Positions 1 to 58,385 of a stretch of DNA of 58,385 bases are shown here, piece by piece. Below the pieces are notes generated by a model. It made no database searches. It saw only the letters and a program-made list of their open reading frames with translations, and had not been told where the DNA came from. This stretch comes from Alphaproteobacteria bacterium (GTDB lineage: Bacteria > Pseudomonadota > Alphaproteobacteria > Rs-D84): assembly GCA_017534945.1 (NCBI GenBank), contig JAFXVB010000023.1, forward strand, positions 1 through 58,385, written 5' to 3'. Position 1 is the stretch's first letter. The number at the start of each line of letters is the position of its first letter. The translations under genes and the position numbers were made by a program.

Positions 1-10
1 AGGAAGTTTC

Positions 11-262
11 ATGCAAAAAATATGTCAAAGCTGTGCTATGCCGATGAACGATGAATCTGTATTTGGAACAAACAAAGACGGTTCTAAAAATTCAGATTAT
101 TGTATTTATTGCTATAAAGATGGTCAATTTCTTCAACAAGCAACTATGGAAGAATACATCGAAATGATGGTTCCGTTCGCGTCTCAGGCAAATATGACTG
201 GTGATCAAATGCGTGAATATTGTCAAAAAATATATCCGACATTAAAAAGATGGAAAAAATAA
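11..262 (+). CDS. zinc-ribbon domain protein (Zn_ribbon_2-like)
   Basis: CQSCAMPM...DYCIYCYKDG motif; 83 aa. Confidence 0.8.
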   Translation: MQKICQSCAMPMNDESVFGTNKDGSKNSDYCIYCYKDGQFLQQATMEEYIEMMVPFASQANMTGDQMREYCQKIYPTLKRWKK

Positions 263-283
263 AACGACCACCAAAACGGAGGT

Positions 284-806
284 CTTTTTATTTTGGCAGG
301 GCCATCTGTGCAATTCACGAGCTGATTTTATTCACAATTTGTTGCAGTTTGGGAAAGATGTTAAGTTATTTTTGAACTTGTAATACTAAAATTGCTAAGA
401 TATAATCGCATTGCAAAAGGATACATAATGACAAAAGAAGAACAAAAACGAGAAAGGAAATATAATTATCTCGGTACATGTGCAATAATTGTTTTATTCG
501 GTTGTACCATTTACATGGTGGGTGGTGTCATAATACCAAGAGGAATAAAAGAAAAGGAAGAAAAAGCCAAGCAAGCTGTTATCGATAACAAAGTGAAACA
601 ATACGAACAAACATTGCCTTATTACAAAGAATATCTACAAACCAAGGAACAAATCACACAATATCGTGATAGTTTGCAACGTGTGATAAAATAGTTCGTA
701 AATGTGTGAAACGGTGTGTGTTTTCAACACCTAACTTACGAACTCGTGAAAGCATTAGAAATCCAATCAAAAAAACACCCAAACGGTGGCCTTTTTATTT
801 TGGCAG
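284..806. repeat. 16-bp direct repeat CTTTTTATTTTGGCAG (284-299 and 791-806)
   Basis: Exact match; includes the last 6 nt of tRNA-Glu; similar hairpin terminators lie next to both copies. Confidence 0.7.
428..694 (+). CDS. hypothetical protein, one TM helix plus coiled coil
   Basis: AAAAGGA SD before ATG 428; hydrophobic stretch LGTCAIIVLFGCTIYMVGGVII. Confidence 0.6.
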   Translation: MTKEEQKRERKYNYLGTCAIIVLFGCTIYMVGGVIIPRGIKEKEEKAKQAVIDNKVKQYEQTLPYYKEYLQTKEQITQYRDSLQRVIK

Positions 807-875
807 CCCCACTCGGATTTGAACCGGGATTCTCGCCTTGAAAGGGCGGTGTCCTAACCATTAGACGATGGGGCC
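801..875 (-). tRNA. tRNA-Glu(TTC)
   Basis: Reverse complement GGCCCCATCGTCTAATGGTTAGGACACCGCCCTTTCAAGGCGAGAATCCCGGTTCAAATCCGAGTGGGGCTGCCA; cloverleaf with encoded CCA. Confidence 0.97.
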
Positions 876-949
876 AAAACTCTGTAATGCCGACAAATTT
901 TATATGAAAAAATATCACTTGTCAAGTATTTACTGTCGAAATACGGGGG

Positions 950-1651
950 TTATTCCCTCCAAACCACAGATTCGAATTTAGAATTTATATAATTCCGCAA
1001 TTCAGTGTTATTAAAAAATTGTTCGCGGGCCTCGGGGGTGGTCGCGTGTTCTGCATCCTCGAAATGAGGTTGATATTTTTGGATTGCGATTTTTTTTACA
1101 CCGCGTCCGGCACAATCCTGAACAATTTCCATCAAATCATCTTTGGTGATAAAACGCGGGTCGCATGTGACACGAACCTCGAAATCTTTGCCGGTTGAAA
1201 TCCAAAAATCTAATGATTTACTCATTTGGTCGTATGCAATACCATTTCCAACCAGTGATTCATATTTTGCGCGTGTTGCCTTGTAATCAATGCCCGCCCA
1301 ATCAACAAAAGGTGCCGCACGTTTTAATAAATCAGGATAAAAACCATTTGTGTGCAATCCAATTGCAAATCCCAATTCCCGCACACGTTTCATATACTCA
1401 ATGGTGGCATCGCCTTGCATCAACGCTTCGCCACCAGAAAAAACGATGGCCTCTAAACGTCCCGTACGTGATTTAATCCAATCAAATGTTTTTTCCGGGT
1501 CGTATGGACCATCACCAACCTGTAATAAATGGGGATTGGAACAATACGCACACCGCAAAGGACATCCAACCAAGAACAGCACAGCCGCCAATTTTCCAGG
1601 ATAATCAATTGTGGTGAACGGAACCAATCCCCCAATTTGAATTTCGCGCAT
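950..1651 (-). CDS. nrdG: anaerobic ribonucleotide reductase activating enzyme (radical SAM)
   Basis: TTIDYPGKLAAVLFLVGCPLRCAYCSNP, FSGGEA; downstream of nrdD. Confidence 0.93.
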   Translation of the reverse strand: MREIQIGGLVPFTTIDYPGKLAAVLFLVGCPLRCAYCSNPHLLQVGDGPYDPEKTFDWIKSRTGRLEAIVFSGGEALMQGDATIEYMKRVRELGFAIGLHTNGFYPDLLKRAAPFVDWAGIDYKATRAKYESLVGNGIAYDQMSKSLDFWISTGKDFEVRVTCDPRFITKDDLMEIVQDCAGRGVKKIAIQKYQPHFEDAEHATTPEAREQFFNNTELRNYINSKFESVVWRE

Positions 1652-1655
1652 AACT

Positions 1656-1841
1656 TTAAGCCGCTTTCTTTAACAATTCCTGATGACGAGCCCCCGTAGT
1701 CAAACAATTACATTCTTTGAAAGTATTGCGTTCTTCAAATTCCGCGCGTTTACCAATGTTAAAGTTGCTTACCGGACGGTAATATCCCATTGCGCGTGAA
1801 AATTTTTCGCATGGTGTTCTTAAATTTGTTTCTGGGTTCAT
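1656..1841 (-). CDS. stand-alone NrdD C-terminal glycyl-radical peptide
   Basis: CEKFSRAMGYYRPVSNFNIGKRAEFEER; own AGGAGG SD. Confidence 0.85.
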   Translation of the reverse strand: MNPETNLRTPCEKFSRAMGYYRPVSNFNIGKRAEFEERNTFKECNCLTTGARHQELLKKAA

Positions 1842-1892
1842 CGTTTTCCTCCTTGTTATTTTTTTTGTTTGTTAAACTGTTTATATCAACCA

Positions 1893-3926
1893 TCACAGGT
1901 CGAAATTTTCATTATGGCAATCAGCACACTCTCTATTGCTGTTTGCCGCAATTTCCGCATCACACTTTGGACAGAAATCATATGCCCCCGGCAAATAGCC
2001 ATGTTTTGGACATATTGAAAATGTCGGTGTCAATGTCATGTATGGAATCTTGTAATTTCCAAAGATTGTCCGTACAATTTTCATTGCCGCATCGGCACTG
2101 GATACGGGTTCGCCCATATACAGGTGGAACATAGTTCCGCCGGTGTATTTGCGTTGTAATTCTTCTTGGTGTTCCAATGCAACAAATGGGTCATCTGTAT
2201 AATTCACAGGCAGTTGTGTTGAATTAGTATAATATGGCGCATCCGGTGTTCCCGCGGTAATAATATCAGGATAATTCTTTTTATCTGTTTTTGCGAAACG
2301 ATATGAACATCCTTCGGCCGGTGTCGCTTCCAGGTTATATAAATTGCCGGTTGCTTCTTGGTAATTCGCCAAATTGTCGCGGATAAAATCCATAACATCC
2401 AAAACCAATTTCTTACCAAATACAGATGCAATGTTTTCGGCGCCGTTTGTAAAGTTCAAAACCATTTCATTTGCGCCATTTACGCCGATTGTCGAAAAGT
2501 GATGATTCCAATCGCCCAAATAACGTTTGGTAAATGGATACAAACCGCGTTCCATATTCTTGGTAAGAATACGGCGTTTGATTTCCAAAGAATCGCGTGC
2601 CATATCCAATAATTTCTTTAATTCGCGGAACAAACCTTCGCGGTCGCCTTTGTGCAAATAACCCAAACGCGACAGGTTGATTGTCACCACACCCAAAGAA
2701 CCGGTCTTTTCCGCAGATCCAAACAAACCGCCACCGCGTTTCAGCAATTCACGCACGTCCAAACGCAAGCGACAGCACATAGAACGCACATCCGTTGGAT
2801 TTAAATCAGAATTCAAGAAATTCTGGAAATTTGGTAAACCATATTTCGCCGCACATTCAAACAAAGGTTTTACATTTGGATGTTCCCATGGAAAATCGTC
2901 AGTAATATTATATGTTGGAATAGGGAAGGTGAACGGACGTCCCAAAGCATCGCCTTCGGTTAAAACCTCTAAAAATGCTTTGTTAATCATATCCATTTCG
3001 GCCTGCAAATCGCCGTATGTAAAGTCAACCTGTTTCCCACCAATAAATGGACGTTGTGCGCGCAAATCCTTTGGACATGTCCAATCAAATGTAAAGTTGA
3101 TAAACGGTGTTTGTGTTCCCCAACGACATGGCACAGCACAGTTAAAGATAAGTGTTTGCATAGAATTTTTAACATCTTCGTATGTCAATTTATCAATACG
3201 AACATACGGTGCCAAATATGTATCAACCGACGAAAACGCCTGGGCCCCAGCAAATTCATTTTGCAAAGTCCCAAGGAAATTCACCATATGTGAAATTGCT
3301 GTTGCCATATGCTTTGCCGGACCACATTGCAAATAACCCGGAACACCGTTAAACCCTTCGTATAACAATTCACGCAAAGACCAACCGGCGCAATAACCAC
3401 TAAGCCACCCAAGGTCATGAATATGCAACGCGGCGTTTTTATGTGCATCCGCAATTTCTTGGGGATACAAATGCAACCAATATTCCGCAGTAACGCGTTC
3501 ACTGGTCCGTAAAATAAGACCACCAATAGAATAGCCGATGTTCGCGTTTTCTTTGACGCGCCAATCGGCCTCTGTCACATAACCATCAATAACCTTTACC
3601 GCATCAATATTTGCATCGCGGATTTCGCTGTGTTTTTGACGATATATAATGTATGACTCTGCGGTTTTATATGCGCGTGAATCCATCAAAGTTTGAACAA
3701 CGGTTTCTTGAACCTGTTCAACGGTTGGAATTGTATCGGCAAATTGTATATCCAATTTATTTAATACAAATTGTGTGATTGTGAAAACCTGAGATTCATT
3801 TAATTCATGTGTAACGGCCACAGCCTTGGAAATTGCATCATAAATTTTTGCCGCATCAAAATCGACAGTTTCCCCAGAACGTTTAATGATTTTTGTCTGC
3901 TTTGTAAGAAATGTAAGTTCACCCAT
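1893..3926 (-). CDS. nrdD: class III ribonucleoside-triphosphate reductase with ATP cone, lacking the Gly-radical tail
   Basis: IIKRSGETVDFD ATP cone, HIHDLG, RSMCCRL, EATPAEG, YTGGT, CPKHG...CPKC. Confidence 0.95.
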   Translation of the reverse strand: MGELTFLTKQTKIIKRSGETVDFDAAKIYDAISKAVAVTHELNESQVFTITQFVLNKLDIQFADTIPTVEQVQETVVQTLMDSRAYKTAESYIIYRQKHSEIRDANIDAVKVIDGYVTEADWRVKENANIGYSIGGLILRTSERVTAEYWLHLYPQEIADAHKNAALHIHDLGWLSGYCAGWSLRELLYEGFNGVPGYLQCGPAKHMATAISHMVNFLGTLQNEFAGAQAFSSVDTYLAPYVRIDKLTYEDVKNSMQTLIFNCAVPCRWGTQTPFINFTFDWTCPKDLRAQRPFIGGKQVDFTYGDLQAEMDMINKAFLEVLTEGDALGRPFTFPIPTYNITDDFPWEHPNVKPLFECAAKYGLPNFQNFLNSDLNPTDVRSMCCRLRLDVRELLKRGGGLFGSAEKTGSLGVVTINLSRLGYLHKGDREGLFRELKKLLDMARDSLEIKRRILTKNMERGLYPFTKRYLGDWNHHFSTIGVNGANEMVLNFTNGAENIASVFGKKLVLDVMDFIRDNLANYQEATGNLYNLEATPAEGCSYRFAKTDKKNYPDIITAGTPDAPYYTNSTQLPVNYTDDPFVALEHQEELQRKYTGGTMFHLYMGEPVSSADAAMKIVRTIFGNYKIPYMTLTPTFSICPKHGYLPGAYDFCPKCDAEIAANSNRECADCHNENFDL

Positions 3927-3939
3927 ATTTTTGTCCTTA

Positions 3940-3987
3940 AATCTATATGTAGTAATTTTTGATTTTGTCTATAACAATATATAGTAT
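3940..3987. promoter_or_regulatory. tandem NrdR boxes, pair 1
   Basis: aatCTATATGTAGtaa (3940-3955) and taaCAATATATAGtat (3972-3987); cores 32 bp apart; next to the nrdD start; match the acaCwAtATaTwGtgt consensus. Confidence 0.8.
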
Positions 3988-4168
3988 GGCGAAAATAATC
4001 TCAATAAAGAAAAATACATTTTTTATATTTTTTTACTTGCATTGCACAAATGGTATGATTTCCGGCGTTTTTTATGGTGCGAATCGTTGAAAAATTGACA
4101 CAAAACACCAATTTGTATGCCGAAAAAAGTCTTTTTTTGGAAAAATACGATTCGAAAAACACCTAATA

Positions 4169-4216
4169 ACACAAAATATAGTGATAAAAACTATAATTGA
4201 CCACTATATGTTGACA
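4169..4216. promoter_or_regulatory. tandem NrdR boxes, pair 2
   Basis: acaCAAAATATAGtga (4169-4184) and ccaCTATATGTTGaca (4201-4216); cores 32 bp apart. Confidence 0.7.
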
Positions 4217-4292
4217 AAATAATATAAAGTTTGATAAATACGATAATCAAATGTATAATATATGTAAAGGATAGATATCAAAGGATGTTCAT

Positions 4293-4901
4293 ATGGCAAA
4301 TAAAAACACTAAATTGCGCGAAGTTTTACTTAATAACGTGGAATATTTAATTGATCATGTTTTCCAGAAACGTGTAAATGCGGTGGACGAACAAATAACT
4401 AAATTAAAATCTGTGTTGGATAATTTAGATGGCCAAATGAAAACTATAACCACAGAATACAGGGAACAAATATTTGACCCTAATACTCTTGATATAAAAG
4501 CTGTGTCTGGTGACGATAAAGATATAATGAAATACACAGAAGACTTTAAAAGTTTGCAAGATAAAAAACGACCAATTGACAATGAATTTAAAAAACTATT
4601 AGAACAAAAGGGAATTTTGGAAACGCCATTACATTTGTTGCAATCGTTGCACAAAGCAAAAAAATCTGTTCAAGACAAACAAATGGCAATTACCGGAACA
4701 GAAACATATATCAGTATGAATGGTCGGTTTGAAAATGTCGACGAAGAAGAAAAAAATTTAGATACATATAATGCTGAATTAAAGGTTTTGGAAACAAAAT
4801 TGGAACAAGAAATTATAAATTGTTTGGATAATACCAATATAAAAAACGCACTTGAACAACTTATACACTTATTACAAAACACGCGCAGCCGTCGCGACTA
4901 A
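4293..4901 (+). CDS. hypothetical coiled-coil protein
   Basis: 202-aa ORF, AAGGA SD, heptad-rich. Confidence 0.7.
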   Translation: MANKNTKLREVLLNNVEYLIDHVFQKRVNAVDEQITKLKSVLDNLDGQMKTITTEYREQIFDPNTLDIKAVSGDDKDIMKYTEDFKSLQDKKRPIDNEFKKLLEQKGILETPLHLLQSLHKAKKSVQDKQMAITGTETYISMNGRFENVDEEEKNLDTYNAELKVLETKLEQEIINCLDNTNIKNALEQLIHLLQNTRSRRD

Positions 4902-6127
4902 TTACAAATTGTGATATATGGCGGAAACGATAATTCTGTGTTCACACCGCGTTCGCCACAATCCATACAATTAAATTTCCTGTTTTGTGAATGTTCCGTA
5001 TCCAACACGACCGCATGTCCTGTTATATCCGATACATTATTAATATATTTTGCATCTGGAAAACCAAAGTATAACCCTTGGGTTTCGCCGGTGCATTCTG
5101 TGGCGTCATCTGGATAACAAGCATTTGATGATATTTTTGTTGTATCAGGCACACAATGTGCAACGCATGTATCTTCGTCAACAATCATTTTTTCGCACGC
5201 AGTACATGTTAATTGACCAATTGATACACTGGATTTTCCGCGCCCCGGTATAACCGGCATTTTTATATGTGAACATTTTGTATTTGTTGCGGTTTTATTT
5301 GGATCAATAATACATTCCCATGTCATTGTTGTATAGTTTAATTTTGCAGTTGTATTTCCGTCGCATTTTCGACTGGGGAAAGGGTCAACACATTCCCAAA
5401 TACCATCAACTAAAATCGCCGTTTGCACAGAATTGCACAACGGTTTCAAAGAATCATCAGGAACACAACTGTTTGTTGCGTAATCCCAAATTGTGTCCCC
5501 GGCGCAACTGGTTTTCGTATTATATCCAATACATTGCCACCGACCGAAACGCAAAATTTTTGATGTTCCAACCGGACACACAACATCGTCAACAGCCGGT
5601 GCAGTAAAGGTCGCCGCCGGATCTGTTTTTGCGAATTGGGTTATATAAACCAATTGACCGTCCATCATATGCATATGTGATACCAAAGATGCCGGCACCG
5701 AACGTTTTGTGACCGTAGCCCCCGAAATAATATTTCCTTCTTGGAAAATCCCAAAATTACCTGCATCGGCAAAATTCTTTTCCAAAATAGTCATGGTATT
5801 ATTAAATTGCGCGTCCGGTATTGTCCCAGACGTTGTGACAACATAATTATAAACACTTGTCCCGCCACATCCTGTCATATTCATGCGTTTATCCAGACAT
5901 ACAATATCAGATTGAATTCCATTTTGTGTCACGCATACATCAACAAACTTTGTTCCATTTAAATTTGCATTATGTACGGCGGCGGTGCATTCTATAATCG
6001 CACGTAAATCAGCGTATTTTACAGCATATTCAGTTTCAAAATCAGGGGTACGCACAGACGGCGCACTGAATATATAATATGCGCCCAAAAATAATGCCAC
6101 CAAAACGGTGAGAAAAATATTCATCAT
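4898..6127 (-). CDS. Cys-rich exported/membrane-anchored protein
   Basis: GGGGGA SD before MMNIFLTVLVALFLGAYY; many C-x-C/W-x-C repeats in the C-terminal half. Confidence 0.75.
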   Translation of the reverse strand: MMNIFLTVLVALFLGAYYIFSAPSVRTPDFETEYAVKYADLRAIIECTAAVHNANLNGTKFVDVCVTQNGIQSDIVCLDKRMNMTGCGGTSVYNYVVTTSGTIPDAQFNNTMTILEKNFADAGNFGIFQEGNIISGATVTKRSVPASLVSHMHMMDGQLVYITQFAKTDPAATFTAPAVDDVVCPVGTSKILRFGRWQCIGYNTKTSCAGDTIWDYATNSCVPDDSLKPLCNSVQTAILVDGIWECVDPFPSRKCDGNTTAKLNYTTMTWECIIDPNKTATNTKCSHIKMPVIPGRGKSSVSIGQLTCTACEKMIVDEDTCVAHCVPDTTKISSNACYPDDATECTGETQGLYFGFPDAKYINNVSDITGHAVVLDTEHSQNRKFNCMDCGERGVNTELSFPPYITICN

Positions 6128-6215
6128 TCCCCCTTGCGATTTATTAAAAGTGTAGGTAATATAAATACAAAAAGCAACAACAAAACCATTAACAAAATAA
6201 AAAGAACTTACGAAT

Positions 6216-6683
6216 ATGAAAAAATTACTTGTCTTATTATTGGTGGCCGGATGTGGATTTCGTCCTATGTTTTCTGGGGATGATACAGACATCTATGTTG
6301 ATAAAATAAATGGCATAAATGGTATTGAATTGCGCAATGCATTAAACGCTAAATTTGGTGGTGCGCGCGATTCAAATGCAATGTATAAATTGGTTGTGCG
6401 CTTGGACGAACCAACAAAAACATACAAAGGCTTGGATACAACCGGAACCGCCACATGGCAGGCAATTAAACTTACCGCGCATTATGATTTATATGCTGGG
6501 AATTCGGTTATTGCATCTGGTAATGAAACCGCGGCGGAATCATATACATTTGTAAATTATTTGGTTGCGGCAAATGCGTCTTATAATAACGCCGTTCAAA
6601 ACATTGTTTCCGTATTGGCGGATAAAATCAGCAGTCGCGCAATCGCAGAAACTCAAAAATATCAAAGTGCGGATAAAAAATAA
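6216..6683 (+). CDS. lptE: LPS assembly lipoprotein LptE
   Basis: Lipobox VAGC followed by GFRPM; directly upstream of holA (conserved synteny). Confidence 0.75.
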   Translation: MKKLLVLLLVAGCGFRPMFSGDDTDIYVDKINGINGIELRNALNAKFGGARDSNAMYKLVVRLDEPTKTYKGLDTTGTATWQAIKLTAHYDLYAGNSVIASGNETAAESYTFVNYLVAANASYNNAVQNIVSVLADKISSRAIAETQKYQSADKK

Positions 6684-7672
6684 TGAAATGGAAGGCGACT
6701 GATTTTAAAAACGGTATTAAAAACACGAAATCTGTGTTGATTTACGGGCCTGATTTGGGTCAGGTTGATGAATGGTGTGATAAAGCGGTCGAAATTCTAC
6801 AAATCGAAAAAGATAATTTGTTTGTAATTGATGCCGATGAATTCCGGGACAGACAAGATTATATTTTTGCCGAAGGATGCAGTCCTTCTATGTTCGGCGG
6901 TCAAAAAATGATAATTATTGCAAATGCCGGTGATGCATCGGCAAAACAAATTGCAGATTTGGTTTTTCATCCTGGTTTATGTGCAACGGTCATTGTTTGC
7001 GCTGGGGAATTGCGCGCGGGTGGTGGTTTACGCACAATGTTTGAAAACGATGCGTCTGTTGCGGCATTGCCATGCTATACTGATGATGCACGCACACTCG
7101 AAGGACTTATTCGCGAAACATTATCTGCATCTGCGGGTATTGACCAAATAACCCCCGATGCCATGGATTACATGACATCGCACCTTGGGGGGGATCGTGG
7201 AATTACGCGCGGTTTTTTATCCAAAATTGCATTGTATGTCGGTGATAAAAAAATCGTAGAGTTAGAAGATGTTGAAAAATGTTTGCCGGATACATCTGCA
7301 TCGGACATTGATGATTATTTGTATTCTTTGACGGCGGGTTATGTTATGCAAACCATGACCGCATTGGATCGATTGATGTATGACAATGTTGAACCAAATA
7401 TGTTGATACGCATGTTGGATTCGCATTTTAAAAAACTTTTAACTGCGGTTGTTGACGGACAATTACCGCGTCTGTTTTGGAAGGTTTCTGACAAATTTAA
7501 TCGCGCAATAAAAATATGGACTGAACCGGATATTGATGCTGTATTGGTTCGATTAAACGAATTGGAACGTCAATTACGTACAACCGGTATGCCGGCAGAG
7601 GTTTTATTACGCGACTTTTCATTAAAATTAGCATTACGAACAACAAAAATGGCACTAAGGAGACGAAAATAA
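6683..7672 (+). CDS. holA: DNA polymerase III delta subunit
   Basis: LIYGPDLGQV, SPSMFGG, LPCYTDD, LGGDRG. Confidence 0.9.
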   Translation: MKWKATDFKNGIKNTKSVLIYGPDLGQVDEWCDKAVEILQIEKDNLFVIDADEFRDRQDYIFAEGCSPSMFGGQKMIIIANAGDASAKQIADLVFHPGLCATVIVCAGELRAGGGLRTMFENDASVAALPCYTDDARTLEGLIRETLSASAGIDQITPDAMDYMTSHLGGDRGITRGFLSKIALYVGDKKIVELEDVEKCLPDTSASDIDDYLYSLTAGYVMQTMTALDRLMYDNVEPNMLIRMLDSHFKKLLTAVVDGQLPRLFWKVSDKFNRAIKIWTEPDIDAVLVRLNELERQLRTTGMPAEVLLRDFSLKLALRTTKMALRRRK

Positions 7673-8433
7673 TGCTTGCATCTGTATATGCCCCAAAGGA
7701 TTTTAAACGGCTTCGTGCGGCGGGTGATTTGGTGGCACGTTGTTTTGATTATATTACACCATATATTCGTGCTGGGATTTCAACCGGTGAAATTGACCGG
7801 TTGGTTGCCGAATTTTTAAAGGCGAACGGCGCGCGTTCATCGGACCTTGGGTACATGGGGTATCCAAAACATATTTGCACATCGGTGAACGATGTTATTG
7901 TGCATGGTATCCCAAACGATAACGAAATTTTAAAAGATGGTGATATTGTTAATGTCGATTTAACTGCGGAATACAAAGGGTTTCATGGTGATTCATCGCG
8001 TATGTTTATGATTGGTAATGTGTCAAACAGGGCGCGTGAATTGGTTCAAACATGCCAAGATGCGTTAAACGCGGCAATATCTGTATGTGCGCCGGGTGTA
8101 CCACTTTCTGAAATTGGCAAAACCATAGAGGCGGTTGTAAAACCACATGGTTTTTCCATATCGCGTGATTTTGTTGGACATGGTATTGGCAAGGTTATGC
8201 ATGATGATCCACAAATATTTCACTTTTACGATAAAATGTGGGATAAAGTGAAAATGGTTCCTGGGTTGGTATTTACGATTGAACCGATGATAAATACTGG
8301 GTTGCCAAATTGTAAAATTGATGCTGATGGTTGGACGGCGCGTACGGTTGATGGCGGGTTGTCTGCGCAATGGGAACATACATTGGGAATCACCGAAGAT
8401 GGTGTAACAATATTCACAGAAAAAATGGTATAA
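7672..8433 (+). CDS. map: type I methionine aminopeptidase
   Basis: CTSVNDVIVHGIP, DSSRMF, GHGIG, FTIEPMIN, SAQWEHT. Confidence 0.97.
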   Translation: MLASVYAPKDFKRLRAAGDLVARCFDYITPYIRAGISTGEIDRLVAEFLKANGARSSDLGYMGYPKHICTSVNDVIVHGIPNDNEILKDGDIVNVDLTAEYKGFHGDSSRMFMIGNVSNRARELVQTCQDALNAAISVCAPGVPLSEIGKTIEAVVKPHGFSISRDFVGHGIGKVMHDDPQIFHFYDKMWDKVKMVPGLVFTIEPMINTGLPNCKIDADGWTARTVDGGLSAQWEHTLGITEDGVTIFTEKMV

Positions 8434-8437
8434 AAAA

Positions 8438-9121
8438 TTGGCGGGCACAGATTCTAAATTTCATAACGGACATCGTGAAAGATTGCGTCAAAAATTTCTG
8501 GACGACAAGTTGGCCGAATACGAAAAACTAGAATTAATGTTGGGTTATGTTGTGCCGCGTCGTGATATGCGTCCATTGGCACACGCATTGTTAAAGAAAT
8601 TTGGATCTTTGGGATGTGTTTTAACCGCGCCATTTGATGAATTGATTGCTTTTCCTGGGATTGGTCGCAATATTGCAATATTTTTGAAATTGGTTCATCA
8701 AATTATGTTGGACGGGTATCGTGGTGCATTGGGAAATGCGCCTATTTTTCATGATATAAATGTTTTAAAGAATTATTGCAAATGGGCATTGGCGGGCAAA
8801 GATGTTGAAGAATTTCATGTGTTATATATGGATACAGATTATCGTTTAATCAAAGATGAAATACACAGTGTCGGCACATTTAATATGGCCGAAGTATATG
8901 CTCGTGAAATTGTGAAACACGCATTAAAATTAAATGCACCGGTTATCGCATTAATACACAATCATCCGGCCAGTGATAAAGGTTTTTCTCAACAAGATGT
9001 ATCAACCACAGAAACATTGCAAAAATTGTGTGATGATTTGGATATAAAATTATATGACCATTTATTAGTATCAAAATATTCTATGTATTCTGGACGCGAT
9101 TACGGTTTTATACATGGTTAA
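8438..9121 (+). CDS. radC: RadC/JAB family protein
   Basis: GHRERLRQKF, HNHPAS, DHLLV; TTG start. Confidence 0.9.
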   Translation: MAGTDSKFHNGHRERLRQKFLDDKLAEYEKLELMLGYVVPRRDMRPLAHALLKKFGSLGCVLTAPFDELIAFPGIGRNIAIFLKLVHQIMLDGYRGALGNAPIFHDINVLKNYCKWALAGKDVEEFHVLYMDTDYRLIKDEIHSVGTFNMAEVYAREIVKHALKLNAPVIALIHNHPASDKGFSQQDVSTTETLQKLCDDLDIKLYDHLLVSKYSMYSGRDYGFIHG

Positions 9122-9621
9122 AAATTAAATTCATAATTTGCATTATTATTATCATAATTTGCATTATTATCATCATCGTCGTATGCAGAATCTGTGATGG
9201 TTGTATGTTCATACATTGGTTGTGTCAAAGTGGCATTACGCATATCTAATAATTCTTGGACTTGGGCCTGTGAAATTTTTATAACATCACACTGTGATAC
9301 AACATATTTGCCGGCACCCAATACATTTACCGCCGGTATAGCCGCAGATAACGTTCCAAAAATCAATACCAAAGTGCGCAAATTTTTTGCGATATCACTG
9401 GCACTGTACATTGCACCACGCACCATAACAACGCCCCATCCCGCCAACAAAAACGCAGTAATAACAGAAATAATAATCCATGCAGTATTTATAAATTCTA
9501 ATAACGGTGGCCATATACATGTTGGATCGGTCAAACATAAATATCCAACCTGGCAACTTTGTATTTCATAACCGGCCTGATTAAGTAATTGTGCCACATC
9601 TGCTAATGCGCCCGGATTCAT
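9118..9621 (-). CDS. hypothetical membrane protein (2 TM)
   Basis: Two hydrophobic segments; short C-terminal NNANY repeat. Confidence 0.65.
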   Translation of the reverse strand: MNPGALADVAQLLNQAGYEIQSCQVGYLCLTDPTCIWPPLLEFINTAWIIISVITAFLLAGWGVVMVRGAMYSASDIAKNLRTLVLIFGTLSAAIPAVNVLGAGKYVVSQCDVIKISQAQVQELLDMRNATLTQPMYEHTTITDSAYDDDDNNANYDNNNANYEFNF

Positions 9622-9633
9622 AATTTATACACC

Positions 9634-10620
9634 TTATTTCTTTGCCGCGGTCGGGAAAAATTCTGGAATCGCAAATTCTTCGTCATTTGCGGCGACACCG
9701 GCCCAACCGAACAAATCACCCATTAAACTGGATTCATTTCTTTTTGCTTTTTTAAAGGGTAATATATTTTTCAATTTTCCAATTCGTCCACCACGCGCAG
9801 AACTTTTTGTCGTGTTTTCGATTTTGTCTTGGTTTTCTGCAAATTCATTTGCCAACATTTCCAAAGTTGCATCTGTTTCGTCAATTGTGTTATCTATGAC
9901 CTGTAAATCTGGTACAGTTTCATCTTTGTCTTCGTGCAAAGATTGCACAGATTGCAACAGTTTTTCTAATTGATTATCTTCGTCATCAATTTCATTTATT
10001 GTTGTGTGTTCTGGTTCAATTGTTGGAATATCATCTGTGATATTTTCTTGATTAAAATCATCGATAATTTGCGAGGCAATTTTTGGTTCGTCGTCCAACA
10101 CATCAATTGATAAATCTATTTCTGGTTTTGCATCGTTCACAGAAACTAAATCTGCATCATCGTTCGTTTCATCGGCATTTAACACAGATAAAATTGGAAT
10201 AACCTCTTTGACTGGTTCGTTTGATTTTTCCGCCACAGGTTCGATTTTTTCTATAACTTCGGTTTTTATTTCATCAACAATTGGTTCTGGGGCGACGATT
10301 TCTTCTGCAATTTTTTTCTTTACGCGTTTTGCGGTTTTTTTAACTGGTACAATGGTGTCCAAAGGTTCATCAACAACATATTCCGGTGTTGATTCTGCAA
10401 CAACCATTGTTGTTTCTTCTATAACCGGTGTAATTTCTGGGGTGGTCGTTTTTTTTGCTTCAAATTGACCGCCAAGGGCATCTTCGGCATCAACCGGCAC
10501 ACCAAACAATATGGTGTCCATGCTTAAATTCAATTCGCGTCGCACAGTTTCAAAGGCATCGCGCACATCGTTCATATTAAAGATTTCACCACCAGAAATA
10601 TAAATAATCTTTGTCTTCAT
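9634..10620 (-). CDS. hypothetical acidic low-complexity protein
   Basis: 328-aa D/E-rich ORF. Confidence 0.75.
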   Translation of the reverse strand: MKTKIIYISGGEIFNMNDVRDAFETVRRELNLSMDTILFGVPVDAEDALGGQFEAKKTTTPEITPVIEETTMVVAESTPEYVVDEPLDTIVPVKKTAKRVKKKIAEEIVAPEPIVDEIKTEVIEKIEPVAEKSNEPVKEVIPILSVLNADETNDDADLVSVNDAKPEIDLSIDVLDDEPKIASQIIDDFNQENITDDIPTIEPEHTTINEIDDEDNQLEKLLQSVQSLHEDKDETVPDLQVIDNTIDETDATLEMLANEFAENQDKIENTTKSSARGGRIGKLKNILPFKKAKRNESSLMGDLFGWAGVAANDEEFAIPEFFPTAAKK

Positions 10621-10716
10621 AACAAAAAATCCCCCATAGAAACAATTTTCCTATTGGATATTATATCATATTTTATGGTTGAACGCACATAAAAAAAGTC
10701 GTAATATATAAATGTC

Positions 10717-10932
10717 ATGACAGAAATAAAACAACAAATATTTCAAGAATTAAATTCATTGGAAAACGCGGTTTTGGGATTGCGTTCGGATGTTTCTGCG
10801 GCTGGTCGTCAAACAGATTTAGAGGTTGCCATTTTAACGCAACAGGTTAAAAATTTGCGTATGAAAAATACGCGTGCGGTGGAAATGATTGATAAAACTG
10901 TATCAATTTTGGAAAAATTAAAGAAAAAGTAA
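10717..10932 (+). CDS. small coiled-coil protein upstream of zapA (ZapB/DUF4164-like position)
   Basis: Heptad pattern; synteny with zapA. Confidence 0.6.
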   Translation: MTEIKQQIFQELNSLENAVLGLRSDVSAAGRQTDLEVAILTQQVKNLRMKNTRAVEMIDKTVSILEKLKKK

Positions 10933-10938
10933 GAAAAT

Positions 10939-11217
10939 ATGAGTGTCGTTACAATATCGATTGTGAATAAAAATTACCAAATGGGTTGCGAAGACGGTCA
11001 AGAAGAACGTTTGATTGAACTGGGGCGTATTGTTGATGCGCGCGCCCGCGAAATTTTGGATAAAATCGGGCCTTTGCCGGAAAATTCATTACTTGCGACA
11101 TTGTGTATTGTTTTGGCAGATGGTATTCATAACCGACCGGCGGTGGCGGCAACCGAAGATGATTTAAAGGAAATTTTGGCGCGTATTCGTGAAATTAAAC
11201 ATAAAATTGGGGCTTAA
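10939..11217 (+). CDS. zapA: cell division protein ZapA
   Basis: VTISIVNKNYQMGCEDGQEERLIELG...LLATLCIVLAD. Confidence 0.9.
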   Translation: MSVVTISIVNKNYQMGCEDGQEERLIELGRIVDARAREILDKIGPLPENSLLATLCIVLADGIHNRPAVAATEDDLKEILARIREIKHKIGA

Positions 11218-11234
11218 AACAAAGGCCCTTTTTT

Positions 11235-12293
11235 TTATCTTTTTTTCAAATTAAACGTATTTAACCCCGGAATCAACGGCACAGACGCAGTGTTCATGCG
11301 AACCATTGGTTGACGTGGTGTAAAAGATTCTTTGTTAAAATATTTTGCACGTGCCATATTTTGTAAATCTTGTCTTTGTGGCATAATTGCGTAATAATCC
11401 TTTGGTACATCATAGACATATTGATACAAATCGTTGTATTGCATATCTTGGATTTTTTTATATTCTTGGGCATACGCGTATTCAGCCAAAGTTAACATAT
11501 CAACGGCAAAAATATGGTCTGTCCTGAACGTGCCAAAAATATCGCCGATGGATTCATTGTTATATCCCGCGTATAAAGCCTTGCCATTTGAATCTGGGAT
11601 AAAAATACCATCTTCTACACGACCGATACCCAAAAACATCACAGCATGGGTATTTGATGGTGTGTTTGATTTTTGAATAATTAAAATTGCGCCCGGATGC
11701 AAAGATTCAACAGACCAATTGTTCCGCGTAAATCTATCAATAACTTTTTGACGAACACTATCAGGTGTGTTTTCATCAACATGATTGCGTTTCAAAAATG
11801 CGTTCAAAGCATTGTTATAGTCTTTGTTTGATTTAAACATTTTTCCATTGTGCAAAACGCCCGCATATTCTGGAGCACTGTATTTTTCCTTCATCAATCT
11901 GCGAAACTCTGGACAAGAATGGCGTGCATTAAATGGAATTAAATTCAAAGTGTCGCCCATTTGCTCTACGGCACGATTCCATTGAATATATTGTCCATAA
12001 ATACAATACCACTGCACAAACGCGCCCGGAAATTCGGCCAAGACTGCGCGTCTGTGTCCACCTTTGGCGTGTTTAATATTATCTTGGCCTTGTAATACAT
12101 TGGCGATATATGTGTCGCATAAATCTTGGGCTTTTTTATTGATTTGTTCTTTTGTACTGGGGATTTTTTGTGTTGCAACCTGTTGTGCGTGTAAAGAACA
12201 AGAACTACTGTTTTTACCAAATTCACCCATGCCCTTTGGTGTAAACAACAAAGAGCCAAATAATAAATATGGTAAAACAGATTTGAATTTCAT
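11235..12293 (-). CDS. hypothetical exported protein
   Basis: SD AAAGGGGGA before MKFKSVLPYLLFGSLL (signal-like). Confidence 0.7.
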   Translation of the reverse strand: MKFKSVLPYLLFGSLLFTPKGMGEFGKNSSSCSLHAQQVATQKIPSTKEQINKKAQDLCDTYIANVLQGQDNIKHAKGGHRRAVLAEFPGAFVQWYCIYGQYIQWNRAVEQMGDTLNLIPFNARHSCPEFRRLMKEKYSAPEYAGVLHNGKMFKSNKDYNNALNAFLKRNHVDENTPDSVRQKVIDRFTRNNWSVESLHPGAILIIQKSNTPSNTHAVMFLGIGRVEDGIFIPDSNGKALYAGYNNESIGDIFGTFRTDHIFAVDMLTLAEYAYAQEYKKIQDMQYNDLYQYVYDVPKDYYAIMPQRQDLQNMARAKYFNKESFTPRQPMVRMNTASVPLIPGLNTFNLKKR

Positions 12294-12300
12294 CCCACAG

Positions 12301-12442
12301 TCCCCCTTTGTTGGCGCAAAACCCACCCGGGTAATGCCACCATTGGTTCGTTATCTTTTCATAACGTACATTCAAATATGCATAAATTTACGCATACCCC
12401 GACTTGTCATCTTCGACAGCCCGCCCAACATATTTAGGGAAC
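12301..12442 (-). ncRNA. candidate structured RNA (6S-like or cis-regulatory leader)
   Basis: Closing stems CCCT/AGGG and GTTGG(G)CG/CGCCAAC; hairpins at 12349-12366, 12377-12396 and 12405-12418; GC-richer than its flanks. Confidence 0.45.
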
Positions 12443-12598
12443 CAAAGATATTACTCTTTATATTTCATATATATCACAAAATTGATTTTGTGTCAAGTCT
12501 AAAAAATACACGGAAAATGTTCTTAAAAACACTTGAAATCCGCCAAATTTTATTTACAGTAAATATCACTATAAATGGTAAAAAAAGGAGTCCCACAC

Positions 12599-14017
12599 AT
12601 GTCAGATATCAAAGTCACAAAAATCGCAGAAACCGATGTTTCGCCAACTATATTGGCATCACACGCAGCAACAATGTGCTATAATGCCGATACCCCAGAA
12701 TTGGGTCGCACGATTGATGTTAAAAAACGTTTGTTTGATACAGGTCATCATTCAACACTGGAACATAACTATTGGACATTTATGATTGAAAATATTCCGG
12801 TTTCCAGTGTTGTATTTGGTTTGCACCTGACCGCACCATTTTATGATACCGATCAACGCAGTGGTCGTTTTTCTAAAATGTATGAAAATCCAGATATGGC
12901 TGACATAAAAAATACATTGGAAACATATTACCCAGATGCACCAGCACAAAACATAACCCAAGCGTGTGATTTTATCGAAAAAGGATTAAATGTTTATGCC
13001 GATAACAAAAACAAAGTGACCGAAATGGCACGTGACGCAATTCATCGTGAACGTCCAATGGCATCTGACAAATATGTTGAATCAAATGCGCCAAAATTGG
13101 CCCAGGAACAATTGCGTATGTTTGTGTCTATGATTGCACCAACGGCGCTTGATTGGACGGTTGACTTGGCAACAATTTGTGCGTTTTACAGAACTGCATG
13201 GACGCCATTTATGCGTGATGTGATGGATAAAATTACGGCTAACATCAAAACAACACATCCTGATATTGCATATATGTTTGATGAATCTGCGCGCAGCACA
13301 AGGGATTGGTCACCGGAATTTGAAAAACATTATGACATAGGTCCGGGTACAGGATTGGTTGTGCCAAAAACCCGATATATGGGTACCATAACACGTCCAG
13401 AATTCAAATTGCTGGATTATAAATATAACAACGAAAAATTTATGCCTAATCAATCGCGCGATACGGTCGATACTTTGCAATTCAGTCCGGAATATATGGA
13501 CAATTCGTTAATGTATGTACGCAGTCGTATTCATGTTGATGCGGGTGCGACAATGGGTCAAGATCAACGTCACCGCAGTATCAAACGTTCTAAACCCATA
13601 TTTACCGGATGTTTCTATTTGCCACCATTATTGGACATGGCCGGATTGAAACCGGTTGCGGATAACTGGATGCGTGATTTTTATAATATGGTGCGTAATC
13701 CAGAAATTCCAAATGGTTTTGTCACATCCATTGCACCATACGGGGCAATGGTTCGGTATGATAAACATGCGGATTTGAACGCATTGATTCACGAGCAAGG
13801 CAAACGCACATGTTGGTGTGCCCAAGAAGCCATTTATCACCTGGCGTGTGATTTGCGGCGTGAATTAGAAGAAAATCTCGTTTCAGATGCGGCGGTTTTG
13901 GATTACCTGACCCCACCATGTTTATCAATGGAGCATTGTGTCGAAGGTGCACGCTATTGTGGTCGTGATTTGAAAAACGAAACATTGGAAAAATATTTCC
14001 GCGACAGACAAATCTAA
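12599..14017 (+). CDS. thyX: FAD-dependent thymidylate synthase, tandem-domain type
   Basis: GHHSTLEH, DQRSGRF, QDQRHRS, EQGKRTCWCAQ; AAGGAG SD. Confidence 0.85.
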   Translation: MSDIKVTKIAETDVSPTILASHAATMCYNADTPELGRTIDVKKRLFDTGHHSTLEHNYWTFMIENIPVSSVVFGLHLTAPFYDTDQRSGRFSKMYENPDMADIKNTLETYYPDAPAQNITQACDFIEKGLNVYADNKNKVTEMARDAIHRERPMASDKYVESNAPKLAQEQLRMFVSMIAPTALDWTVDLATICAFYRTAWTPFMRDVMDKITANIKTTHPDIAYMFDESARSTRDWSPEFEKHYDIGPGTGLVVPKTRYMGTITRPEFKLLDYKYNNEKFMPNQSRDTVDTLQFSPEYMDNSLMYVRSRIHVDAGATMGQDQRHRSIKRSKPIFTGCFYLPPLLDMAGLKPVADNWMRDFYNMVRNPEIPNGFVTSIAPYGAMVRYDKHADLNALIHEQGKRTCWCAQEAIYHLACDLRRELEENLVSDAAVLDYLTPPCLSMEHCVEGARYCGRDLKNETLEKYFRDRQI

Positions 14018-14029
14018 AAAGGTATAAAT

Positions 14030-14434
14030 ATGAACACAAATGAAGCAAAGTTTCACGAATCCCGTCGTATATTCATTATAAACCCCGATTTAGGATTAGT
14101 GATTGCTCCACCAAAGGTCAACATATCTCATGTGGATATGGTATACAACATGGGGTTCGATGACAAGCAGTATGCCAATGTTGTTTTGAATAAAATACCA
14201 CGTGGTTATTATATGAAAGGTGAATTGTGTGTGTACCAGGGGGCTTATGGACCAACATGGGAATTAGCGCAATCTAATTATCAAATTGTGCAACAATATA
14301 TACCTGACTTGCGTGCGTTGTTTAATTTGAATGACAATTCAAATATGTATCTGGGTGTGCGTGTGGGCAAGGTTGGTGATGTATGGGAAAAAATAAATAA
14401 AACAACCATTGGACAATTTATGCAACAACGGTAA
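14030..14434 (+). CDS. hypothetical protein
   Basis: 134-aa ORF with AAAGGT SD. Confidence 0.7.
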   Translation: MNTNEAKFHESRRIFIINPDLGLVIAPPKVNISHVDMVYNMGFDDKQYANVVLNKIPRGYYMKGELCVYQGAYGPTWELAQSNYQIVQQYIPDLRALFNLNDNSNMYLGVRVGKVGDVWEKINKTTIGQFMQQR

Positions 14435-14499
14435 AGAATTACGCTTGCGAAAAATTTTGAAATGTTTTAAATTCTGTTAAGTAAATAAAGATAAAGAAC

Positions 14500-16737
14500 A
14501 TGAAAAACACTGCAACAATAAAAGAAAATATTGATTCACAACAATTGGGTGACGCACTATCGGAACGTTATTTGTCGTATGCGGTATCAACGATTGTGTC
14601 GCGCGCACTGCCTGATGTTCGTGACGGATTAAAACCTGTGCATCGTCGTATTTTATTTTCTATGTTGCGTCAAAAGTTATCGCCAAATGCCGCTTTTCGT
14701 AAATGTGCAACGGTTGTTGGTGACGTGTTGGGTCATTATCATCCGCATGGGGATTCATCGGTTTATGATGCTATGGTGCGTTTGGCCCAGGACTTTTCGG
14801 TTCGTTATCCATTAATTGATGGCCAGGGAAACTTTGGAAATATTGACGGCGACCCCCAGGCTGCATACCGTTATACTGAATCAAAAATGACCGATGCCGC
14901 CATGATGATTATGGAAGGTATTGACGAAGACAGTGTCGATATGATGCCGAACTTTGACGGTACAACGGTTGAACCAACGGTTATGCCGGGTGCATTTCCA
15001 AATTTGTTGGCAAATGGTGGTATGGGAATTGCGGTTGGTATGGCAACAAATATTCCAACACATAATGTGGCAGAGGTTTGCGATGCATTGTGTTTGGTTG
15101 TTGATAAACCAGAATCCACCACTGCACAAATTATGAAGAAATTGGTTGGGCCTGATTTTCCAACAGGTGGTGTTTTAATTGATGATTTTGATACGATTGT
15201 AAAAAATTATGATACGGGTCGTGGCGCGTTTCGTATTCGTGCAAAATATATTGTCGAAGAATTGGAACGTGGCGCATCCCAAGTGGTAATCACCGAAATC
15301 CCATATGGTATTGTGAAATCTAAATTGGTGGAACAAATCGGTGAAATGATTGATTCAAAAAAATTGCCATTGGTCGAAGATATTGTTGATGAATCAACCA
15401 CAGATGTTCGTATTGTTATAACGCCGAAAAACAGAAATGTTCCAATTGATAAAATGATGGCGCATTTATTTGCGATGACGGATTTAGAATATAAATTCAA
15501 TATGAATTTTAACGTCATTGATACAAATGGTGCACCGCGCGTAATGCCGATTGGTGATGTGTTGCGTGCATTTATTGCGCATCAAAAGCGGGTTTTAATC
15601 CGTCGCACGAATTGGCGTCTGCGTAATATTGCACATCGTTTGGAAATATTGGGCGGATTATTGGTTGTATATTTGAATCTGGATAGGGTAATTGAAATCA
15701 TTAGAAATGAAGACGAACCGAAACCGATATTGATGGCCGAATTTGATTTAACAGATATCCAGGTTGAATCGATTTTGAATACTCGTTTGCGTTCTTTGCG
15801 TAAATTGGAAGAAATGGAAATCAAACGCGAAGATGCGGAATTGCGTGCTGAACAAAAACAATTGCAAACTTTGTTGGCGGACGAAGAATTACAACGGGAA
15901 CAGTTAAAGGCTTGGTTTGCCGATATTAAAAAGGCATACGATAAAAAATCTGCATTGGGTCGTCGTCGTACAACTTGGAATGCCGCAACCGAAGATATCG
16001 TTGTGAATCCTGATGATTGGGTTGAAAAAGAACCAATGACTGTTATTTTGTCGGAAATGGGTTGGATTCGTGCGGCCAAAGGTCATCTGGATTTGGATAA
16101 TCTGGACATGAAATTCAAAGACGGTGATAATTTGCAAACCGCTTTCCACGCGATGAGTAATGATAAAATCAATATTTTCGGTGCATCGGGTAAAATGTTC
16201 ACGATTTCTGTGGCGGATTTGCCGTCTGCGCGTGGTTTTGGTGAATCTGTGCGTATGATGGTGGATTTGTCGGCTGATGAAAACATTGTTCGTGCATTTG
16301 TATTGGATACATCGGCAAAATATTTATTGGTGTCGCGTCATGGATCTGGATTTATTGTGGCGGGCGAAAATTGTTTGGCACAAACCAAGAACGGGAAACA
16401 GGTCATGAACGTTGATGATACCAATCCTGCGACTTTATGCGTTCCGGTCACTGGGGATACGGTTGCGATTTCTGGGTCAAATGACAAATTATTGGTATTC
16501 AGGACTGATCAAATTCCTGAAATGTCACGTGGCAAGGGTGTAATTTTACAAAAATACAATGCCGAACGCACATATGTATTGGATGTAATGTTCTTTAATT
16601 TGGCAAATGGGTTCAGTTGGACAACGGGTCGTGGCACGACAAAATTGGACGATATAACCCCATGGATGGCCAATCGTGCATCCCAAGGACGCACAATCCC
16701 GGTTGGTTTTCCACGCAGTGGCAAATTCAATAAATAA
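14500..16737 (+). CDS. parC: DNA topoisomerase IV subunit A
   Basis: [29 protein letters not shown]; no GyrA box. Confidence 0.95.
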
Positions 16738-16822
16738 TTTATATTTTTCCAAAAAAAATATTTGACAACAGACTGGTGTAGTAATACTATACTGGTCATA
16801 TTTTTTTAATAGGAAAAAAAGT

Positions 16823-17104
16823 ATGGGGGCGCAAATGACCAACAAAGCACATGCAAAAAACAATACGAACACATCTCAAACGGTGCGTGCAATAATTGCG
16901 AAAGAATGTGATATGCCGATAAAAAGCATAACAAATGGCATGCCGTTTATGGCGAATAAAAATATATCTTTCTTTTCATGTATGGATATTTTATTTGATT
17001 GTGAACAAAGATTTCATGTCGCTTTGCCAGAGGCCGCCTTTCAAAGATTTAATACCGTTGGCGGTTTAACCCGATACATTATATCTCATTCAAACACAAA
17101 ATAA
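16823..17104 (+). CDS. acyl-carrier-protein-like protein, atypical
   Basis: ...DCEQRFHVALPEAAFQRFNTVGGLTRYI matches the ACP C-terminal half; no DSL motif. Confidence 0.6.
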   Translation: MGAQMTNKAHAKNNTNTSQTVRAIIAKECDMPIKSITNGMPFMANKNISFFSCMDILFDCEQRFHVALPEAAFQRFNTVGGLTRYIISHSNTK

Positions 17105-17131
17105 AAAGCCGTTTTATAATCGGCTTTTTTA
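17103..17131 (+). terminator. intrinsic terminator
   Basis: AAAAAGCCG-N9-CGGCTTTTT. Confidence 0.75.
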
Positions 17132-17152
17132 TTTGCTTTTATAATTCATAAT

Positions 17153-18391
17153 GTGATACTTTTCATCAAAAAGGCACGCCGCATGATAAAAATGTATGTT
17201 CCAAAAGATATAACCAGAAAAATAGAATCAAAACCCGGTCCAAATATCGGTGTGCATGATGTCAAATACGTGGAAAACGGGATAATTTGTGTCGATGCCG
17301 CTGATTACAGTGGTGTTGTCTATGACATAAATGGTGATTTATGCGATGCGTCCATAACATACCGTTTCGGTGGAAACACATCAATACCGCGGTTTACCCC
17401 CCCCTGTAATCGTATTACGCGTAATTGCGATTTTATAAATCAAAAGGTTGTATTTCTTGGTGGTGGTTATATATTTTCGCACTTTGGGCATTTTTTAACC
17501 GAAGGATTATCGCGTACATATCCTGGGTTATATAAATCTTTTCAAAATATGAAATTTGTCGTGGTGGTGCGTCGCGGCACAACACAATTACCAACATGGG
17601 CAACGATATTATTCGGGGCGATTGGAATTGCCCCAGAAAACATAATTTTAATAAATCGCACAACACGTTTTGCTGGCGTTTATGTCCCACCCCAAGGTTC
17701 GGTTATAACACAACACATATCACCGATAATGTCGCGGGTATTTGATAAGATATCAAAAAATCTGGGTGGTGAAAAAATAAAGACATACGACAAAATATAT
17801 TTATCGCGTTCCAAAATGAACGATAATCGCACTTTTGGAGAGGGAAATATAGAACGCATATTTGCGAAAAATGGATATAAAATCGTGTGGCCTGAAACAT
17901 TGCCTTTATCGCAACAAATAACATTGGCACGTGGATGTCGGGTTATGGCGGGGACGGCGGGAACGGCATTACATTTGGCATTGTTTATGAAACCGCATGG
18001 AACGGTTGTCCAAATAAAAAGAAACAAATTGGCCCCCGACAGTGCCGAAATTCAAAACGATATCTGTGTGGCGCGTAAATTAGACTTTATTTATATAGCA
18101 GGCAGTGTCGAAGATATCCCAAGTAAACATTTCACAGATGCCCCACAAATTGTCGGCGTTACCCCAGAATTAAAACAATTTTTTGATGATAATAAATTCA
18201 AATATACGAACAAAGATATTGCGTTTGATAATGTTGCACACGAAAAATATATGGCCCAGAGAAAAAAATATAAACAAAAACAAAAATTAAATAAAGTTAT
18301 AAACTTTGTTGCGCGCATGATATCTGTGTTTGGCATAACCAAATATCGCCGCCAAACCCTACGCGAAGGCATTATAAATCTATTTCGTTAA
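17153..18391 (+). CDS. glycosyltransferase family 61 (DUF563)
   Basis: HFGHFLTEGLSR, KIYLSRS, PETLPLSQQITL, GTAGTALHLALF. Confidence 0.85.
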   Translation: MILFIKKARRMIKMYVPKDITRKIESKPGPNIGVHDVKYVENGIICVDAADYSGVVYDINGDLCDASITYRFGGNTSIPRFTPPCNRITRNCDFINQKVVFLGGGYIFSHFGHFLTEGLSRTYPGLYKSFQNMKFVVVVRRGTTQLPTWATILFGAIGIAPENIILINRTTRFAGVYVPPQGSVITQHISPIMSRVFDKISKNLGGEKIKTYDKIYLSRSKMNDNRTFGEGNIERIFAKNGYKIVWPETLPLSQQITLARGCRVMAGTAGTALHLALFMKPHGTVVQIKRNKLAPDSAEIQNDICVARKLDFIYIAGSVEDIPSKHFTDAPQIVGVTPELKQFFDDNKFKYTNKDIAFDNVAHEKYMAQRKKYKQKQKLNKVINFVARMISVFGITKYRRQTLREGIINLFR

Positions 18392-18520
18392 TTGTATTCT
18401 CTGTTTTTCCCAATGTAGCTGTCCCCAGTGCGCCAGCACTGTCCCCTTCTTTCATACCCATGCCCCGCGAAATTGCAAAATTTCGTGGGTGGGAACGAAG
18501 GAGAATGAATTTCGGCATCA

Positions 18521-18548
18521 TTTGAACTTTGAACTTTGAACTCTGTAC
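18521..18548. repeat. heptamer tandem repeat (TTTGAAC)x3 plus one degenerate copy
   Basis: Read directly. Confidence 0.8.
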
Positions 18549-18552
18549 TTTA

Positions 18553-18586
18553 AAAAAATCCCGCCAAATCGGCGGGAAAATTTTTT
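18553..18586. terminator. bidirectional terminator
   Basis: TCCCGCC-aaatc-GGCGGGA between convergent genes. Confidence 0.75.
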
Positions 18587-18766
18587 TTAGTGAGGCATTT
18601 TTGCTTCTGTAAATTCAACATGCTTGCGCAATTTTGGATCGTATTTACGGAACTTCATTTTGCCCTTTGTATTTTCAGATTTAGTATTTTTAGTTGTTGT
18701 ATAAAAGAAACCAGTTTCTTTATTTTCCAACTTGATAACTTCAACTGCGCCTTTCTTAGATGCCAT
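18587..18766 (-). CDS. rpmG: 50S ribosomal protein L33
   Basis: IKLENKETGFFYTTTKN...KFRKYDPKLRKHVEFTEAK. Confidence 0.95.
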   Translation of the reverse strand: MASKKGAVEVIKLENKETGFFYTTTKNTKSENTKGKMKFRKYDPKLRKHVEFTEAKMPH

Positions 18767-18868
18767 TTTAATAACCTTTTGTTTTATTGCACACCGTATT
18801 CTATCGTTTTTTTTGGACAAATCAAGTGTTTTTTATCGTGGCATGTCACCCGAAGCTTTTGCAAAGGG

Positions 18869-18953
18869 TGGTGGGGGTAAAGAGAGTCGAACTCTTATGG
18901 GTTGCCCCACTGGAACCTAAATCCAGCGCGTCTACCAGTTTCGCCATACCCCC
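18869..18953 (-). tRNA. tRNA-Leu(TAG)
   Basis: GGGGGTATGGCGAAACTGGTAGACGCGCTGGATTTAGGTTCCAG...TACCCCCACCA; long variable arm. Confidence 0.97.
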
Positions 18954-19017
18954 ATATTAAATCATTTCATTTGTGTATGGCGGCACTGTCGTAGTCGCCA
19001 TACCCCCCAATAAAAAC

Positions 19018-19137
19018 TTAATATACCGGATAATTACGCGGATATCCCGCCGTTGGATGCTGTAATTCAGATTTTACACCGCAACCCGCCAACAACACCA
19101 ATGATGCCAATAAAAAACCGAATATAACTTTTTTCAT
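19018..19137 (-). CDS. 39-aa lipoprotein (LppL/LptM-like), absent from the ORF track
   Basis: MKKVIFGFLLASLVLLAGCGVKSELQHPTAGYPRNYPVY*; LAGC lipobox. Confidence 0.75.
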   Translation of the reverse strand: MKKVIFGFLLASLVLLAGCGVKSELQHPTAGYPRNYPVY

Positions 19138-19181
19138 GCTACTTATTATATCGCATCACCGCCCATTGTCAATAAAACAAA

Positions 19182-19203
19182 AAACCGCAGTTTCCTGCGG
19201 TTT
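19182..19203. terminator. terminator downstream of tRNA-Asp
   Basis: AAACCGCAG-tttc-CTGCGGTTT. Confidence 0.75.
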
Positions 19204-19210
19204 AAATTTC

Positions 19211-19288
19211 TGGCGGGATGTAAGGGGCTCGAACCCTCGACCTTCTGCGTGACAGGCAGACGCTCTAAACCAGCTGAGCTAACACCCC
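19211..19288 (-). tRNA. tRNA-Asp(GTC)
   Basis: GGGGTGTTAGCTCAGCTGGTTTAGAGCGTCTGCCTGTCACGCAGAAGGTCGAGGGTTCGAGCCCCTTACATCCCGCCA. Confidence 0.97.
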
Positions 19289-19347
19289 ATCGGTGCTTGT
19301 TATATTATACTGTTCATTATGACTTTGCAAGTATTTTTTTTAATTTT

Positions 19348-20346
19348 TTATATTAATTTGCCCATGGCCACCGCTGTATCACACATACGGTTTGAAAAAC
19401 CCCACTCGTTATCATACCATGCGGTCACATGAACCAAATGCCCATCAATAACATGAGTTTGGGTCGCATCAAAGTTCGCACTGTGTGCATCATGCGTAAA
19501 ATCAATGGATACAAGTGGCGCATCGCAATATCCAAATATGGCGGATTTTGCGCGTTTCATCGCCGCATTAACTTTGTCTGTATCGGTCTCTTTTTCTGTA
19601 TTAACGACCAATTCGACGACGGAAACATCCGGGGTTGGCACGCGGATTGCGATACCATCCAGTTTGCCAGATAATTCTGGCAAAACCAAACCAATGGCAC
19701 GTGCCGCACCGGTTGTTGTTGGAATCATAGACATCGCCGCCGCACGTGCGCGCCGAAAATCTTTATGATTTTTATCCAATAATTGTTGATCGCCGGTATA
19801 TGCATGCACAGTTGTCATCCATCCATTTTTTATGCCGAATTTTTCGCTTAAAACCTTTGCCACCGGTGCCAAACAATTCGTAGTGCATGACGCGTTTGAT
19901 ACAATTAAATCTTTTTTTGTTAATGTTTTTTCATTTACACCGAACACGATTGTTTTATCTGCCCCCGCCGATGGCGCAGAAACCAAAACGCGTTTTGCCC
20001 CCGCCACCAGATGAACACGTGCTTTATCCGCCGCAGTAAATAATCCGGTGCATTCCATAACCACATCAATCTTTAATTTTTTCCAAGGTAATTTAGATGG
20101 GTCGCGTTCACAGATGCATTTTATTTTTTGATTTCCGGCAATGATGATATCTTTATCTAATTTTACATTCATCGGCAATTTTCCATGCACAGAATCATAT
20201 TGCAATAAATAAGCGTTTTGTTCTGCGGGTGCCAAATCATTTATCGCAACAAATTCTATATCACGACGATTTGATTCCAATGCTGCACGCAAAACCAAAC
20301 GACCAATACGACCAAAACCATTGATAGCAACTCTCACTTTTTTCAT
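19348..20346 (-). CDS. gap: glyceraldehyde-3-phosphate dehydrogenase
   Basis: INGFGRIGR, SNASCTTNCLAP, WYDNEWGFS. Confidence 0.98.
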   Translation of the reverse strand: MKKVRVAINGFGRIGRLVLRAALESNRRDIEFVAINDLAPAEQNAYLLQYDSVHGKLPMNVKLDKDIIIAGNQKIKCICERDPSKLPWKKLKIDVVMECTGLFTAADKARVHLVAGAKRVLVSAPSAGADKTIVFGVNEKTLTKKDLIVSNASCTTNCLAPVAKVLSEKFGIKNGWMTTVHAYTGDQQLLDKNHKDFRRARAAAMSMIPTTTGAARAIGLVLPELSGKLDGIAIRVPTPDVSVVELVVNTEKETDTDKVNAAMKRAKSAIFGYCDAPLVSIDFTHDAHSANFDATQTHVIDGHLVHVTAWYDNEWGFSNRMCDTAVAMGKLI

Positions 20347-20459
20347 AAATAATCCTTTTTGTATTCAATATAATGATAGCATTTTTAACAGGTTGCGACA
20401 ACCAGATTTTTTGCCGGCATTGCTTGAAAATACGATATTTGCCAATTATAATGTGGTTG

Positions 20460-21365
20460 ATGAAAACGCGTGATATAATCATTGTTGGACCGACCGCATC
20501 TGGCAAATCTGGGTTTGCCGATGGTTTGGCGCGTCGTATAAATGGTGTGATTATAAATTGTGATAGTGTTCAAATTTATCGCGGAATTGAAAACATTTCG
20601 GCCAGTCCTTTTGCCGGTCATATTGATGAAATAAATACCGAAATGTTGGATGGTATCCCATATAAATTGTTTTCTGTACGTGATTTATCGGTGCAACAAA
20701 GTGTTTGTGATTATCTGGAATTGGCGCGCACAGCGTATGCGGATGCGAAAAAGGCGGGGCGCACTGCAATTTTTGTTGGGGGGACTGGATATTATGCAAA
20801 TGCATTGTTAAACGGTATATCGTCTATGCCGGATATTGGTGCGGATGCCCGTAATCGTGCGCGTGAATTGGTGGCACATGATATTATTGCGGCGCGAAAA
20901 ATGTTGCCGGTGGAATTTACTGCAACCGACCCACAACGCGTGGCAAGGGCGTTAGAGGTGTTTTTGGAAACCGGTCACCACATCACAGAATTTCAACATG
21001 CAGAACGCACAGGTGCGGTTTTGCCGGCGGATACAATAAAAATTTTGATAACCCCAGATGCCGATACATTGCGTTCGCGAATTGCCGCGCGTATCCCAGA
21101 AATGATTGACGGTGGTGCAATTGATGAGGCACGCACAATAATAAAAAACAATTGGAATCCAATGCGTGCAATTGGTGCGGTGCAATTGGTTGATTATTTA
21201 AACGGTAAAATTTCGCGCGATGATGCAATTTCAAATTGGATAACAAAAACAAATCAGTATGCAAAACGACAACGCACATGGTTTCGTGGTCAATTTTTTG
21301 CCGATATAACAATCAATCACGTACCCACAGATGACGATATCGAAAAAATTATTCGTAATATTTAG
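20460..21365 (+). CDS. miaA: tRNA dimethylallyltransferase
   Basis: GPTASGKS, NCDSVQIYRG, VGGTGYY, YAKRQRTWF. Confidence 0.95.
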   Translation: MKTRDIIIVGPTASGKSGFADGLARRINGVIINCDSVQIYRGIENISASPFAGHIDEINTEMLDGIPYKLFSVRDLSVQQSVCDYLELARTAYADAKKAGRTAIFVGGTGYYANALLNGISSMPDIGADARNRARELVAHDIIAARKMLPVEFTATDPQRVARALEVFLETGHHITEFQHAERTGAVLPADTIKILITPDADTLRSRIAARIPEMIDGGAIDEARTIIKNNWNPMRAIGAVQLVDYLNGKISRDDAISNWITKTNQYAKRQRTWFRGQFFADITINHVPTDDDIEKIIRNI

Positions 21366-22056
21366 TTAATGTTTTTGCGGTAATTTCTGTTTTACGCATT
21401 TTTCGCCGACGATTATGCAGACTTTCGAAATCAAGGGACGCATCCGCCCAGACGCACCACTCCCAATCAATAACACCGGTGATTTTGAAAGTTTTTGGAT
21501 TAATCAACACATTACTGCACAAATCAGTATGACACCAATGTTCGCCTGTTTTGTTTTTCAAATCAGCAATAGAAGCCGGATTTGCAGAATGTAATTTTTT
21601 TAAAAACTTTGCCAATTGTTCTGCAATTTCATCACTGTGTGCATTTAATTGTCGCAGTGGCAAATTTGCCAAAATCACACCCGGAATAAAATTCGTTTTA
21701 TAAAAAATAAATTTATTTCCATGGATAATTTCAATCTTTGGAATTTCAACTGTACAATACCGGCGCAAAGCGTTAGTAATGCGTCTTTCGCGTTCCAGAC
21801 GCGGAAAAACCGTTGTTGCCTCTGCCAATCTTTTACGAACTTTATATACATCTTTTTCATCAAAAATAAAAGCCAAACATCCGCCGCCTTTGGCAATACG
21901 CATTTTTCTATTGCGCAATTCCGGAACTGTTTTTAATAAATCATCTAGTTTTTCGCGATATCCAAACAAAGTCCAATCACGAAAATGACGGCGTGCCCGG
22001 GGAAAAATAATCAAAAAACTGAGTGCATATGCAACATCAAAAAATAATTTCCACAT
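21349..22056 (-). CDS. aminoglycoside-phosphotransferase-like kinase
   Basis: HTDL..NVL and GVIDWEW motifs. Confidence 0.75.
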   Translation of the reverse strand: MWKLFFDVAYALSFLIIFPRARRHFRDWTLFGYREKLDDLLKTVPELRNRKMRIAKGGGCLAFIFDEKDVYKVRKRLAEATTVFPRLERERRITNALRRYCTVEIPKIEIIHGNKFIFYKTNFIPGVILANLPLRQLNAHSDEIAEQLAKFLKKLHSANPASIADLKNKTGEHWCHTDLCSNVLINPKTFKITGVIDWEWCVWADASLDFESLHNRRRKMRKTEITAKTLTKYYE

Positions 22057-22126
22057 AAAAAATCCCTGTTTTTAATTTGATATAAATGGTATTGAATTTT
22101 AGAAAAAAAACAAGTATTTTATTGGT

Positions 22127-24325
22127 ATGTTTAATTCTGGCACTGTTGTAAAAGTTTTGATTCCAAATGTAGTGAACACTGGTTATGACTATCGTTTAAC
22201 CGGTGATGCTGATTTGGGACAATTTGTACGCGTGTCTGTTATGAACCGTCCATATATTGGCGTTGTGTTTGGCTTTGGTGACAGTGGTTTGCCCCCCGAC
22301 AAAATAAAAAATGTGGCTGAAATATATCCATCAAAATTATCCGCCGATGATTTATTATGGATTCAAAAAATGTCCGCATGGACTTTGATGACACCGGGTG
22401 CGGTATTGCGTTTGATTATCAATGTGCCGGACGCTTTTTTACCCCCAAAGATAGAACCACTATATAACTTCAATTTTGCGGCAACCGGTAAAATGACGGA
22501 TGCACGCCAAATGGTAATGGATGCATATTCTGCAAACGATAATACGGCAATGACTATCACCGATTTGCGTAATATTGCGCGGGTCAGTCATGCGGTTATA
22601 AACACGATGATAAAGCGTGGATTATTGACATTGTGTGATAATCGAATTATTGAATCAAATGAGTTTAATTATATATATCATGATACAGGAAATGTTATTT
22701 TAAATGACGAACAATCTGGGGCGGCACGCGTTATCGGCGATGCCATAGATGTTGGCGGTTTTTCTGTGCATTTATTGGACGGAATAACAGGCAGTGGTAA
22801 AACCCAGGTATATTTTGATTCTGTATTGCGTGCATATAATGCGGGAAAATCTGTATTGTTGATGATGCCTGAAATCGCATTGACCGCGCAATTCATGACA
22901 CGATTTCAAAAACGGTTTGGTGCACCACCTGTGGTATGGCACAGCAATCTAACCGCGGCGCGTCGTCGTGAAATTTGGCGTGGTGTTTTGAATAAAAAAA
23001 TCCGTATCGTTGTCGGCACACGCAGTGCTTTGTTTTTACCATGGCAAGATTTAGGTTTAATCGTCATTGACGAAGAACACGATACTTCATATAAACAAGA
23101 AGATATGGGAAATTATCATGCACGTGATATGGCGATTTTGCGCGCAAAAATTGCTGGATTCCCGATTGTCTTGGCATCTGCGACGCCATCATTGGAAACA
23201 TTAAATAATGTGGATTTGGGCAAATATAAAATATTAAAATTGACATCGCGATTTGGTGGGGCGCAAATGCCGATTATATCGACATTGGATATGCGTGAAA
23301 ATCGTCCCACAGATTACAAATTGCCAAACGATGATACGTCCCATCATGGAAATCTGTCGCCTGCATTATGTGATGCAATTGCAGATACATTAAATGCCAA
23401 ACAACAGGTTATGTTATTTATCAATCGTCGCGGCTTTGCGCCAATTACGCAATGTAAAAAATGTGGTTGGGTGGCGATGTGTCCGGAATGTTCTGTGGGC
23501 ATGACATATCACAAAAGGTTGAATAAATTATTATGCCATATGTGCGGTCGCACAATGGAATTGCCAAAGAAATGTCCCGAATGTGGTGGCGAAGTGTCAC
23601 AGTTCGGTGTCGGTTTGGAACGTATAGAGCAAGAGGTGTCGGCGCGTTTCCCAAATGCACGTACCGCATTGGTATCCAGTGATACAATAATGACGCGTCA
23701 AACATTAGAAAGATTGGTGGCAAAAATGGAAAACGGCGAAATAGATATTGTCATCGGTACACAAATTTTGGCAAAGGGACACCATTTTCCAAACTTGACC
23801 TTGGTTGGTGTGGTGGATGCAGATATGGGATTATATGGTACTGATTTTCGTGCCGGTGAGCATACATTTCAACAACTGTTTCAAGTCGCGGGCAGGGCGG
23901 GTCGCGGAAAATTTCCGGGTCGTGTATTACTACAAACATATCAACCGGATAATCCGGTTTTGACCGCGATTTGTAAGTGCGACAGGGACAGTTTTATAAA
24001 AAACGATATGGAATCACGCCGAAGTGCGAAAATGCCGCCTTTTGGTCAACTGATTGCTGTGATTGTCGAAGGGGAAAAAGAACAAACTTTAAAATCTTTT
24101 TGTGAAACATTGGCGGCGTCCGCACCAAAGTTAAATGGTGGAAAAATTATGGGGCCAATTGCTGCACAAATTTATCAAATAAGGAATTGGTACCGCATGC
24201 GTTTTTTAATTGCCGGCGATGCAAATGCAAAATTACAACCGGTGGTTTCACATTGGTTGTCAACGGTTCGCACGCCTGCGAACATTCGAATAAAAATAGA
24301 TGTCAATCCACAAAACTTTATGTAA
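22127..24325 (+). CDS. priA: primosomal protein N'
   Basis: GITGSGKT, DEEHD, NRRGFAP, CKKC/CPEC/CHMC/CPEC, AGRAGR. Confidence 0.97.
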   Translation: MFNSGTVVKVLIPNVVNTGYDYRLTGDADLGQFVRVSVMNRPYIGVVFGFGDSGLPPDKIKNVAEIYPSKLSADDLLWIQKMSAWTLMTPGAVLRLIINVPDAFLPPKIEPLYNFNFAATGKMTDARQMVMDAYSANDNTAMTITDLRNIARVSHAVINTMIKRGLLTLCDNRIIESNEFNYIYHDTGNVILNDEQSGAARVIGDAIDVGGFSVHLLDGITGSGKTQVYFDSVLRAYNAGKSVLLMMPEIALTAQFMTRFQKRFGAPPVVWHSNLTAARRREIWRGVLNKKIRIVVGTRSALFLPWQDLGLIVIDEEHDTSYKQEDMGNYHARDMAILRAKIAGFPIVLASATPSLETLNNVDLGKYKILKLTSRFGGAQMPIISTLDMRENRPTDYKLPNDDTSHHGNLSPALCDAIADTLNAKQQVMLFINRRGFAPITQCKKCGWVAMCPECSVGMTYHKRLNKLLCHMCGRTMELPKKCPECGGEVSQFGVGLERIEQEVSARFPNARTALVSSDTIMTRQTLERLVAKMENGEIDIVIGTQILAKGHHFPNLTLVGVVDADMGLYGTDFRAGEHTFQQLFQVAGRAGRGKFPGRVLLQTYQPDNPVLTAICKCDRDSFIKNDMESRRSAKMPPFGQLIAVIVEGEKEQTLKSFCETLAASAPKLNGGKIMGPIAAQIYQIRNWYRMRFLIAGDANAKLQPVVSHWLSTVRTPANIRIKIDVNPQNFM

Positions 24326-24350
24326 AAAATTCAGTGCATTTGGCACTGAA

Positions 24351-24725
24351 TTATCTTTCATTACTTGGCATTTGTCTTGGCATACGTTTCCGGGCAATCA
24401 TATTTATTAATTTCATTTTTGCGCGTTTGAATATGCCGGGTTTATTGCTGTGTGATTTTTCGCGTTCTTGCTCTTGTAATTGTTCGTCTAATTTTTGTGC
24501 TTCATATTTTTTCAATGCTACCTCGTCCAGAACTTTTCCATTTTTATCGACAATGCCTGCACTTATCAATTCTTTATTTGCGCGATATTTATTGCGTCTT
24601 TCGACTTCCTTTAAATACATTGATAATTCATTGCGTTTATCATTGATTGCGACACCGTCGTGGGTCATCAAACCTAATTCAATCAATTCTTCTTCGGACC
24701 CATCGTATTTTAACTCTTTTGCCAT
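24351..24725 (-). CDS. hypothetical protein
   Basis: 124-aa charged ORF. Confidence 0.6.
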   Translation of the reverse strand: MAKELKYDGSEEELIELGLMTHDGVAINDKRNELSMYLKEVERRNKYRANKELISAGIVDKNGKVLDEVALKKYEAQKLDEQLQEQEREKSHSNKPGIFKRAKMKLINMIARKRMPRQMPSNER

Positions 24726-24753
24726 TTTTTTAGACTCCTTTTTTGAAACTGTT

Positions 24754-25713
24754 TTATACTACTTCGGTCACAGCACGCAAACCACCGTCGCGCGATAATT
24801 GTACCACACGAATTTTCTTTTTCATCTCTTGAATTAAATCTGCGCGGTTATATGCGGGTTGTGTATGTAAAATTCTGTCTGCAAACGCGGCGTATGCGGC
24901 CTCGGCTGATTCTGCGTGAATAGTGGTGTAAAAATGGTCGTGTCCTGTGCCCAACATTTCCCACAAAACCGAAGCATTACTTGTTGAAATTTCACCGCCA
25001 ATAATAACATCCGGGGTCATACGAACAACCAAGTCCAATAATCGTGCATAATCAAAATCATTATTTTGTTCAGTGCGCGACAATATAAAATGCACACGAT
25101 TTTGTTGTGCCACATGAATTTCGCGTGCATCTTCGACGGTAATAATGCGCGCGTTTTGATCGATTAATGTCAACATATGGTTCAAGAAAGTTGTCTTACC
25201 GGTTGCTGTTGCACCACTAATCAATATAGGACTTGCATCATTTATTGCGTGCATCAATCGGTCATACGGATCGTCTGGACGTACTTTTTCGCGTGGTTTA
25301 ATTTTTAACAATTGTTTTCCATGTTCCAAATGATAGTTTTTAAAACTGACATCTGTTGCGCCACCACCACGAATACTCATTGCGACGCCGCCAGTTAAAT
25401 CATTGTCATCATATTGTACATTTGGACCGGCAATTGCAGAAAACCTGTGGTTCCCAGGCAATGTGGCATAAACAACCGGCACACCATGATACGGATCAAA
25501 TGGTTGTTCATAAATATTTGCCACAGTATGAATTAAATCCACCAAATATTGTTTGGAAAGTTGTGGCGCAGAATAAGCAACCCATGGCACGCGCGCACCA
25601 TGCAAACGCATCCATACCTGGCCCGCATGATTTATTGCGATTTCTTCTACAAAAGACGGAGTATAAAATTCCGCCAAAGGTTTTAATAAAGAATCAAGAA
25701 CTACATTTGTCAT
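24754..25713 (-). CDS. virB11: VirB11-family secretion ATPase
   Basis: EEIAIN, ISGATATGKTTF, ITVEDARE, RMTPDVIIGGE, TTIHA. Confidence 0.85.
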   Translation of the reverse strand: MTNVVLDSLLKPLAEFYTPSFVEEIAINHAGQVWMRLHGARVPWVAYSAPQLSKQYLVDLIHTVANIYEQPFDPYHGVPVVYATLPGNHRFSAIAGPNVQYDDNDLTGGVAMSIRGGGATDVSFKNYHLEHGKQLLKIKPREKVRPDDPYDRLMHAINDASPILISGATATGKTTFLNHMLTLIDQNARIITVEDAREIHVAQQNRVHFILSRTEQNNDFDYARLLDLVVRMTPDVIIGGEISTSNASVLWEMLGTGHDHFYTTIHAESAEAAYAAFADRILHTQPAYNRADLIQEMKKKIRVVQLSRDGGLRAVTEVV

Positions 25714-25796
25714 TTTATTTTTATTTTATCATAAATCGCCCCTTGAATCAAAAAACTTTATTTGCTAGAATAAAAATATAGATAAGAGAAAGAGAA

Positions 25797-26363
25797 ATGA
25801 AAAAATCACTATTATTTGCATTGTTTTTGGCACCGTTTTTTGCGGGTTGTGGCGGCGATAATGCGTATTACAACGATGATTACGCCAATGGTGGCGCGGA
25901 TGCACCATATTACAACGAACGTACGGCTGGCTTTATGAACGCCGATAATGAATATGGCGAAATCGATTCGGCACGCCCACGCACAGATGCAGAAAAGGAT
26001 GCTTCGCACAAATTATGGAATTCTTCCCGTATGGAAACCCGGTGGCAAGAATATCGTGGTGCGATGGTGCGGATTCAAATATTACTTGGGAACAGCGAAC
26101 TGCGTCGCATGCGTTTGCGTATGATACAAAGTGCTGATGGAATGGATATTGATGGTGATGCGCGTTCCGTATTGGCACATGTGGCTGATTATGAAATGAA
26201 ACGCGTATGTGGACGTAATGTCGAAAATATTGTTATCGTGTATGATGAACCTTCGTTTGAAGTTATGCGCCCAACCCCGTTCTTTGATTACAGGGTAGAG
26301 GCCGAAGGTCCAACAATGCGCGAATATGGTTTTCGTTGCGTGTATAACAAAACAAAAAAATAA
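25797..26363 (+). CDS. hypothetical lipoprotein
   Basis: FAGC lipobox. Confidence 0.7.
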   Translation: MKKSLLFALFLAPFFAGCGGDNAYYNDDYANGGADAPYYNERTAGFMNADNEYGEIDSARPRTDAEKDASHKLWNSSRMETRWQEYRGAMVRIQILLGNSELRRMRLRMIQSADGMDIDGDARSVLAHVADYEMKRVCGRNVENIVIVYDEPSFEVMRPTPFFDYRVEAEGPTMREYGFRCVYNKTKK

Positions 26364-26387
26364 TCATCAAACAAAAAGGATAGAAAT

Positions 26388-26717
26388 ATGAAAAAATTAG
26401 CCACAGTGTTGGGTGTTGTTGGTTCGTTGTCTTTGGTTGCATGTGATTCACATGCGGGTGCAAAAAACGGTGATACGGTAATAATTGATTTTGCTGGATT
26501 TGATGGGGGTGTTCAATTTGATGGCGGCACCGCACAAAATTATCCACTTACATTGGGCAGTGGTCAATTCGTTCCTGGATTTGAAGAACAATTAATTGGT
26601 GCAAATGTTGGTGAAACACGCGATGTGAATATAAGATTCCCAGATAATTATGTGCCAAGCCTTGCCGGGCACCAGGTTGTATTCAAAGTCACCGTAAAAG
26701 AAATCAAATCAAAATAA
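26388..26717 (+). CDS. FKBP-type PPIase lipoprotein (trigger-factor-like domain)
   Basis: LVAC lipobox plus GDTVIIDF...LGSGQFVPGFEEQLIG...FPDNY. Confidence 0.85.
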   Translation: MKKLATVLGVVGSLSLVACDSHAGAKNGDTVIIDFAGFDGGVQFDGGTAQNYPLTLGSGQFVPGFEEQLIGANVGETRDVNIRFPDNYVPSLAGHQVVFKVTVKEIKSK

Positions 26718-26745
26718 AAATCCCCCAAATGGGGGATTTTTTTAT
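26717..26745. terminator. bidirectional terminator closing the phage-like operon
   Basis: AAATCCCCC-aaat-GGGGGATTT with A and T tracts. Confidence 0.8.
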
Positions 26746-26999
26746 TTTATTACTGCGGATTTAATAAGTGTCACATCTTCTTTTATTCCGTCAATTTTTA
26801 ATTGCAATTGTCCAATCCCAGATTCCAAAATTGTTGTGCGATTTTCCAGTGCTGTGATACGCGATTCCATCCGTTCCAGTTCTGTCAAAGAAGAATCTTG
26901 TCGGGCAACCCAATACACAACACCAAAGGCAAATACTAATAAAAACCAACTGCTTCGTAATAATTCCAAGAAATTTATTATATTTTGTTTTCGCGGCAT
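26742..26999 (-). CDS. TM plus coiled-coil phage-type protein
   Basis: WFLLVFAFGVVYWVA followed by heptads. Confidence 0.6.
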   Translation of the reverse strand: MPRKQNIINFLELLRSSWFLLVFAFGVVYWVARQDSSLTELERMESRITALENRTTILESGIGQLQLKIDGIKEDVTLIKSAVIK

Positions 27000-27001
27000 T
27001 T

Positions 27002-27202
27002 TTATTCTCCACCTTTACCGCGCGCAATCATTGATTCAATTTGACGAACAAAGGCACGATTGGCCTCGGCCCAACGCAATTCATTGTCTGTGGCATTTTG
27101 TCCCAATATTCGTTCGATTGTGATTTTACGCATATGTTGTAATACGGCACGACCAGACGGAGTATTAAATGTGCGCGCATATTGTTTTTCTGTATCTTGC
27201 AT
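27002..27202 (-). CDS. small conserved phage protein downstream of the portal (Bbp19-like)
   Basis: YARTFNTPSGRAVLQHMRKIT...LRWAEANRAFVRQI. Confidence 0.7.
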   Translation of the reverse strand: MQDTEKQYARTFNTPSGRAVLQHMRKITIERILGQNATDNELRWAEANRAFVRQIESMIARGKGGE

Positions 27203-27217
27203 TATTATCCTCCTTTT

Positions 27218-28441
27218 TTACAACACAGTATCTGTTGATGCAATTGCAATTGGTGCCATGTATTTTAATTCCGCATCACTGTGCAGTGATATCGGTTCAA
27301 TCACACCACGTCGCGACAAAATTTGCAATCCGCGTTCACACAGTGGTCTTATAAATTCATGCAATAACCGACCATATGTTGCGCCCAAAACACGCATCAT
27401 ATCGGCATTACGAGCCAATACTTCGGTTGCGGTCATTTCGCGGTCGGACATAAACCCAAGTCTGTCTGCCAACAAAGTATGGCGAATTCTGTCGCGCAAA
27501 TCGTTTAATACCAATTGTGAAACATCAAAATTTGCGCCGCTGGAAAGTGGGGTTAATCCAGAACTACCCACTGCTTTTGGAATTATTGCGCCGGGGGTCA
27601 GGTTTATGTTTTGTAAATTGATAACACCGTCATCATCGGCTTGCCAAATACCGCTGACCGCTATGGTTGCATTTTTCAAAACCAATTCTACAACTTTGTT
27701 TGCGGTTTTTATATCTGGCAAAGCGCGTAATACTGGACTCCGTCCATACAGTTCGCCACTGCATACACTCCAACGGAAAATCAAATAAGGATTTGTTTCA
27801 AATGTGCCGGTTGCGACAATATTATCTTCTATTGCGCCGTCAATATCTAACCATGCAACAAATTCCAAACCAACTAAAGATTGAATCAATCGCAGCGGAG
27901 TATCTGGATTTGCTTCGATTTTTTTCATAACATCTTTTGTGGGGACCCAATTTGGATAACGCATCATCACATCTGTTGCACTCATACTTGTTGTGTGAAA
28001 AATAGCGTTTGGTAAAATCGCAATATCTGTCATTGGGATTGTTGTGAAAGAAAAAGCACTGGTTGCACCAATTGGATTTTCTGTCATAAACATACATGCG
28101 GTACCATAGATACACAAATCCATATATGCCTGATGCACTGTTGTATAAAAATTAGAATCGTTCAAATTTGCGCGCAATGCATTGGTTGCGATTTCTGGAT
28201 TTGGCGAAGCATCGCTTTCTTTGACTAAATTTATCCACAACGATTCTGGGGGTGTCAATAATGTATAAATAGATGCTGCTAAATTATCAACCGCATCTGC
28301 CGCGGTACTATCAAATAATGTTGCAACTTCTGTATTGGTTGTTGGAACGGTATAACGACGCGCGTCATCCCATCGTTGCAACCAAGGTTCACGCAAAGTA
28401 ATTGCTTTGTTATACATTTTTTGTAAATTTTTTATATTCAT
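27218..28441 (-). CDS. portal (head-to-tail connector) protein, T7/BPP-1-like
   Basis: LFDSTAADAVDNLAASI, FRWSVCSGELYGRSPV..ALPDIK, MTATEVLAR, LGATYGRL. Confidence 0.9.
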   Translation of the reverse strand: MNIKNLQKMYNKAITLREPWLQRWDDARRYTVPTTNTEVATLFDSTAADAVDNLAASIYTLLTPPESLWINLVKESDASPNPEIATNALRANLNDSNFYTTVHQAYMDLCIYGTACMFMTENPIGATSAFSFTTIPMTDIAILPNAIFHTTSMSATDVMMRYPNWVPTKDVMKKIEANPDTPLRLIQSLVGLEFVAWLDIDGAIEDNIVATGTFETNPYLIFRWSVCSGELYGRSPVLRALPDIKTANKVVELVLKNATIAVSGIWQADDDGVINLQNINLTPGAIIPKAVGSSGLTPLSSGANFDVSQLVLNDLRDRIRHTLLADRLGFMSDREMTATEVLARNADMMRVLGATYGRLLHEFIRPLCERGLQILSRRGVIEPISLHSDAELKYMAPIAIASTDTVL

Positions 28442-28456
28442 ATTTTTCTCCTTTAT

Positions 28457-29305
28457 CTATATTTTGAAATTTGTGTTTGCAGTATACATTCGTGTGGTAT
28501 GGTCATGTGGTCGGCATGGTATCGGCGTTGCATTTATTGCACCCGAAAACGCATCCAATCCGTCATCATGACCAATGCCGCCAATCGGTGACCACCCAAG
28601 CATTTCTGCCATAAAAGGCGTTTGTTGAATGCGGGTATGTGCAAATATGCGACCCGCACCCAAAAGTGGTTCCAAAGTATTTAAAATTCGTAATTCTTTT
28701 TTCGTATTATTTGTAATTTTTTGAACATATATACCACCACCACGATTGGCGATTTTATCCGCTAATATTTCGGGCAGTGCATTTCCCAATCCATTTGTTT
28801 CAACGGCCAACCTATGCAACTTATATTTATTTAGAAAATCCAAAACAATATCGCATTGATATGTTAATGGTTGTGGGCAATTATCCGGGACAACCATGTA
28901 CATAATATCATGTAAAAATATGTTATGAGATTTATCATCGCGAAATATCAAAACACATACACTGGAATCTGTATTTTTATGTCCCAATGCAGGATCCCAA
29001 TATACGGCGGCCCCAGTTATCGCCCAATCACCAATTTTTGCATTTGTTGGATTAAATTCGTGTGAATATAATTGAATTTTCCCTGGGTCTAAACGAATAT
29101 TATCCATCGGTGTAAATTTCAGCATCATTTGTGCCATGAAATGATGTTCACCGACGTTTTTTCTTAATTCATTTATTTTGTCAACTGGGAACACTTCTGG
29201 CCAAGTTGGCACGCCATCTGGGGTTTGGATTGGTAAAGAAAATTTTTTATATCCAATTAAAAAAGGCGTTGAAAAATGAAATTTTTTATTTACTATATTT
29301 GACAT
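28457..29305 (-). CDS. terminase large subunit, C-terminal nuclease half
   Basis: WPEVF..., YWDPALG, AVETNGLGNALP, HDDGLDAFSGAI; GGGAG SD inside the dnaB antisense strand. Confidence 0.85.
   Translation of the reverse strand: MSNIVNKKFHFSTPFLIGYKKFSLPIQTPDGVPTWPEVFPVDKINELRKNVGEHHFMAQMMLKFTPMDNIRLDPGKIQLYSHEFNPTNAKIGDWAITGAAVYWDPALGHKNTDSSVCVLIFRDDKSHNIFLHDIMYMVVPDNCPQPLTYQCDIVLDFLNKYKLHRLAVETNGLGNALPEILADKIANRGGGIYVQKITNNTKKELRILNTLEPLLGAGRIFAHTRIQQTPFMAEMLGWSPIGGIGHDDGLDAFSGAINATPIPCRPHDHTTRMYTANTNFKI
29269..29296 (+). promoter_or_regulatory. putative dnaB promoter (leaderless transcript)
   Basis: TTGAAA-16-TACTAT ending 7 bp before ATG 29304; no SD. Confidence 0.5.
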
Positions 29306-30872
29306 GGACTTTACTCCCAAAACTTTACCTACGAATCTGGAAGCCGAACAAGCGGTGTTGGCGGCTGTGTTGATGAATAATCGTGCTTTGGAAAAAGTCG
29401 GTGATTTTTTAAAACCCGAACACTTTTCACATCCTGCACACCAAGAAATTTATAAATTGGCATTGCGTCGTTTTGCGGCGGGCGTTCCTTTTGATATCAT
29501 TACGGCCAAAGATTATTTGACGCAACAGGGGACATTGGAAACCGTCGGTGGCATTAATTATTTGACTGAATTGTCTTCTGCTGGGGCGACGGTGGTAAAT
29601 GTTGAACAATATGGTCGAATTGTTTACGAAAACGCAATGCGCCGTCAATTGATTGCGCTGGGGCAATCAATTATGGATGATGCGTATGTTGAAAACCTAG
29701 ATAATCCTGTGGCGCGCCAATTGGAATGTGCGGAACAAAAATTGTTTGATATGGCGTCTGTTGGGGTTGCCGAACATGAACCTGCAACAATTGGTGTGGC
29801 ATTGCAAAGCGCATTGGAAGAAGCGCAAATTGCATACAAGGCCGATGGAAAATTATCGGGTTTAACCACTGGACTTACCAATTTGGATAAATCAATCAGT
29901 GGTTTGCATCACTCGGATTTAATTATTATTGCGGGTCGTCCTGCGATGGGTAAAACCACATTGGCGATGAATATCGCATTTAATGCGGCAAACGCAATTA
30001 TGACGGGACGCGCGAATAATCAATACAAAGGTGTGGTTGCGTTTTTCTCACTTGAAATGTCCGCATCACAATTGGCAACACGTGTTTTATCGTCCCAGAC
30101 AAAAATTCCGGCAACATCTATGCGTGAAGGTTCGTTGACTGATGAAGAATTTTTAAAAATGTCCCAATATTCCAAGGCAATCGCGCAAACGCCATTGGTT
30201 ATTGATGATACGGCGGGTATGTCTGTGCCTATGATTCGCACGCGTGCGCGGCGATTGGCGCGTAAATACGGTGGAATTGCATTGATTGTCATTGATTACC
30301 TGCAATTGATGATGTCGCCCGGTGGCAAACGAAGTGAAAATCGTGTCCAAGAATTGTCCGAAATTACTCGCGGTTTAAAAATGTTGGCCAAAGAGTTAGA
30401 TGTTCCTGTGATTGCATTGTCTCAATTATCACGCAGTGTTGAAATGCGTGATGATAAACGACCACAATTGGCGGATTTGCGTGAATCTGGATCAATTGAA
30501 CAAGATGCCGATATTGTTATGTTCACATATCGTGAAGAATACTATTTGGACAATCGTGATCCATCACAACGCATTTCTAATACAACATCACAAAACAGTG
30601 TTGAAACATGGCAAAGACGGCTTGAACGCGCCCGGGGCAAGGCGGATGTGATTATCGGTAAAAACCGTCATGGCCGACCCGAAACGGTTCGTTTGGCGTT
30701 TCTGGGTGATTATTGCCTGTTTGATAATTTGGATGAAATGGCGGAACGCAATACCGCACCATTACCCGGTGATTTCGCAGATACAGGCATCCCTGAACAA
30801 CATAATATTGTGCCAAATGACGATAATATTGGTGTTGATGTGTCCGCGATTCCTGATGATATACCATTATAA
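29304..30872 (+). CDS. dnaB: replicative DNA helicase, host type
   Basis: LPTNLEAEQAVL, AGRPAMGKT, FSLEMS, IDYLQL, LSQLSR, DLRESGSIEQDAD. Confidence 0.97.
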   Translation: MDFTPKTLPTNLEAEQAVLAAVLMNNRALEKVGDFLKPEHFSHPAHQEIYKLALRRFAAGVPFDIITAKDYLTQQGTLETVGGINYLTELSSAGATVVNVEQYGRIVYENAMRRQLIALGQSIMDDAYVENLDNPVARQLECAEQKLFDMASVGVAEHEPATIGVALQSALEEAQIAYKADGKLSGLTTGLTNLDKSISGLHHSDLIIIAGRPAMGKTTLAMNIAFNAANAIMTGRANNQYKGVVAFFSLEMSASQLATRVLSSQTKIPATSMREGSLTDEEFLKMSQYSKAIAQTPLVIDDTAGMSVPMIRTRARRLARKYGGIALIVIDYLQLMMSPGGKRSENRVQELSEITRGLKMLAKELDVPVIALSQLSRSVEMRDDKRPQLADLRESGSIEQDADIVMFTYREEYYLDNRDPSQRISNTTSQNSVETWQRRLERARGKADVIIGKNRHGRPETVRLAFLGDYCLFDNLDEMAERNTAPLPGDFADTGIPEQHNIVPNDDNIGVDVSAIPDDIPL

Positions 30873-30949
30873 TTTTCTGTACAGATTTTACTTGCCAAGT
30901 ATTTAAAAATTGACTAAACTTTTGTCAAGTATTCCAAGGAGTCAATAAT

Positions 30950-31957
30950 ATGGCACAAGAAGAAATCATTTTTCCAAATAATATACGAACAATCCGTTTG
31001 AACAACGGCATGAAAATGACGGAACTGGCGCGTAAGACCGGTTTAAGTTTGTCTGCTGTATCAAAAATAGAAAAGGGTGTTCGTCGTTTAAACCAAAAAC
31101 AGTTATTAAACATCTGCAATATTTTGGGTTGCAAACTGTCTGACATTTTCATCAAAGAATCTGATGCGGTTGCTGATAAATGGCAAACTGAAATTAAACG
31201 CCGTTTGAACGATAACGAACATGGCGGGTTAAAGGTTTTTGGTTCTGGATTGCGTAAAATCCGTCAATTACAGGGCAAAACCATTGCCCAGGCGGCCAAA
31301 GATGCCGGTATGACTTTATCTGTGTACCATAAAATTGAGATTGGCCAACGCGAAATTTATAAAAACGAAGTTGAACCTTTGGCAAAATCTTTTGCTTTAT
31401 CCGCCGAAGGCATGTTCGATAAAATCGCAAATCTTTATAAATCTGGCGAATTAACCAAACAGATAAACAAGGTCAAAGAACGTGTTAAATCTGTTTTGAT
31501 TCCTGATAATCCTGTATCTGGTATTGATATGCATGATGGATTATATGGTGCGAAATTATATGACAGTGCGCGCCGAAAATTGGTACCGGTGTTTGGGTCG
31601 CCTGCGGGTCGTGCAATTTCCTTTAAAAGAAATGATAAGGTTATGATTGTCGCGCCGGCATCACTTGAAGGTCGCAAATCAATTTACGCTGTTATTCCAA
31701 ATTCAAAACGCACAGGTGGTTTTATTCCTGAAAAATCGTATGTGTTTGTTGATGCAATGCAACCGGCCAATGCGGGTGATTTGGCATTATGTTTTGATGC
31801 TGATTTTGCAAAATTGGGTGCCGAAGATGTCATCAATGCTCAACTTGCGATTATACATGCCGATGCCAAGGGCAAATTATACGGCGCGATTGTTGACCCT
31901 CAGGAAAAAATTTACGCCAAAACCATGCATCGTGTTGTTTTGATTTTGACCGAATAA
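30950..31957 (+). CDS. XRE-family regulator with two HTH domains and a C-terminal S24-like region
   Basis: IRTIRLNNGMKMTELARKTGLSLSAVSKIEKG; LRKIRQLQGKTIAQAAKDAGMTLSVYHKIEIG. Confidence 0.85.
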   Translation: MAQEEIIFPNNIRTIRLNNGMKMTELARKTGLSLSAVSKIEKGVRRLNQKQLLNICNILGCKLSDIFIKESDAVADKWQTEIKRRLNDNEHGGLKVFGSGLRKIRQLQGKTIAQAAKDAGMTLSVYHKIEIGQREIYKNEVEPLAKSFALSAEGMFDKIANLYKSGELTKQINKVKERVKSVLIPDNPVSGIDMHDGLYGAKLYDSARRKLVPVFGSPAGRAISFKRNDKVMIVAPASLEGRKSIYAVIPNSKRTGGFIPEKSYVFVDAMQPANAGDLALCFDADFAKLGAEDVINAQLAIIHADAKGKLYGAIVDPQEKIYAKTMHRVVLILTE

Positions 31958-31980
31958 TAATTTGATGGAGGGGGAAAAAC

Positions 31981-32640
31981 ATGAAACCAAAAGCAAATCT
32001 TGTCGCACAAAGATTGGTTAACCTGTATCGTCAAGAACACGTAATTCTGGGCGGATGGGCTGCGTTAAACCCTATCTTTGTTAATGAAGCCACCGAAGAT
32101 GTCTTGATTGAAATGGCGGATTTGCCGACGGGTAAAATGTTGGTTCAGCACATTAAAAATTTGCGCAGTGGAAAAACCCCTATGGATTCGATTGACCGAA
32201 ATCTTTTGCCATATGGCGGTTTGATGGCGGAATCTGCGGTTACCATGCCATTGGATGAAAAACAATGGATTGATTTAGAAAACGCAATCAATAATTTTAC
32301 ACCAACTCAACAAGGTTTAATTGATTTACAAAAATTGGATATCATCAAAAGATTTGGTGACGAATGGTTGGTTGCAATTAAAACAATTTTATCTGGTCGT
32401 CCTGAATTATTACCAAAATGGAAAATTGTCATGCAAACATATCGCGCATATCATTTGTGGGATATGGCGACCCAAATTATAAATCAACCATTAACAGAAC
32501 GTGCGCGCGCACAAATTCAGGCTGATATGCCTGAATATGAAACTTTTTTGCCTATGTTCGCAGATGAAGGTAAAAAATTATTAGAACGTCTGCGTACATT
32601 TATGAAGGAAACCAAACACCCAGATACCCAACAAGATTAA
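31981..32640 (+). CDS. hypothetical protein
   Basis: GGAGGGG SD; 219 aa. Confidence 0.75.
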   Translation: MKPKANLVAQRLVNLYRQEHVILGGWAALNPIFVNEATEDVLIEMADLPTGKMLVQHIKNLRSGKTPMDSIDRNLLPYGGLMAESAVTMPLDEKQWIDLENAINNFTPTQQGLIDLQKLDIIKRFGDEWLVAIKTILSGRPELLPKWKIVMQTYRAYHLWDMATQIINQPLTERARAQIQADMPEYETFLPMFADEGKKLLERLRTFMKETKHPDTQQD

Positions 32641-33254
32641 TCGTCATCATCGCTTGTTCTGTATATTGTATCCATTGTATGCGGGGTTCCAATATAAATC
32701 ATTGTGCCGTTTGGTGATAAAATAAAATCCAATTCTCGTAATTTTTCGCGTAATGCTTCGCGCTTTTGTGGGGTGTTGGAAGTATTTGGAACTTCCACAT
32801 CATCGCATATTATTAAATCTGCGCGCATACCGGTAATATTGCCATGTATTCCTTGGCAAATAACAGACGGTTCACGAATCCCAATTGGACGATTTATTGT
32901 TATTTTATCATTTGCCCACTCTTTTTTTGGATTTGGAACCATATCGAAACACAGCGGATGGTTTTCTAATATATTTTTAATATGTTGAACCATGCGTGCC
33001 GCCAATACAGTATGTGCCGACAAAACCAATATTCTGGTTTTTGGACGTAAATATAAAATATACGCCGCAAATATTCCAACAATGGTAGATTTACCAGAAT
33101 GTCGAAACGCCATCAACAAACCTCTATGATTTGGTGATTGCCATACATCATACAAAAAATTTAACATATCTTTGTGGTGTTTTGGTGTTTTATATCCCAA
33201 AATATCATTCCAAGAATCAGCAAATTGGTGGACTTGTGTAAGCATTTTATCCAA
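32637..33254 (-). CDS. terminase large subunit, N-terminal ATPase half
   Basis: LMAFRHSGKST (Walker A), ADLIICDDVE (Walker B), IYIGTPH. Confidence 0.88.
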   Translation of the reverse strand: MDKMLTQVHQFADSWNDILGYKTPKHHKDMLNFLYDVWQSPNHRGLLMAFRHSGKSTIVGIFAAYILYLRPKTRILVLSAHTVLAARMVQHIKNILENHPLCFDMVPNPKKEWANDKITINRPIGIREPSVICQGIHGNITGMRADLIICDDVEVPNTSNTPQKREALREKLRELDFILSPNGTMIYIGTPHTMDTIYRTSDDDD

Positions 33255-33594
33255 CTATATCATCAACTCGTGAAAGTAATTTTTTCAATAAATTTGGTTT
33301 GTTTGTTTTTATATTTTTTAATTTTTCTAAATTATCCTTTTTTTTATCTTCAAAAGATTGTGCTGTTTCATCCCGCATACGACGCAAAACCGCGCCTGTC
33401 ATAGTGTTGGACGCGGATACGCCACTGGCGCCGTATTTGGCGCGTTGCGAAGCCAATGCTTTTTTTATTAAATTAGTTTTATTTTGTTCGTCATTTGCTA
33501 TTTTTTGCAAAATTTCCTGACGTTGGTTATTTGCAGATTTTTTTGTTTTTTGATAATTCAAAATTTCGTTAACATCGGATACCAATTGTCCCAT
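33247..33594 (-). CDS. phage virion protein (internal-virion-like)
   Basis: ALASQRAKYGASGVS motif; position after tail tubular B. Confidence 0.55.
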   Translation of the reverse strand: MGQLVSDVNEILNYQKTKKSANNQRQEILQKIANDEQNKTNLIKKALASQRAKYGASGVSASNTMTGAVLRRMRDETAQSFEDKKKDNLEKLKNIKTNKPNLLKKLLSRVDDIVG

Positions 33595-33612
33595 TTTTAT
33601 CTCCTTTTTGTA

Positions 33613-35325
33613 TTAAATTTCGTATTGTCCATAAATTGTCACAGAAAAAACTGTAATCGGCATAGGTTCATCGCCATGTAATGTCCACAGTGGTGTTGAT
33701 TCATCTATTTGTGAACCCAACATATTCATAGATATATCACCAGAAAATCCTGGGGATGACGGCAAATAAACTTCGTTTGGTAATTCAATACGCATATTGT
33801 TTATAAAAGCGCTTTTGGTATTCATCAAACGTAAACTTATTTTGCGCAGACGTAAATGTACCGGACGATGTCCAGAAAAATTCATAGGCACCCCCGATGC
33901 ACTAAATTCAATTTTATAAGTTGTTGAATCTGTCAAAGCAGTATGCGAAAATTTTGCCAGTTTATATGTGCTATTGTTTTCTATAATAACAAAAGTTTCG
34001 CCGCCACTGATTGCCACAGATGTAAATTTTCCGTATGTTGTATATCGTGCCCATGCAGAAATCCCAAGATTAGTGTTTTGGTTTAATACGGCTATATCGC
34101 CATTTTTATTCACAATATACAACTGTTTTGATACTTTGTTATATGCAATATCTGTTGGTTCATTAATCAAGTGTTTGGCAAAAATACATAAGTCATCAGC
34201 GTTATATTTATCACCCAAAGTATCCAAAGATAATTTACGAATATCTTTCATAGTATTGGATACAAAAACAGTTTCGCCTTCGATTTTTTGTGGCGTCAAC
34301 GAATATCCTGTGACACTTCCAACTGTTGTATGCTGTTTGATGTTTATATTGGATGGGGTAAGTGGTTGATTGGCGATTGCCCATTCTCCATGTGATGTTA
34401 AGACCTGTAATTTATCGCTACTGATTAAATTACATATTTCTTGTCTTTCTTTGGATAATAATGTTGTTGTAATTGCTTCGTCATCTAAGCCTGTGCCGGC
34501 ATTAAAATTATGGTGTTCACCTGTTTGTGACATCCAAATACCACCGGGATTATAATATGTGCCACCAAATACCAATCTATCTTGGTGAAAAGTCACAGAA
34601 CGTGGCCATCCATGACGCGAATCAAACGCACTTTCTAACCAATCAGTAATAGCGGTTCCTGGTAAAGTATATTCTTCCACACTTTTAGCATAGACCACAG
34701 TTGGATTGACATATTCAATAATTTCCCATGTTTGATTTCCAAATTGCACAATTGTTCCAACATTTGATGATGTCCAATAATTGCCAGATGCAGTAAATAC
34801 CGCAGACATTGACCCATATGGGCCACTGGTAAGTGTGATTGAAATGCCGCGCATTTCATCATATTTCATTAAAGGAAATTGTGGGTATATTCCTGTGGAG
34901 TCATAAAAACTGAATATCCCCAAAGAAAAACTGTTGCCACTTTTTGTTAAAATATATGGGCAAATATCCGGATGAACAAAAATCATAGAATCACCACGAC
35001 CTGTGAATTGTATTTTTGATAAAGATTCCGTTGACCATGGCGATACTAATGTTTGCACTAATGTATCATTGGAATAAATTGATACTGTAAAATTAGTAAA
35101 TACCAATATATAATTTTCTTGTTGTGAAATATCAAACGAAAATATACGTGCCGCACCAGATAATACAGCAACATCAACCAATCCCGGACGTAATGTCAAT
35201 CCGCCACCGGCCAATACATCCATGTTTTCCAAATGTGCCAACCCAGATATATTTTTGTTCAAGTAAAATTCAGGTGCAATTTCACCATTTGCAAAAGAAT
35301 TTTGTGTATGTATAAATTCTGTCAT
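33613..35325 (-). CDS. tail tubular protein B / stabilisation protein
   Basis: QNSFANGEIAP, GWPRSVTFHQDRLVFGG, WMSQTG. Confidence 0.85.
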   Translation of the reverse strand: MTEFIHTQNSFANGEIAPEFYLNKNISGLAHLENMDVLAGGGLTLRPGLVDVAVLSGAARIFSFDISQQENYILVFTNFTVSIYSNDTLVQTLVSPWSTESLSKIQFTGRGDSMIFVHPDICPYILTKSGNSFSLGIFSFYDSTGIYPQFPLMKYDEMRGISITLTSGPYGSMSAVFTASGNYWTSSNVGTIVQFGNQTWEIIEYVNPTVVYAKSVEEYTLPGTAITDWLESAFDSRHGWPRSVTFHQDRLVFGGTYYNPGGIWMSQTGEHHNFNAGTGLDDEAITTTLLSKERQEICNLISSDKLQVLTSHGEWAIANQPLTPSNINIKQHTTVGSVTGYSLTPQKIEGETVFVSNTMKDIRKLSLDTLGDKYNADDLCIFAKHLINEPTDIAYNKVSKQLYIVNKNGDIAVLNQNTNLGISAWARYTTYGKFTSVAISGGETFVIIENNSTYKLAKFSHTALTDSTTYKIEFSASGVPMNFSGHRPVHLRLRKISLRLMNTKSAFINNMRIELPNEVYLPSSPGFSGDISMNMLGSQIDESTPLWTLHGDEPMPITVFSVTIYGQYEI

Positions 35326-35340
35326 AACATACCTCCTTTT

Positions 35341-35859
35341 TTAAAATCTGGCATTAATCAAAGAAAATTGCTCTATCCCAGAATTTATATCTGTGGTGGA
35401 ATCTATAAACTTTGCATTTTGAAATTCTGCTTCATATAAATTGATAAGTGTTCTTAACATTTGTTGACTGCCGGTAAGTGGTATACAAAATTCTATCGCT
35501 AATTTAGTAGCAGCCAACGCAACAAAATAACTTGGAAATTTTTCTGTGCTTACACGCATAATGGCCATCATTTGAACATTATCTGTATTTGCACAAATTT
35601 GATTTCCATATATTCGACCATTACAATGCAAAATCCTTAGTACATTTTCAGGAATAATAAATTCATTGTCTTGATTTTTTTCAATTGATAAATTTTGTGT
35701 GGCGAAACGCCATGGATGATTTGACAACAAAGCATCAATTACTATGTCATATAATGTTCTGGCTAATTGTGCAGAAGCACTGTCTGTATTAAGTGATACC
35801 AACGGTTTTTCGCCCAACTTTAACAATGCCATAGAACATAAATCTAATTTCGTAAGCAT
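35341..35859 (-). CDS. tail tubular protein A / adaptor
   Basis: LDLCSMALLKLGEKPLVSL, HPWRFA, FPSYFV.LAA.KLA. Confidence 0.85.
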   Translation of the reverse strand: MLTKLDLCSMALLKLGEKPLVSLNTDSASAQLARTLYDIVIDALLSNHPWRFATQNLSIEKNQDNEFIIPENVLRILHCNGRIYGNQICANTDNVQMMAIMRVSTEKFPSYFVALAATKLAIEFCIPLTGSQQMLRTLINLYEAEFQNAKFIDSTTDINSGIEQFSLINARF

Positions 35860-35875
35860 ATTTATCCTTTTTAGT

Positions 35876-35906
35876 AAAAAGATAGTGGGACAAATATCCC
35901 ACTATC
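35876..35906 (-). terminator. terminator after the capsid genes
   Basis: GATAGTGGGA-caaata-TCCCACTATC plus T5 on the minus strand. Confidence 0.7.
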
Positions 35907-35932
35907 ATATTAAGTTTGTTTTATAGTTTATA

Positions 35933-36163
35933 TTAAGACAATGCATCTACTGTCACAGTATCGCTTGCTACTGCTATTGTCATGATGGATGTGCCGTCTG
36001 ACGCATTGATTATGATAATATCGCCAGTATTCATTAATGTCGCAACATTGTTGAAATACCCACTCGCAGAAATTGCGGTCAATGTTTCATCCGCGGCATA
36101 GTGCCACAAAGTAAAACCATTTGCATACGCAATTACAGATAATTTTTTATTTTGAAATGCCAT
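35933..36163 (-). CDS. small phage protein after the capsid gene (decoration-like)
   Basis: LSVIAYANGFTLWHY...GYFN...GDIIII. Confidence 0.7.
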   Translation of the reverse strand: MAFQNKKLSVIAYANGFTLWHYAADETLTAISASGYFNNVATLMNTGDIIIINASDGTSIMTIAVASDTVTVDALS

Positions 36164-36202
36164 CTGTTTTCCTTTTGGTTATTTGTTTTATATAGAGTGT
36201 TG

Positions 36203-37024
36203 TTATGCGTTATCTTTACATTTAAGACGAACGATTCCATCTTGATCAATCAAGACTGCGCCTTGGGACATGCTGTTGCTAATAAAGTGCGCCGCACGTT
36301 CACCATGCCAAGTAATATCTGTTTTGACTTCTTGACCGCATGCATGACCAATACTGGACGCATGATATATAAAGCAACTGCGTTCTGTTGTATTGCTTAA
36401 CGGCAAATCATTGTGCAAAACCCATGTGATGCCCAACCATTTTCTGGCTTCATAACCTTTGACCATTGGATTGTCGCCAACATAATCTGCTGACACAAAT
36501 TCAGTAATGCCCAACAATTCGTTCCATTGATGAACACCAACAACACCGAATCTGCGGCCATCATCTGGAACATCTTTTTCGTTTAATTTTTCGATTGCTT
36601 GCAAAATCATCGATTTGCTTAAACCGGCTGAAAAGTTGCCAACATATGCGGTGGCACCGTTCATTGCATCAATAATTAATTCATCTGTTTTGCGACCCAA
36701 TGCATACGCACCAGCCGAAGCAACAACACGACGTTCATCAATATTGGTTTTCAATTCATCCAAACTATCAACCCAATCACCAGCATAGTAATCCTGTAAA
36801 ACACATTCCACAGGTTGATGATTCAAATTCATAACTGGCACAATACCATGTCTGGATTTTGTGCTGGCGGTGCCGCGTCCAATTGTTTGGAAAGTTGTAG
36901 ATTGTCCCACAACACCAGATTTGCTGCGAATTGTAGAACGTAATTTTGTGCCCATTTGCTGATAAGCCAAATGAACATCTGCTTCAAATTGTTTCACAAA
37001 AACTTGATCGATAGAAACAGACAT
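36203..37024 (-). CDS. major capsid protein
   Basis: IDQVFVKQFEADVHLAYQQMGTKLR, YAGDWVDSLDELK, AYALGRKTD; AAGGA SD. Confidence 0.88.
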   Translation of the reverse strand: MSVSIDQVFVKQFEADVHLAYQQMGTKLRSTIRSKSGVVGQSTTFQTIGRGTASTKSRHGIVPVMNLNHQPVECVLQDYYAGDWVDSLDELKTNIDERRVVASAGAYALGRKTDELIIDAMNGATAYVGNFSAGLSKSMILQAIEKLNEKDVPDDGRRFGVVGVHQWNELLGITEFVSADYVGDNPMVKGYEARKWLGITWVLHNDLPLSNTTERSCFIYHASSIGHACGQEVKTDITWHGERAAHFISNSMSQGAVLIDQDGIVRLKCKDNA

Positions 37025-37207
37025 ATTTATTCCTTTTGTTAAATTAAAAAAAACATGGTGCAAAAAATTGCACCGACCAAAGATTGATTTTTGTTTTTTT
37101 GATTATGCAAACATAACATTTGCGTCATATAACAAAATGCGGGGTCTGTAAAAGATTGTCCTGCAACAGTTTTAGTTAGACTAATTATTCATCTAACTAA
37201 AATTATT

Positions 37208-37233
37208 AAAAAACCCGCAATTTCTTGCGGGTT
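37208..37233 (-). terminator. terminator after the histone-like gene
   Basis: AACCCGCAA/TTGCGGGTT plus T tract. Confidence 0.75.
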
Positions 37234-37254
37234 AAATTGACTTAAAAGAAAATA

Positions 37255-37575
37255 TTATTTTCTTTTTGCCGCTTTTTTGCATGCGCATTTTTTCGCAGGT
37301 GCTTTTTTAGCAACAGCTTTCTTAGCAACTGGTTTTTTTGCAGCAACTTTTTTAACCGCTACTTTCTTAGCAGCTGGTTTTTTAGCAACTACTTTTTTTG
37401 CAACTGGTTTTTTCGCAGCAACTTTTTTTGCAGGTGCTTTTTTTGCAACTGGTTTTTTAGCAGCTGGTTTCTTTGCAGCTACTTTTTTAGCAGCTGGTTT
37501 TTTTGCTGCAGGTTTTTTAGCAGCAGGTTTAGCGGCAGGTTTAGCAGCTTTTTTTGCTGAAAATAAGAATGCCAT
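37255..37575 (-). CDS. histone H1-like (HC2/AlgP-type) Lys/Ala-rich protein
   Basis: KKPAA/KKVAA pentapeptide repeats; AGGAG SD; TGGACT-17-TAGAAT promoter at 37629-37657. Confidence 0.85.
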   Translation of the reverse strand: MAFLFSAKKAAKPAAKPAAKKPAAKKPAAKKVAAKKPAAKKPVAKKAPAKKVAAKKPVAKKVVAKKPAAKKVAVKKVAAKKPVAKKAVAKKAPAKKCACKKAAKRK

Positions 37576-37686
37576 TCTTCTCTCCTTTTTATGTTTTGGA
37601 TAGAACAAATTTTTTTGTTCTTACTTATATTCTATATGAAAAGAAAATAAGAGTCCAGAAAAAATTATTTTTTTATTTAATTTTTT

Positions 37687-38355
37687 TTAATTTTTTTCAT
37701 TTGAATATAATTTTTTAAAACCATTTTCAATTTTACGAACATATTCAGGATCCGCATCACGCCAATATTTTGGATCGCGCATCATGCGTCTTAAATCTGC
37801 GTCTGTTAAATTTTCTTGCACATCAATATTTGTTTCGATGTGTGGTTCCATTGATTGCATCATCGCGTACACACCTTGGATTCCGCTGGCGCTGGAACAT
37901 AATGATTCAAATGCATCGTGTGGTAAAAATTTTTCACCAAATGTATTTATCGCAGATAAAGCATCGTTCATTTTATCGCGTGACCCAAAAAATTTTTCCA
38001 ATTTTGAAATTTCATCTGTTTCATTTTTAACAGAAAATAATTCTGTGATGACGGGTGATAAAAATTCTTCTGCTACGGAATAAATTTGTTCAACTTGATG
38101 TGATGTTAATCCCATATCATGAAATTTTTGTTTAATCGATTCGTCATCGAACAAATCATTTTTTGGATAATCATCCGCATTTTCTGGCACACCAATTGCA
38201 CGATTAAATTTTTCGCGCGTGACTTTATCGTCATCATTATGTGGCACAGATATCATACCACCAATTTTCTTTTCCAATTCATTATAAGATTTTAATAACG
38301 CATCAACATTGGTTGTGCCATCATCGTTTTGAAATTTTTCTGGTACTTTTTGCAT
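37687..38355 (-). CDS. capsid assembly (scaffold) protein
   Basis: VPEKFQNDDG..NVDALLKSYNELEKKIG; MMRDPKYWRD. Confidence 0.8.
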   Translation of the reverse strand: MQKVPEKFQNDDGTTNVDALLKSYNELEKKIGGMISVPHNDDDKVTREKFNRAIGVPENADDYPKNDLFDDESIKQKFHDMGLTSHQVEQIYSVAEEFLSPVITELFSVKNETDEISKLEKFFGSRDKMNDALSAINTFGEKFLPHDAFESLCSSASGIQGVYAMMQSMEPHIETNIDVQENLTDADLRRMMRDPKYWRDADPEYVRKIENGFKKLYSNEKN

Positions 38356-38557
38356 TTGTTCTCCTTTTTGTATCCTTTGATTTACGCAAGAAATAAATTC
38401 CGCCAAGTGTGAATACAGATTGCATGGTCATAAACAAATCTGCATCGCCAACTAAATAAGCCGCGATGGCGGATAAAATTCCAACGCCTGATAATATATA
38501 TGTTCTGTGTCCGGCCAAGAATCCGCCATGAATAATTTTTTGTATTTTCATTTCCAT
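38321..38557 (-). CDS. putative holin
   Basis: GFLAGHRTYILSGVGILSAIAAYLVG; two TM segments and a basic tail. Confidence 0.55.
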   Translation of the reverse strand: MEMKIQKIIHGGFLAGHRTYILSGVGILSAIAAYLVGDADLFMTMQSVFTLGGIYFLRKSKDTKRRTNAKSTRKISKR

Positions 38558-38564
38558 TTTTCCA

Positions 38565-38975
38565 TTACAAGTAAAATAACAATCCATCTAATTCCAAAAT
38601 ATATCCGCGTGCAATTGACCAAGATGGATTTAATTCTGTCCTATGAAATTTAGTCGCACCAAAACAACAATCTTCCAGATTGTGTTTTAACATTTTATCA
38701 ACAACGCGCGCACACATTTGAAAGGTTCGTGCGTTTGTGTTGACACCTAATAAATCATGACGTTTTGATTTTTTATTCAAAGATTCAAACAATCCAGATT
38801 CCATAACGAAATCCAATTCGGTTTGATTATTGACACGTGCACCATTTACAATCATCGATGCCAAAGCTTCGACCACGCGTAAAGATTGTGCGCATGTTTC
38901 CGCGTAAACAACGCGTGATATTTTATATACATCTGGATTAAAATCATTTTGATGTTTGATTAATGGCAATTGCAT
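38565..38975 (-). CDS. SleB/CwlJ-like cell wall hydrolase (endolysin-like)
   Basis: ISRVVYAET, GATKFH, PSWS, GLLFY. Confidence 0.7.
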   Translation of the reverse strand: MQLPLIKHQNDFNPDVYKISRVVYAETCAQSLRVVEALASMIVNGARVNNQTELDFVMESGLFESLNKKSKRHDLLGVNTNARTFQMCARVVDKMLKHNLEDCCFGATKFHRTELNPSWSIARGYILELDGLLFYL

Positions 38976-39001
38976 TGCGAATACCCTTTGGTTTAAAACA
39001 T

Positions 39002-39028
39002 AAAAAAAGCGCACATAAAAATGTGCGC
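39002..39028 (-). terminator. terminator in the leader of the phage-like operon
   Basis: GCGCACAT-tttt-ATGTGCGC followed by T7. Confidence 0.75.
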
Positions 39029-39093
39029 AAATTAAAAAAGGTAAAAAAAATCACGTCATTCGACGCGCAGATTTCTCCCTCTTGATGCTGTAC

Positions 39094-39122
39094 ATTATAT
39101 CACAAATCGCAACATAAGTCAA
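39094..39122 (-). promoter_or_regulatory. consensus sigma70 promoter
   Basis: TTGACT-17 bp-TATAAT on the minus strand. Confidence 0.75.
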
Positions 39123-39127
39123 GTGGT

Positions 39128-39808
39128 TTATATCATGATTTCATCACCATACGCCAAAACATATCGTGTGCCACACCTTAATACCAATGCACCATTTTCG
39201 TTTATGCCCATCAATTGTGCGGTTGCACCACGATATTTTACAGTTGTATTTAATCCTGTCGCCATAGACATCCATCTTTCGCGCACAATTGCAAAGTCCG
39301 CCTTTATCCATTTATCCAGATATTTCATCAATCGTGTCAAAACATCTTTTTCATTTACCATAACGAAATCATTGACCTTGGTTGTTTTATATTCAGCAAC
39401 ACTAGGATTTGTTGCAACATTGATTCCAATTCCAACAACAACAAATCTTCCATAGTATTCAATTAAAATCCCAGAAATTTTTTTATCATCAACCAATATA
39501 TCATTTGGCCATTTTATAGTCGGTACAATTCCAAAAGAAAACAAAGTATCTGCAACCGCAATTGCCACAGCATAAGACAATCGTGCATCGCGTTCTTCAC
39601 ATCCATAAATAAAACTGGCATACAAATTTCCATGATGCGAAACCCATTTGCGCCGAAAACGTCCACGTCCGGCACTTTGTGCCGCAGCAACAATGGCGGT
39701 GTGATCACCGGCACGATGCTCTGCAATCATAGTTGTTGCCATGGTTTGCGTGCTGGGGATTTTATCAAAAGAAAATACTTTATACAGAGCCAATTTTATA
39801 AACCCCAT
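39128..39808 (-). CDS. birA: biotin-protein ligase (no HTH)
   Basis: QSAGRGRFRRKW, IKWPNDI, KISGIL, GIGINV; start uncertain. Confidence 0.92.
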   Translation of the reverse strand: MGFIKLALYKVFSFDKIPSTQTMATTMIAEHRAGDHTAIVAAAQSAGRGRFRRKWVSHHGNLYASFIYGCEERDARLSYAVAIAVADTLFSFGIVPTIKWPNDILVDDKKISGILIEYYGRFVVVGIGINVATNPSVAEYKTTKVNDFVMVNEKDVLTRLMKYLDKWIKADFAIVRERWMSMATGLNTTVKYRGATAQLMGINENGALVLRCGTRYVLAYGDEIMI

Positions 39809-40199
39809 CTTTTAATATTATAAAATCACGTCCACACAATTTGCGCAAATCGTAAATTGCATTTTCAATCGTATGCACAGATGCCGGCAAATGTTCCAAT
39901 GTTGACTTTAATTCTGGGCCTGTCATACCACCACCGCGCCGTAATGCCACAATGATACCCTGTTGAATATTTGATAATTGTGGTATTTTATTACCAAACA
40001 CAGATTTTAAAATTCGTGTGTTGTCGGCATGTTGAACAATCAAAGATTTCAATTGTTCGGGGGATATTGCCGCGGGCAGGGGAATATTATCCAAATTTAC
40101 ATCCAATACATTTGGTGTATCCAACACAGTCGCCCCAAGCGACAATAAAATGTGGCGCCATGTGGAATCACTGGAAAAAACCCGAATGCCATTTAACAT
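39780..40199 (-). CDS. hypothetical protein with a C-terminal winged-helix-like domain
   Basis: HTIENAIYDLRK...GVYKI. Confidence 0.6.
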   Translation of the reverse strand: MLNGIRVFSSDSTWRHILLSLGATVLDTPNVLDVNLDNIPLPAAISPEQLKSLIVQHADNTRILKSVFGNKIPQLSNIQQGIIVALRRGGGMTGPELKSTLEHLPASVHTIENAIYDLRKLCGRDFIILKDGVYKIGSV

Positions 40200-40319
40200 A
40201 TTTTTAGGATAGCAAAAAAAAGGCACAAGTCTATAAAAAACGCATGAAACAGTATTGCATTTTTATTTTCTGGGTGCTACACTTTCCCGCGTATAAATAA
40301 AGAGAAAAAAGGATAACAT

Positions 40320-41561
40320 ATGTATATACTTGCTTTGAACTGCGGTTCTTCTTCATTAAAATATCAGGTTTTTGATGCCGACACCAAAGAACCTTTGGTT
40401 TCTGGAAATGTTGAAAAGATAGGATTGCCGGATTCTTTCGTGACTCAAAAGTATCCAGATGGCGAAAAAATTCGCAAAGATGTTTCTATGGCTGATCATA
40501 ATCAGGCTTTAAATGTCGTAATCGGTTTATTGCGTGAGGCTTCCATAGACATCAGTAAAATTGCCGGTGTTGGTCATCGTGTTGTGTTGGGTGGTGAAAA
40601 ATTTGCGAACTCTGTTGAAATCACAGACGAAGTTATTCAAAAAATTGATGAATTATCAATGATTGCACCATTGCACAATCCTGCGGCTTTGGTTGGAATT
40701 ATGGCGGCAAAACAATTATTGCCAAACGCGACCCAGGTTGCTGTGTTTGATACTGCATTTTATAACACTTTACCTGATTATGCATATCGTTATGCTGTGC
40801 CGGCGGCATGGTATCGTGAACTTGGTGTTCGTCGTTACGGTTTTCATGGAACATCACATTTGTATGTTTCAAAGCGCGCGGCGGCGCTTTTGGGAAAGCC
40901 TGCAAAAGATTGTAATTTGATTACATTGCACATTGGATCTGGGGCTTCGGCTGCGGCGATTAAAAATGGTGTTGCGGTGGATACATCATTGGGTATGACA
41001 CCGGTTGCGGGTTTGGTCATGGGAACACGCCCGGGCGATTTGGATGCCGGTGTTGTGTTATATGTAATGCAAAGATTGGGACTGACCCCGGAACAAATGC
41101 AAAAACATTTGAACAAAGATTCTGGACTGTTGGGTGTGACCGAATGTTTTGCTGACCGTCGTGATGTAGAGGCAAACAGGGAAACAAAACCAGAATGCCA
41201 ATTGGCAATTGAAATGGAGGCACACGCCGTCCGCAAATACATTGGCGCATTTTTGGCAGAATTGGGTCATGTTGATGCAATCGTATTTACCGCCGGTGTG
41301 GGTGAAAACGATGATTATTTGCGCGCACAATTTTGCAAGGGTTTGGAACCTTTGGGAATTAAACTGGACCCAGAAAAAAATGCCGCGGCATTGGCACGCA
41401 AAGGTGTTGAAAGTGCGATTATCAGCACAGACGACAGCCCGATTAAAATCATTATGGTTGCAACCAATGAAGAATTGGTTATTGTCGAAGATACATTGGC
41501 AATCATGAACGGTACATATAATCCAGATCACCTTAAAATGGATTATTCCTTTGCAAAGTAA
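40320..41561 (+). CDS. ackA: acetate kinase
   Basis: LNCGSSSLK, GHRVV, APLHNP, FDTAF, RYGFHGTSH, FTAGVGEN, TNEEL. Confidence 0.97.
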   Translation: MYILALNCGSSSLKYQVFDADTKEPLVSGNVEKIGLPDSFVTQKYPDGEKIRKDVSMADHNQALNVVIGLLREASIDISKIAGVGHRVVLGGEKFANSVEITDEVIQKIDELSMIAPLHNPAALVGIMAAKQLLPNATQVAVFDTAFYNTLPDYAYRYAVPAAWYRELGVRRYGFHGTSHLYVSKRAAALLGKPAKDCNLITLHIGSGASAAAIKNGVAVDTSLGMTPVAGLVMGTRPGDLDAGVVLYVMQRLGLTPEQMQKHLNKDSGLLGVTECFADRRDVEANRETKPECQLAIEMEAHAVRKYIGAFLAELGHVDAIVFTAGVGENDDYLRAQFCKGLEPLGIKLDPEKNAAALARKGVESAIISTDDSPIKIIMVATNEELVIVEDTLAIMNGTYNPDHLKMDYSFAK

Positions 41562-41608
41562 ATAATTTTTAAATGTAATGGTATTTGCCGACAGAAATGT
41601 CGGCATTT

Positions 41609-42274
41609 TTATTTCTTTAATTTGCGTAATATTTTCTTTTGTGCATCTGTAATGCGATATGATTCAATTGCTTTTTGAATTGTTTTATTACGTGTCCAAT
41701 CGTCTAATTTGTTTAAATATAAAATCGCATCATCCCAATTTGTTGCCAAAGCCGTTGCGAAATACCATGCGCGCATCATATTGATATAGTATTCATCACT
41801 ATGCACATTGGCAACCATATCGACGTATTCATTGTGAAATGCGTCTTTGAGATAATATCGCATCAATAACCCAATTGCAAATCGCACAGTAAAGACATGT
41901 TTTGATTTTATCCATTTATAAATATATGGTTTTAATCTGTCTGTATTTTTCGCAAACACGCGCGGTATTAATTGATCGCAAGTTGCCCAATTATCAATAT
42001 ATGGCAAAAAAGATTCAACCAATATAACACATTTATCAAAATCATTTATTCCCGATAATATAAATGCATGAATTTGATTTTCTTCAAAATAAAAGTGAGG
42101 CAGTTCACATAAAAACTCATCTGCATTTGAAAAGTTTTTTGCATATTTGCGTAAAATTGGTGTTTTAACGCCAATCACACGCTTGGCATCAATATTTGGT
42201 ATTAATCCAGCATTAAATTTTGCGAACTTTTCATCGCGCATATCCAACAAATCAAAATAAACTTTATCATTCAT
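41609..42274 (-). CDS. DNA alkylation repair protein (AlkD-like)
   Basis: IDNWATCD, EYYINMMRAWYFATAL, NKTIQKAIESYRI. Confidence 0.88.
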   Translation of the reverse strand: MNDKVYFDLLDMRDEKFAKFNAGLIPNIDAKRVIGVKTPILRKYAKNFSNADEFLCELPHFYFEENQIHAFILSGINDFDKCVILVESFLPYIDNWATCDQLIPRVFAKNTDRLKPYIYKWIKSKHVFTVRFAIGLLMRYYLKDAFHNEYVDMVANVHSDEYYINMMRAWYFATALATNWDDAILYLNKLDDWTRNKTIQKAIESYRITDAQKKILRKLKK

Positions 42275-42341
42275 AAAACAATTATTTCAAAACAAGATAT
42301 AAAATCAAAGTAAAATATACCCCGCAATTTGCGGGGTTGTT

Positions 42342-42674
42342 TTATCTTGCGTTGCTTTGCACCACATATCCAGATTTTTCCATTTGTTTTTGCATTTTTT
42401 TGAACCAATGTTTTGCGGCCAATTTACCCCAGTTTATTACACCATGTCCAACAAAAGGAAAATAATAAACCACCCGACATGTTCCGCCGTTAACATCTTG
42501 ATACATATGGATATTTTCAGGGTCCGTCCAACGTGGTTGTGGGATATTTGTGGTTCCGTAAAAATGAACCTCTACATCATATCCGGCAATACCATCATCA
42601 GCATTAAAAACACTTTCAACACTGCGAAGTTTATACGGTTCGGCATATTGAATTTTTTTATTCAGTTTAGTCAT
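42342..42674 (-). CDS. hypothetical protein
   Basis: AAAAGGA SD; followed by terminator ACCCCGC/GCGGGGT. Confidence 0.65.
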   Translation of the reverse strand: MTKLNKKIQYAEPYKLRSVESVFNADDGIAGYDVEVHFYGTTNIPQPRWTDPENIHMYQDVNGGTCRVVYYFPFVGHGVINWGKLAAKHWFKKMQKQMEKSGYVVQSNAR

Positions 42675-42810
42675 TTATTATCCTTTTTTATTTCATACAT
42701 GGCCCATATCCCCATTGATACAAAGGCTAACACAGTTTCTCGAACAAAACAAGTCATTATTAATTTTATCGCGCGTTGTTGTTCAAAAGTAAATCAATGT
42801 TAAAATCAAA

Positions 42811-43044
42811 TTATTTTCTATCTAAATACTTTGCAAATTCTGTAAAACTGGTCCCCGTCAGGTCTAAAATTTTTGCTATGGTTTCTAAGGAAAGCCATCG
42901 TGGTTGTCCATATTTTGTTTTGCGTTTTGATGGATTAAAAGTCGTTGGATCTAAACCTGCCGCACGTGCCATGCCACTGCAACTGAAATGATTTATGCGT
43001 GCCAATTCATCTATTGCATGCCACATATCCCGATTGCGTAACAT
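42811..43044 (-). CDS. alphaproteobacterial Cro/CI-type HTH protein lacking the S24 domain
   Basis: WHAIDELA...SGMARAAGLDPTTFNPSKR...RWLSLETIAKIL. Confidence 0.85.
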   Translation of the reverse strand: MLRNRDMWHAIDELARINHFSCSGMARAAGLDPTTFNPSKRKTKYGQPRWLSLETIAKILDLTGTSFTEFAKYLDRK

Positions 43045-43385
43045 ATAACACTCCCTTTTTACATAAGAATATTATACTAATGGCTGGCGGATTGTGCAAT
43101 GTGCTATAACGCTATACGATAAATATGATAATATTCACAACCAACGCCCGAAGCGGTTGAAATGCTTGCAATACATAAAACTAAAATTTTTGTAAAATTT
43201 GCAAAACCAATATGGGAAATATTCCTAAAATGATCTTCGTCCGCGTCATTATGATAAAAATATATTAAAAAAAGACTGTGTATTTTCGAATCGTTTCCTA
43301 TACGATATTCCAAAAATCATACAAAAGAGAGAATGTGTAAACTAATTTTTACGGAATTAAATTTGATTAGATTAGATTTATAAAT

Positions 43386-43468
43386 TTGACTTTTGTATAT
43401 ATGTGTTATACCCTAACCAGTAAAGAAAGGAGACTAATAAGACATTGGGCGCTTGTTGGTCTTTTTTT
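43386..43468 (+). promoter_or_regulatory. promoter plus leader terminator of the radical-SAM operon
   Basis: TTGACT..TGnTATACC; AGACTAATAAG/CTTGTTGGTCT stem followed by a T-run. Confidence 0.55.
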
Positions 43469-43484
43469 ATTATAAGGATGAACT

Positions 43485-44606
43485 GTGGCAAATAAAACAT
43501 ATAATTACGACATATCCAATAAATTTATTGAATATTTTGACGGAAGGGTTAAACAAGTTTTCTTTTATACAACAGAGGACTGTCACTTACGTTGTAAACA
43601 ATGTTTGTATAAACCTAATTTGTTTTTTCAAATGAATAAAAGACATGAAATCCCGCTAAACCAAATGTGTGAATTGGCGCAAGATGTTTATACACTGGGG
43701 GCACGAAAAGCAACGATTATGGGCGGGGAACCATCAAAATATGGCGATTGCGAACACAAAGATTTAGGTCGTTTTATAAGATATTTGAAAGAAATCGGTT
43801 ATGCTTATGTGAGAATGGATACAAATGGTCAATTTGAAGATGATATGCTGAATTTGCCAGAGATAAAAAAGTTAGACGAGGTTTCTTTTAGCATAGATGG
43901 TTATTGCCCAACAATAAATGATTTCTTACGTGGGGCTGGCGCTTTCGATAAGTGCACTAAAAATATAAAAAGGGCGGTGGATTTAGGATATACTGTTGAC
44001 ATAACATCATGTATACATCCTATGTTGTTACAAAAGGATAAAAAAGGCCAATTAGAAATAGAAAATATGATACTTTTTGCCCAAGATCTTGGGGTTAGAA
44101 ATATCAATTTTCATGTTTTGTTTAAACATGGTTTTCCGATGGATACCTGGACAGAAGATACCGCTGTAAAACCAGAAGATTGGATTGTAGCAAGAGATAT
44201 TTTGGCAGAAAAAGTGGCATCTGGTGCATATAAAATTCATGTTCGTATTCCATACCACTTTGTAACACAAAAGGAATTTGATGCACATCCACAATATTAT
44301 GGGTATTGTCCTGCAAAGCTAGGAGAACGTTTATTAATCCATCCAGATGGTCAAATTAGAATTTGTTCTGGGTTAATCAGTTCAAAATATTGTGTTGCAA
44401 AATATTATGATCATAAAATTGTATGGGAAGAAGGCTATACAAACGAGCTATCTGATCATGATTTAGACAATCCAACACCGTGTACTAATCAAAGCAAGGG
44501 AATGAAATGTGGTAATTACTGTCCATTATGTTTCTCGTTCAAACCATATCAAAGAGAATATGTATGGCAGAATAAATTACAATGGGAACAACAGCATGTT
44601 AAATAA
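43485..44606 (+). CDS. radical SAM protein with a twitch/SPASM-like C-terminus
   Basis: CHLRCKQC, MGGEP, CPAKLGERLLIHPDGQIRIC. Confidence 0.92.
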   Translation: MANKTYNYDISNKFIEYFDGRVKQVFFYTTEDCHLRCKQCLYKPNLFFQMNKRHEIPLNQMCELAQDVYTLGARKATIMGGEPSKYGDCEHKDLGRFIRYLKEIGYAYVRMDTNGQFEDDMLNLPEIKKLDEVSFSIDGYCPTINDFLRGAGAFDKCTKNIKRAVDLGYTVDITSCIHPMLLQKDKKGQLEIENMILFAQDLGVRNINFHVLFKHGFPMDTWTEDTAVKPEDWIVARDILAEKVASGAYKIHVRIPYHFVTQKEFDAHPQYYGYCPAKLGERLLIHPDGQIRICSGLISSKYCVAKYYDHKIVWEEGYTNELSDHDLDNPTPCTNQSKGMKCGNYCPLCFSFKPYQREYVWQNKLQWEQQHVK

Positions 44607-45519
44607 TATTTCTTTTTCATTGACGAACAAGTGCAACAGTCGTTGTAGGATTTGCAATATATGGAAAACGAAGTCGTTTGAAGATGAAATGTCTGTACCG
44701 GATATTAAACATTTATTTGAACATAAGTGTTTTTCACAGGTGGATACTATAAGTTTGACAGGTGGAGAACCATTTTTGAGAAAGGATATTATAGATGTAG
44801 TGTACGGATTAAAAGAAAGCATGCCAAACTTGCAAAGGTTGTTTTTAAACACAAACGCGACCAATATACCCAAAATTGTACAGGTTTGTAAAATATCTAG
44901 CAATTTATTTAACAGTGTTATTCTAAGTGTTTCTTTGGACGGAGAAAAAGAAATTCACGATCGTTTACGTGGAATAAAAAATTACGATAACGTTATCAGT
45001 CTTTTAAAAGTTATGCAGCAACTCCCAGAAATCAATTTGTCTGTATCAATGACGTTGTCCCAAGAAAATACCAATTTAAAGAATTTAAAACACGTGAAAA
45101 ATATTGCCGAAAATAATAATGCAATGTTTAATTTCCGGTTTGCAGACAAGTCATCAACTTACTATAAAAATATGGATTTAGACTTGTCCGTAACAGAAAA
45201 TCAAAAAAAACAGGTTTCTGATTTTATTATTGCGAATTGTTCTGATAATGCTTTTTTAATGTGCTTGAAACAGTTTATAGATACGGGTAATCTAGATTTG
45301 TTGATTCAGAATGGAAAAAATAAATGTCTTGCAGGTAAAAAATTTGTATTTATTCATCCAAATGGTGTAATTTCGCCTTGCTTGTATAGTACACAACATA
45401 TAGCACCAGATGATTTATTATCAAAAGCACCCATTGTTATTGGAACAGACACGCCTTGTCCATGTTGTACAGATTGTGTTATATATCCAATGTTGGAAGA
45501 ACTACAAAAATCAAGATAA
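44596..45519 (+). CDS. radical SAM/twitch protein
   Basis: CNSRCRIC, LTGGEPF, CLAGKKFVFIHPNGVISPC...CPCCTDC. Confidence 0.92.
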   Translation: MLNNISFSLTNKCNSRCRICNIWKTKSFEDEMSVPDIKHLFEHKCFSQVDTISLTGGEPFLRKDIIDVVYGLKESMPNLQRLFLNTNATNIPKIVQVCKISSNLFNSVILSVSLDGEKEIHDRLRGIKNYDNVISLLKVMQQLPEINLSVSMTLSQENTNLKNLKHVKNIAENNNAMFNFRFADKSSTYYKNMDLDLSVTENQKKQVSDFIIANCSDNAFLMCLKQFIDTGNLDLLIQNGKNKCLAGKKFVFIHPNGVISPCLYSTQHIAPDDLLSKAPIVIGTDTPCPCCTDCVIYPMLEELQKSR

Positions 45520-45538
45520 ATAACCAAAAGGAAAAATA

Positions 45539-46216
45539 ATGTACGAAGAATTGGTTGAAATAGTAAAAAATAAATTAAAATCGTCATCTCATGATTTGTC
45601 TCATACTTTCAGGGTATATAGCAATTGTATAAAAATAGCTCAAAACGAACCAAATTGTGTTGTAGATATTGATATTTTACAGGCTGCGGCTTTGCTGCAT
45701 GATATTGCGCGTCCCGAAGAAGACATGGCAAAAGATGGGAAAAAAGTAGATCATGCAATATTAGGCGCACAACAAGCACAAGAAATATTGGTAAATTTAG
45801 GAAAAACACAACAGTTTTCAGAATCTGTAGCTTCTGCAATCAAAACGCATAGGTTCCGCGGAGGGCTTGTGCCAGAAACTATGGAAGCCAAGATATTATT
45901 TGATGCAGATAAATTGGATGTTATTGGTAATATCGGTATTGCTCGTTCGTATATGATAGCTGGGGAACAAAAACAAGATATTTATAATGATTGTGATATA
46001 AATGAGTATGTGAAAAACAACTTGGTTGGTGGTGTTCCATCTGGAAAGATAATAGATATTTCAAAACATACACCGAATATAGAATTCGCGACTAAAAATG
46101 TGAATATCCCAAACAAAATGTTCACCCAAACGGGTAAAGAACTTGCTTTGGCGCGGTTGAAAAGAATGGAAGAATTTTTCAATATATTAAAACAAGAAAT
46201 TAGAGGTTCTATGTAA
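45539..46216 (+). CDS. HD-domain phosphohydrolase
   Basis: HDLSHTFRV, LLHDIAR, FDADKLD.IG.IGIAR. Confidence 0.92.
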   Translation: MYEELVEIVKNKLKSSSHDLSHTFRVYSNCIKIAQNEPNCVVDIDILQAAALLHDIARPEEDMAKDGKKVDHAILGAQQAQEILVNLGKTQQFSESVASAIKTHRFRGGLVPETMEAKILFDADKLDVIGNIGIARSYMIAGEQKQDIYNDCDINEYVKNNLVGGVPSGKIIDISKHTPNIEFATKNVNIPNKMFTQTGKELALARLKRMEEFFNILKQEIRGSM

Positions 46217-47157
46217 TGCATTACACAGAAGAAAATAATAGAATCAAATCGGATTTTATAACGTTTTTTAAAGAAAAGGGGTATGTTTTAGAGCCAAGTG
46301 TTGCATTAAATTCTAAAATAGACCCGTCTGTGTTTTTGGTTGGAAATTGTACGAATGTATTCAAACAACGTTTATTGAATCAAAATATAGGTAATAGCGG
46401 GCATGTGCTGGTGCAACCTGCAATAAATTCAAAAAAAATTCCAGATTTTTTCTCGCAAGAAATAAAACGATTTTCTTCATCATACACAAGTCTTGGGATT
46501 TTGCATGAATTAAAATATTTACACGATGTTATAACCTTGCAATACGAATTTTTTACGCAAATCGTTGGACTTGATTCTGCAAAAATATCCATAAGTGTAA
46601 ATTTTAACGATAAGGATTTTATAGATGCTCTTAAACACTATAGAAATTTGAATATTATAACAGAAAACGAATCTTGCAGAAACAAATTTGGTCAATGCGG
46701 AGATTTTTTGTTAACAGGTAGAAATATTCGTTTTTACTACAACGGAAATAATATTTGTGTATTATCTGTATATCAAAATGGCAAAAAAGATTTAGCAATA
46801 GAGAGTTCTTCAACGATACAAGTATTGTTAATGGAAAAATATTCTTTATCTAACACGATGGCGGTATCTGTATTAAATGACTTTTATCAAGCATCTAATA
46901 ATTATGAATTAAAATATTATGATTGCATATCCACAGTGGCCGAAATGTTACATTCTGGTATAAGGCCAAATTCGTCACATATGGATGGAAGAATTTTAAA
47001 AAAATACATCAAAATTGTAATTCAAACATGCAACAAAATGGATAAAAATTTAAGAAATTATAGTGATCTTATAGCTTTCTATTTAAATTCTACTTATCCT
47101 AATCATTGCATGGATATAAAATCAGTGGTGCAAGAGGCTTTTGAAAAATGTCGATAG
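46216..47157 (+). CDS. truncated, degenerate alanyl-tRNA-synthetase-like protein
   Basis: FITFFKEKGY..EPS, DPSVFLV, VQPAI, GIRPNSSHMDGRILKKYIK align to the AlaRS catalytic and helical domains. Confidence 0.7.
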   Translation: MHYTEENNRIKSDFITFFKEKGYVLEPSVALNSKIDPSVFLVGNCTNVFKQRLLNQNIGNSGHVLVQPAINSKKIPDFFSQEIKRFSSSYTSLGILHELKYLHDVITLQYEFFTQIVGLDSAKISISVNFNDKDFIDALKHYRNLNIITENESCRNKFGQCGDFLLTGRNIRFYYNGNNICVLSVYQNGKKDLAIESSSTIQVLLMEKYSLSNTMAVSVLNDFYQASNNYELKYYDCISTVAEMLHSGIRPNSSHMDGRILKKYIKIVIQTCNKMDKNLRNYSDLIAFYLNSTYPNHCMDIKSVVQEAFEKCR

Positions 47158-48041
47158 TTTTATCATATGATCCACGCACAGAGCCTTATTATGGTTTTTT
47201 TATTAAAAATGGTTACTCATATATCGGACATGGGTATATGCATGTTGTATTTGAGAAAAACGGAATAATTTACAAAGTATTACGCTCGGCATTTGGTACG
47301 GATAAAGATGTAAACAGATTTAAATTTGAAGCAGATATGCTAGAAACAGTGTCCAGGTACGGTGTTCCTGCGGCATCCGTTGTGCATATATATGCACCAG
47401 ACGAATTAATTCCAAATTATTGTGTCTTGGCAGAGAAAAAAATATTGGGTAAAATATATTCGTCCGAAGAATTAAATATAAAAAGAGTGTGCGAGATACA
47501 ATCTGTTTTAAATAAAGTACACAATATATCTCTAGATTTTTTTGGACCAATTTCTACACCGGTTTTACAAGTAAATACTTGGCGCGAATATATGAATTAT
47601 TTAATTAAAAAAGCGCATAAAATCAACAATATATTAAAAATTGATATAAACATACAAAAAGTAGAACAGTATTTTATAACACAATATAATTACAATGATA
47701 AAGCAAAATTTTTAATTCTGGACCCTAATGAAAAAAATTACATATTTGACTCTGATGACAATTTGAACGGTGTCATAGATATTGATCATCCTATTGCTTT
47801 TGATCCTTTATACGAGTTTGCGGGTTTTTTATATTCCAGACCCAAAACATTTTCTTTAATGCATAGGGCTAAAATTATAGATACAAAAGATATGCCTGTA
47901 ATCAAAAATTACGCAATAATTTATACTTTATACGATTTGTGGTTTCGATATGAAAAAAACAAATGTGTTATAAATAAAAGATTGGATTATTATATAAAAA
48001 AGGCTACAATGTTCTTGAAAAACTCAAAGGAAATATTATGA
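47148..48041 (+). CDS. aminoglycoside/choline-type phosphotransferase
   Basis: LDPNEKNYIF, GVIDID, FDPLYEFA. Confidence 0.75.
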   Translation: MSIVLSYDPRTEPYYGFFIKNGYSYIGHGYMHVVFEKNGIIYKVLRSAFGTDKDVNRFKFEADMLETVSRYGVPAASVVHIYAPDELIPNYCVLAEKKILGKIYSSEELNIKRVCEIQSVLNKVHNISLDFFGPISTPVLQVNTWREYMNYLIKKAHKINNILKIDINIQKVEQYFITQYNYNDKAKFLILDPNEKNYIFDSDDNLNGVIDIDHPIAFDPLYEFAGFLYSRPKTFSLMHRAKIIDTKDMPVIKNYAIIYTLYDLWFRYEKNKCVINKRLDYYIKKATMFLKNSKEIL

Positions 48042-48763
48042 AACTTATATTATGTGGCGGGGGCTGGGCAGAAAAAACTGTGATTCCAAATAAATTATTT
48101 GAAACCCTAATTGATACAAGTAAACCTATTTTGTATATCCCGTTGGCCAGAAATGCAGGTGAAGATAATTATGACAGTTGTAAAACATGGCTAGAGGGCG
48201 AATTTCAAAACATAAGACATGGTGAAATCGTTATGTTGCGTTCGGTATCAGAAATAGCAGATAAAAACGTGAATGATTTTACTGGGGTGTTTATTGGTGG
48301 GGGAAATACATATAAATTATTGAAAGAATTAAAAGAAGGCCCCGCATTTGATTGGTTACAAGAATATATACAAACAAACGGCGTCATTTATGGTTGCAGT
48401 GCCGGATCAATTATTTTTGGACACGATATAGATGCTTGTTTATATATGGATGAAAACAATGTTGCACTAACAGATGTGAAAGGGTTTAATTCAATTTTCG
48501 GTTTTTCTTTTACAGCACATTATACCAACAAAAACGAAGAAAAAACAAAAAAAGCAACAGATTATTTGATTGAATATTCTAAAAAAACACTCGTTTTGGC
48601 TTTGCCAGAAGAAGATAGTTTGTATATAAACGGTGATTTAGTTAAAGTCATTGGTTCAAGACCATATTACGTTTTCAATAAAGGTATTAGATTAGAATTT
48701 CAACCAAACACAGAATATACCCAGGATGAGTTTATAAAACAAATAAGCAATGTCCAGATTTAA
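48038..48763 (+). CDS. peptidase family S51 (dipeptidase E-like)
   Basis: ILYIPLA, FIGGGNT, YGCSAGS, TAHY. Confidence 0.88.
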   Translation: MKLILCGGGWAEKTVIPNKLFETLIDTSKPILYIPLARNAGEDNYDSCKTWLEGEFQNIRHGEIVMLRSVSEIADKNVNDFTGVFIGGGNTYKLLKELKEGPAFDWLQEYIQTNGVIYGCSAGSIIFGHDIDACLYMDENNVALTDVKGFNSIFGFSFTAHYTNKNEEKTKKATDYLIEYSKKTLVLALPEEDSLYINGDLVKVIGSRPYYVFNKGIRLEFQPNTEYTQDEFIKQISNVQI

Positions 48764-50306
48764 TGTAAATATTTCCAAATTTGAACAAAGTTCTCTATCT
48801 GATAGTCAGACAAGGGAACTTTTTACATATATAGAAAAAAAATTACCAGATTTGATACGTATTTGCGGGCGCGCTATTAAGTATGTATTACGAAATAATT
48901 TGGATTACAGATTGATAACTGTTGGTAATGATTATGTGATAGTAATAAGAAAAACAACAAAATCAAGCAGTTCAATTTGTATAGGTTATCCTTTTCCAAT
49001 AATGGTGAAAAAAATATATCAGGGTTTATTTGATGGTTTTTGCGTTAATTATTACATAAGGGGGGACAAGTTAAGAAATGCACAACGCATGCATTTGCTT
49101 CAAAAACTCAAAGAAAATAACAAAAATTTTTCTATTAAATTTTGTCATTCTAAATTTGGTTTAAGATTCGCCTTGCAAAGATATATCAAAACCTTAAAAC
49201 CGTATACGTTATATTATCTAGATTTATATAGATTTATAGGAGATTCTTTTTTAAGTACATATATGTTAGATGCTTTTGCAAAAGAATTAAATATAAAACA
49301 AAGTATCGTGTTGTCCCAACATGCGCAAAAACTTTCTGGTTTTTATAAAACAATGGATTTAAATGATTGGGATAAAGTATCAGATAACGGTATATATATT
49401 TTTTCTGATTTATTGGATATAGATGATGCATGGGTTCATGAATTTGCTGTAAAACAAGCTAAAAATGGGGTTTATATATTAAATAGTAGAAATAGTTTTT
49501 TTGTAAAAAATGAGGATACAGTTCAATATTTTGCAATAAAAAATAAACCAGACATATTGCTTACACGTGGTAATATATTTGCATATATGAACAGAAGTAT
49601 TTCATCGTTCATAAAAACGAAACTGCATATATATAAAAAAACTATCAAAATTGAAAACATAAAAAGGATTTATATAAATCCTTTCTCGTCATCAATACAA
49701 AAAAGTTTCTCAGAACAAGAAATGTTTTATCTTGTAAAACAATTAAAAACAGATTTTCCATATGTCGACATTTTTATACCATTTGGTTATGATGTTAGCA
49801 CAAAAATATACAGTATAAAAATTTCAAAAAAGTTAAATTTAAAAAGACTAAAAGACAAAGGGTTTTATGACTTAATCAATAAACTACGTTCAAACCATAT
49901 TGATTTAATAATAACTCCAGATACCGCACTGACGCATATTGCAACAAAATGTAATATAAAAAATATTGTTGTTTTTAAATCTGGTTTTTGGGATCCCCTA
50001 TCTTTGCAATCGCTTGCCGCAGAATCGCCGCTGTCGTTTATTAGTCCAAATCCATATCAATTGCCAATAGTGTTATCATCGGCAAATAATAAAGATTTTC
50101 ATAAAGTTTCAGATGTCATATGCCTAATTCAAAAGGTTAATAGTCAAAAAATTGATAAAATATATAATTTTTGTTCTTTTAAGTTTTCGTTATTTGACAA
50201 TATCATATTGTTCAAATTAAGAAAGATATTAGGGCTAACATACAAATTAAAATATTATAAAAAAAGGAAAACAAATGGTATGTGTGATTCAAAAATGGGT
50301 GTTTAA
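48750..50306 (+). CDS. glycosyltransferase family 9-like protein with an N-terminal extension
   Basis: FIGDSFL, YINPFSS, LIITPDTALTHIA. Confidence 0.7.
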   Translation: MSRFNVNISKFEQSSLSDSQTRELFTYIEKKLPDLIRICGRAIKYVLRNNLDYRLITVGNDYVIVIRKTTKSSSSICIGYPFPIMVKKIYQGLFDGFCVNYYIRGDKLRNAQRMHLLQKLKENNKNFSIKFCHSKFGLRFALQRYIKTLKPYTLYYLDLYRFIGDSFLSTYMLDAFAKELNIKQSIVLSQHAQKLSGFYKTMDLNDWDKVSDNGIYIFSDLLDIDDAWVHEFAVKQAKNGVYILNSRNSFFVKNEDTVQYFAIKNKPDILLTRGNIFAYMNRSISSFIKTKLHIYKKTIKIENIKRIYINPFSSSIQKSFSEQEMFYLVKQLKTDFPYVDIFIPFGYDVSTKIYSIKISKKLNLKRLKDKGFYDLINKLRSNHIDLIITPDTALTHIATKCNIKNIVVFKSGFWDPLSLQSLAAESPLSFISPNPYQLPIVLSSANNKDFHKVSDVICLIQKVNSQKIDKIYNFCSFKFSLFDNIILFKLRKILGLTYKLKYYKKRKTNGMCDSKMGV

Positions 50307-50730
50307 TGATAATATAAGCATGAAACAACAAAGTATGCTCTTATCCGGATTACGTGGGTGTGACGGTATATATAACGATGATATATCAAAAACAATAATC
50401 AGGAAAATTCGGTGCACCGTATTAAATAATGCTGCCGACAATAATACAAATTTTATGCGAGGGGACATATCTCTAGATGTATTAGCTAATTTTGCCAAAA
50501 GTCGTAATAAATATCCTGTACATTTTTATATGCATGTTTGTTATTGTTGTGAAATCATTGGTTTTAAACATCCTGATGAAAATATCAGAAAATGGTTTTA
50601 TAAGGCTTATTGTTTATTAGTCAAAGCTCTTTACCTTAACCCAGAAACAGAACAAGAATGCGATGAAAGACTTCAAGACGGTAAAACAATATCTTTTGAT
50701 GATTATGCAAAAAACATAATCACATATTAG
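50275..50730 (+). CDS. hypothetical protein
   Basis: 151-aa ORF; LLSGLRGCDG, PVHFYMH. Confidence 0.7.
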   Translation: MVCVIQKWVFNDNISMKQQSMLLSGLRGCDGIYNDDISKTIIRKIRCTVLNNAADNNTNFMRGDISLDVLANFAKSRNKYPVHFYMHVCYCCEIIGFKHPDENIRKWFYKAYCLLVKALYLNPETEQECDERLQDGKTISFDDYAKNIITY

Positions 50731-51361
50731 AATTTTGGTTATAAAGTTCAGGGTTAAGGTTCTTGTCGTTATACATCTTTAGTTGTTTGTAAACAATCGG
50801 TCTTTTGGTACCATTAATGTATTCTGTAATCAAATTTTTAAACGCAGAAACCAAATCCTTTTGTTGTTGATTCAGTTTATTTAATCTATCAACAATCATT
50901 TTATAATCGTTGTCTTTGGATTTGGCTAATGTTCTTCGTTTTTTCTCTGCGTTCATATGGTATATTTTTAAAGATAATATTGACAACCTATCAATTATAC
51001 TACCAATAGATTCCGTATTAAATGGTATAGACGAATCATTAACAATAAAATCTTTTAATAATAATATAAAGTTGTCATCAATTTGTTCGTAAAATTCTGT
51101 TCGTTGTTTATTAAGAAAATCAATTTCTCGCTTACAATCAGCAATGTGCTTATCAGAAATATCTAGATTTCGTGTTACATCTTCAATGTGCCATAATTTA
51201 AAATTCATAAAATGATTATTGATAACATTTTGGATAACTAAATCAGCATTATCAACTAAAAAATCAATGTTTTTATGCCATTTTCGTGTTAATGTGGCTT
51301 GGGTGTAAACAATTTTATCCACAAGAATACACAATTTTTCTTTCAAATCAGCCGAACCCAT
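50720..51361 (-). CDS. DUF4254 family protein
   Basis: LWHIED, ESIGSIIDRLSILSLKIYHM, YKQLKMYND. Confidence 0.85.
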   Translation of the reverse strand: MGSADLKEKLCILVDKIVYTQATLTRKWHKNIDFLVDNADLVIQNVINNHFMNFKLWHIEDVTRNLDISDKHIADCKREIDFLNKQRTEFYEQIDDNFILLLKDFIVNDSSIPFNTESIGSIIDRLSILSLKIYHMNAEKKRRTLAKSKDNDYKMIVDRLNKLNQQQKDLVSAFKNLITEYINGTKRPIVYKQLKMYNDKNLNPELYNQNSNM

Positions 51362-51546
51362 TTATACACCTCTGATGCATGTTTATACAGATGATATAGA
51401 AAGTCAATGTTTTTATTATTCTTAAGGAATTATCGCATAATAATTTATTATTCATAAGGGTAAAAATTGATCAAAATAATTTAGTCGCTTTTTCTCTTCA
51501 GGGGACTGCGCATTCATTTTTAAAAGAATATAAACACTCAACAATT

Positions 51547-51837
51547 TTGCGTGAAGAGTTTATGGAACCGTTGGGGTTGTCCATGAATGCTCTGGCACGT
51601 GCGATTGATGGCCCGGCAAACTATATTCATGGTATCGTGCATGGAATACGTGGTATTTCTGCTACGATAGATTTGCGCCTTACTCGTTACTTTGGTTTAT
51701 CCCAAGGATACTTTCTGCGTATTCAAATGCATTACGATATGGTGTTGGCCTCTCGTAATATAAGCGATAAAGAACTGGCAAAAATTATACCGCTTAATCG
51801 TCCGGCAAATGAAAGTTTAAATGTTGCTGTGATATAG
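51547..51837 (+). CDS. higA: HigA-family antitoxin, orphan, N-terminus uncertain
   Basis: LREEFMEPLGLSMNALARAI...DLRLTRYFG. Confidence 0.85.
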   Translation: MREEFMEPLGLSMNALARAIDGPANYIHGIVHGIRGISATIDLRLTRYFGLSQGYFLRIQMHYDMVLASRNISDKELAKIIPLNRPANESLNVAVI

Positions 51838-51865
51838 CGTTGGTTCGTTTTTTGAATGACACGCC

Positions 51866-51895
51866 CTATGAGGCGTGTTTTTTTATTGTATATGT
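51866..51895 (+). terminator. terminator
   Basis: ACACGCC-ctatga-GGCGTGT plus T tract. Confidence 0.75.
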
Positions 51896-52785
51896 TGTGT
51901 AATGTGCTTTGTGTAGCTAATATGTAGATTTTTGTTTTTATGTTGGTATTCCACCATAAATAGAGAAAATTTTTAGCAGACATACGGACCGCAGTTGCCT
52001 GTTTCCTGCGGATTTTAAGAGTTTTTTTATTGTGATATACGGACTGGTCCGTATATTTAGGGGTGTTTTTTGTAAAAATGGCCATTTTTATGCTTTTATA
52101 AATGATCAACATTTTATCAAATTTTCCCGGAAATCCGCAGTTTTTGTATGTATAATTTATCTGACAAAGCGACATACGGATTAACAGCGACCCCTTAATG
52201 AATATTTATTTTTATGCACTTGAGTGTAAACCTAACGGCCTGTGTGCCACAGATGCTGCGGTGTTGCAGAGTTGTGCTTTTGCAAAAAATTAACAAAAAA
52301 TACACCCAAAAGTGTGCTAAAGTTGTACCAAAATATATCTGGGGTGTAGCTGTTTTTTTAGAGCGCAAAAAGGCCTTACAAAGCCCGATTGAACTAGATT
52401 TAAATGTATCTTGTGTATAGAAAATTTCTTTTTGTGTTTGCCTGACGTTTTAACAGTAATTTTATTGCAAAAATAGTATTTTTTCTACGCCAAAATGCAT
52501 AAAAATAACCGAAGATAATTTGTATAAAATGTCATATAACAATAGTATGTAAAGTAGCATATGTGTTGTTTTTTATTCGTAAACATATTGCAGGTTTCAT
52601 GTTTGTCTTGTTATTGGCATAATAAAAATAATTATTAGTGATACTTGAAAAATCGTTTTGATGTATTACCTTTACAGAGAAGAAGTAAGAATACGAACCT
52701 TTCTGAAAGGTTCGTTTTTTTATTGACTTTTTATAAATTTAATGTCAAAATCAACAAAACTTCGTTAAAAATGGAGTGAAATATC

Positions 52786-53976
52786 ATGTTTTTAAACTTT
52801 AAAATCAAAAATTATCGTTCAATAGGTCAAGAAATTGTGGTGGATTTCGCTATATCTGATAGCCAGAAAATAAGTGCTTATTCAGAAGTGAATGGCAAGG
52901 CCATAAATAACATAGCTTGTATTGTTGGTCCTAATGCTAGTGGTAAAAGCAACATTCTCAAGGGAATAGTATTGTTCTTGCGTTACATGTGTAGGTCGTA
53001 TTCAATTCCCAGTTTTAGAGATGCGAGCCTTTTTGATACACATTTTTGTTGTAAGGGTCAACCAATAGAGTTTTCAACTGAATTTATAGACGATGACACA
53101 CAATATAAATACGAGATATCAATTCTTAATAATGTTGTTCTGAAGGAAACATTTTCTGTATTAAATGAAGACACAAAACGGTATAACATAGTTTTTAAAA
53201 GAGAAGCTTATAAGCCTATTCAGACAACGATTGATATAAATGAACAAGATTTAGAAAGACTACAAAACGATATGTCTTTGTTATCTTTGATGCTCGAATT
53301 GAATTATTTTAATAAAAACGAATTGAAAATATTAAAAAGCTTTTTAACAAACGTTAGTCCAGAGTTTTATGTTGGTTATCCAAATCCTCTGGTGAGATTA
53401 AATGCATTAACAAGAAGACTCGAACAGGATGGTTTGTTGTTGGAAGAACTAATAGAAGAATTGAAAAACATATATACTGGGATAACGGGGTTGTCTTTGG
53501 ACAAACTAAAAAATGCTAATGCTAATGCGCTTGGTGAAAAGGAGTATTCGACTATAATAGCTCATCACAAGATAGCTAATTCAAATCATCCTTTGCTCAT
53601 TTTGGAGGAGTCTAGCGGCACATTACATTATATAGAGCTGTTTATACATTTATACGAAATTTTCAAAAATGGTGGATTATTGATATCTGATGAATTGGAG
53701 CAAAGTTTACACCCCGATATCACCAATAGAATCATAAGCAGGTTTTTGGATAAAAATAAAAATCCGAATAATGCGCAGATTTTATTTACAACACATAATC
53801 CATGGTTTTTACAAGATTTAACAAAAACACAAATCTTTATAGCAGAAAAGAATACTAAAGGTGAGACGGAATTAACAAGATTGGATGATATACAAGGCGT
53901 TAGAAACGATGAAAACTATTTCATAAAGTATTTGGCGGGAGAATATGATGGTCGCCCAAAGATAAAGGATGTGTAG
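52786..53976 (+). CDS. AAA_21/AbiEii-like ATPase
   Basis: IVGPNASGKSN, ESSGT, LISDELEQSLHP, QILFTTHNP. Confidence 0.9.
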   Translation: MFLNFKIKNYRSIGQEIVVDFAISDSQKISAYSEVNGKAINNIACIVGPNASGKSNILKGIVLFLRYMCRSYSIPSFRDASLFDTHFCCKGQPIEFSTEFIDDDTQYKYEISILNNVVLKETFSVLNEDTKRYNIVFKREAYKPIQTTIDINEQDLERLQNDMSLLSLMLELNYFNKNELKILKSFLTNVSPEFYVGYPNPLVRLNALTRRLEQDGLLLEELIEELKNIYTGITGLSLDKLKNANANALGEKEYSTIIAHHKIANSNHPLLILEESSGTLHYIELFIHLYEIFKNGGLLISDELEQSLHPDITNRIISRFLDKNKNPNNAQILFTTHNPWFLQDLTKTQIFIAEKNTKGETELTRLDDIQGVRNDENYFIKYLAGEYDGRPKIKDV

Positions 53977-54721
53977 GGTTATGAATAGGAAAAAGCGTAA
54001 TTCTATAGTCGTCGTACATGAGGGATATCGGGAGGGCTATTTTGTGGAATACATATCACAATTTAGCCCTTTGAGGGTAAATTTGCAACCCTGTTATGGC
54101 GAAAGTGCTACACATGTACTCAATATGGCTTTCAAGCGTTCTGATTTGGGACTCAGAGTGGTGGCTTTTTTTGATGAAGATTTTGAAGGTATAGAACAAC
54201 GTAAAATAGAATCTGAAACTTTTAAAATTTTATCAGCACGTTGGGGGACAGAAAATGAAATTTTGTCTAGTACTTCGTACAAAGAATTGCAGGGTCTTAA
54301 TAGTAAGAACAAAAACCCTGTATTGGCTGTATCAAACCCGCAATCAATAGAGGGGCTTATATTAACTATTCTTGATGTGCCAGAATCGGAACTTGAGGGT
54401 AAATCTACAAATGTATTAAAAGGTAAATTAGATGTATTGCTTAACAAAGTTGTTCTTAAGCAGGAAGACGCGGAACTTATCGCTTTATATGATGAAAAAA
54501 TTGCAAAACATAACGCGGAGATACAAAAATTATTAGAAGAGGAGCCTAAAAATAATACATTGTTAAAATATCATAATGGAAAAAAACAAGAATTTGGACG
54601 TAAGAAAAATGAAGTAATTTTTAAGCGTTTTTTAGCCAACAATATCAGTTTAGAGATTTTACAGAATAAGCGTGTCACAATAAAATCACTAGATATTTTA
54701 TTAAGCGAATTAGGAATATAA
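53969..54721 (+). CDS. RloB-like TOPRIM protein
   Basis: IVVVHEG.REGYF, AFFDED, VSNP. Confidence 0.7.
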   Translation: MCRVMNRKKRNSIVVVHEGYREGYFVEYISQFSPLRVNLQPCYGESATHVLNMAFKRSDLGLRVVAFFDEDFEGIEQRKIESETFKILSARWGTENEILSSTSYKELQGLNSKNKNPVLAVSNPQSIEGLILTILDVPESELEGKSTNVLKGKLDVLLNKVVLKQEDAELIALYDEKIAKHNAEIQKLLEEEPKNNTLLKYHNGKKQEFGRKKNEVIFKRFLANNISLEILQNKRVTIKSLDILLSELGI

Positions 54722-54727
54722 AAATTA

Positions 54728-55009
54728 TTATTTATGTCTAGCTTTATGACATTTATCACAAATAGAAACAAGCCAGCCAATCGGTTCGCGACCGATGTTT
54801 TTTGCGTATTTTAGATGGTGAACTTGGGTTGCGCGTGAACCACAATAAACGCAGCGCCAATGGTCTCGTTTTAATACAAGATAACGTTTTCGTTGCCAGG
54901 CTTCGGATTGTAAATAGTCGTTTCTATAATAATCTCTGCGCAATTTACGTTTGAAACGGTTAATAAATACACATACAGCAACAAAGATAACAGCAGTTAA
55001 AAATTCCAT
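54728..55009 (-). CDS. HNH endonuclease with an N-terminal hydrophobic segment
   Basis: CVYCG..ATQVHH...LVSICDKCH. Confidence 0.85.
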   Translation of the reverse strand: MEFLTAVIFVAVCVFINRFKRKLRRDYYRNDYLQSEAWQRKRYLVLKRDHWRCVYCGSRATQVHHLKYAKNIGREPIGWLVSICDKCHKARHK

Positions 55010-55033
55010 TGCAATTTATAACCTATCCAAGTA

Positions 55034-56008
55034 TTATGCCGGCAGGTACACTTTTCTAAGAGGTAATAAAAGTTTACCTTCTGCTCTAAAGTTATCATAG
55101 TGCAGGGTAACTAACTCTGCTAACATATTTAAATCTATCAATGTTAGAGGTATTTCAGAACGATCTGCTTCATATTTAGCTTCTTTTGTAAAACCGCCTG
55201 TGCTGATATACAGACATTTATCTCCTTTTCTACGTCCGCCCATAAAACTTCGTATTTTTTGTGTACCCATTTGGCCCTCTCTATGCTTGACCTCCACAAA
55301 AATACGGGGTTCTTCCAATCCGAGGCCGTCCTTAGAAGCAAAGACATCTGTGCCTCTGTCAGAACCTTTTTGAGTTCGTCTAGCAATATACCCCATTGCA
55401 TTTAATATTTCTTTCGCCAATTCTTCCATATCATCAGGTGCTAAAGAAAGAATTTTATCTTTTAATAATTCAACAGAGTTTTCTAAAAGATTACCTGTTT
55501 GTTGTTCTGTTTCTTGTTCTTTTTCATCTTCTGTTTTTTCTTGAATCTTTTTACCTTCAAGTATATTTCTGAATTCTGATTCTATTTCTTTTGTTACACT
55601 AAACAAGGTTTGAGATGCCCCCAAATAATTTTTAGCAGTTATAGACAGAAGATCTCTAGAAACAGTCTTTTTATTCCATTTTACTTTCCGGATATTAGGT
55701 CTTTCCTCTTTTTTAATAAAAGAATAATCGCTTGTGATTTCTGCTATATGATACACGCGTAATGAAGAATCATACGTTATAACGAGATCTCCAATTTTCA
55801 TTTTGTTAGCAAAATTATCGAGCATACTTGCCCAGACGGGGATAGATTTGTATTTGTTTGGGTATTCTTTTGATAAAGCTTGTTTTATATTTTCTCGACT
55901 TTTACCATGTAGATCACCTATCAACCCCCAACCAAGAGCAACAATATTTTTCCCTATAAATTCCGGTAATAAATCGCCGCCTAAAGATCGCAGCATCCAC
56001 ATAGACAT
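55034..56008 (-). CDS. Mrr-family (type IV-like) restriction endonuclease
   Basis: MWMLR, DRGTDVFA, VEVKHR, ISTGGFT..A..EA. Confidence 0.88.
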   Translation of the reverse strand: MSMWMLRSLGGDLLPEFIGKNIVALGWGLIGDLHGKSRENIKQALSKEYPNKYKSIPVWASMLDNFANKMKIGDLVITYDSSLRVYHIAEITSDYSFIKKEERPNIRKVKWNKKTVSRDLLSITAKNYLGASQTLFSVTKEIESEFRNILEGKKIQEKTEDEKEQETEQQTGNLLENSVELLKDKILSLAPDDMEELAKEILNAMGYIARRTQKGSDRGTDVFASKDGLGLEEPRIFVEVKHREGQMGTQKIRSFMGGRRKGDKCLYISTGGFTKEAKYEADRSEIPLTLIDLNMLAELVTLHYDNFRAEGKLLLPLRKVYLPA

Positions 56009-56171
56009 AGTTTACTCCTATAGTATCTGTTAATCACTTATGATTATACACCCAAACCCACCTTTTTGCAATATGGAGTAATACGGTTCAAATTTTATAA
56101 TGTAAAAATATTTGTTCTCTTGACTTTACATCTTATTTTCGGGTACGTTCGCTTAAACGGGAAATAATGAT

Positions 56172-57056
56172 ATGGTGGACACAAAGAGACAACATTATGT
56201 GCCAAGGTTTTTGTTGAAACACTTTTGTGCGGATGGTCATACAATAAATGTTACAGACATCATTGAAAATAGAACATATCCTGCAAACATTATGAATGTG
56301 GCACAAGAAAAATATTTTTATGAGTTAGATACAGATAAGGGCAAGGTCTCATTAGAGAAACAATATGCTGGGTTAGAAGACAAAGTTGCTCCAATTATTG
56401 ATAAAATTGTAAAAACAGAATCTATAGGATGGTTTAAGGATGAGCATTTTCAAATTTTAGAAGATTTCATTTTGTGTCAGTTTTATAGAACCAGAAAATA
56501 TGTAAATCATGTGAAAAGTTTTCTGCAATCAAATAACATACCTTTATTAGATTTGGTAGATCAAGAAGGAAACATAAAGAAAACTTTAAATTGTGAGGAT
56601 ATTGGTATAGATGATAATGTTGCCAGGGTTATGAGTTATAATTTTTTGTATCATGTTGAACACGATGACGTTATCCGTGATGCTATAGCATCGATGGAAT
56701 GGACATTGTTCAAAGCAACTGGTACGCAGAATTTTATCACGTCTGATAACCCGACAGTATTAAACAATCATTTGGCATTTATGGAAGATAACGGTAAAAC
56801 AAGCGGTTTTGAATTGCCTCATTCGCAAATATTTTTGCCAATTTCATCAAAGTTAATATTAACATTGACGGCCGAAACTATGGCGGAAGAGGCCAGGACA
56901 AACTTATTAAAAGTTATGATGAAAGGAATTCCAGTGGTAATTAGTGATGCGTTTAAATGTTCTGTTACTGGTGAGGCAGCACGATGTCCAGACGGACTTG
57001 TCAAACTGTTTAACGAATCGCAAAAACGCAATGCAGAACGGTTCCTTTTTGACTAA
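56172..57056 (+). CDS. DUF4238 domain protein
   Basis: QHYVPRFLLKHF, FITSDNP, FLPIS. Confidence 0.88.
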   Translation: MVDTKRQHYVPRFLLKHFCADGHTINVTDIIENRTYPANIMNVAQEKYFYELDTDKGKVSLEKQYAGLEDKVAPIIDKIVKTESIGWFKDEHFQILEDFILCQFYRTRKYVNHVKSFLQSNNIPLLDLVDQEGNIKKTLNCEDIGIDDNVARVMSYNFLYHVEHDDVIRDAIASMEWTLFKATGTQNFITSDNPTVLNNHLAFMEDNGKTSGFELPHSQIFLPISSKLILTLTAETMAEEARTNLLKVMMKGIPVVISDAFKCSVTGEAARCPDGLVKLFNESQKRNAERFLFD

Positions 57057-57435
57057 TTTTAATGTTTTTCTAACAATTCGCTTAATAAATATAACAAAAA
57101 AGGGGATAAAAACACATAAAATACCTTGTTTTTACGCTCTGAATATCGCAGAAAACAGGCGTTTTAAAAATGCAAGCAAAAAAGCGGCTTTTTTGCTCAA
57201 AAAGGTTAATGAAAAACATGATAAAATACTGTATATTGTGGTTGTGGATGAATTGAGACACAAAATGTTGATAAAACATCCTGGGGATATTGCTCTAACA
57301 ACATCCCCAAAAACGGTTACCCAAATATAATAAGGGGCACCTAACTCACTCCTTATTATAGCAAAATTTTATGCTATTGGCAAATATTTTGTTTTTTTGG
57401 GTGCATGGTAACTTGACTAAAATAAGGAGTTTAAT

Positions 57436-57696
57436 ATGTCAAGATGTTTAAGAACATGGGACTTGGAAGTCCATCACAAAAATGTTAACGGTGGTAACGG
57501 ACTGGATAATGCGAAAGTATTATGCCATAAATGTCACGTTAATACCAGTTCTTATGGTGATACAGGACACAATAGCCCAGAACCCTTTTCTCAAGAAACA
57601 AAAGATAAGGCGCTAAGACGTGCAAATTATCAATGTGAATGCACAAAAGGTGATTGCTGTTGGTCGCAAGACCGGTTTATTATTTGTTCTACTTGA
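57436..57696 (+). CDS. small HNH-like protein, apparently circularly permuted
   Basis: LEVHH...DNAKVLCHKCH precedes FSQETKDKALRRANYQCEC. Confidence 0.7.
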   Translation: MSRCLRTWDLEVHHKNVNGGNGLDNAKVLCHKCHVNTSSYGDTGHNSPEPFSQETKDKALRRANYQCECTKGDCCWSQDRFIICST

Positions 57697-57741
57697 CATT
57701 AACCCTTGTTTTGGGCTAAGTTTTTCCTAAGGAAAGGAATT

Positions 57742-58385
57742 ATGTTCGGTATAGAAAATAGGCGGTATATAGGTAACAAATGCAAGCTAATGCCATGGAT
57801 ACGTGATTTGATTGTTGCAGAATGTCCAAGGTGTGTGTCTTTGTTTGATGTTTTTGCGGGTACAGGCTGCGTATCGGCATGTTTGCTCGATCTGTATGAC
57901 AATATCATAATTAACGATTTCTTGTTTTCTAATGAAGTAATATATAAGGCTTTCTTCGGAAAGGGGGTGTATAATCAAAAAAAGTTACAGAAGATAAAAG
58001 AAACATATTTAAATATACCAGCGACGCAACTACAAAAGTCGAATTATGTATCTGATATGTTTGGAAATAAATTCTTTTCATATAATGATGCGGTGAAAAT
58101 AGGTTATATTAGACAAGATATAGAAAATCTATATTTGAACAAAAAAATAAATGCAAAAGAACATGATATATTATTAGCGTCGTTATTATATTCTGCGGAT
58201 CATACGGCAAACACAGTGGGCCATTATGATGCTTTTATAAAAAAATCGGGATCGGCCCGGCCTTTTGAATTTGATTTGATATCACCAATAGATACAAAAA
58301 ACAAAAAAATAAAGATATACAGAGAAGATGCAAATAAATTAGCCGAACATGTTTGTGCGGATATTGCTTTTATAGATCCACCATA
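57742..58385 (+). CDS. Dam/M.FokI-like DNA adenine methyltransferase, partial (runs off the window; absent from the ORF track)
   Basis: GGAAAGGA SD; RRYIGNK, DVFAGTG, INDF, NTVGHYDAF, FIDPP(Y) at the window end. Confidence 0.92.
   Translation, partial: MFGIENRRYIGNKCKLMPWIRDLIVAECPRCVSLFDVFAGTGCVSACLLDLYDNIIINDFLFSNEVIYKAFFGKGVYNQKKLQKIKETYLNIPATQLQKSNYVSDMFGNKFFSYNDAVKIGYIRQDIENLYLNKKINAKEHDILLASLLYSADHTANTVGHYDAFIKKSGSARPFEFDLISPIDTKNKKIKIYREDANKLAEHVCADIAFIDPP

Follow-up and report, generated by a model that had tools for sequence, protein, structure and literature searches.

Introduction

The uncultured gut bacterium Candidatus Enterousia, a tiny-genome member of the order Rs-D84, carries within its 909-kb, ~90% complete assembly a ~12-kb cluster in which a T7-shaped phage survives as its head, short-tail, DNA-packaging and lysis genes alone. 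The question is whether this cluster is a phage, the remains of one, or a particle machine owned by the bacterium. So far as is known, independent lineages of gene transfer agents (GTAs) number only a handful; RcGTA, the best studied of those in Alphaproteobacteria, derives from a siphovirus. A first-pass annotation of the stretch analyzed here (58,385 nucleotides, hereafter the window) interpreted the cluster as a domesticated podovirus remnant and a candidate new GTA. In the literature we found no publication that connects a GTA with Enterousia or Rs-D84. In this study we compared the cluster with its counterparts within and beyond the order; the comparative tests support domestication, while GTA function itself stays putative.

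Gene content of the cluster

Family searches bore out the identities first read from the sequence for portal, capsid, scaffold, tail tubular A, tail tubular B and a T7-type large terminase (TerL), and also for the hydrolase, whose endolysin match is weak. The structural genes lie on the minus strand, as had been reported for the whole set, whereas the ORFs at 29304-32640 (dnaB, a double-HTH gene and p219) lie on the plus strand. The virion and lysis features are the following.

38565..38975, minus strand: cell-wall hydrolase, endolysin-like (phrog_938 endolysin, 2e-7, weak)
38321..38554, minus strand: putative holin-like small membrane protein, from its size, hydrophobic stretches and place between hydrolase and scaffold
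37687..38355, minus strand: scaffold, T7 capsid assembly protein type (PF05396, 3e-10)
37255..37575, minus strand: Lys/Ala-rich histone-H1-like protein, from sequence composition, between scaffold and capsid
36203..37024, minus strand: major capsid protein (PF19821, 1e-70)
35933..36163, minus strand: p76, conserved small virion-module protein (phrog_18004)
35341..35859, minus strand: tail tubular A, adaptor (phrog_394, 1e-30)
33613..35325, minus strand: tail tubular B, nozzle (phrog_376, 1e-82)
33247..33594, minus strand: p115, coiled-coil protein, after the nozzle gene in all relatives
27218..28441, minus strand: portal, head-tail connector (PF12236, 7e-76)
27002..27202, minus strand: p66, small protein after portal, at the Bbp19 position
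26742..26999, minus strand: p85, TM and coiled-coil protein, last cluster gene, with weak phage-family matches

The hydrolase occupies the position orthologous to Hydrolase_2 (PF07486) of the canonical unsplit element described below, and the holin-like gene, whose product has no family match, is kept in relatives. An ORF with >70% K/A/P/V stands at the histone-like spot in 67 of 69 Enterousia species; a membrane protein takes its place in other families. The nearest solved structure to the capsid is the T=7 capsid of Legionella phage LME-1 (9EG4, E 3e-25), and the nozzle matches the 'tail nozzle' of PDB 8CK1 (7e-30) and 9EFK orf18. The p76 family also follows the capsid gene in Skermanella, while positional orthologues of p115, which has no family match in family searches, follow tubB in other families and orders. 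The proposed labels 'decoration-like' for p76 and 'internal-virion-like' for p115 are unsupported, the searches returning nothing beyond phage families of unknown function. Homologues of p66, itself with no PHROG match, follow the portal gene in other lineages, the ORF at that place in Azospirillum being PF25181 (Phage_Bbp19), and p85 is kept in congeners.

The T7/LME-1-type virion module is present (portal, scaffold, capsid, adaptor, nozzle, gp17-type fibre N-domain and T7-type TerL), with the fibre encoded elsewhere and TerL by two genes. The cluster lacks a T7/LME-1-type internal core/ejectosome and replication and transcription genes of its own; large core/ejectosome-type ORFs after the nozzle gene are absent here and in the canonical unit and present in a phage-like contig (L194). 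In agreement with the first-pass annotation, family searches turned up neither an integrase nor a phage polymerase in the region; host-type genes (dnaB and the Lys/Ala histone-like gene) are embedded in the cluster, and housekeeping genes lie on its flanks, birA at one end and an FKBP-type isomerase at the other. Neither an integrase in or beside the cluster nor phage replication genes nor att repeats were detected, and the only replication gene in the cluster is the host's single dnaB. Such interleaving of essential host genes extends to other families, where ftsZ, an amiC-type amidase, an ABC-F ATPase or a tRNA is found.

A terminase divided by a dnaB block

A 3.3-kb plus-strand block (dnaB, double-HTH, p219) divides the large terminase into an ATPase gene and a nuclease gene.

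32637..33254, minus strand: TerL-N, ATPase half (NF033889 positions 4-191, 3e-69)
31981..32640, plus strand: p219, conserved protein without assigned family (all-helical model, pLDDT 83)
30950..31957, plus strand: double-HTH (XRE-type) regulator (PF01381 twice; phage repressor families)
29304..30872, plus strand: dnaB (PF03796 and PF00772)
28457..29305, minus strand: TerL-C, nuclease half with its own SD (NF033889 positions 231-500; PF22530)

TerL-N has intact Walker A, Walker B and GTPH coupling motifs, and TerL-C keeps WDPxxG, ExNGxG and DDGLDA. The break falls at the identical residue in all families having both halves, with the catalytic motifs retained in both. The block overlaps both terminase genes: the TerL-C start overlaps the dnaB start (CATG), and the p219 stop codon overlaps the TerL-N stop (TTAA). 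Among phages TerL matches T7-like ones best, with identity reaching 31% at most, and no small terminase was recognized. We know of no two-piece terminase that has been demonstrated to work.

This dnaB is the only replicative helicase gene detected, with a single match in the assembly. The model of p219 has no fold match in PDB; p219 and the HTH protein are conserved together in most genera of one family of the order (f1). Upstream of TerL-C and portal stand the 3.3 kb of dnaB-HTH-p219 on the opposite strand, so that these two genes would have to be expressed by antisense read-through across the helicase operon or from a promoter within dnaB.

Promoter, terminators and an upstream candidate regulator

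The following elements could control the cluster.

39780..40199, minus strand: p148, small conserved protein adjoining birA, upstream of the cluster
39094..39122, minus strand: cluster promoter TTGACT-17-TATAAT with extended -10 (sigma-70 match 11/12)
39009..39067, minus strand: two tandem intrinsic-terminator hairpins in the leader (39067-39052 and 39028-39009), before the first gene
37057..37233, minus strand: two internal terminator-like hairpins (37233-37212 and 37074-37057), before the capsid gene
35881..35906, minus strand: internal terminator-like hairpin before tubA
26716..26741, strand unassigned: bidirectional terminator closing the cluster

No sigma-70 match in the region outscores the promoter, which ties for first place and alone has an extended -10 TG. 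It is conserved in 62 Enterousia species along with a CATCAAGAG box that lies downstream of it. Both leader terminators are kept in 62 species as well, and the first stem shows compensatory changes. By analogy with BaGTA, we infer that the leader terminators serve antitermination control. The p148 gene is found at the same position in all Enterousia loci reaching that far. Its product has no Pfam match, and its AlphaFold model (pLDDT 87) gives weak Foldseek matches (E 0.02-0.1) to the wHTH regulators RpaA, MarR and Fur/Zur, which suggests a candidate regulator with a winged-helix-like C-terminal half.

Tail fibres and DNA-uptake genes

The first reading of the locus saw no tail fibre. This holds for the window but not for the genome: the search for fibre genes that had been recommended found three dispersed paralogues with a T7-fibre N-domain on other contigs. 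The fibre loci adjoin surface-polysaccharide genes. The fibre is relocated and never simply lost, and lost fibre genes get replaced. Among 31 Rs-D84 genomes comEC was present in 30 and dprA in 29; both genes are widespread in bacteria generally (10/14 control genomes).

Conservation, selection and co-divergence

Gene order was identical in 80 of 80 Enterousia species, and the nine congeners sampled all had the same position and order, including the dnaB block. Within the order, whose compared genomes are all MAGs, the capsid gene was detected in 293 of 328 genomes (211 of the 224 of high quality) and in 28 of 30 genera, nearly always in single copy. A few near-complete Rs-D84 genomes have no capsid gene, so that the element is dispensable. 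Among ~1,300 gene copies there was one real internal stop.

The dN/dS values, which are rough because dS was ~1.2 and close to saturation, ranged from 0.07 to 0.35 for cluster genes and overlapped those of host genes (dnaB 0.082, birA 0.18): capsid 0.089, portal 0.070, TerL-N 0.089, TerL-C 0.20, tubA 0.20, tubB 0.19, hydrolase 0.35, scaffold 0.26, p115 0.24, p76 0.14, p85 0.14 and double-HTH 0.11. The concatenated cluster tree was congruent with the RpoB tree; the two share the inter-family topology ((f5,f6),(f2,f3))|f1 and the supported within-genus clades, and the Rs-D84 copies form one clade (support 100). RpoB identity between these families is only 46-54%. As far as they were run, the tests that the first-pass annotation had called for (synteny, selection, trees) all favour domestication, and none returned the contrary outcome it had named.

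IMG/VR entries of the cluster are only 4-14 kb cut-outs. The HK97/RcGTA-type capsid PF05065 was found in none of 31 Rs-D84 genomes, the Caulobacter control being positive. A temperate prophage was also considered for this locus and rejected, there being no integrase or att sites, no patchy distribution and no variable insertion site.

An older unsplit element and its phage relatives

The element is not unique to the Enterousia lineage and descends from a wider alphaproteobacterial element. An older ~14-kb unit, its terminase unsplit, includes the Enterousia form as one branch, and the Rs-D84 copies nest inside that group. In Skermanella, Azospirillum and other families this canonical unit is found at a conserved host site (DUF952-pyrD), and 9 of 9 Minwuia species carry it; we found no published description of it in the literature. 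Its genes (portal, Bbp19, scaffold, capsid, p76, adaptor, nozzle, fibre, TerL and lysis) make up a set common to Skermanella (CP067420.1), Azospirillum, Minwuia, other carriers and Rs-D84, which also agree in gene order save for a permutation in Rs-D84, and the capsids of the canonical unit and of Rs-D84 are 55-67% identical. The two forms differ in that the canonical TerL is one ~500-aa protein whereas that of Rs-D84 is split, and in that the order is permuted and host genes are interleaved in Rs-D84. The canonical unit has an S24/LexA-like (LexA/CI-like) repressor at one end, to which the double-HTH protein shows no detectable homology, and a fibre of the pectate-lyase type (676 aa).

Among solved and isolated relatives, Legionella phage LME-1 and HTVC010P-type and marine Vibrio podoviruses come closest in their virion proteins; the capsid of Pelagibacter phage EXVC031P is 43% identical. 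LME-1 has the T7-like virion architecture predicted for the cluster. Unlike the chromosomal element, which is fixed in the host chromosome, these podoviruses are autonomous and ~32-35 kb long. T7 internal virion proteins find matches in LME-1; the element has no large core-type ORFs or replication genes. A contig related to the element occurs in a human faecal virome record.

Discussion

The cluster is a strong, unproven candidate for a new kind of GTA. Its genes and their history are best read as a host-owned, vertically inherited, T7/LME-1-shaped podovirus remnant under selection, which probably makes DNA-filled particles that carry host DNA to neighbours in a GTA-like manner. In such a scheme, the strong conserved promoter (39122-39094) would fire into the two tandem leader terminators until some factor, for which p148 with its winged helix, the double-HTH protein and p219 are candidates, allows RNA polymerase to read through. 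Portal, scaffold and capsid would build a procapsid, probably T=7 like its closest solved relative, and the ATPase and nuclease halves, made as two proteins, would jointly cut and pump DNA. Adaptor, nozzle and fibres from the three other loci would finish the stubby tail, and holin and hydrolase would lyse the producer cell. As there is no large core/ejectosome-type ORF, recipients would import the DNA via ComEC and DprA, which are retained in these reduced genomes. Expression of TerL-C and portal across the dnaB block could couple particle production to replication state. More tentatively, the cluster may belong to an ancient, undescribed family of podovirus-derived, DNA-exchanging GTAs passed vertically across many alphaproteobacterial families, from Azospirillaceae and Minwuia to Rs-D84, where the packaging motor would work as two proteins and the antisense dnaB between its halves would be a switch linking particle production to replication state; we regard this extended proposal as possible rather than probable.

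A less likely reading is that the domesticated particle has a role other than transfer, such as killing or competing with relatives, programmed lysis releasing DNA or nutrients for kin or a partner, or acting as a decoy that interferes with related phages. Conservation, selection and co-divergence fit it equally, for they show usefulness and not purpose, and the lysis genes are retained. The bacteria of this lineage are regarded as symbionts or parasites that rely on a partner, so that lysis-linked release could matter. However, selection keeps the portal and both catalytic TerL halves, which are needed only for filling heads with DNA, and the replacement of lost fibre genes points to delivery to a recipient. 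To our knowledge, tailocins, the known phage-derived killing devices, have no capsid or terminase, unlike the cluster.

Spread by a helper phage, as a still-mobile defective or satellite-like element, would agree with a length of 12-14 kb, typical of satellites, with the provirus label that IMG/VR pipelines give the region and with the related faecal virome contig. Nevertheless, we consider it very improbable: site and order are the same in 80 species, the cluster tree agrees with that of RpoB, the element contains essential host genes and has no integrase or att repeats, and the 31 genomes hold no PF05065-type capsid for a possible helper. An autonomous minimal temperate phage is more doubtful still. 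The S24 repressor at one end of the canonical unit is prophage-like, but replication, integration and ejectosome genes are missing, the unit keeps to a conserved host site from genus to genus, and in Enterousia the sole dnaB of the cell breaks the terminase in two and the fibres are on other contigs. A decaying, functionless prophage remnant, which the two-piece terminase, the want of an in-cluster fibre and the genomes without the cluster might suggest, is effectively refuted by TerL halves that keep every catalytic motif under purifying selection across families only 46-54% identical in RpoB, by about one stop per ~1,300 gene copies, and by Enterousia-type genomes being among the most reduced known, from which useless DNA should be gone.

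If the preferred reading of a DNA-carrying particle is true, a podovirus-derived GTA fixed in hundreds of species would be an added independent domestication, and ~0.9-Mb, metabolically dependent genomes would devote about 1% of their DNA to a particle machine, which would bear on the way these lineages avoid mutational decay. The natural TerL split, conserved at ~50% RpoB identity, is a ready-made experiment on the need for a covalent ATPase-nuclease linkage. Since the unsplit form is present in cultured Azospirillum and Skermanella, the hypothesis is open to direct bench test.

Comparison with known gene transfer agents

Like RcGTA and CcGTA (Rhodogtaviriformidae), the cluster combines phage head, tail, packaging and lysis genes and has none for replication or integration. 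It passes vertically through Alphaproteobacteria, with purifying selection acting on it, and has accessory fibre genes dispersed over other loci; reception would likewise depend on competence genes, as predicted here, and antitermination control is probable. The ancestry is unrelated: RcGTA-type agents have an HK97 (PF05065) capsid and a siphovirus tail, whereas the proteins here are of T7/LME-1 podovirus type, with capsid PF19821 and portal PF12236 and not PF05065. The RcGTA-type head is small, while that of the cluster is probably T=7, and the terminase here is T7-type and split in two. A head of T=7 type would have room for much more DNA than the 12-kb cluster, so that a head unable to take in all its own genes, a usual mark of a GTA, is not clearly seen; the fibre genes, which also count when head capacity is set against all particle genes, are on other contigs than the cluster.

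BaGTA (Bartogtaviriformidae), reported in Bartonella only, resembles the cluster in being a particle cluster of similar size in a reduced-genome, host-associated alphaproteobacterium, with a promoter followed by a leader terminator. Both are physically linked to replication functions, BaGTA to the ROR origin and the cluster to dnaB. They are set apart, going by descriptions of BaGTA, by their terminases, that of BaGTA grouping with Sulfitobacter phages and that of the cluster having T7-like best phage matches. With GTAs in general, the cluster has in common cell-encoded particle genes without a replication or integration module, vertical inheritance at a conserved locus and purifying selection.

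Gene content of the cluster

The window is one entire 58-kb contig of a 909-kb MAG that is approximately 90% complete, and the records of its relatives are titled Candidatus Enterousia. The order Rs-D84, to which these genomes belong, consists of uncultured gut and rumen Alphaproteobacteria whose genomes are universally reduced and whose lifestyle is presumed to be partner-dependent. ORF reading combined with family searches gave the following layout of the podovirus-derived cluster, a candidate gene transfer agent (GTA).

26742–39014, minus strand: entire cluster
Gene order, part 1, minus strand: cell-wall hydrolase, small holin-like membrane protein, T7-type scaffold, Lys/Ala histone-like protein
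Gene order, part 2, minus strand: PF19821 capsid, p76, tail tubular A (adaptor, tubA), tail tubular B (nozzle, tubB), p115
Gene order, part 3, minus strand: TerL-N and TerL-C (ATPase and nuclease halves of the T7-type large terminase), PF12236 portal, then small ORFs p66 and p85
3.3-kb block between TerL-N and TerL-C, plus strand: dnaB, double-HTH protein, p219

The first-pass annotation had described a minus-strand gene set, which holds for the structural genes, but it overlooked that a plus-strand block divides TerL. A second copy of dnaB was not detected in the assembly. The AlphaFold model of p219 was good (pLDDT 83), and a PDB fold search with it returned no match. The Lys/Ala-rich, histone-H1-like gene (37255–37575) separates the scaffold gene from the capsid gene in 67 of 69 Enterousia species, its place being taken by a multi-pass membrane protein in other Rs-D84 families. 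About 1 kb off the cluster end is a lone gene for a VirB11/T2SSE-type secretion ATPase (24754–25713; median identity among congeners 84%, dN/dS 0.05), and downstream of the cluster is a markedly AT-rich, co-oriented gene block (43000–51000, GC 0.28–0.33), a possible biosynthetic operon according to a separate first-reader note.

Conservation, selection and co-divergence

The exact gene order, with both the dnaB block and the birA–p148 flank in place, was found in 9/9 sampled congeners and in 80/80 Enterousia species-level loci. Across Rs-D84, the capsid gene was present in 293 of 328 genomes (211 of 224 of high quality) and in 28 of 30 genera, nearly always as a single copy. Approximately one disrupted gene (one portal) was observed per ~1,300 copies; the remaining apparent stops were all located within N-terminal query extensions or at natural C-termini. 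dN/dS values of the cluster genes, which are rough at a dS of ~1.2, were 0.070–0.35, a range that overlaps the host genes.

Pairwise dN/dS (NG86) of cluster and host genes
Capsid: 0.089
Portal: 0.070
TerL-N: 0.089
TerL-C: 0.20
Adaptor (tubA): 0.20
Nozzle (tubB): 0.19
Scaffold: 0.26
Hydrolase: 0.35
dnaB (host): 0.082
birA (host): 0.18
p148 (host flank): 0.34

RpoB is just 46–54% identical between the Rs-D84 families (f1, f2 and so on; Enterousia is within f1), and the family splits are therefore deep. Seven cluster proteins were concatenated for a tree, which reproduced the inter-family topology of RpoB, ((f5,f6),(f2,f3))|f1, and the two trees also agreed on the topology of f3 and on supported within-genus clades. 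All Rs-D84 copies formed a single clade (support 100). Patchy presence, shifts of site, pseudogenes, a dN/dS near 1 and incongruent trees, which the first-pass annotation had named as evidence against a GTA, were thus not what we found. Capsid identity between families was 65–73%, compared with 46–54% for RpoB, whereas within a genus the capsid evolves slightly faster than RpoB; this pattern suggests that much of the capsid is a large invariant core.

A large terminase encoded by two genes

Of the 500 positions in the NCBIfam T7 terminase model, 4–191 were matched by the TerL-N ORF and 231–500 by the TerL-C ORF. Both junctions are flush: CATG is common to the starts of dnaB and TerL-C, and TTAA to the stops of p219 and TerL-N. 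TerL consisted of two ORFs in every Rs-D84 family sampled. Wherever both halves were found in a family, alignment with intact homologues placed the break at the same position, directly after the GTPHT..TIY coupling motif. Between them, the halves retain the Walker A and Walker B motifs as well as all three acidic nuclease motifs (WDPxxG, ExNGxG and DDGLDA).

The TerL junction is a rearrangement hotspot. It is occupied by p219-HTH(-dnaB) in most genera of f1, TerL-C still adjoins TerL-N in one genus, and a same-strand dnaB, or the portal gene, is at that point in another; in f3, the halves are ~5 kb apart, with ftsZ and the portal gene among the intervening sequence. The halves thus behave as independent cistrons held by selection. 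A recent chance insertion of dnaB is ruled out by the presence of the block in 80/80 species and most genera of f1. Intron and intein explanations of the split were both rejected: Rfam gave no intron for the window, nor for four loci with adjacent halves, and either half starts and stops at codons of its own; the Shine-Dalgarno-like sequences described below were further grounds. We found no natural two-gene large terminase in the published literature.

Adjacent halves in some families are separated by 175–380 bp. Ahead of TerL-C, a Shine-Dalgarno-like sequence was seen in the window and, of five gaps read, in two. In these gaps, a TTGACA/TATAAT-type promoter precedes a hairpin that has a U-run and a loop that is CU-rich and anti-Shine-Dalgarno-like. 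The element looks like a candidate small RNA gene; an Rfam search gave no match for it, and the window's genome has no counterpart.

Promoter-hairpin elements in TerL gaps
L032, 7769–7942, minus strand
L037, 6393–6606, minus strand
L039, 7318–7553, minus strand
L040, 12514–12847, plus strand
L041, 12042–12420, plus strand

In the window, a promoter-like TTGAAA-16-TACTAT sequence (29269–29306) ends 7 nt ahead of the dnaB ATG, with no Shine-Dalgarno sequence visible. The dnaB message may therefore be leaderless, transcribed from a promoter inside the TerL-C coding sequence.

Tail fibres

Most relatives have a 180–240-aa ORF with a T7 gp17-type N-domain directly upstream of TerL-N. That a fibre is missing, as first reported, is correct for the cluster in the window, but a search of the genome revealed three paralogues on other contigs.

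Fibre paralogues in the window's genome (G000)
Contig C46, 8975–10252, minus strand
Contig C46, 21529–22395, plus strand
Contig C37, 29441–30355, minus strand

All three have the N-terminal attachment region in common, but their C-terminal domains are different. The short in-cluster fibre is lacking in this genome and in congeners G020, G004 and G003 (likely also G018), all of which carry longer fibre genes elsewhere. Replacement of the fibre, rather than its loss, argues for selection on adsorbing particles. The paralogues adjoin surface-polysaccharide genes (glycosyltransferase, nucleotide-sugar), and two of the three have a common C-terminal motif, NLLDYV.ESQ.PT.EN.YTWYRKYKSGWVE.GG.

Predicted transcriptional layout

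Between a near-consensus extended -10 promoter (39122–39094) and the first gene are two terminator hairpins in tandem. Further terminators are found ahead of the capsid gene and of the adaptor gene, and the cluster ends in a bidirectional terminator. The leader is kept in 62 species, with compensatory changes in its first stem. The late-operon layout of lambdoid phages was demonstrated experimentally for BaGTA in a preprint, which proposed the same logic for RcGTA and CcGTA; by analogy, we infer that the cluster may be under antitermination-like late-operon control. The always adjacent p148 is a small protein, half of which is predicted to be winged-helix-like in its structural model, with weak fold matches.

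Related elements in other Alphaproteobacteria

The same capsid (50–67% identity, single copy) occurred in ~70 of 400 evenly sampled Alphaproteobacteria, and its presence looks consistent within families. All nine Minwuia species carry it (9/9); two sister genera do not. In Skermanella and Azospirillum, a stand-alone unit of ~14 kb lies beside host DUF952-pyrD, and the DUF952 flank was seen again in other families.

Gene order of this canonical unit
First part: S24 repressor, three small ORFs, portal, Bbp19, scaffold, capsid, p76 homologue, adaptor
Second part: nozzle, pectate-lyase fibre, intact TerL, Hydrolase_2, weak GTA_holin_3TM match

The double-HTH protein showed no similarity to the S24 repressor and was rejected as its descendant. 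A small terminase was recognisable neither in the cluster nor in the canonical unit. One Azospirillum copy (L148, 3431–9576) has a portal ORF of just 219 aa abutting a faint integrase-like gene, with GGDEF/EAL sensor and PRC-barrel genes between scaffold and capsid, and may be degenerating or remodelled. We found no published description of the canonical unit; the 'ancient prophage' of Sphingomonadales (PMC5381585), compared by its text description, may be the same module.

Origin and probable function

The cluster is probably a domesticated GTA-like particle system, judging from its gene content and evolution; a domesticated particle with a role other than gene transfer is unlikely. In agreement with the first-pass annotation, family searches found no integrase or phage replication gene in the cluster, and we found no paper that connects GTAs with Enterousia or Rs-D84. 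Essential host genes are interleaved, in other arrangements, in other Rs-D84 families as well: ftsZ is next to the portal gene, and the cluster also encloses genes for an AmiC-type amidase and an ABC-F ATPase, together with a tRNA gene.

Interleaved or adjacent host genes
ftsZ, amidase, ABC-F ATPase and tRNA: L033, 3484–5277; L039, 2643–4163; L039, 4756–5931; L037, 3915–5402; L032, 5411–5483

In these families, ftsZ, amidase and tRNA are placed between the portal gene and the TerL halves. IMG/VR entries with the capsid are nearly all provirus calls of 4–14 kb, which correspond to the cluster trimmed out of host contigs. A contig of ~35 kb (L194) looks like a genuine podophage; its nozzle gene is followed by two large ORFs (748 and 1036 aa), where T7-type phages carry their internal-core genes, and the chromosomal units lack these ORFs. 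A prophage, a satellite or a remnant is very unlikely. The PF05065 capsid was absent from all 31 Rs-D84 genomes searched, which counts against both an RcGTA-type cluster and any helper phage that has such a capsid. A human faecal sample is the source of a 5-kb record named 'Bacteriophage sp.' (L151; MT838907.1, 1–5084), which carries portal, p66, scaffold, capsid (62% identical), p76 and adaptor genes of a related chromosomal element (tree sister, L139), and may hint at element DNA in virus-like-particle fractions, or at contamination.

RcGTA depends on competence for uptake. Competence-dependent DNA uptake has also been reported for BaGTA. Rs-D84 genomes retain comEC and dprA, both common in bacteria generally, and this retention fits competence-dependent uptake. 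Phages in isolation are more distant from the element: among isolated phages, capsid identity was at most 43% (Pelagibacter phage EXVC031P), and TerL of isolated T7-like phages was at most 31% identical. Among solved structures, Legionella phage LME-1 (T=7, with a T7-like tail) and the nozzle of a podovirus come closest. A head too small for its own genes is a classic criterion for GTAs; a T=7 head, as in the closest solved capsid, could hold the entire cluster, and the cluster may thus depart from that pattern.

Follow-up and report, generated by a model that had tools for sequence, protein, structure and literature searches.

The locus described here raises the question of whether a large terminase can be kept, and used, as two separate polypeptides. 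Large terminases have been treated as single-chain motors, and the only direct experiment, in which T4 gp17 was split at the linker that forms its interdomain hinge, preserved ATPase and nuclease activity but destroyed DNA translocation (PMC3012670). In the window, by which we mean the whole 58,385-nt stretch from an Alphaproteobacteria bacterium (GCA_017534945.1 JAFXVB010000023.1:1-58385; assembly of 909 kb), a T7-type large terminase (TerL) is encoded by two minus-strand ORFs with 3.3 kb and three plus-strand genes between them. The host belongs to Candidatus Enterousia in the order Rs-D84, which comprises gut bacteria with genomes of ~0.9 Mb; all Rs-D84 genomes compared are MAGs. The ORFs bear out the layout given in the original prediction, with two minus-strand halves flanking dnaB, a double-HTH gene and a hypothetical gene on the opposite strand. 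The features of the cluster are as follows.

26716 to 26741, bidirectional: strong terminator-like hairpin that closes the cluster
26742 to 26999, minus strand: p85, a small gene with one predicted membrane helix
27002 to 27202, minus strand: p66, a Bbp19-like small gene
27218 to 28441, minus strand: T7-type portal, or head-to-tail connector (PF12236, 6.8e-76)
28457 to 29305, minus strand: terL-C, 282 aa, with an ATPase strand, lid helices, hinge and RNase-H-like nuclease
28457 to 29320, minus strand: longest ORF of terL-C, 287 aa, open to a TTG at 29320
29304 to 30872, plus strand: dnaB, host-type replicative helicase (PF00772 and PF03796)
30950 to 31957, plus strand: double-HTH (XRE-type) regulator, 335 aa
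31981 to 32640, plus strand: hyp219, a conserved hypothetical of 219 aa
32637 to 33254, minus strand: terL-N, 205 aa, the ATPase core of a T7-type TerL (NF033889 match)
33247 to 39014, minus strand: upstream structural genes, on the terL strand
39094 to 39122, minus strand: putative sigma-70 promoter-like site

The structural genes comprise p149, which is homologous to the cell-wall hydrolase of relatives, a scaffold (PF05396), an HC2-like Lys/Ala protein, the major capsid protein (PF19821), p76, tail tubular A, tail tubular B and p115. Before them stands the promoter-like site (TTGACT-17-TATAAT, 11/12, with TG; a pattern match only), and p66 and p85 (26742 to 27202) are the final genes. No recognisable tail-fibre or large internal-core genes occur in the window's cluster, domain and profile searches showed no integrase or polymerase within 26.7-39.1 kb, and the same kinds of search gave the hyp219 protein no family match.

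Profile alignments clearly place the two halves on adjacent stretches of one TerL, as had been proposed. On NCBIfam termin_lrg_T7 (NF033889, 500 positions) terL-N covers positions 4-191, scoring 234 bits, and terL-C positions 231-500; on phrog_38 (760 positions) the corresponding stretches are 285-459 and 481-705. TerL-N aligns with residues 34-211 of the solved T7-type TerL (8dgc_E/4bij_A) and carries Walker A (G54-K55-S56), Walker B (D151-D152), the catalytic E154 and motif III (G189-T190-P191-H192). TerL-C matches PF22530 at 31.5 bits, above the threshold of 27, and its AF2 model (pLDDT 82.6) finds 8dgc_E as its best Foldseek match (4e-13), followed by the TerL nuclease domains of P22, SPP1, Sf6 and HCMV. 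The earlier observation that both halves are open and retain catalytic motifs agrees with their intact frames and with the invariance, across six families, of Walker A and B, the catalytic Glu and motif III in the N-half and of the nuclease acidic residues D109, E174 and D252/D253/D256 (287-aa numbering) in the C-half. Both domains of a T7-type TerL are thus represented, on two ORFs rather than on one polypeptide, here and in 305 Rs-D84 genomes.

The original prediction put the split at the ATPase/nuclease boundary. The split itself stands, and its position shifts: the cut comes after motif III, inside the ATPase domain, and the C-half retains one strand and two helices of that domain ahead of the nuclease fold. 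In the window terL-N ends ...TPHTMDTIYRTSDDDD*, with the stop codon 9 residues past ...TIY; across relatives, 2-10 residues follow motif III before the N-half stops, and 15-25 residues precede the conserved PFL.G in the C-half. In fused relatives of ~495 aa only 4-12 residues separate ...TIY from PFL.G. In a model of the fused protein this linker lies in a coil, flanked by strands at 178-187 and 216-220, and the nuclease fold begins at about residue 274. The suggested check that relatives split at the same point also bears this out, as the adjacent but separate ORFs of families f5, f2 and f4 have N-halves ending at ...GTPHT..TIY.

Comparison with the T7-type enzymes (T7 gp19; PhiV-1 TerL, PDB 8DGC; 4BIJ; NF033889) shows the same ATPase core motifs, the same RNase-H-like nuclease with its acidic triad and the same neighbours, namely a T7-type portal, scaffold, capsid and tail tubular A/B. 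In contrast to these, the Enterousia TerL is cut into two genes past motif III, is chromosomal and vertically inherited, and is only 33-37% identical to phage TerLs. A segment of ~48 residues in T7 gp19 (residues 211-259) is missing both from it and from the fused ~495-aa relatives. The latter are found in other Alphaproteobacteria (the Magnetospira sp. QH-2 chromosome; IMG/VR contigs L102-L113), with identities of 45-52% to the N-half, 30-36% to the C-half and 56-60% between capsid proteins. Their elements have the same neighbours as the Enterousia cluster, in the order portal-p66-scaffold-capsid-p76-tailA-tailB-...-TerL-hydrolase, and p66 also follows the portal gene in viral contigs with fused TerL. 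The fused TerL continues through its linker as a single ORF, at the point where the Rs-D84 sequence stops and restarts.

The restart is most likely the ATG at 29305, which would give the protein of 282 aa; gene callers assign 279-283 aa to terL-C of relatives. This ATG, with its own GGGAG Shine-Dalgarno sequence, is conserved and forms a conserved CATG start/start overlap of 2 nt with the ATG of dnaB. A scan of synonymous sites for signals embedded in the opposite gene showed a collapse at terL-C codons 8-21, which we rejected as an artefact of the variable N-terminus; with the loci anchored at the nucleotide level, only AT-richness upstream of dnaB is seen.

Might the pieces nevertheless be rejoined after transcription or translation, by a cis- or trans-splicing intron, a split intein, ribosomal bypass or a frameshift? 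Herpesvirus UL15 consists of two exons that are spliced. In Jug and crAss-like phages, divided terL genes are made whole when group I introns are spliced out, and such genes are common in some gut phages (PMC12880540); the f5 spacers between the halves (215-237 nt) are about the size of small group I introns. Against this, an Rfam search of the spacers and of the window, which for group I introns covered the subtypes that Rfam holds, matched no intron or ribozyme family at E<=0.1; no intein domain was found in the window proteins, nor any recoding signal for the TerL halves. Because the halves end and begin so close to motif III and PFL.G, respectively, there is no room for intein fragments. 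Interrupted terL genes share with Rs-D84 a coding sequence in pieces, but theirs are rejoined to one polypeptide, whereas the Rs-D84 pieces have their own start signals and can have unrelated genes between them on either strand: the halves of f1 lie 3.3 kb apart over opposite-strand genes, and those of f3 are separated by ftsZ and the portal gene. The C-half's Shine-Dalgarno sequence and ATG, joined in f5 by predicted promoters, further argue for independent expression, and we regard rejoining as very improbable.

The opposite possibility is that an insertion or a misjoin destroyed the terminase and that both pieces are decaying. Gene order is identical in all 80 fetched, independently assembled Enterousia loci, one of them from the circular long-read MAG OZ007020.1, and is therefore far beyond chance, which also dismisses misassembly. 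Frames are intact for terL-N in 80 loci and for terL-C in 70 of 72, and dN/dS ratios indicate purifying selection on both (0.12 and 0.20), as on the portal (0.08), tail tubular B (0.17), dnaB (0.06), the double-HTH regulator (0.085) and hyp219 (0.225); all cluster genes fall between 0.08 and 0.28. Decay of one half in close relatives is thus not what the Enterousia loci show. Searching 328 Rs-D84 genomes with a fused 477-aa TerL gave matches in 305 of them, in 216 of 224 high-quality genomes and in 28 of 30 genera, nearly all as two separate pieces; the best E-values were no better than 1e-62, so no genome has a contiguous full-length match. Elsewhere in the class the TerL family is sporadic (41 of 298 alphaproteobacterial genomes, ~14%) and nearly always one ORF, in contrast to the clade-wide split form of Rs-D84. 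A few lineages do decay, with phage genes deleted around an intact dnaB block (L031, G028 and G023:C1), and the cluster is absent from G030, G033 and about 20 others. These losses are rare, and a broken prophage or assembly artefact can be practically discounted. Judged from the sequences compared, the arrangement is old and selected, and its clade-wide conservation is that of a domesticated particle system rather than of a decaying prophage remnant.

Two further claims concerned dnaB. That it is the host-type gene and the only copy is well supported: the protein scores 600 bits against the alphaproteobacterial replicative-helicase equivalog NF006606 (cut-off 540), 499 bits against TIGR00665 (cut-off 385) and 409 bits against phage_DnaB, below the cut-off of 499. 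It has both domains, and it is the single DnaB_C match in the 909-kb assembly; among relatives with a match, 57 of 59 have one copy per genome. The idea that the dnaB block split TerL reverses cause and effect. The halves are already two genes where they are adjacent (f2, f4 and f5) or have ftsZ and the portal gene between them (f3), so on these gene orders the split is older than the block. The dnaB-HTH-hyp219 block lies between the halves only in f1 and is not a cassette elsewhere, and the double-HTH regulator, single-copy across the order, adjoins the cluster only in that family. Gene order differs from family to family, and the host genes found inside the cluster include dnaB, ftsZ, pilin-like and amidase genes. 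The base of the clade is poorly resolved in the TerL tree, where a single fused protein, P0135, falls with f1 and f4, and the tree therefore gives no count of split events, a single origin included.

It had also been proposed that an essential gene locks the cluster into the chromosome. A version of this idea, that dnaB was selected for its place within the terminase, where it would guard the cluster against loss or excision, draws on the sole replicative helicase lying flush with terL-C throughout the genus and, in all f1 genomes sampled, fitting flush between the halves, and on the presence of another essential gene, ftsZ, inside the cluster in f3, f5 and f2 (in most other families ftsZ is next to the portal gene). 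However, families without dnaB in the cluster keep it equally well, the piecemeal deletions described above removed phage genes and spared dnaB, and a domesticated cluster in which no integrase was seen would have nothing to excise. As a cause of retention, the lock is unsupported and improbable.

The gene layout and predicted promoters put the halves in different transcription units in f1 and f5. In f5 the spacers hold near-consensus promoters, so that the C-half has its own strong predicted promoter. A promoter search identified none for terL-C in Enterousia; the best antisense candidate inside dnaB (44 of 73 loci) was rejected as the reverse complement of the Walker-A codons, the sense-strand control giving 31 of 73. 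Terminators after terL-N were not above background (20 of 79 loci, scattered; controls 7 of 74 and 28 of 74), whereas 39 of 62 loci carry a terminator-like hairpin where the cluster ends, no more than 50 nt from the stop codon of p85, its last gene. As an addition to the main reading for f1, it is conceivable that terL-C and the portal gene are reached by late particle-gene transcription that crosses the dnaB operon in antisense, which would make particle production and dnaB expression mutually exclusive, as a commitment switch or lock. Such read-through would be required there because terL-N and hyp219 overlap stop to stop (by 4 nt, TTAA, in most loci) and terL-C and dnaB start to start, and the conservation of both overlaps, the missing terminator signal and the lack of a detectable conserved terL-C promoter all fit. 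On the other hand, the C-half's own promoter in f5 implies that read-through is not ancestral, the antisense candidate is explained by dnaB coding, and Rho-dependent termination or weak internal promoters could operate. We consider this nesting unlikely, while allowing it some weight.

With two independent genes established, the original proposal of a two-subunit terminase can be taken in parts. Two genes with their own translation signals, under purifying selection and with invariant catalytic residues across about 300 species, are what we find, and at this level the proposal is well supported; that the chains assemble and are active is what we infer. Activity should not be assumed, because the split T4 gp17 loses translocation. 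The two cases share ATPase and nuclease parts on separate polypeptides, but gp17 was cut at the hinge, whereas the Rs-D84 cut lies one element earlier, between the ATPase core and the last strand plus lid, so that the lid-hinge-nuclease connection stays covalent.

Alternatively, each half may be retained for a task of its own, the ATPase acting on the portal, for instance, and the nuclease as a free DNA-cutter, with no joint packaging enzyme and particles filled differently or not at all. The survival of each activity in divided gp17 (PMC3012670) and the different transcription units of f1 and f5 are compatible with this. So are high-quality G041 (f6, 99% complete) and G305 (f1, 93%), in which profile and other searches detected no C-half beside the N-half. 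Yet about 290 genomes have both halves, which disappear jointly with the portal and tail genes where the cluster decays, an ATPase strand and lid make little sense on a free-standing nuclease, and in f1 the portal gene directly follows terL-C. Separate functions are therefore a rather unlikely explanation.

We favour, as the probable reading, a two-polypeptide terminase serving a domesticated, vertically inherited T7-like podovirus packaging and morphogenesis cluster of Rs-D84. The break in the TerL gene would fall in a short surface loop and date back to the order's ancestor or earlier, leaving the ASCE ATPase core up to motif III on TerL-N and the next beta-strand, helical lid, hinge and RNase-H-like nuclease on TerL-C. 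Rearrangement in ~0.9-Mb genomes could then insert genes between the independent halves: dnaB with the HTH regulator and the unknown gene in f1, ftsZ with the portal gene in f3, and nothing in f2, f4 and f5. The halves may re-associate non-covalently, probably by docking of the C-half's first strand and lid on the N-half ATPase core, and would act together as a functional packaging motor, seated on the portal of particles that the cells would still be producing, with a GTA-like or similar role.

At the level of genes, gene transfer agents (RcGTA, CcGTA, BaGTA and FpGTA) offer a close likeness: there too, a host clade retains head, tail and packaging genes of phage origin by purifying selection, scattered or interspersed among host genes, with no replication module seen in the cluster. 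RcGTA and BaGTA are HK97/lambda-like (PMC2697382), BaGTA being lambda-like, and the Faecalibacterium GTA, FpGTA, is a podovirus-like element (PMC12946183); in contrast to Rs-D84, none of the named GTAs is T7-type, and a TerL in two genes is not reported for any of them. The literature on phages 0305phi8-36 and Slash describes no split terminases, and the Rs-D84/Enterousia paper makes no mention of phage genes. Annotation pipelines label both halves 'hypothetical', and the region would score as a defective prophage.

In summary, a two-gene TerL kept for the lifetime of a bacterial order provides a natural experiment on the covalent links that the motor requires, at a cut point, between ATPase core and lid, that differs from the experimental one in gp17. 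Our analysis points to a T7-type domesticated particle system, not described before, in gut bacteria that are abundant, uncultured and probably partner-dependent, and the retention of 12 kb of phage genes in genomes this small implies an important function. The repeated siting of dnaB or ftsZ within the cluster suggests that particle production may be tied to the cell cycle, which can be tested. More tentatively, and with the balance leaning somewhat against it, Rs-D84 may keep a podovirus-type GTA or DNA-delivery device with the first natural two-chain TerL, its genes interwoven with those of the cell cycle. Particle production would then be coupled to replication and division, one possible means being antisense transcription over the sole dnaB.

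We consider it probable, on the comparisons described here, that the cluster encodes a T7-type large terminase (TerL) as two polypeptides within a particle cluster domesticated across the order Rs-D84, and that dnaB is a later neighbour specific to one family (f1, which includes Candidatus Enterousia). The two-polypeptide terminase of the original prediction is retained; its dnaB block as the cause of the split, and its essential-gene lock as the cause of retention, are not. Both halves were found at the predicted positions, collinear on the minus strand, and the order and strand of the three genes between them were confirmed:

28457-29320, minus: TerL-C ORF (C-half), 287 aa
29304-30872, plus: dnaB, between the TerL halves
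30950-31957, plus: HTH regulator, 335 aa, two XRE-type HTH domains, between the halves
31981-32640, plus: hyp219, 219 aa, without a match to any family, between the halves
32637-33254, minus: TerL-N ORF (N-half), 205 aa

When aligned to full-length TerL, the two minus-strand ORFs cover consecutive stretches of single large-terminase profiles: positions 285-459 (N-half) and 481-705 (C-half) of the 760 in phrog_38, and 4-191 and 231-500, respectively, of the 500 in the NCBIfam model termin_lrg_T7 (NF033889). Their same-strand neighbours are T7-type genes, with the portal directly downstream of the C-half and tail tubular B and A, the major capsid protein and the scaffold upstream of the N-half; no obvious tail-fibre or large internal-core gene was found in the window's cluster. 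The DnaB is host-type, as had been supposed: in the profile search it clears the curated threshold of the replicative-helicase equivalog for Alphaproteobacteria and stays below that for phage DnaB. It is also the only DnaB_C match in the 909-kb, 89.6%-complete assembly. The C-terminal ~130 residues of the HTH regulator (30950-31957, plus), after both HTH domains, start VPVFGSPAG, reminiscent by eye of how LexA/CI-type S24 domains begin, with no Pfam match. Between the scaffold and capsid genes (37255-37608, minus) lies a Lys/Ala-rich HC2/histone-H1-like protein (PF07382, 57 bits) with tblastn matches in only a few of the 80 related loci, a search in which such low-complexity sequence may be missed.

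All genomes behind the comparison are MAGs, and the named relatives, Candidatus Enterousia and unnamed Alphaproteobacteria, come from the guts of ruminants, birds, rodents and humans. According to the literature, Enterousia is a member of the uncultured order Rs-D84, with genomes below 1 Mb, very limited metabolism and a probably partner-dependent lifestyle; the Enterousia paper (PMC12306168) makes no mention of phage genes, GTAs or terminases. One gene order is common to 80 of 80 loci from independent assemblies, the circular long-read genome OZ007020.1 among them: p149 - scaffold - capsid - p76 - tailA - tailB - p115 - TerL-N - [hyp219, HTH, dnaB, other strand] - TerL-C - portal - p66 - p85 (p-numbers are small cluster proteins). 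The only departures are contig ends and one decayed locus, and the TerL-N to TerL-C distance stays within 3270-3437 bp. At the level of sequence, this uniformity rules out misassembly as the source of the split. Decay of the halves is ruled out by their intact frames (80 records for the N-half, 70 of 72 for the C-half), by their dN/dS values and by their catalytic residues. Pairwise Nei-Gojobori dN/dS, which gives upper bounds because dS is near saturation, is 0.12 for TerL-N, 0.20 for TerL-C, 0.08 for the portal, 0.17 for tail tubular B and 0.06 for dnaB. The motifs and residues invariant across six Rs-D84 families are Walker A (G54-K55-S56), Walker B with the catalytic Glu (D151-D152-x-E154), motif III (G189-T190-P191-H192) and the nuclease acidic residues (D109, E174, D252/D253/D256). 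In one Enterousia MAG of 82% completeness (G010, C28:5858-7395), dnaB is divided between two frames that overlap (residues 1-322 and 321-522), probably through misassembly.

Separate open frames for both halves are present in 53 of 61 relatives. In families f5, f2 and f4 the halves are adjacent on one strand as two ORFs, with spacers of ~170-330 nt, and their N-halves stop at the ...GTPHT..TIY point seen in f1. The order in f3 is TerL-N - (genes) - ftsZ - portal - TerL-C, and in f6 TerL-N is followed directly by the portal gene, with tail tubular B further downstream. Only in f1 does dnaB lie between the halves: it does so in every sampled cluster-bearing Enterousia species, and coordinates show an identical layout in four or more further f1 genera. 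Outside f1, dnaB and the HTH regulator are distant from the cluster and from each other, which means that the "insert" is no cassette. The proposal that a dnaB-bearing block made the split does not hold for the adjoining halves of f5, f2 and f4, which are separate ORFs with nothing between them. These arrangements are best explained by a TerL split that predates the dnaB block, with dnaB a later, family-specific neighbour.

A census of 328 Rs-D84 genomes with a fused 477-aa TerL relative as query gave matches in 305, including 216 of 224 high-quality genomes and 28 of 30 genera, as two separate matches in nearly all. No E-value was better than 1e-62, and therefore no genome holds a contiguous full-length copy. 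All split forms fall with 32 fused forms in one well-supported clade of the TerL tree, the base of which is unresolved; the organismal distribution suggests, short of proof, a single origin of the split. TerL-C was not detected, even by profile search, in two high-quality genomes, G041 (locus L114, G041:C64:28000-42000) and G305, which carry TerL-N, portal, capsid and tail genes; the G041 order is different again, with portal and lysis genes and then tail tubular B. A 2.9-Mb alphaproteobacterium outside the order carries this TerL family as two neighbouring frames 44 nt apart (G484:C20:27563-29030; query 6-190 and 210-494), which may reflect either a frameshift or an independent adjacent split at almost the same position.

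Fused relatives, single ORFs of ~495 aa outside Rs-D84, comprise more than 2,400 clusters and occur on chromosomes (e.g. Magnetospira sp. QH-2) and IMG/VR contigs. Their junctions read ...GTPHTFYTIY-QVEDNPNKPDNK-PYLKGF.LEIPIL... or ...TIY-DTLG-FLRGY..., with 4-12 residues between the Enterousia N-half end point and the start of the conserved C-half part. Judged by sequence, the two halves together miss nothing that the fused forms contain. An AlphaFold model of one fused relative (pLDDT 87.6) runs from the motif-III strand (178-187) through a coil containing the linker (188-215), a strand with the invariant L.IP motif (216-220) and two helices (237-256) to the nuclease fold from ~274. The isolated C-half model (pLDDT 82.6) has a disordered N-terminus, a strand/lid segment of reduced confidence (66-79) and a confident RNase-H-like fold; structurally it comes closest to the T7-type TerL 8DGC and to the nuclease domains of P22, SPP1, Sf6 and herpesvirus terminases. 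The two models place the break inside the ATPase domain, between its core and its last strand plus lid, earlier than the ATPase/nuclease hinge originally proposed. The difference in model confidence suggests that the strand/lid segment of the C-half probably docks onto the N-half. T4 gp17 split at its inter-domain linker keeps ATPase and nuclease activities but loses translocation (PMC3012670); the Rs-D84 cut differs in falling between the ATPase core and the last strand plus lid. We found no description in the literature of a naturally two-gene TerL or of a T7-type domesticated cluster.

No mechanism was found by which an intron, ribozyme or intein would rejoin the halves. Neither the spacers of adjacent-type loci nor the window gave an Rfam match to an intron or ribozyme, no intein was matched in Pfam, and the half termini leave no room for split-intein fragments. 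Start signals also speak against rejoining: the Enterousia C-half has a conserved GGGAG Shine-Dalgarno sequence and an ATG overlapping that of dnaB by 2 nt (CATG), and the f5 spacer carries TTGACA-N17-TATAAT or TTGACA-N17-TAAAGT just past the N-half stop. Gene callers elsewhere give the C-half 279-283 aa. In f5 N-C spacers (L009:4274-4487, minus; L010:4694-4929, minus), a conserved CU-rich tract of CCUCC repeats comes after the near-consensus sigma-70 promoter and could base-pair with a Shine-Dalgarno sequence.

A cluster locked in place by essential dnaB was not borne out: families without dnaB inside keep the cluster equally well, and phage genes have been deleted around a surviving dnaB. 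Three decayed loci (L031, JAZLBQ010000007.1, 9599-14577; G028:C1; G023:C1) have lost the tail genes, the portal and most of the terminase by deletion, and carry truncated versions of the capsid gene and of terL-C. What they keep is dnaB with hyp219, the HTH gene and the opening ~85-95 codons of terL-C, the stretch that forms the region upstream of dnaB. In f3, f5 and f2 the single ftsZ of the genome directly precedes the T7-type portal gene in the same orientation (G053:C5:202270-205458; G059:C13:12829-17162; G040:C7:18245-21511; G042:C29:39098-42558), and in f3 therefore between TerL-N and TerL-C. After dnaB, ftsZ is the second essential gene of the cell cycle to lie within this phage-derived cluster. 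Among the whole genome of the window (G000) and its relatives G020, G003, G013, G036, G002 and G039, Tubulin/FtsZ (PF00091) had no match, neither in six Enterousia genomes of 89-96% completeness nor in f4. The search did give matches in f3 and in 13 of the 14 controls. It is possible that Enterousia divides without FtsZ.

The IMG/VR contigs with fused TerL, whose capsid is 56-60% identical to that of the window, probably preserve the ancestral order: portal - p66 - scaffold - capsid - p76 - tailA - tailB - internal proteins - TerL - cell-wall hydrolase - GTA-type holin. At L113:12524-13617, the genes after a fused TerL encode a cell-wall hydrolase (PF07486) and a GTA_holin_3TM protein (PF11351); the hydrolase is a homologue of the window's p149 (38565-39014), which in Enterousia has moved to the cluster head. 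In an even draw of 298 alphaproteobacterial genomes from outside Rs-D84, 41 carry this TerL family, nearly all of them as a single ORF. Domestication of the cluster is in keeping with three observations: the presence of this family in ~96% of high-quality Rs-D84 genomes against its sporadic occurrence elsewhere in Alphaproteobacteria, the selection data, and an interleaving with host genes that differs from family to family.

The stops of terL-N and hyp219 overlap by 4 nt in most loci. Of 62 loci, 39 have a terminator-like hairpin 3' of the final cluster gene, and hairpins after terL-N are at background (20 of 79, scattered; controls 7 of 74 and 28 of 74). No conserved promoter for terL-C was found in Enterousia loci, the best candidate being accounted for by the Walker-A codons of dnaB. 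With no hairpins above background after terL-N and no such promoter, antisense read-through is possible: head-operon transcripts may extend as far as terL-C and the portal gene, crossing hyp219, the HTH gene and dnaB in antisense. We hypothesize that, if such read-through occurs, particle production would be coupled to dnaB expression.

Follow-up and report, generated by a model that had tools for sequence, protein, structure and literature searches.

A predicted dual-coded boundary between dnaB and a phage-derived terminase gene in Candidatus Enterousia

Introduction

Why does the gene of the sole replicative helicase abut a phage-derived terminase gene, on the opposite strand, in the tiny genomes of the gut bacteria Candidatus Enterousia, and how are the two genes expressed from a common boundary? 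In the window, by which we mean the whole stretch of 58,385 nucleotides analyzed here, dnaB and its partners HTH335 and hyp219 lie between terN and terC, the two terminase genes of a cluster of T7-like particle genes (Table 1). A sequence-only reading of this DNA had pointed to a CATG start/start overlap, a GGGAG Shine-Dalgarno (SD) site, a TTGAAA-16-TACTAT promoter, and a TTAA stop/stop overlap, all four of which are present where it had placed them, and had proposed that the two units are co-adapted and that particle production could repress host replication in an excludon-like way. No paper on this particle cluster in Enterousia or Rs-D84 was found in our literature search.

Table 1. Position and assignment of the features discussed (window coordinates)
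Feature	Position	Strand	Assignment or evidence
T7-type portal gene (head-tail connector), downstream of terC	27218-28441	-	PF12236, E=6.8e-76
terC, C-terminal terminase gene (ATPase lid region and RNase H-like nuclease), 282 aa	28457-29305	-	PF22530; phrog_38 positions 481-705
Predicted dnaB promoter	29259-29296	+	terC codons 4-16; 100% kept in 81 distinct sequences, with frozen synonymous sites
CATG	29303-29306		2-nt start/start overlap of terC (-) with dnaB (+)
dnaB, single replicative helicase gene	29304-30872	+	NF006606, TIGR00665; probably leaderless (-10 ends 7 nt before ATG, no SD)
Predicted terC SD, GGGAG	29314-29318	-	Antisense of dnaB codons 4-5 (Thr-Pro)
HTH335, 335 aa, two HTH domains of the XRE type plus a C-terminal domain without assignment	30950-31957	+	PF01381 twice
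hyp219, conserved hypothetical protein of 219 aa, partner of the HTH gene	31981-32640	+	Adjoins the HTH gene order-wide
TTAA	32637-32640		4-nt stop/stop overlap of hyp219 (+) with terN (-)
terN, N-terminal terminase gene (ATPase core)	32637-33254	-	phrog_38 positions 285-459; gp19 residues 34-216, E=1e-23
Remaining T7-like particle genes	33247-38406	-	PF19821; phrog_376, 394, 3437; conserved across order Rs-D84

Results

According to our analysis, dnaB encodes a helicase of the cellular type, as its score with NF006606 is 600.1 (cut-off, 540) while that with phage_DnaB is 409, below the cut-off of 498.65, and it gave a single match in the source genome and in 20 relatives. A phage-derived dnaB was rejected on these grounds. 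The gene is the single cellular replicative helicase gene, relocated to the particle cluster in Enterousia; in other families it is located elsewhere, has an SD leader, and encodes a longer N terminus. HTH335 (dN/dS, 0.05) is likewise a single-copy gene, conserved order-wide and always followed by a homologue of hyp219 (dN/dS, 0.12), for which profile searches gave no family match.

The terminase is encoded by two genes. Alignment to T7-type gp19 identifies Walker A, Walker B, and motif III in terN (GKST, CDDVE, and GTPHT, respectively; dN/dS, 0.08), while residues 31 to 65 of terC align with gp19 residues 259 to 293. The terC product also contains an RNase H-like nuclease (PF22530), whose acidic residues D104, E169, and D247/D248/D251 do not vary within the order, nor do the motifs WDP, ETNG, and DDGLDA. 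That the dnaB block caused the terminase split is an idea that the open reading frame maps of the outgroups led us to reject: terN and terC are two open reading frames parted by stops or frame changes in six of six families, and the end of terN matches that of a separate open reading frame in five other families of Rs-D84. The block therefore sits between genes that were already separate. In one of these families (f3), ftsZ and two genes encoding secreted proteins are found between terN and terC. The Rs-D84 terminase tolerates host genes between its halves, implying that these, ATPase and nuclease, assemble in trans.

The rest of the particle cluster contains a 115-aa gene, tail tubular B, tail tubular A, a 76-aa gene, the major capsid gene, a Lys/Ala-rich histone-like gene, and a scaffold gene. 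The trees of the particle genes are congruent with the DnaB tree, and purifying selection acts on the phage-like genes (dN/dS, 0.05 to 0.15), among them the portal gene, whose product is 73 to 84% identical across the genus (dN/dS, 0.08); the value of 1.2 obtained for the scaffold was disregarded as an alignment artefact from partial HSPs. With structural and packaging genes, vertical inheritance, and no replication or lysogeny genes, the cluster has the gene content of a gene transfer agent (GTA). A search for related free phages gave only distant (23 to 28% identical) full-length T7-like TerL proteins.

At the head-to-head junction, the ATG of terC (29305 to 29303, minus strand) and that of dnaB (29304 to 29306, plus strand) are both read from the CATG. 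A divergent 2-nt overlap is rare in a crude genome-wide gene call (2/127), in which the median divergent gap is 120 nt. The CATG is kept in 100% of 86 Enterousia loci, corresponding to 81 distinct sequences, and of the 37 species-level genomes about 34 retain the layout of the two genes. The in-frame ATG within the CATG is the only universal start of terC (85 of 85 loci), and it is followed by a conserved PFL.G(Y/F)..L.IP motif which is common to the outgroups and lies upstream of every alternative terC start.

The signal predicted to drive dnaB lies within terC and consists of an A-tract (29259 to 29264), a -35 element TTGAAA (29269 to 29274), a 16-nt spacer, and a -10 element TACTAT (29291 to 29296). 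As a sigma-70-type promoter we accepted -35 and -10 hexamers at a spacing of 16 to 18 nt whose conservation goes further than coding constraints demand. A scan of the single sequence was uninformative and was not used as evidence, since the 31 sigma-70-like matches in 7 kb are at chance level (26.2 ± 5.1 in shuffled sequences); the weight of the prediction comes instead from the comparison with relatives. The consensus TTGAA[A/T], 16-nt spacer, TAnnnT is found in all of the 86 loci, and its conservation exceeds coding need. Of 12 terC codons in the stretch from codon 2 to codon 16, 8 have a frozen synonymous third position; elsewhere in the gene the figure is 4 of 176 (P = 7e-9 by Fisher's test, a value that compares regions on the same tree, the junction sequences being phylogenetically related rather than independent samples). 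A synonymous-constraint scan of eight genes, covering about 8 kb, detected one such stretch, confined to terC codons 2 to 20, and nothing besides this promoter. Since dS is about 1.4 even between the closest relatives, the conservation of the junction does not stem from shared recent ancestry.

We considered a start leaderless when a -10 element lies 6 to 8 nt before an ATG without an SD. This is the arrangement of dnaB in 73 of the 81 sequences, where 7 nt separate the end of TAnnnT from the ATG; an 18-nt insert bearing an SD leader is present in the other 8, and the ATG itself in 81 of 81. Judged by this spacing, the dnaB mRNA is most likely leaderless in most Enterousia species, in agreement with the sequence-only reading.

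The reciprocal signal, for terC, is read from the first codons of dnaB: the CTCCC of the plus strand at 29314 to 29318 gives GGGAG on the minus strand, separated by 8 nt from the terC ATG. The antisense of dnaB codons 4 and 5 is NGGAGT in 62 and NGGGGT in 19 of the 81 sequences, and a GGAG starting at -12 of terC agrees with the SD profile of the genome. The dnaB codon Thr4 is ACT or ACC only, the sole codon limited to two bases among 81 conserved four-fold codons, a restriction which preserves a putative GG[A/G]G ribosome-binding site for terC; this signal depends largely on one codon, the GG of the SD being dictated by proline. The comparison of relatives thus shows that each gene of the pair carries the predicted expression signal of the other and that both signals are held by selection at synonymous sites.

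A different picture emerged at the convergent end. A YTAR 4-nt overlap is present in 41 of 87 loci, with spacings of -127 to +16 nt in the remaining ones, and in the crude gene call a 4-nt overlap is the commonest convergent overlap of the genome (9/141). The TTAA is thus an ordinary, unconstrained stop overlap. No conserved intrinsic terminator was found past the stop of either terN or hyp219 at this junction, and a hairpin at 33442 to 33459 of the window is not conserved in relatives. The proposed co-adaptation of the two units, for which conservation of both overlaps and of the SD was the suggested check, accordingly stands for the head-to-head end, where CATG and GG[A/G]G are each kept in 81 of 81 sequences and both embedded signals are constrained synonymously across the genus, and fails for the TTAA end, which is neither conserved nor unusual.

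The lineages that lost terC still retain the dnaB promoter. In genome G028, only a 5' remnant of terC is left, and it carries the promoter; in G033, which lost the particle genes, GGCGTTGAC...ATAAT and an AAGGAG leader are kept before dnaB. A further genome, G030, was left out of the losses, since none of the region's genes had a match in it, perhaps through masking.

Discussion

The explanation that we favor, and consider probable, is a compaction-driven, dual-coded gene boundary within an old, vertically inherited T7-like particle cluster of Rs-D84 (Candidatus Enterousia and relatives). The large terminase would already have consisted of terN and terC before the Rs-D84 families diverged. In the Enterousia ancestor, the 3.3-kb host block would then have lodged, inverted, between the two, by insertion or local inversions, and all intergenic DNA would have been lost afterwards. 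The sigma-70-type promoter in terC codons 4 to 16 most likely fires at or beside the A that opens the dnaB ATG and so yields a leaderless mRNA, and one subclade would have regained an 18-nt leader with an SD. Translation of terC would begin at the ATG in the shared CATG by means of the GG[A/G]G site. Since the terC-portal mRNA would have to cross the dnaB promoter from a start inside dnaB, the two promoters would be oriented face to face, with some transcriptional interference as the likely outcome; we regard it as a by-product of compaction rather than a dedicated switch.

The sequence-only reading had gone further, proposing that particle production could repress host replication. In a dedicated switch of this kind, an induced, long terC-portal mRNA, starting deep in the dnaB block or reading through from the tailA-terN operon, would run antisense over dnaB and its promoter and stop helicase synthesis, making particle production and chromosome replication mutually exclusive. 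Its geometric premise is sound. The terC-portal and dnaB-HTH335-hyp219 units are divergent and head to head, as in an excludon locus, and since the predicted ribosome-binding site of terC lies within dnaB, the terC mRNA must begin there, and at least 14 nt of it are necessarily antisense to dnaB. Moreover, terN, terC, and in part the portal gene lie operon-like on one strand in other families, so that the Enterousia block interrupts an ancestral transcription unit; the retained layout and the lack of a conserved intrinsic terminator after terN or hyp219 are also compatible with a long transcript, as is the search for a conserved minus-strand sigma-70 promoter of terC inside dnaB, which gave only a few -10-like hexamers and no -35. 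However, Rho, which terminates long untranslated antisense RNAs, is present in the genome and argues against 3.3 kb of untranslated antisense read-through; dnaB, HTH335, and hyp219 are free of synonymous-site constraint suggesting antisense signals; and existing DnaB protein would presumably outlive a transcriptional block. The ftsZ gene nested in family f3 is on the same strand as the cluster, showing that the nesting of essential genes occurs without an antisense arrangement. Repression of replication by particle-gene transcription hence seems unlikely, and we give the dedicated switch a small chance. A mechanical coupling of the sole helicase's expression to a domesticated podovirus-like particle machine, in which terC-portal transcription would overrun the promoter of leaderless dnaB and the particle genes would in turn be throttled by constitutive firing of dnaB, is in our view improbable as well; if true, it would build an either/or of replication and particle production into a 0.9-Mb symbiont genome.

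It is quite doubtful that the conserved stretch of 48 nt serves chiefly in another role than that of a promoter, namely, as an operator bound by the double-HTH protein or a different DNA-binding factor, or as an RNA element in the 5' coding part of terC, with dnaB transcribed from further upstream in terC. The invariance does reach past both hexamers, to AAAAAAGGCG, and the operon of dnaB includes a regulator gene; the element could hold an operator besides the promoter. Nonetheless, the conserved positions are exactly the -35, the fixed 16-nt spacer, and the TA...T of the -10; the 18-nt insert, which lies downstream of the -10, supplies dnaB with an SD, in keeping with a 5' untranslated region there; G033 has the same element before dnaB in a noncoding context with an SD leader; and no further conserved element was found upstream in terC.

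That terC is a decaying remnant, conserved at its 5' end merely as a promoter carrier and with a coincidental CATG start and SD, is very improbable, since, despite the few lineages with a truncated or lost terC and a source gene call that starts it downstream (251 aa), the gene is full length and free of stops in at least 30 species, has a dN/dS of 0.12 over its whole length, keeps its catalytic residues and C-terminal tail invariant order-wide, and begins with the outgroup-shared motif that precedes every alternative start.

The compaction-driven boundary offers a clean natural case of opposite-strand genes which each encode the other's expression signal, with a dual constraint measurable at synonymous sites in about 80 species-level sequences, and it makes the specific prediction that, in most species, an essential gene, dnaB, has a leaderless mRNA. 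Should the interference prove regulatory, chromosome replication and the making of phage-like particles would be linked in a gut symbiont that is uncultured and has a reduced genome.

Comparison with known systems

The excludons that Sesto et al. reportedly described in Listeria monocytogenes in 2013 involve long antisense RNAs spanning divergent operons. The Enterousia locus resembles them in its divergent units with an obligatory 5' overlap, one mRNA being antisense to the start of the other, but the demonstrable overlap is only about 14 nt. Coliphage 186 pR/pL, in the work of Callen et al. from 2004, is said to have face-to-face promoters with transcriptional interference. Similarly, the dnaB promoter would face a terC promoter inside dnaB, and elongation from one must cross the other; unlike in the phage, both promoters, that of terC being inferred, are placed within coding sequence and the translated regions overlap by 2 nt.

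Leaderless mRNAs are common in Caulobacter and other Alphaproteobacteria, in Actinobacteria, and in archaea. The predicted dnaB start matches them in its -10 spacing, its missing SD, and its invariant ATG and departs from them in the one Enterousia subclade with a leader.

When compared with the T7 gp19-type large terminase (PDB 8dgc, 4bij), terN corresponds to residues 34 to 216 with the Walker A, Walker B, and motif III sequences, and the RNase H-like nuclease is found in terC together with a lid-like WP..F...Q motif. In contrast to gp19, the terminase is encoded by two genes in all Rs-D84 families examined, separable by kilobases of host genes, and the break falls at about gp19 residues 217 to 229, inside the ATPase domain and before the lid, not in the ATPase/nuclease linker.

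FpGTA of Faecalibacterium has been presented as the first podovirus-like GTA-like element (PMC12946183). The Enterousia cluster shares with GTAs, both RcGTA-type and FpGTA, vertically inherited head, tail, and packaging genes on which purifying selection acts, and the lack of genes for replication or lysogeny. This candidate element differs from both in its T7-like ancestry in Alphaproteobacteria, its two-gene terminase, and the essential host genes nested within it.

Gene layout of the particle cluster and the dnaB block

The genome carrying the window (contig C42) amounts to 0.9 Mb at 38% GC, and close relatives carry the title Candidatus Enterousia (GTDB order Rs-D84, Alphaproteobacteria), which are uncultured, genome-reduced bacteria of gut and rumen (PMC12306168). 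A T7-like particle gene set runs along the - strand, starting at 38.4 kb and ending at 27.2 kb, interrupted by a + strand block of three genes. Of 36 genomes from the same genus, nearly all retain the order portal-terC<>dnaB-HTH-hyp219<>terN.

Features of the particle cluster, the dnaB block and its two junctions (window coordinates)
Feature	Coordinates	Strand	Position	Description
Scaffold		-	First gene of particle set, 38.4-kb end	
Histone-like gene	37255-37608	-	Between scaffold and capsid	Lys/Ala-rich
Major capsid		-	After histone-like gene	PF19821
76-aa gene	35933-36163	-	Between capsid and tail tubular A	
Tail tubular A, then tail tubular B		-	After 76-aa gene	
115-aa gene		-	Between tail tubular B and terN	
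terN		-	After 115-aa gene	Terminase ATPase core
terC		-		Terminase T7 RNase H-like nuclease domain, PF22530
Portal		-	Last gene of particle set, 27.2-kb end	PF12236
dnaB	29304-30872	+	Between terN and terC	
HTH gene	30950-31957	+	Between terN and terC	335 aa, two XRE HTH domains
hyp219	31981-32640	+	Between terN and terC	219-aa hypothetical
VirB11-type ATPase gene	24754-25713	-	Near cluster	
CATG start/start overlap	29303-29306			
CTCCC	29314-29318		8 nt before terC ATG	GGGAG on - strand
TTGAAA, 16 nt, TACTAT	29269-29296		Ends 7 nt before dnaB ATG	
TTAA stop/stop overlap	32637-32640			

The histone-like gene is H1-like, precedes a strong terminator hairpin and has a counterpart in the same position in another Rs-D84 family, f3 (L044 3867-4175, L045 17487-17738); its product may be a particle component that condenses DNA, or a nucleoid protein of the host whose gene became nested here. 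The 76-aa ORF, for which no family match was found, is followed by a hairpin and T-run (about 35880-35905) and could encode a head decoration or head-completion protein. No other virB genes were seen in the window ORF list near the VirB11-type gene, which in relatives is 85% identical and lies several kb past the scaffold end of the cluster.

Conserved head-to-head junction and its embedded signals

The sequence-only reading described the block as fitting flush between the terminase genes through two overlaps and two signals hidden in the opposite gene, and direct reading located all four features. A 7-kb stretch contains 31 sigma-70-like promoter matches, versus 26 +/- 5 in shuffles, and such a match in a single sequence is worthless as evidence on its own. 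We compared 86 junctions, 81 of them distinct, from same-genus genomes and loci fetched by capsid similarity. CATG, TTGAA[A/T], a 16-nt spacer and TAnnnT occur in all 81; the -10 hexamer ends 7 nt ahead of the dnaB ATG in 73, while eight carry an 18-nt insert between the two, with AAGGA at Shine-Dalgarno (SD) distance from that ATG. This conservation does not stem from close kinship, since dS is about 1.4 even for the nearest relatives and identity among TerC proteins is just 45-80%. Codons 1-20 of terC have a third-position entropy of 0.74 bits, compared with 1.47 for the remaining codons, and among amino-acid-conserved codons third positions are frozen in 8/12 within codons 2-16 versus 4/176 elsewhere (Fisher p=7e-9). 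When eight genes were scanned (portal, terC, dnaB, HTH, hyp219, terN, the 115-aa gene and tail B), the terC 5' codons were the sole constrained window.

The ATG within CATG is in frame with terC in 85/85 loci, no other start being universal, and translation must begin upstream of the motif S.PFL.G(Y/F)..L.IP at terC codons 12-25, as this motif is common to other families. The terC SD proposed to lie antisense in the first dnaB codons withstood the comparison: opposite codons 4-5 (Thr-Pro), all 81 junctions keep NGGAGT (62) or NGGGGT (19). The GG is dictated by the proline codon; Thr4 is ACT (61) or ACC (19) only; ACA and ACG, together 55% of dnaB Thr codons, never occur there, and Thr4 is the sole codon limited to two bases among 81 conserved four-fold codons. 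In this genome GGAG motifs concentrate with their first base at -13 to -9 relative to start codons and hardly occur within genes; that of terC begins at -12.

Two Enterousia species indicate which gene the promoter element serves. G033 (locus L140) lacks capsid, portal and terC, and its non-coding DNA upstream of dnaB reads GGCGTTGAC, about 17 nt, ATAAT, then an AAGGAG leader. G028 (L141) has a decayed cluster, in which deletions have fused truncated terC, terN and capsid, and its 225-nt terC 5' remnant bears an intact promoter and leader. Since both retain the element despite lost or decayed particle genes, it serves dnaB, and for the same losses the particle cluster is deemed dispensable.

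Judged from these alignments, both embedded signals, the dnaB promoter in terC and the terC SD in dnaB, are shown to be under selection, and the predicted promoter geometry is shown to fit a transcript start at or beside the dnaB ATG; dnaB is probably leaderless in most species.

The dnaB -10 TACTAT is nearly palindromic with - strand TATAGT, and TATAGT with TTGGGA (29320-29315) forms a promoter-like match (29292-29320, -). A transcript from this match would begin downstream of the terC ATG; this may reflect bidirectional -10 symmetry. DnaB starts with MDFTPK in Enterousia (29304-29330), and in other families (L132-L139) about 8 extra N-terminal residues precede the homologous GDFL(R/K); both junction proteins appear trimmed to the minimum.

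The stop/stop junction and the regulatory reading

At the other end, a 4-nt YTAR overlap occurs in 41/87 loci, the rest lying anywhere between overlapping by 127 nt and being 16 nt apart, and -4 is the most frequent convergent overlap in the genome (9/141, crude gene call), so that TTAA is ordinary and unconstrained. By the same crude call, divergent genes seldom overlap by 2 nt (2/127), their median gap being 120 nt. The proposed co-adaptation of the two units stands at the start/start end, where both embedded signals are selected, and not at the stop/stop end, whose overlap is trivial. The observation is confirmed, and we read the head-to-head junction as a conserved dual-coded boundary that arose by compaction once dnaB had been relocated.

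The terC-portal mRNA would start within dnaB, so that the promoters would face each other with some interference. Our searches yielded neither a conserved promoter for terC nor, on either side of the convergent junction, a conserved terminator, and the genome's Rho speaks against untranslated antisense read-through of 3.3 kb from terN. For these reasons the excludon-like control that had been suggested, although geometrically reasonable, is unsupported.

Terminase split and origin of the block genes

Representatives of five further Rs-D84 families have the end of terN at the same point, just after GTPHT..IY, with terC following 170-320 nt downstream as an ORF of its own, in a different frame or past stop codons; the dnaB block as cause of the split is thereby ruled out, and dnaB moved between two terminase genes that were already separate. 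Because terN aligns to T7-type gp19 residues 34-216 and terC residues 31-65 to gp19 259-293, the break maps to roughly gp19 217-229, ahead of the ATPase lid, rather than to the linker that joins ATPase and nuclease. The Walker motifs and the acidic residues of the nuclease are all intact, and none of them varies. The gap in outgroup loci L047-L051 is non-coding and long for about 90% coding density; it may hold a promoter, an RNA element or the remnant of an intron. Family f3 has 5.5-7 kb between terN and portal-terC, and L044 (genome G053) carries the cell-division gene ftsZ and two secreted/membrane protein genes in this interval on the same strand (13371-15125); essential host genes have thus been nested in the cluster at least twice.

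The block is made of host genes. DnaB scores above the cellular equivalog cut-off and below the phage_DnaB cut-off, and dnaB is single-copy in the source genome and 20 relatives; in other families it is remote from the cluster and preceded by a normal intergenic region that includes an SD. The HTH-hyp219 pair (30950-32640, +) is single-copy and conserved in the whole order, and it does not adjoin dnaB outside Enterousia. Some f3 genomes have this pair on the terC strand, 3-4 kb downstream of that gene, and in several families the C-terminal part of the 219-aa homologue occurs in two or three tandem copies.

Nature of the particle cluster

dN/dS is 0.055 for capsid, 0.08 for terN and portal, 0.12 for terC and about 0.15 for tail genes, with 0.058 for dnaB, and the capsid, terN and terC trees match the DnaB clades. 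On these comparisons we consider the particle cluster an old, vertically inherited, functional element, and a candidate gene transfer agent (GTA)-like machine. Our literature search found no published description of this cluster; FpGTA of Faecalibacterium has been reported as the first podovirus-like GTA-like element (PMC12946183).

Follow-up and report, generated by a model that had tools for sequence, protein, structure and literature searches.

How can the genes of a phage-like particle be expressed if the strong promoter in front of them is followed at once by what look like transcription terminators? The question is raised by a gene cluster of Candidatus Enterousia, a gut bacterium with a genome of only 0.909 Mb; the window, i.e. 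the whole stretch of DNA that was analysed, comprises 58,385 nucleotides. Read here from its genes alone (their content, their conservation and the dispersal of fibre genes), the cluster appears to be that of a domesticated podovirus-like particle. It opens with the cell-wall hydrolase gene lys and with a small protein whose sequence suggests a holin; family searches returned no match for the latter, which is kept in relatives. These are followed by genes for a scaffold protein, an HC2 (histone H1-like) protein, the major capsid protein, the small protein g76 and two tail tubular proteins (Table 1). The HC2-like gene is separately promoted and is missing between scaffold and capsid in the pelagiphage and faecal-contig outgroups, and a relative of g76 was found by tblastn in pelagiphage EXVC031P. 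A capsid match occurs in 110 of the 121 genomes of the order, and the reading frame is intact in 108 of these 110, which argues that the genes are expressed at some time.

Table 1. Promoter, leader elements, terminators and genes at the head of the cluster (positions in the window)
Feature	Position	Strand	Description
Promoter, near-consensus sigma-70	39094..39122	minus	-35 TTGACT 39122-39117; 17-nt spacer; -10 TATAAT 39099-39094
Leader 5' segment, unstructured, conserved	39068..39086	minus	CATCAAGAGGGAGAAATCT; family consensus CAT[CA]AA[CG]AG..A[AG]ATT (alignment)
Leader terminator T1	39043..39067	minus	6-bp stem CGCGTC/GACGTG, loop GAAT (39067-39052), then A+T8 (39051-39043)
Leader terminator T2	39002..39028	minus	8-bp stem GCGCACAT/ATGTGCGC, loop TTTT (39028-39009), then T7 (39008-39002)
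lys, first gene	38565..38975	minus	136 aa, cell-wall hydrolase/endolysin-like; PHROG 938 endolysin, E=1.7e-7
Small protein, holin-like by position and shape	38321..38587	minus	2 hydrophobic segments, charged C-terminus, by eye
T7-type scaffold protein	37687..38355	minus	PF05396, E=2.8e-10
HC2 (histone H1-like) gene	37255..37575	minus	Lys/Ala-rich; between scaffold and capsid; PF07382, E=3.7e-15
HC2-like gene terminator	37208..37233	minus	9-bp stem AACCCGCAA/TTGCGGGTT + T-run; dG -13.6
Long hairpin A	37170..37203	minus	5' edge of pre-capsid leader; TTTTAGTTAGAT...GTCTAACTAAAA
P1, pre-capsid leader	37142..37162	minus	Closing GG...CC pairs, 5' AYAA bulge, variable inner stem-loop (RNAalifold)
P2, pre-capsid leader	37087..37137	minus	Core GG-C-[stem-loop]-AUAA-CC, 37127-37100 (RNAalifold)
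P3, pre-capsid terminator (helix 5)	37046..37074	minus	GGTGCAA/TTGCACC + T-run
Major capsid protein	36203..37024	minus	PF19821, E=8e-71
g76	35933..36163	minus	Small conserved protein after capsid gene; PHROG 18004
g76/tail A terminator	35876..35906	minus	11-bp stem + T5
Tail tubular protein A	35859-35341	minus	PHROG 394; downstream of g76 terminator
Tail tubular protein B	35325-33613	minus	PHROG 376; downstream of g76 terminator
Double-HTH XRE protein	30950-31957		Conserved next to cluster

The lys promoter and its leader terminators

The minus-strand promoter reported in the initial annotation is present as described. It matches the consensus at 11 of 12 positions, has an extended -10 and outranks every other promoter-like site within 30000-42000, and its PSSM score of 37.6 bits is the top match of the genome. 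The spacer contains a conserved GATTTGTGa (extended -10/TRTG) and ends in TGa, and the predicted transcription start lies at about 39087-39086. A Q binding element or a sigma-70-dependent pause was also sought here: the spacer GATTTGTGA shows conservation, but housekeeping promoters have the TRTG extended -10 too, and no convincing -10-like element was seen in the initial transcribed region. Since the whole architecture, TTG..TRTGnTAnnAT, also occurs at housekeeping genes, the spacer may be conserved without being the binding site of a factor.

The hairpin with seven T residues noted earlier (T2) is likewise there, and from its end to the lys ATG only 26 nt remain, too few for another promoter. 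It is not the only terminator of the leader: T1 precedes it, so that of the single terminator and single RNA of ~85 nt first proposed, T2 and its RNA of ~84 nt stand, and T1 adds a predicted default RNA of ~43 nt. T1 has a dG of -6.8, with T at 7 of the 8 positions of its U-run, and T2, at a dG of -12.0, falls inside the range of the genome's gene-end terminators. The leader, in which the tandem terminators follow a short 5' segment, folds with z=-3.55.

Of the 31 related loci in which lys was detected, 26 have this layout ahead of the gene, and they are spread over three families of the order. T2 is present in all 26 leaders with the promoter (25 distinct sequences, mean dG -13.2) and T1 in 21 loci, each with a different sequence (mean dG -8.2). 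Identity between loci reaches 71% in the promoter and 41% in the T2 arm; all the hairpins differ yet pair. Moreover, the leader stays with lys where the upstream gene is a different one (loci L033, L056, L057, L060 and L063), and in 4 genomes from which the structural module has been lost, no such leader follows birA. Most genomes have no separate terminator between birA and the promoter, and T1 and T2 would therefore also end birA transcripts; in L033 a separate terminator precedes the promoter, and T1 and T2 are retained. Comparison of these sequences, across genera and three families, supports selection on the leader terminators and their link to the cluster.

The T-runs and hairpins were also compared with the rest of the genome. 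All five elements (T1, T2 and the HC2, pre-capsid and g76 terminators) have the form of intrinsic terminators, a GC-rich hairpin directly followed by a U-run. T2 and the HC2 and g76 terminators match the strength of the 71 terminators at convergent gene ends, which the same motif class marks genome-wide (71 of 253), and the stems of T1 and of the pre-capsid hairpin (dG -9.6) are weak. Under strict criteria, 3.25 kb contain four same-strand sites, where the genome-wide rate predicts 0.45 (Poisson P=1.2e-3), and 19 terminator-like sites lie within 30000-42000, against 10.7 +/- 3.2 in shuffled sequence. In this genome it is also common for a terminator to stand between co-directional genes (49 of 253). 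Same-strand tandem pairs number 9 in 0.909 Mb, and 3 of these 9 stand downstream of a TTGAYT-17-TGnTATAAT promoter.

Internal terminators and the leader RNA of the capsid gene

All three internal hairpin-plus-T elements of the initial annotation are present. The idea that the serial terminators form a switch was supported in so far as the leader terminators are conserved and linked to the cluster; not every element needs a switch, since one ends the HC2-like gene, after which most family loci have one or two such sites, and another, after g76, lies at the position of Tφ in T7, with the capsid gene upstream and the tail tubular genes downstream. The g76 terminator occurs in 21 loci, all with different stems (mean dG -15.9), and also in the phage-like outgroup contig MT838907.1; on this sequence comparison it looks ancestral. 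Because of its presence in the phage-like contig, it is probably partial and sets the head:tail ratio. The closest phage relative has its scaffold and capsid genes adjacent and lacks intergenic terminators, so the locks look as if they were acquired after domestication.

The region before the capsid gene holds more than a terminator. At its 5' edge stands hairpin A, whose stem covaries as TCAGTC/GACTGA, TCAATC/GATTGA and TTAGTT/AACTAA (read from the alignment, without a formal count). In P1 (helices 1-2) 87-91% of cells are paired and 6 of 7 pairs have changed on both sides; in P2 (helices 3-4) the corresponding values are 96-99% and 5 of 7. By eye from the alignment, P2 is probably extended by UUUUGUU (37137-37131) pairing with AACAAAA (~37093-37087). 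The stem of P3 ends about 33 nt upstream of the capsid ATG, with space for the SD only. A hairpin with a T-run ends 17-57 nt (mode 30-33) upstream of this ATG in 32 of 41 loci, and all 32 stems differ. As judged from this strong covariation, P1, P2 and the terminator together are a previously undescribed structured leader RNA: Rfam searches at gathering thresholds and at E<=10 gave chance-level matches only and no described RNA family. The P1-P2 leader, present as one copy per genome in one family of the order only, is well supported as a new structured RNA motif and makes a candidate Rfam entry. In a duplex test, no antiterminator pairing of P2 with the terminator was conserved (mean z -0.86, with only a few genomes significant), and no conserved promoter was found before the capsid gene. 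Since the only sigma factors encoded are RpoD and one RpoH-sized protein, and no such promoter is conserved, capsid expression would have to come from read-through.

Dispersed units and the search for a factor

The design of the lys leader is repeated elsewhere. The top PSSM matches in the genome precede three tail-fibre paralogues, a Mu-F/transglycosylase gene and two methyltransferase operons, and each of these units has 1-3 leader hairpin-plus-T elements. In relatives, the same design stands ahead of fibre genes and a lysozyme. Among the 14 genomes searched, 13 had matches to the promoter-plus-terminator pattern, at 1-11 per genome, and the reversed control had 0. Sites with leader terminators precede phage-type genes, and the same promoter type without them precedes ordinary genes (OMP-like, lipoprotein and others). 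The spacer motif ATTTRTG was seen in 22 of 24 phage-type sites versus about 7 of 19 housekeeping sites, as read by eye from one listing. In the other regulon leaders the 5' segment is different and far shorter (5-16 nt), the segment of the lys leader being shared only with C45:73760; no RNA motif common to the leaders of different members was obvious, and the surroundings of the promoters showed no palindromic operator that is conserved. Furthermore, the dispersed fibre genes are confined to genomes that have, or recently had, the capsid module. By analogy with lambda Q, AlpA and GafZ, such a repeated design at scattered phage-derived genes fits a co-ordinated read-through regulon.

What could bring about the read-through? 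The initial annotation pointed to antitermination of the Caulobacter GafZ type and advised a search of the genome for GafA/GafZ- or Q-like factors; none is encoded in the assembly, which is ~90% complete and may lack such a gene. For DUF6456 (PF20057) there was no match in the genome, and the Caulobacter control genome did score; unlike in Caulobacter, the promoter is also near-consensus, with its terminators inside the leader, and the GafZ-type proposal was not supported. A search for the Q family with the single profile PF06530 over the whole genome gave only a spurious match (12.9 bits, E=0.058), which falls within the HTH of a contig C7 serine recombinase. AlpA (PF05930) had no match at E<=0.1, and the single PF02357 match (C30:45916-46227) leaves no second gene of the NusG/RfaH/LoaP type in this ~90% complete assembly. 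A 219-aa orphan in the cluster was a candidate by its position; it behaves like a host gene, being retained in genomes that lost the module, and it has no PDB relative.

A model of conditional read-through and its alternatives

We hypothesise, with a probability of about 0.5, that the region heads a late operon, locked by terminators, that belongs to a domesticated podovirus-like particle, and that it is one member of a dispersed regulon. Each unit would have a near-consensus sigma-70 promoter at which initiation is probably constitutive, and one or two intrinsic terminators in the first 40-90 nt would keep the default RNA short (here ~43 and ~84 nt), leaving the lysis, head, tail and fibre genes silent by default. 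Particle production would need a terminator-resistant RNA polymerase that passes T1/T2 and the HC2 and pre-capsid terminators, the Tφ-like terminator before the tail genes being passed in attenuated form. One alternative hairpin could not bypass at least two strong terminators in series. The most likely means would be a processive antitermination factor that is loaded at the promoters or immediately behind them, as with lambda Q at pR'-tR', AlpA and GafZ, and it would be a member of no known family. At the last terminator, the P1-P2 RNA could add a second control, specific to the cluster. The sequences themselves show the elements, their conservation and covariation, their restriction to phage-derived genes and the lack of known antiterminator families; termination at the hairpins in vivo, the conditional nature of read-through and the existence of a dedicated factor are what we infer. 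The fuller proposal is a tentative one, to which we give well under even odds: in the Enterousia family the domesticated podovirus genes (main cluster, fibres, lysozyme, injection protein) would be run by a new processive antitermination system, with a protein or RNA factor of no known family, near-consensus sigma-70 promoters locked by tandem leader terminators, and P1-P2 as a new cis element (put-like, or a checkpoint that binds a protein) at the last terminator.

The lack of an antiterminator homologue would also suit a simpler arrangement, in which leaky attenuation without a dedicated factor acts as a dimmer: strong promoters would yield low, noisy expression in fixed ratios (little lysis protein, more capsid than tail), perhaps answering only to global physiology (NTP pools, NusA/NusG, growth rate), and rare bursts would give particles in few cells. 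The g76 terminator, at the stoichiometry-setting Tφ position and present in the outgroup, agrees with this, as do the weakness of T1 and the pre-capsid hairpin and the frequency of co-directional intergenic terminators. We nevertheless consider it unlikely: many loci have kept strong terminators in tandem immediately behind the promoter, the design is not used by housekeeping genes that have this promoter type, and the capsid, needed in the largest amount, sits behind the most terminators (at least four from the main promoter), the opposite of the stoichiometric expectation. Control could instead act at initiation, a repressor such as the double-HTH XRE protein conserved beside the cluster holding the promoters off, with the leader terminators as a second lock and as insulators against read-in from host genes such as birA. 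T1 and T2 would indeed end birA transcripts in most genomes, and the bias of the ATTTRTG spacer towards phage-type sites would suit a repressor; however, a terminator 3' of a promoter stops that promoter's own transcripts even after de-repression, so that read-through would still need explaining. The retention of T1 and T2 in L033 behind a separate terminator, the lack of a visible conserved palindromic operator and the persistence of the neighbouring 219-aa gene in module-less genomes also make this explanation quite unlikely.

Two further readings were considered. The hairpins might govern RNA fate rather than termination, as stabilising stem-loops or RNase processing sites comparable to the RNase III sites between T7 genes, with P1-P2 as a processing or translational-operator site of the capsid mRNA. 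The helices of P1 and P2 are indeed irregular and their bulges conserved, as at sites recognised by proteins or RNases, and P2 has no conserved antiterminator pairing with the terminator; but a U-run of 5-8 directly after every stem defines intrinsic terminators and is needless for processing or stability, and the same motif class marks convergent gene ends, all of which renders this reading improbable. The short leader RNAs, in turn, could be functional sRNAs with a conserved 5' seed, the downstream genes being expressed otherwise. Many sRNAs are built in this way, with a strong promoter, an unstructured conserved 5' segment and terminator hairpins, and an independent conserved sRNA had been named beforehand as a check on the switch. 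The leader, however, is lost with the structural module and tracks lys, not birA, which makes an sRNA tied to birA unlikely; moreover, the 5' segments of other regulon leaders are shorter and different, Rfam has no match, and there is no space for another promoter ahead of lys, so that we regard this possibility as very improbable.

If the terminator-locked regulon is real, it offers a sequence-level handle on the control of a potentially lethal, host-retained phage-like particle in a reduced-genome gut symbiont. Its signature, a strong promoter and then one or two leader terminators, finds scattered particle genes (fibres, lysozyme, injection protein) from sequence. An antitermination factor of no known family would then await discovery in an uncultured lineage, and terminator locks could be added post-domestication, since the closest phage lacks them.

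Among known systems, HK022 put, Bacillus EAR and riboswitch platforms resemble the pre-capsid leader, which likewise has a two-hairpin RNA with conserved bulges, a terminator ~20-30 nt on and then the SD; in contrast to them it has no Rfam match or conserved alternative pairing, is single-copy and is restricted to one family. Tφ of phage T7 is like the g76/tail A terminator, after the capsid gene and before tail tubular A and B, but T7 has its own RNA polymerase and class III promoters, and the parallel explains one of the five terminators here. In Pseudomonas aeruginosa, the lysis operon alpBCDE is silenced, much as is proposed here, by leader intrinsic terminators, from which AlpA releases it as a processive antiterminator loaded at a promoter element; here there is no Phage_AlpA (PF05930), and the multi-locus regulon includes structural genes. 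The Caulobacter crescentus GTA is controlled by GafY/GafZ and IHF, its promoter has a degenerate -35 that needs GafY and IHF, a terminator follows the first gene, and a putative GafZ element lies between -35 and -10 (PMC11150451). Like our cluster in the proposed model, it is an alphaproteobacterial domesticated particle with a main cluster and accessory loci under common control and in-cluster terminators to bypass, whereas here the promoters are near-consensus (TTGACT/TATAAT, 11/12), the leader contains the terminators, a DUF6456/GafA-type protein was not found, and the particle is podovirus-derived and not RcGTA-like. From lambda, the locus differs in having no PF06530 protein, two tandem terminators within 85 nt, T7/HTVC010P-like structural genes and a design repeated at many dispersed single-gene units. 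At the same time, the lambdoid pR'/tR' (6S RNA)/Q system shares with it a strong promoter (constitutive, as is probable here), a terminator at once and a short default RNA, which here is predicted; the Q binding element sits where the conserved promoter spacer lies here, and in the lambdoid late operon, too, lysis genes come first, then head and tail; its downstream terminators need processive modification of the polymerase, as would those of the cluster.

The leader of lys and its conservation

The initial annotation had placed a single terminator hairpin between a minus-strand consensus promoter and the first gene of the cluster, lys, which encodes an endolysin-like protein. That hairpin, T2, is present as described; a further one, T1, lies upstream of it and had been overlooked (see the table). 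The promoter ranks first among the promoter-like sites in 30000-42000, and the predicted fold of the 121-nt leader is more stable than those of shuffles (z=-3.55). T2 (dG -12.0, 7/8 U) is typical for the gene-end terminators of its own genome, where 71 of 253 strict terminator-like sites fall at convergent gene ends, which indicates that the motif serves as a terminator there. Standing in series after a consensus promoter, T1 and T2 predict that nearly all transcripts end at ~43 or ~84 nt. T1 (39052-39067, minus strand) also holds a 3-codon mini-ORF, ATG ACG TGA, with AGGGAG before it. We rejected a leader peptide, since ATG...TGA mini-ORFs are limited to the closest relatives (L031, L032, L034) and the one in T1 thus probably just reflects the sequence of the stem. 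A boxA-like GCTCTT was rejected too, since inspection put it on the wrong strand.

Features of the cluster and of terminator-bearing promoter sites on other contigs of the same genome
Feature	Position	Strand	Remarks
birA, host biotin/lipoate-ligase family	39808-39128	-	PF03099; ends 5 nt before TTGACT
Promoter TTGACT-17-TGa-TATAAT	39122-39094	-	11/12, plus extended -10
Predicted transcription start	~39086	-	T1 begins ~20 nt further on
Hairpin T1 + A+T8	39067-39052	-	Leader, 5' of T2
Hairpin T2 + T7	39028-39009	-	Followed by SD
lys ATG	38975	-	Preceded by SD
Endolysin-like hydrolase, then small holin-shaped protein	downstream of leader	-	First genes
T7-type scaffold, then HC2/histone-H1-like protein	after holin-shaped gene	-
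Major capsid, small g76, tail tubular proteins A, B	after HC2-like gene	-
Hairpin A	5' part of pre-capsid leader	-	Long, covarying
P1	pre-capsid leader	-	GG, AYAA bulge, variable stem-loop, CC
P2	pre-capsid leader	-	GG-C, variable stem-loop, AUAA-CC; UUUUGU/ACAAAA probably encloses it
Terminator (P3)	37074-37046	-	3' end of pre-capsid leader
Three tail-fibre-like paralogues (PHROG tail fibre N-domain)	C46:10381, C46:21378, C37:30447		Two or three leader hairpin+T
201-aa transglycosylase/Mu-F-like protein	C43:25762		One leader hairpin+T
N6-MTase + PLD nuclease	C27:3161		Two leader hairpin+T
DuOB-like protein, DUF488, Dcm	C46:3995		Two leader hairpin+T

We compared the 10.8 kb that surround the capsid gene in 40 genomes, of which 20 share the genus, 7 share only the family and 13 fall outside the family. 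A strong promoter, a short conserved 5' segment, two hairpin/U-runs and an SD precede lys at 26 of the 31 lys-positive loci, including loci where the upstream gene is other than birA (L033, L056, L057); at the remaining five another gene precedes lys or the promoter pattern is unmatched. A similar layout was seen in two further families (L060, plus L063 by eye). MAFFT and RNAalifold on the lys leaders (A1) gave 3 pairs only and misaligned the hairpins, and a base-anchored hairpin analysis, used instead, found T2 in 26 leaders and T1 in 21. The hairpin sequences are all distinct but two, with GC, CG, AU and UA pairs at each stem position, and mean pairwise identity is 0.41 in the T2 arm versus 0.71 in the promoter. 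The hairpins thus differ in sequence yet still pair, and therefore selection kept them through sequence change.

The capsid gene occurs in 110/121 genomes of the order and is almost always intact; portal and terminase pieces lie further along, beyond the tail tubular genes. Among named organisms, the nearest relatives are MAGs of Candidatus Enterousia, which come from the guts of animals and humans. Three capsid-less genomes, each of a different genus (G058 C14, G082 C1, G106 C8; L114-L116), have a 219-aa gene and birA only 1-4 kb apart on one contig; the whole lys-to-terminase-N module was thus cut out from between one pair of host genes in all three. G106 has an HC2-like Lys/Ala-rich gene left between them on the opposite strand, and in G084 the two genes are on separate contigs. 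In all four module-less genomes birA is followed by ordinary sequence without a lys-type leader, which speaks against a short RNA that is conserved apart from the cluster, the outcome that would have refuted the initial annotation. The leader is retained in G075, whose capsid gene is a pseudogene. There (C7, L113) a 72-aa capsid match carries two stops, the promoter, T1, T2, lys, the small holin-like gene mem and the scaffold gene are undamaged, and fibre genes of the RRGT type are still present; the cluster appears to be at an early stage of decay.

Internal terminators and the pre-capsid leader

The three internal hairpin+T elements of the initial annotation are all present, and their position is conserved in relatives. 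The one at 37233-37208 (-) is the end of a separately promoted HC2-like gene. The one at 35906-35876 (-), between g76 and tail tubular protein A, recurs at 21 loci, and also at the same place in the phage-like faecal contig MT838907.1 (51% GC). On the T7 map this is the position of Tφ, and the element is most simply a partial terminator setting the head:tail ratio. The third, at 37074-37046 (-), stands for an element found at 32/41 loci, where the distance from the end of the hairpin+T to the capsid ATG is 17-57 nt (mode 30-33) and all 32 stems are distinct.

This last element closes a structured leader, ~37203-37046 (-), that is conserved within the Enterousia family. With the structure derived from the same MAFFT alignment on which it was scored, 90.6% of cells pair, against 24-44% with slid partners. 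With the structure again taken from the tested alignment, 17/20 pairs show changes on both sides and the covariation score is 0.50, versus 0.24 when shuffled (0/500 reach it) and 0.06-0.15 with slid partners. The motif is single-copy in its own genome and an Rfam search gave no match; the P1-P2 leader is a new, well-supported structured RNA. A riboswitch-type antiterminator pairing, of the P2 3' side with the terminator 5' arm, was rejected, as none is conserved across genomes (mean z -0.86), and so the leader is not a textbook riboswitch platform.

Promoters directly before the capsid were likewise set aside. No sigma-70 element is conserved there (CATAAT in the closest relatives only, CATAAC elsewhere), and an ECF or alternative-sigma promoter was dismissed because the genome's sigma-70-family genes are RpoD and an RpoH-sized sigma only. 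Capsid transcription must therefore come from upstream, through several terminators. In another family of the order, f3 (L058-L063), a conserved, -10-like TTAATTATACTTT precedes the capsid gene, followed by two tandem hairpin+T; this is the lys-leader design placed directly on the capsid gene, replacing the P1-P2 leader.

Genes with a proposed terminator lock elsewhere in the genome and in relatives

Only nine same-strand tandem terminator pairs occur genome-wide, three of them between a TTGAYT-17-TGnTATAAT promoter and a gene. A PSSM of the 29-nt promoter gave ~11 matches at >=18.8 bits in 0.9 Mb; those outside the cluster include the six loci on other contigs in the table. Of 14 genomes searched with the IUPAC promoter, 13 had matches, 1-11 each; its reversed control had none in any of the 14. 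Reading downstream of every site, we found that a perfect or near-perfect TATAAT with one or two leader terminators leads to phage-type genes (lys, two fibre families, a GH24-like lysozyme, a 387-aa unknown and a DUF4065-like protein), and that, where leader terminators are lacking, the genes downstream are ordinary ones, among them those for a lipoprotein and an abundant OMP-like protein; a leader hairpin of its own precedes rho. The promoter was consequently rejected as a regulon-specific motif: since housekeeping genes (OMP-like, lipoprotein, rho) share it, its architecture is that of strong sigma-70 promoters in these bacteria generally, and the distinguishing feature is the terminator lock on phage-derived genes. 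In L083 (G092) and L109 (G093), a strong promoter of this architecture stands before rho, with a leader hairpin that lacks a clean U-run; this may be the customary autoregulatory leader of Rho.

Outside the window, the same promoter and two tandem leader terminators precede an N6-adenine MTase and secreted PLD-family nuclease (C27:2258-3189(-)), and a DuOB-like 216-aa protein, DUF488 and C5-cytosine MTase (C46:1353-4023(-)). These defence-type operons may be members of the same regulon; alternatively, other mobile elements that follow the same logic may carry them. At C45:73760-75031(+), also outside the window, the same promoter class and the initial transcribed sequence of the cluster leader (CATCAAGA[G/C]GG), with no U-run terminator, precede 80-aa and 289-aa proteins, the latter with caspase-like His/Cys motifs (SSHGN, GQCFAG, by eye). 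Within the window, a promoter of this general class (25723-25751 (-), 19.5 bits, no leader terminator) lies immediately upstream of a VirB11-type ATPase gene, 24754-25713.

Fibre genes were found solely where the capsid module is, or until recently was, part of the genome. For the MQKVSY-type N-domain the counts are 7/7 capsid-positive versus 0/5 capsid-negative genomes (Fisher P=0.0013), with 4/7 copies inside the cluster, for which co-loss with the module is trivial. The RRGT-type family occurs in five capsid-positive genomes and G075; among capsid-negative genomes it is absent from three and a fragment in a fourth. The two alternative families, MQKVSYMGNGETTEF type and M.R.LQIRRGT type, often in several copies, are largely complementary among capsid-positive genomes (G093, G092, G085, G044, G036 versus G000, G052, G064, G034), which suggests exchange of a receptor-binding cassette.

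Proposed read-through, its alternatives and related systems

By default, transcripts would stop at ~43 or ~84 nt, and conditional read-through would express the particle genes. We give a probability of about 0.5 to antitermination of the lambda-Q/AlpA/GafZ kind, a reading by analogy. The intact, conserved structural genes imply a state of high expression, and the capsid, the protein needed in greatest amount, sits behind at least four terminators. Tandem and kilobase-distant terminators are beyond the reach of one alternative hairpin, so that processive modification of RNA polymerase is needed, and a lock repeated at many dispersed units would need one trans-acting key shared by all. Constitutive leaky attenuation, which would supply the particle genes without any such key, we consider unlikely, and slightly less likely still is control by a repressor, with the terminators as a second lock or insulator. 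That the hairpins are RNA processing or stability elements is improbable, and that the leader transcripts act as functional sRNAs is very improbable indeed.

Under the antitermination model, the factor would belong to no known family. The initial annotation had proposed looking for a GafA/GafZ- or Q-like factor; family searches of the genome for Q (PF06530), AlpA, DUF6456 and a second NusG were negative, and a weak Q-like match was a resolvase HTH. Just one gene qualifies by position, the 219-aa orphan next to a double-HTH protein; searches of Pfam, PHROG, NCBIfam and PDB sequences gave it no match, and its AF2 model (pLDDT 82.5) has no fold relative. It was demoted on these grounds and because it is kept in four module-less genomes of four genera.

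The capsid has its nearest free-living relatives in pelagiphages of the HTVC010P type. EXVC031P has a scaffold-capsid gap of 39 nt and no intergenic terminators, so that, with two outgroups examined, the lock elements (the tandem leader terminators), the HC2 insertion and the P1-P2 leader look like additions made after domestication. MT838907.1 (L201), recorded as 'Bacteriophage sp.', is a 5,084-bp scaffold of human faecal origin with genes for scaffold, capsid (62% identity), g76 and tail tubular A/B. It may represent a free phage relative, or else a piece of DNA that is packaged or bacterial. One genomic paper on Rs-D84/Enterousia mentions neither phage genes nor GTAs.

In lambda pR'-tR'/Q and in AlpA/alpBCDE, the factor is loaded at an element between -35 and -10. 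GafZ follows the same antitermination logic, with a putative loading element in the same interval (PMC11150451). The spacer between -35 and -10 is conserved here too. By analogy, the logic would be that of late-gene or GTA antitermination; the anatomy is different, and a regulon-wide signature and a new structured leader RNA come with it.
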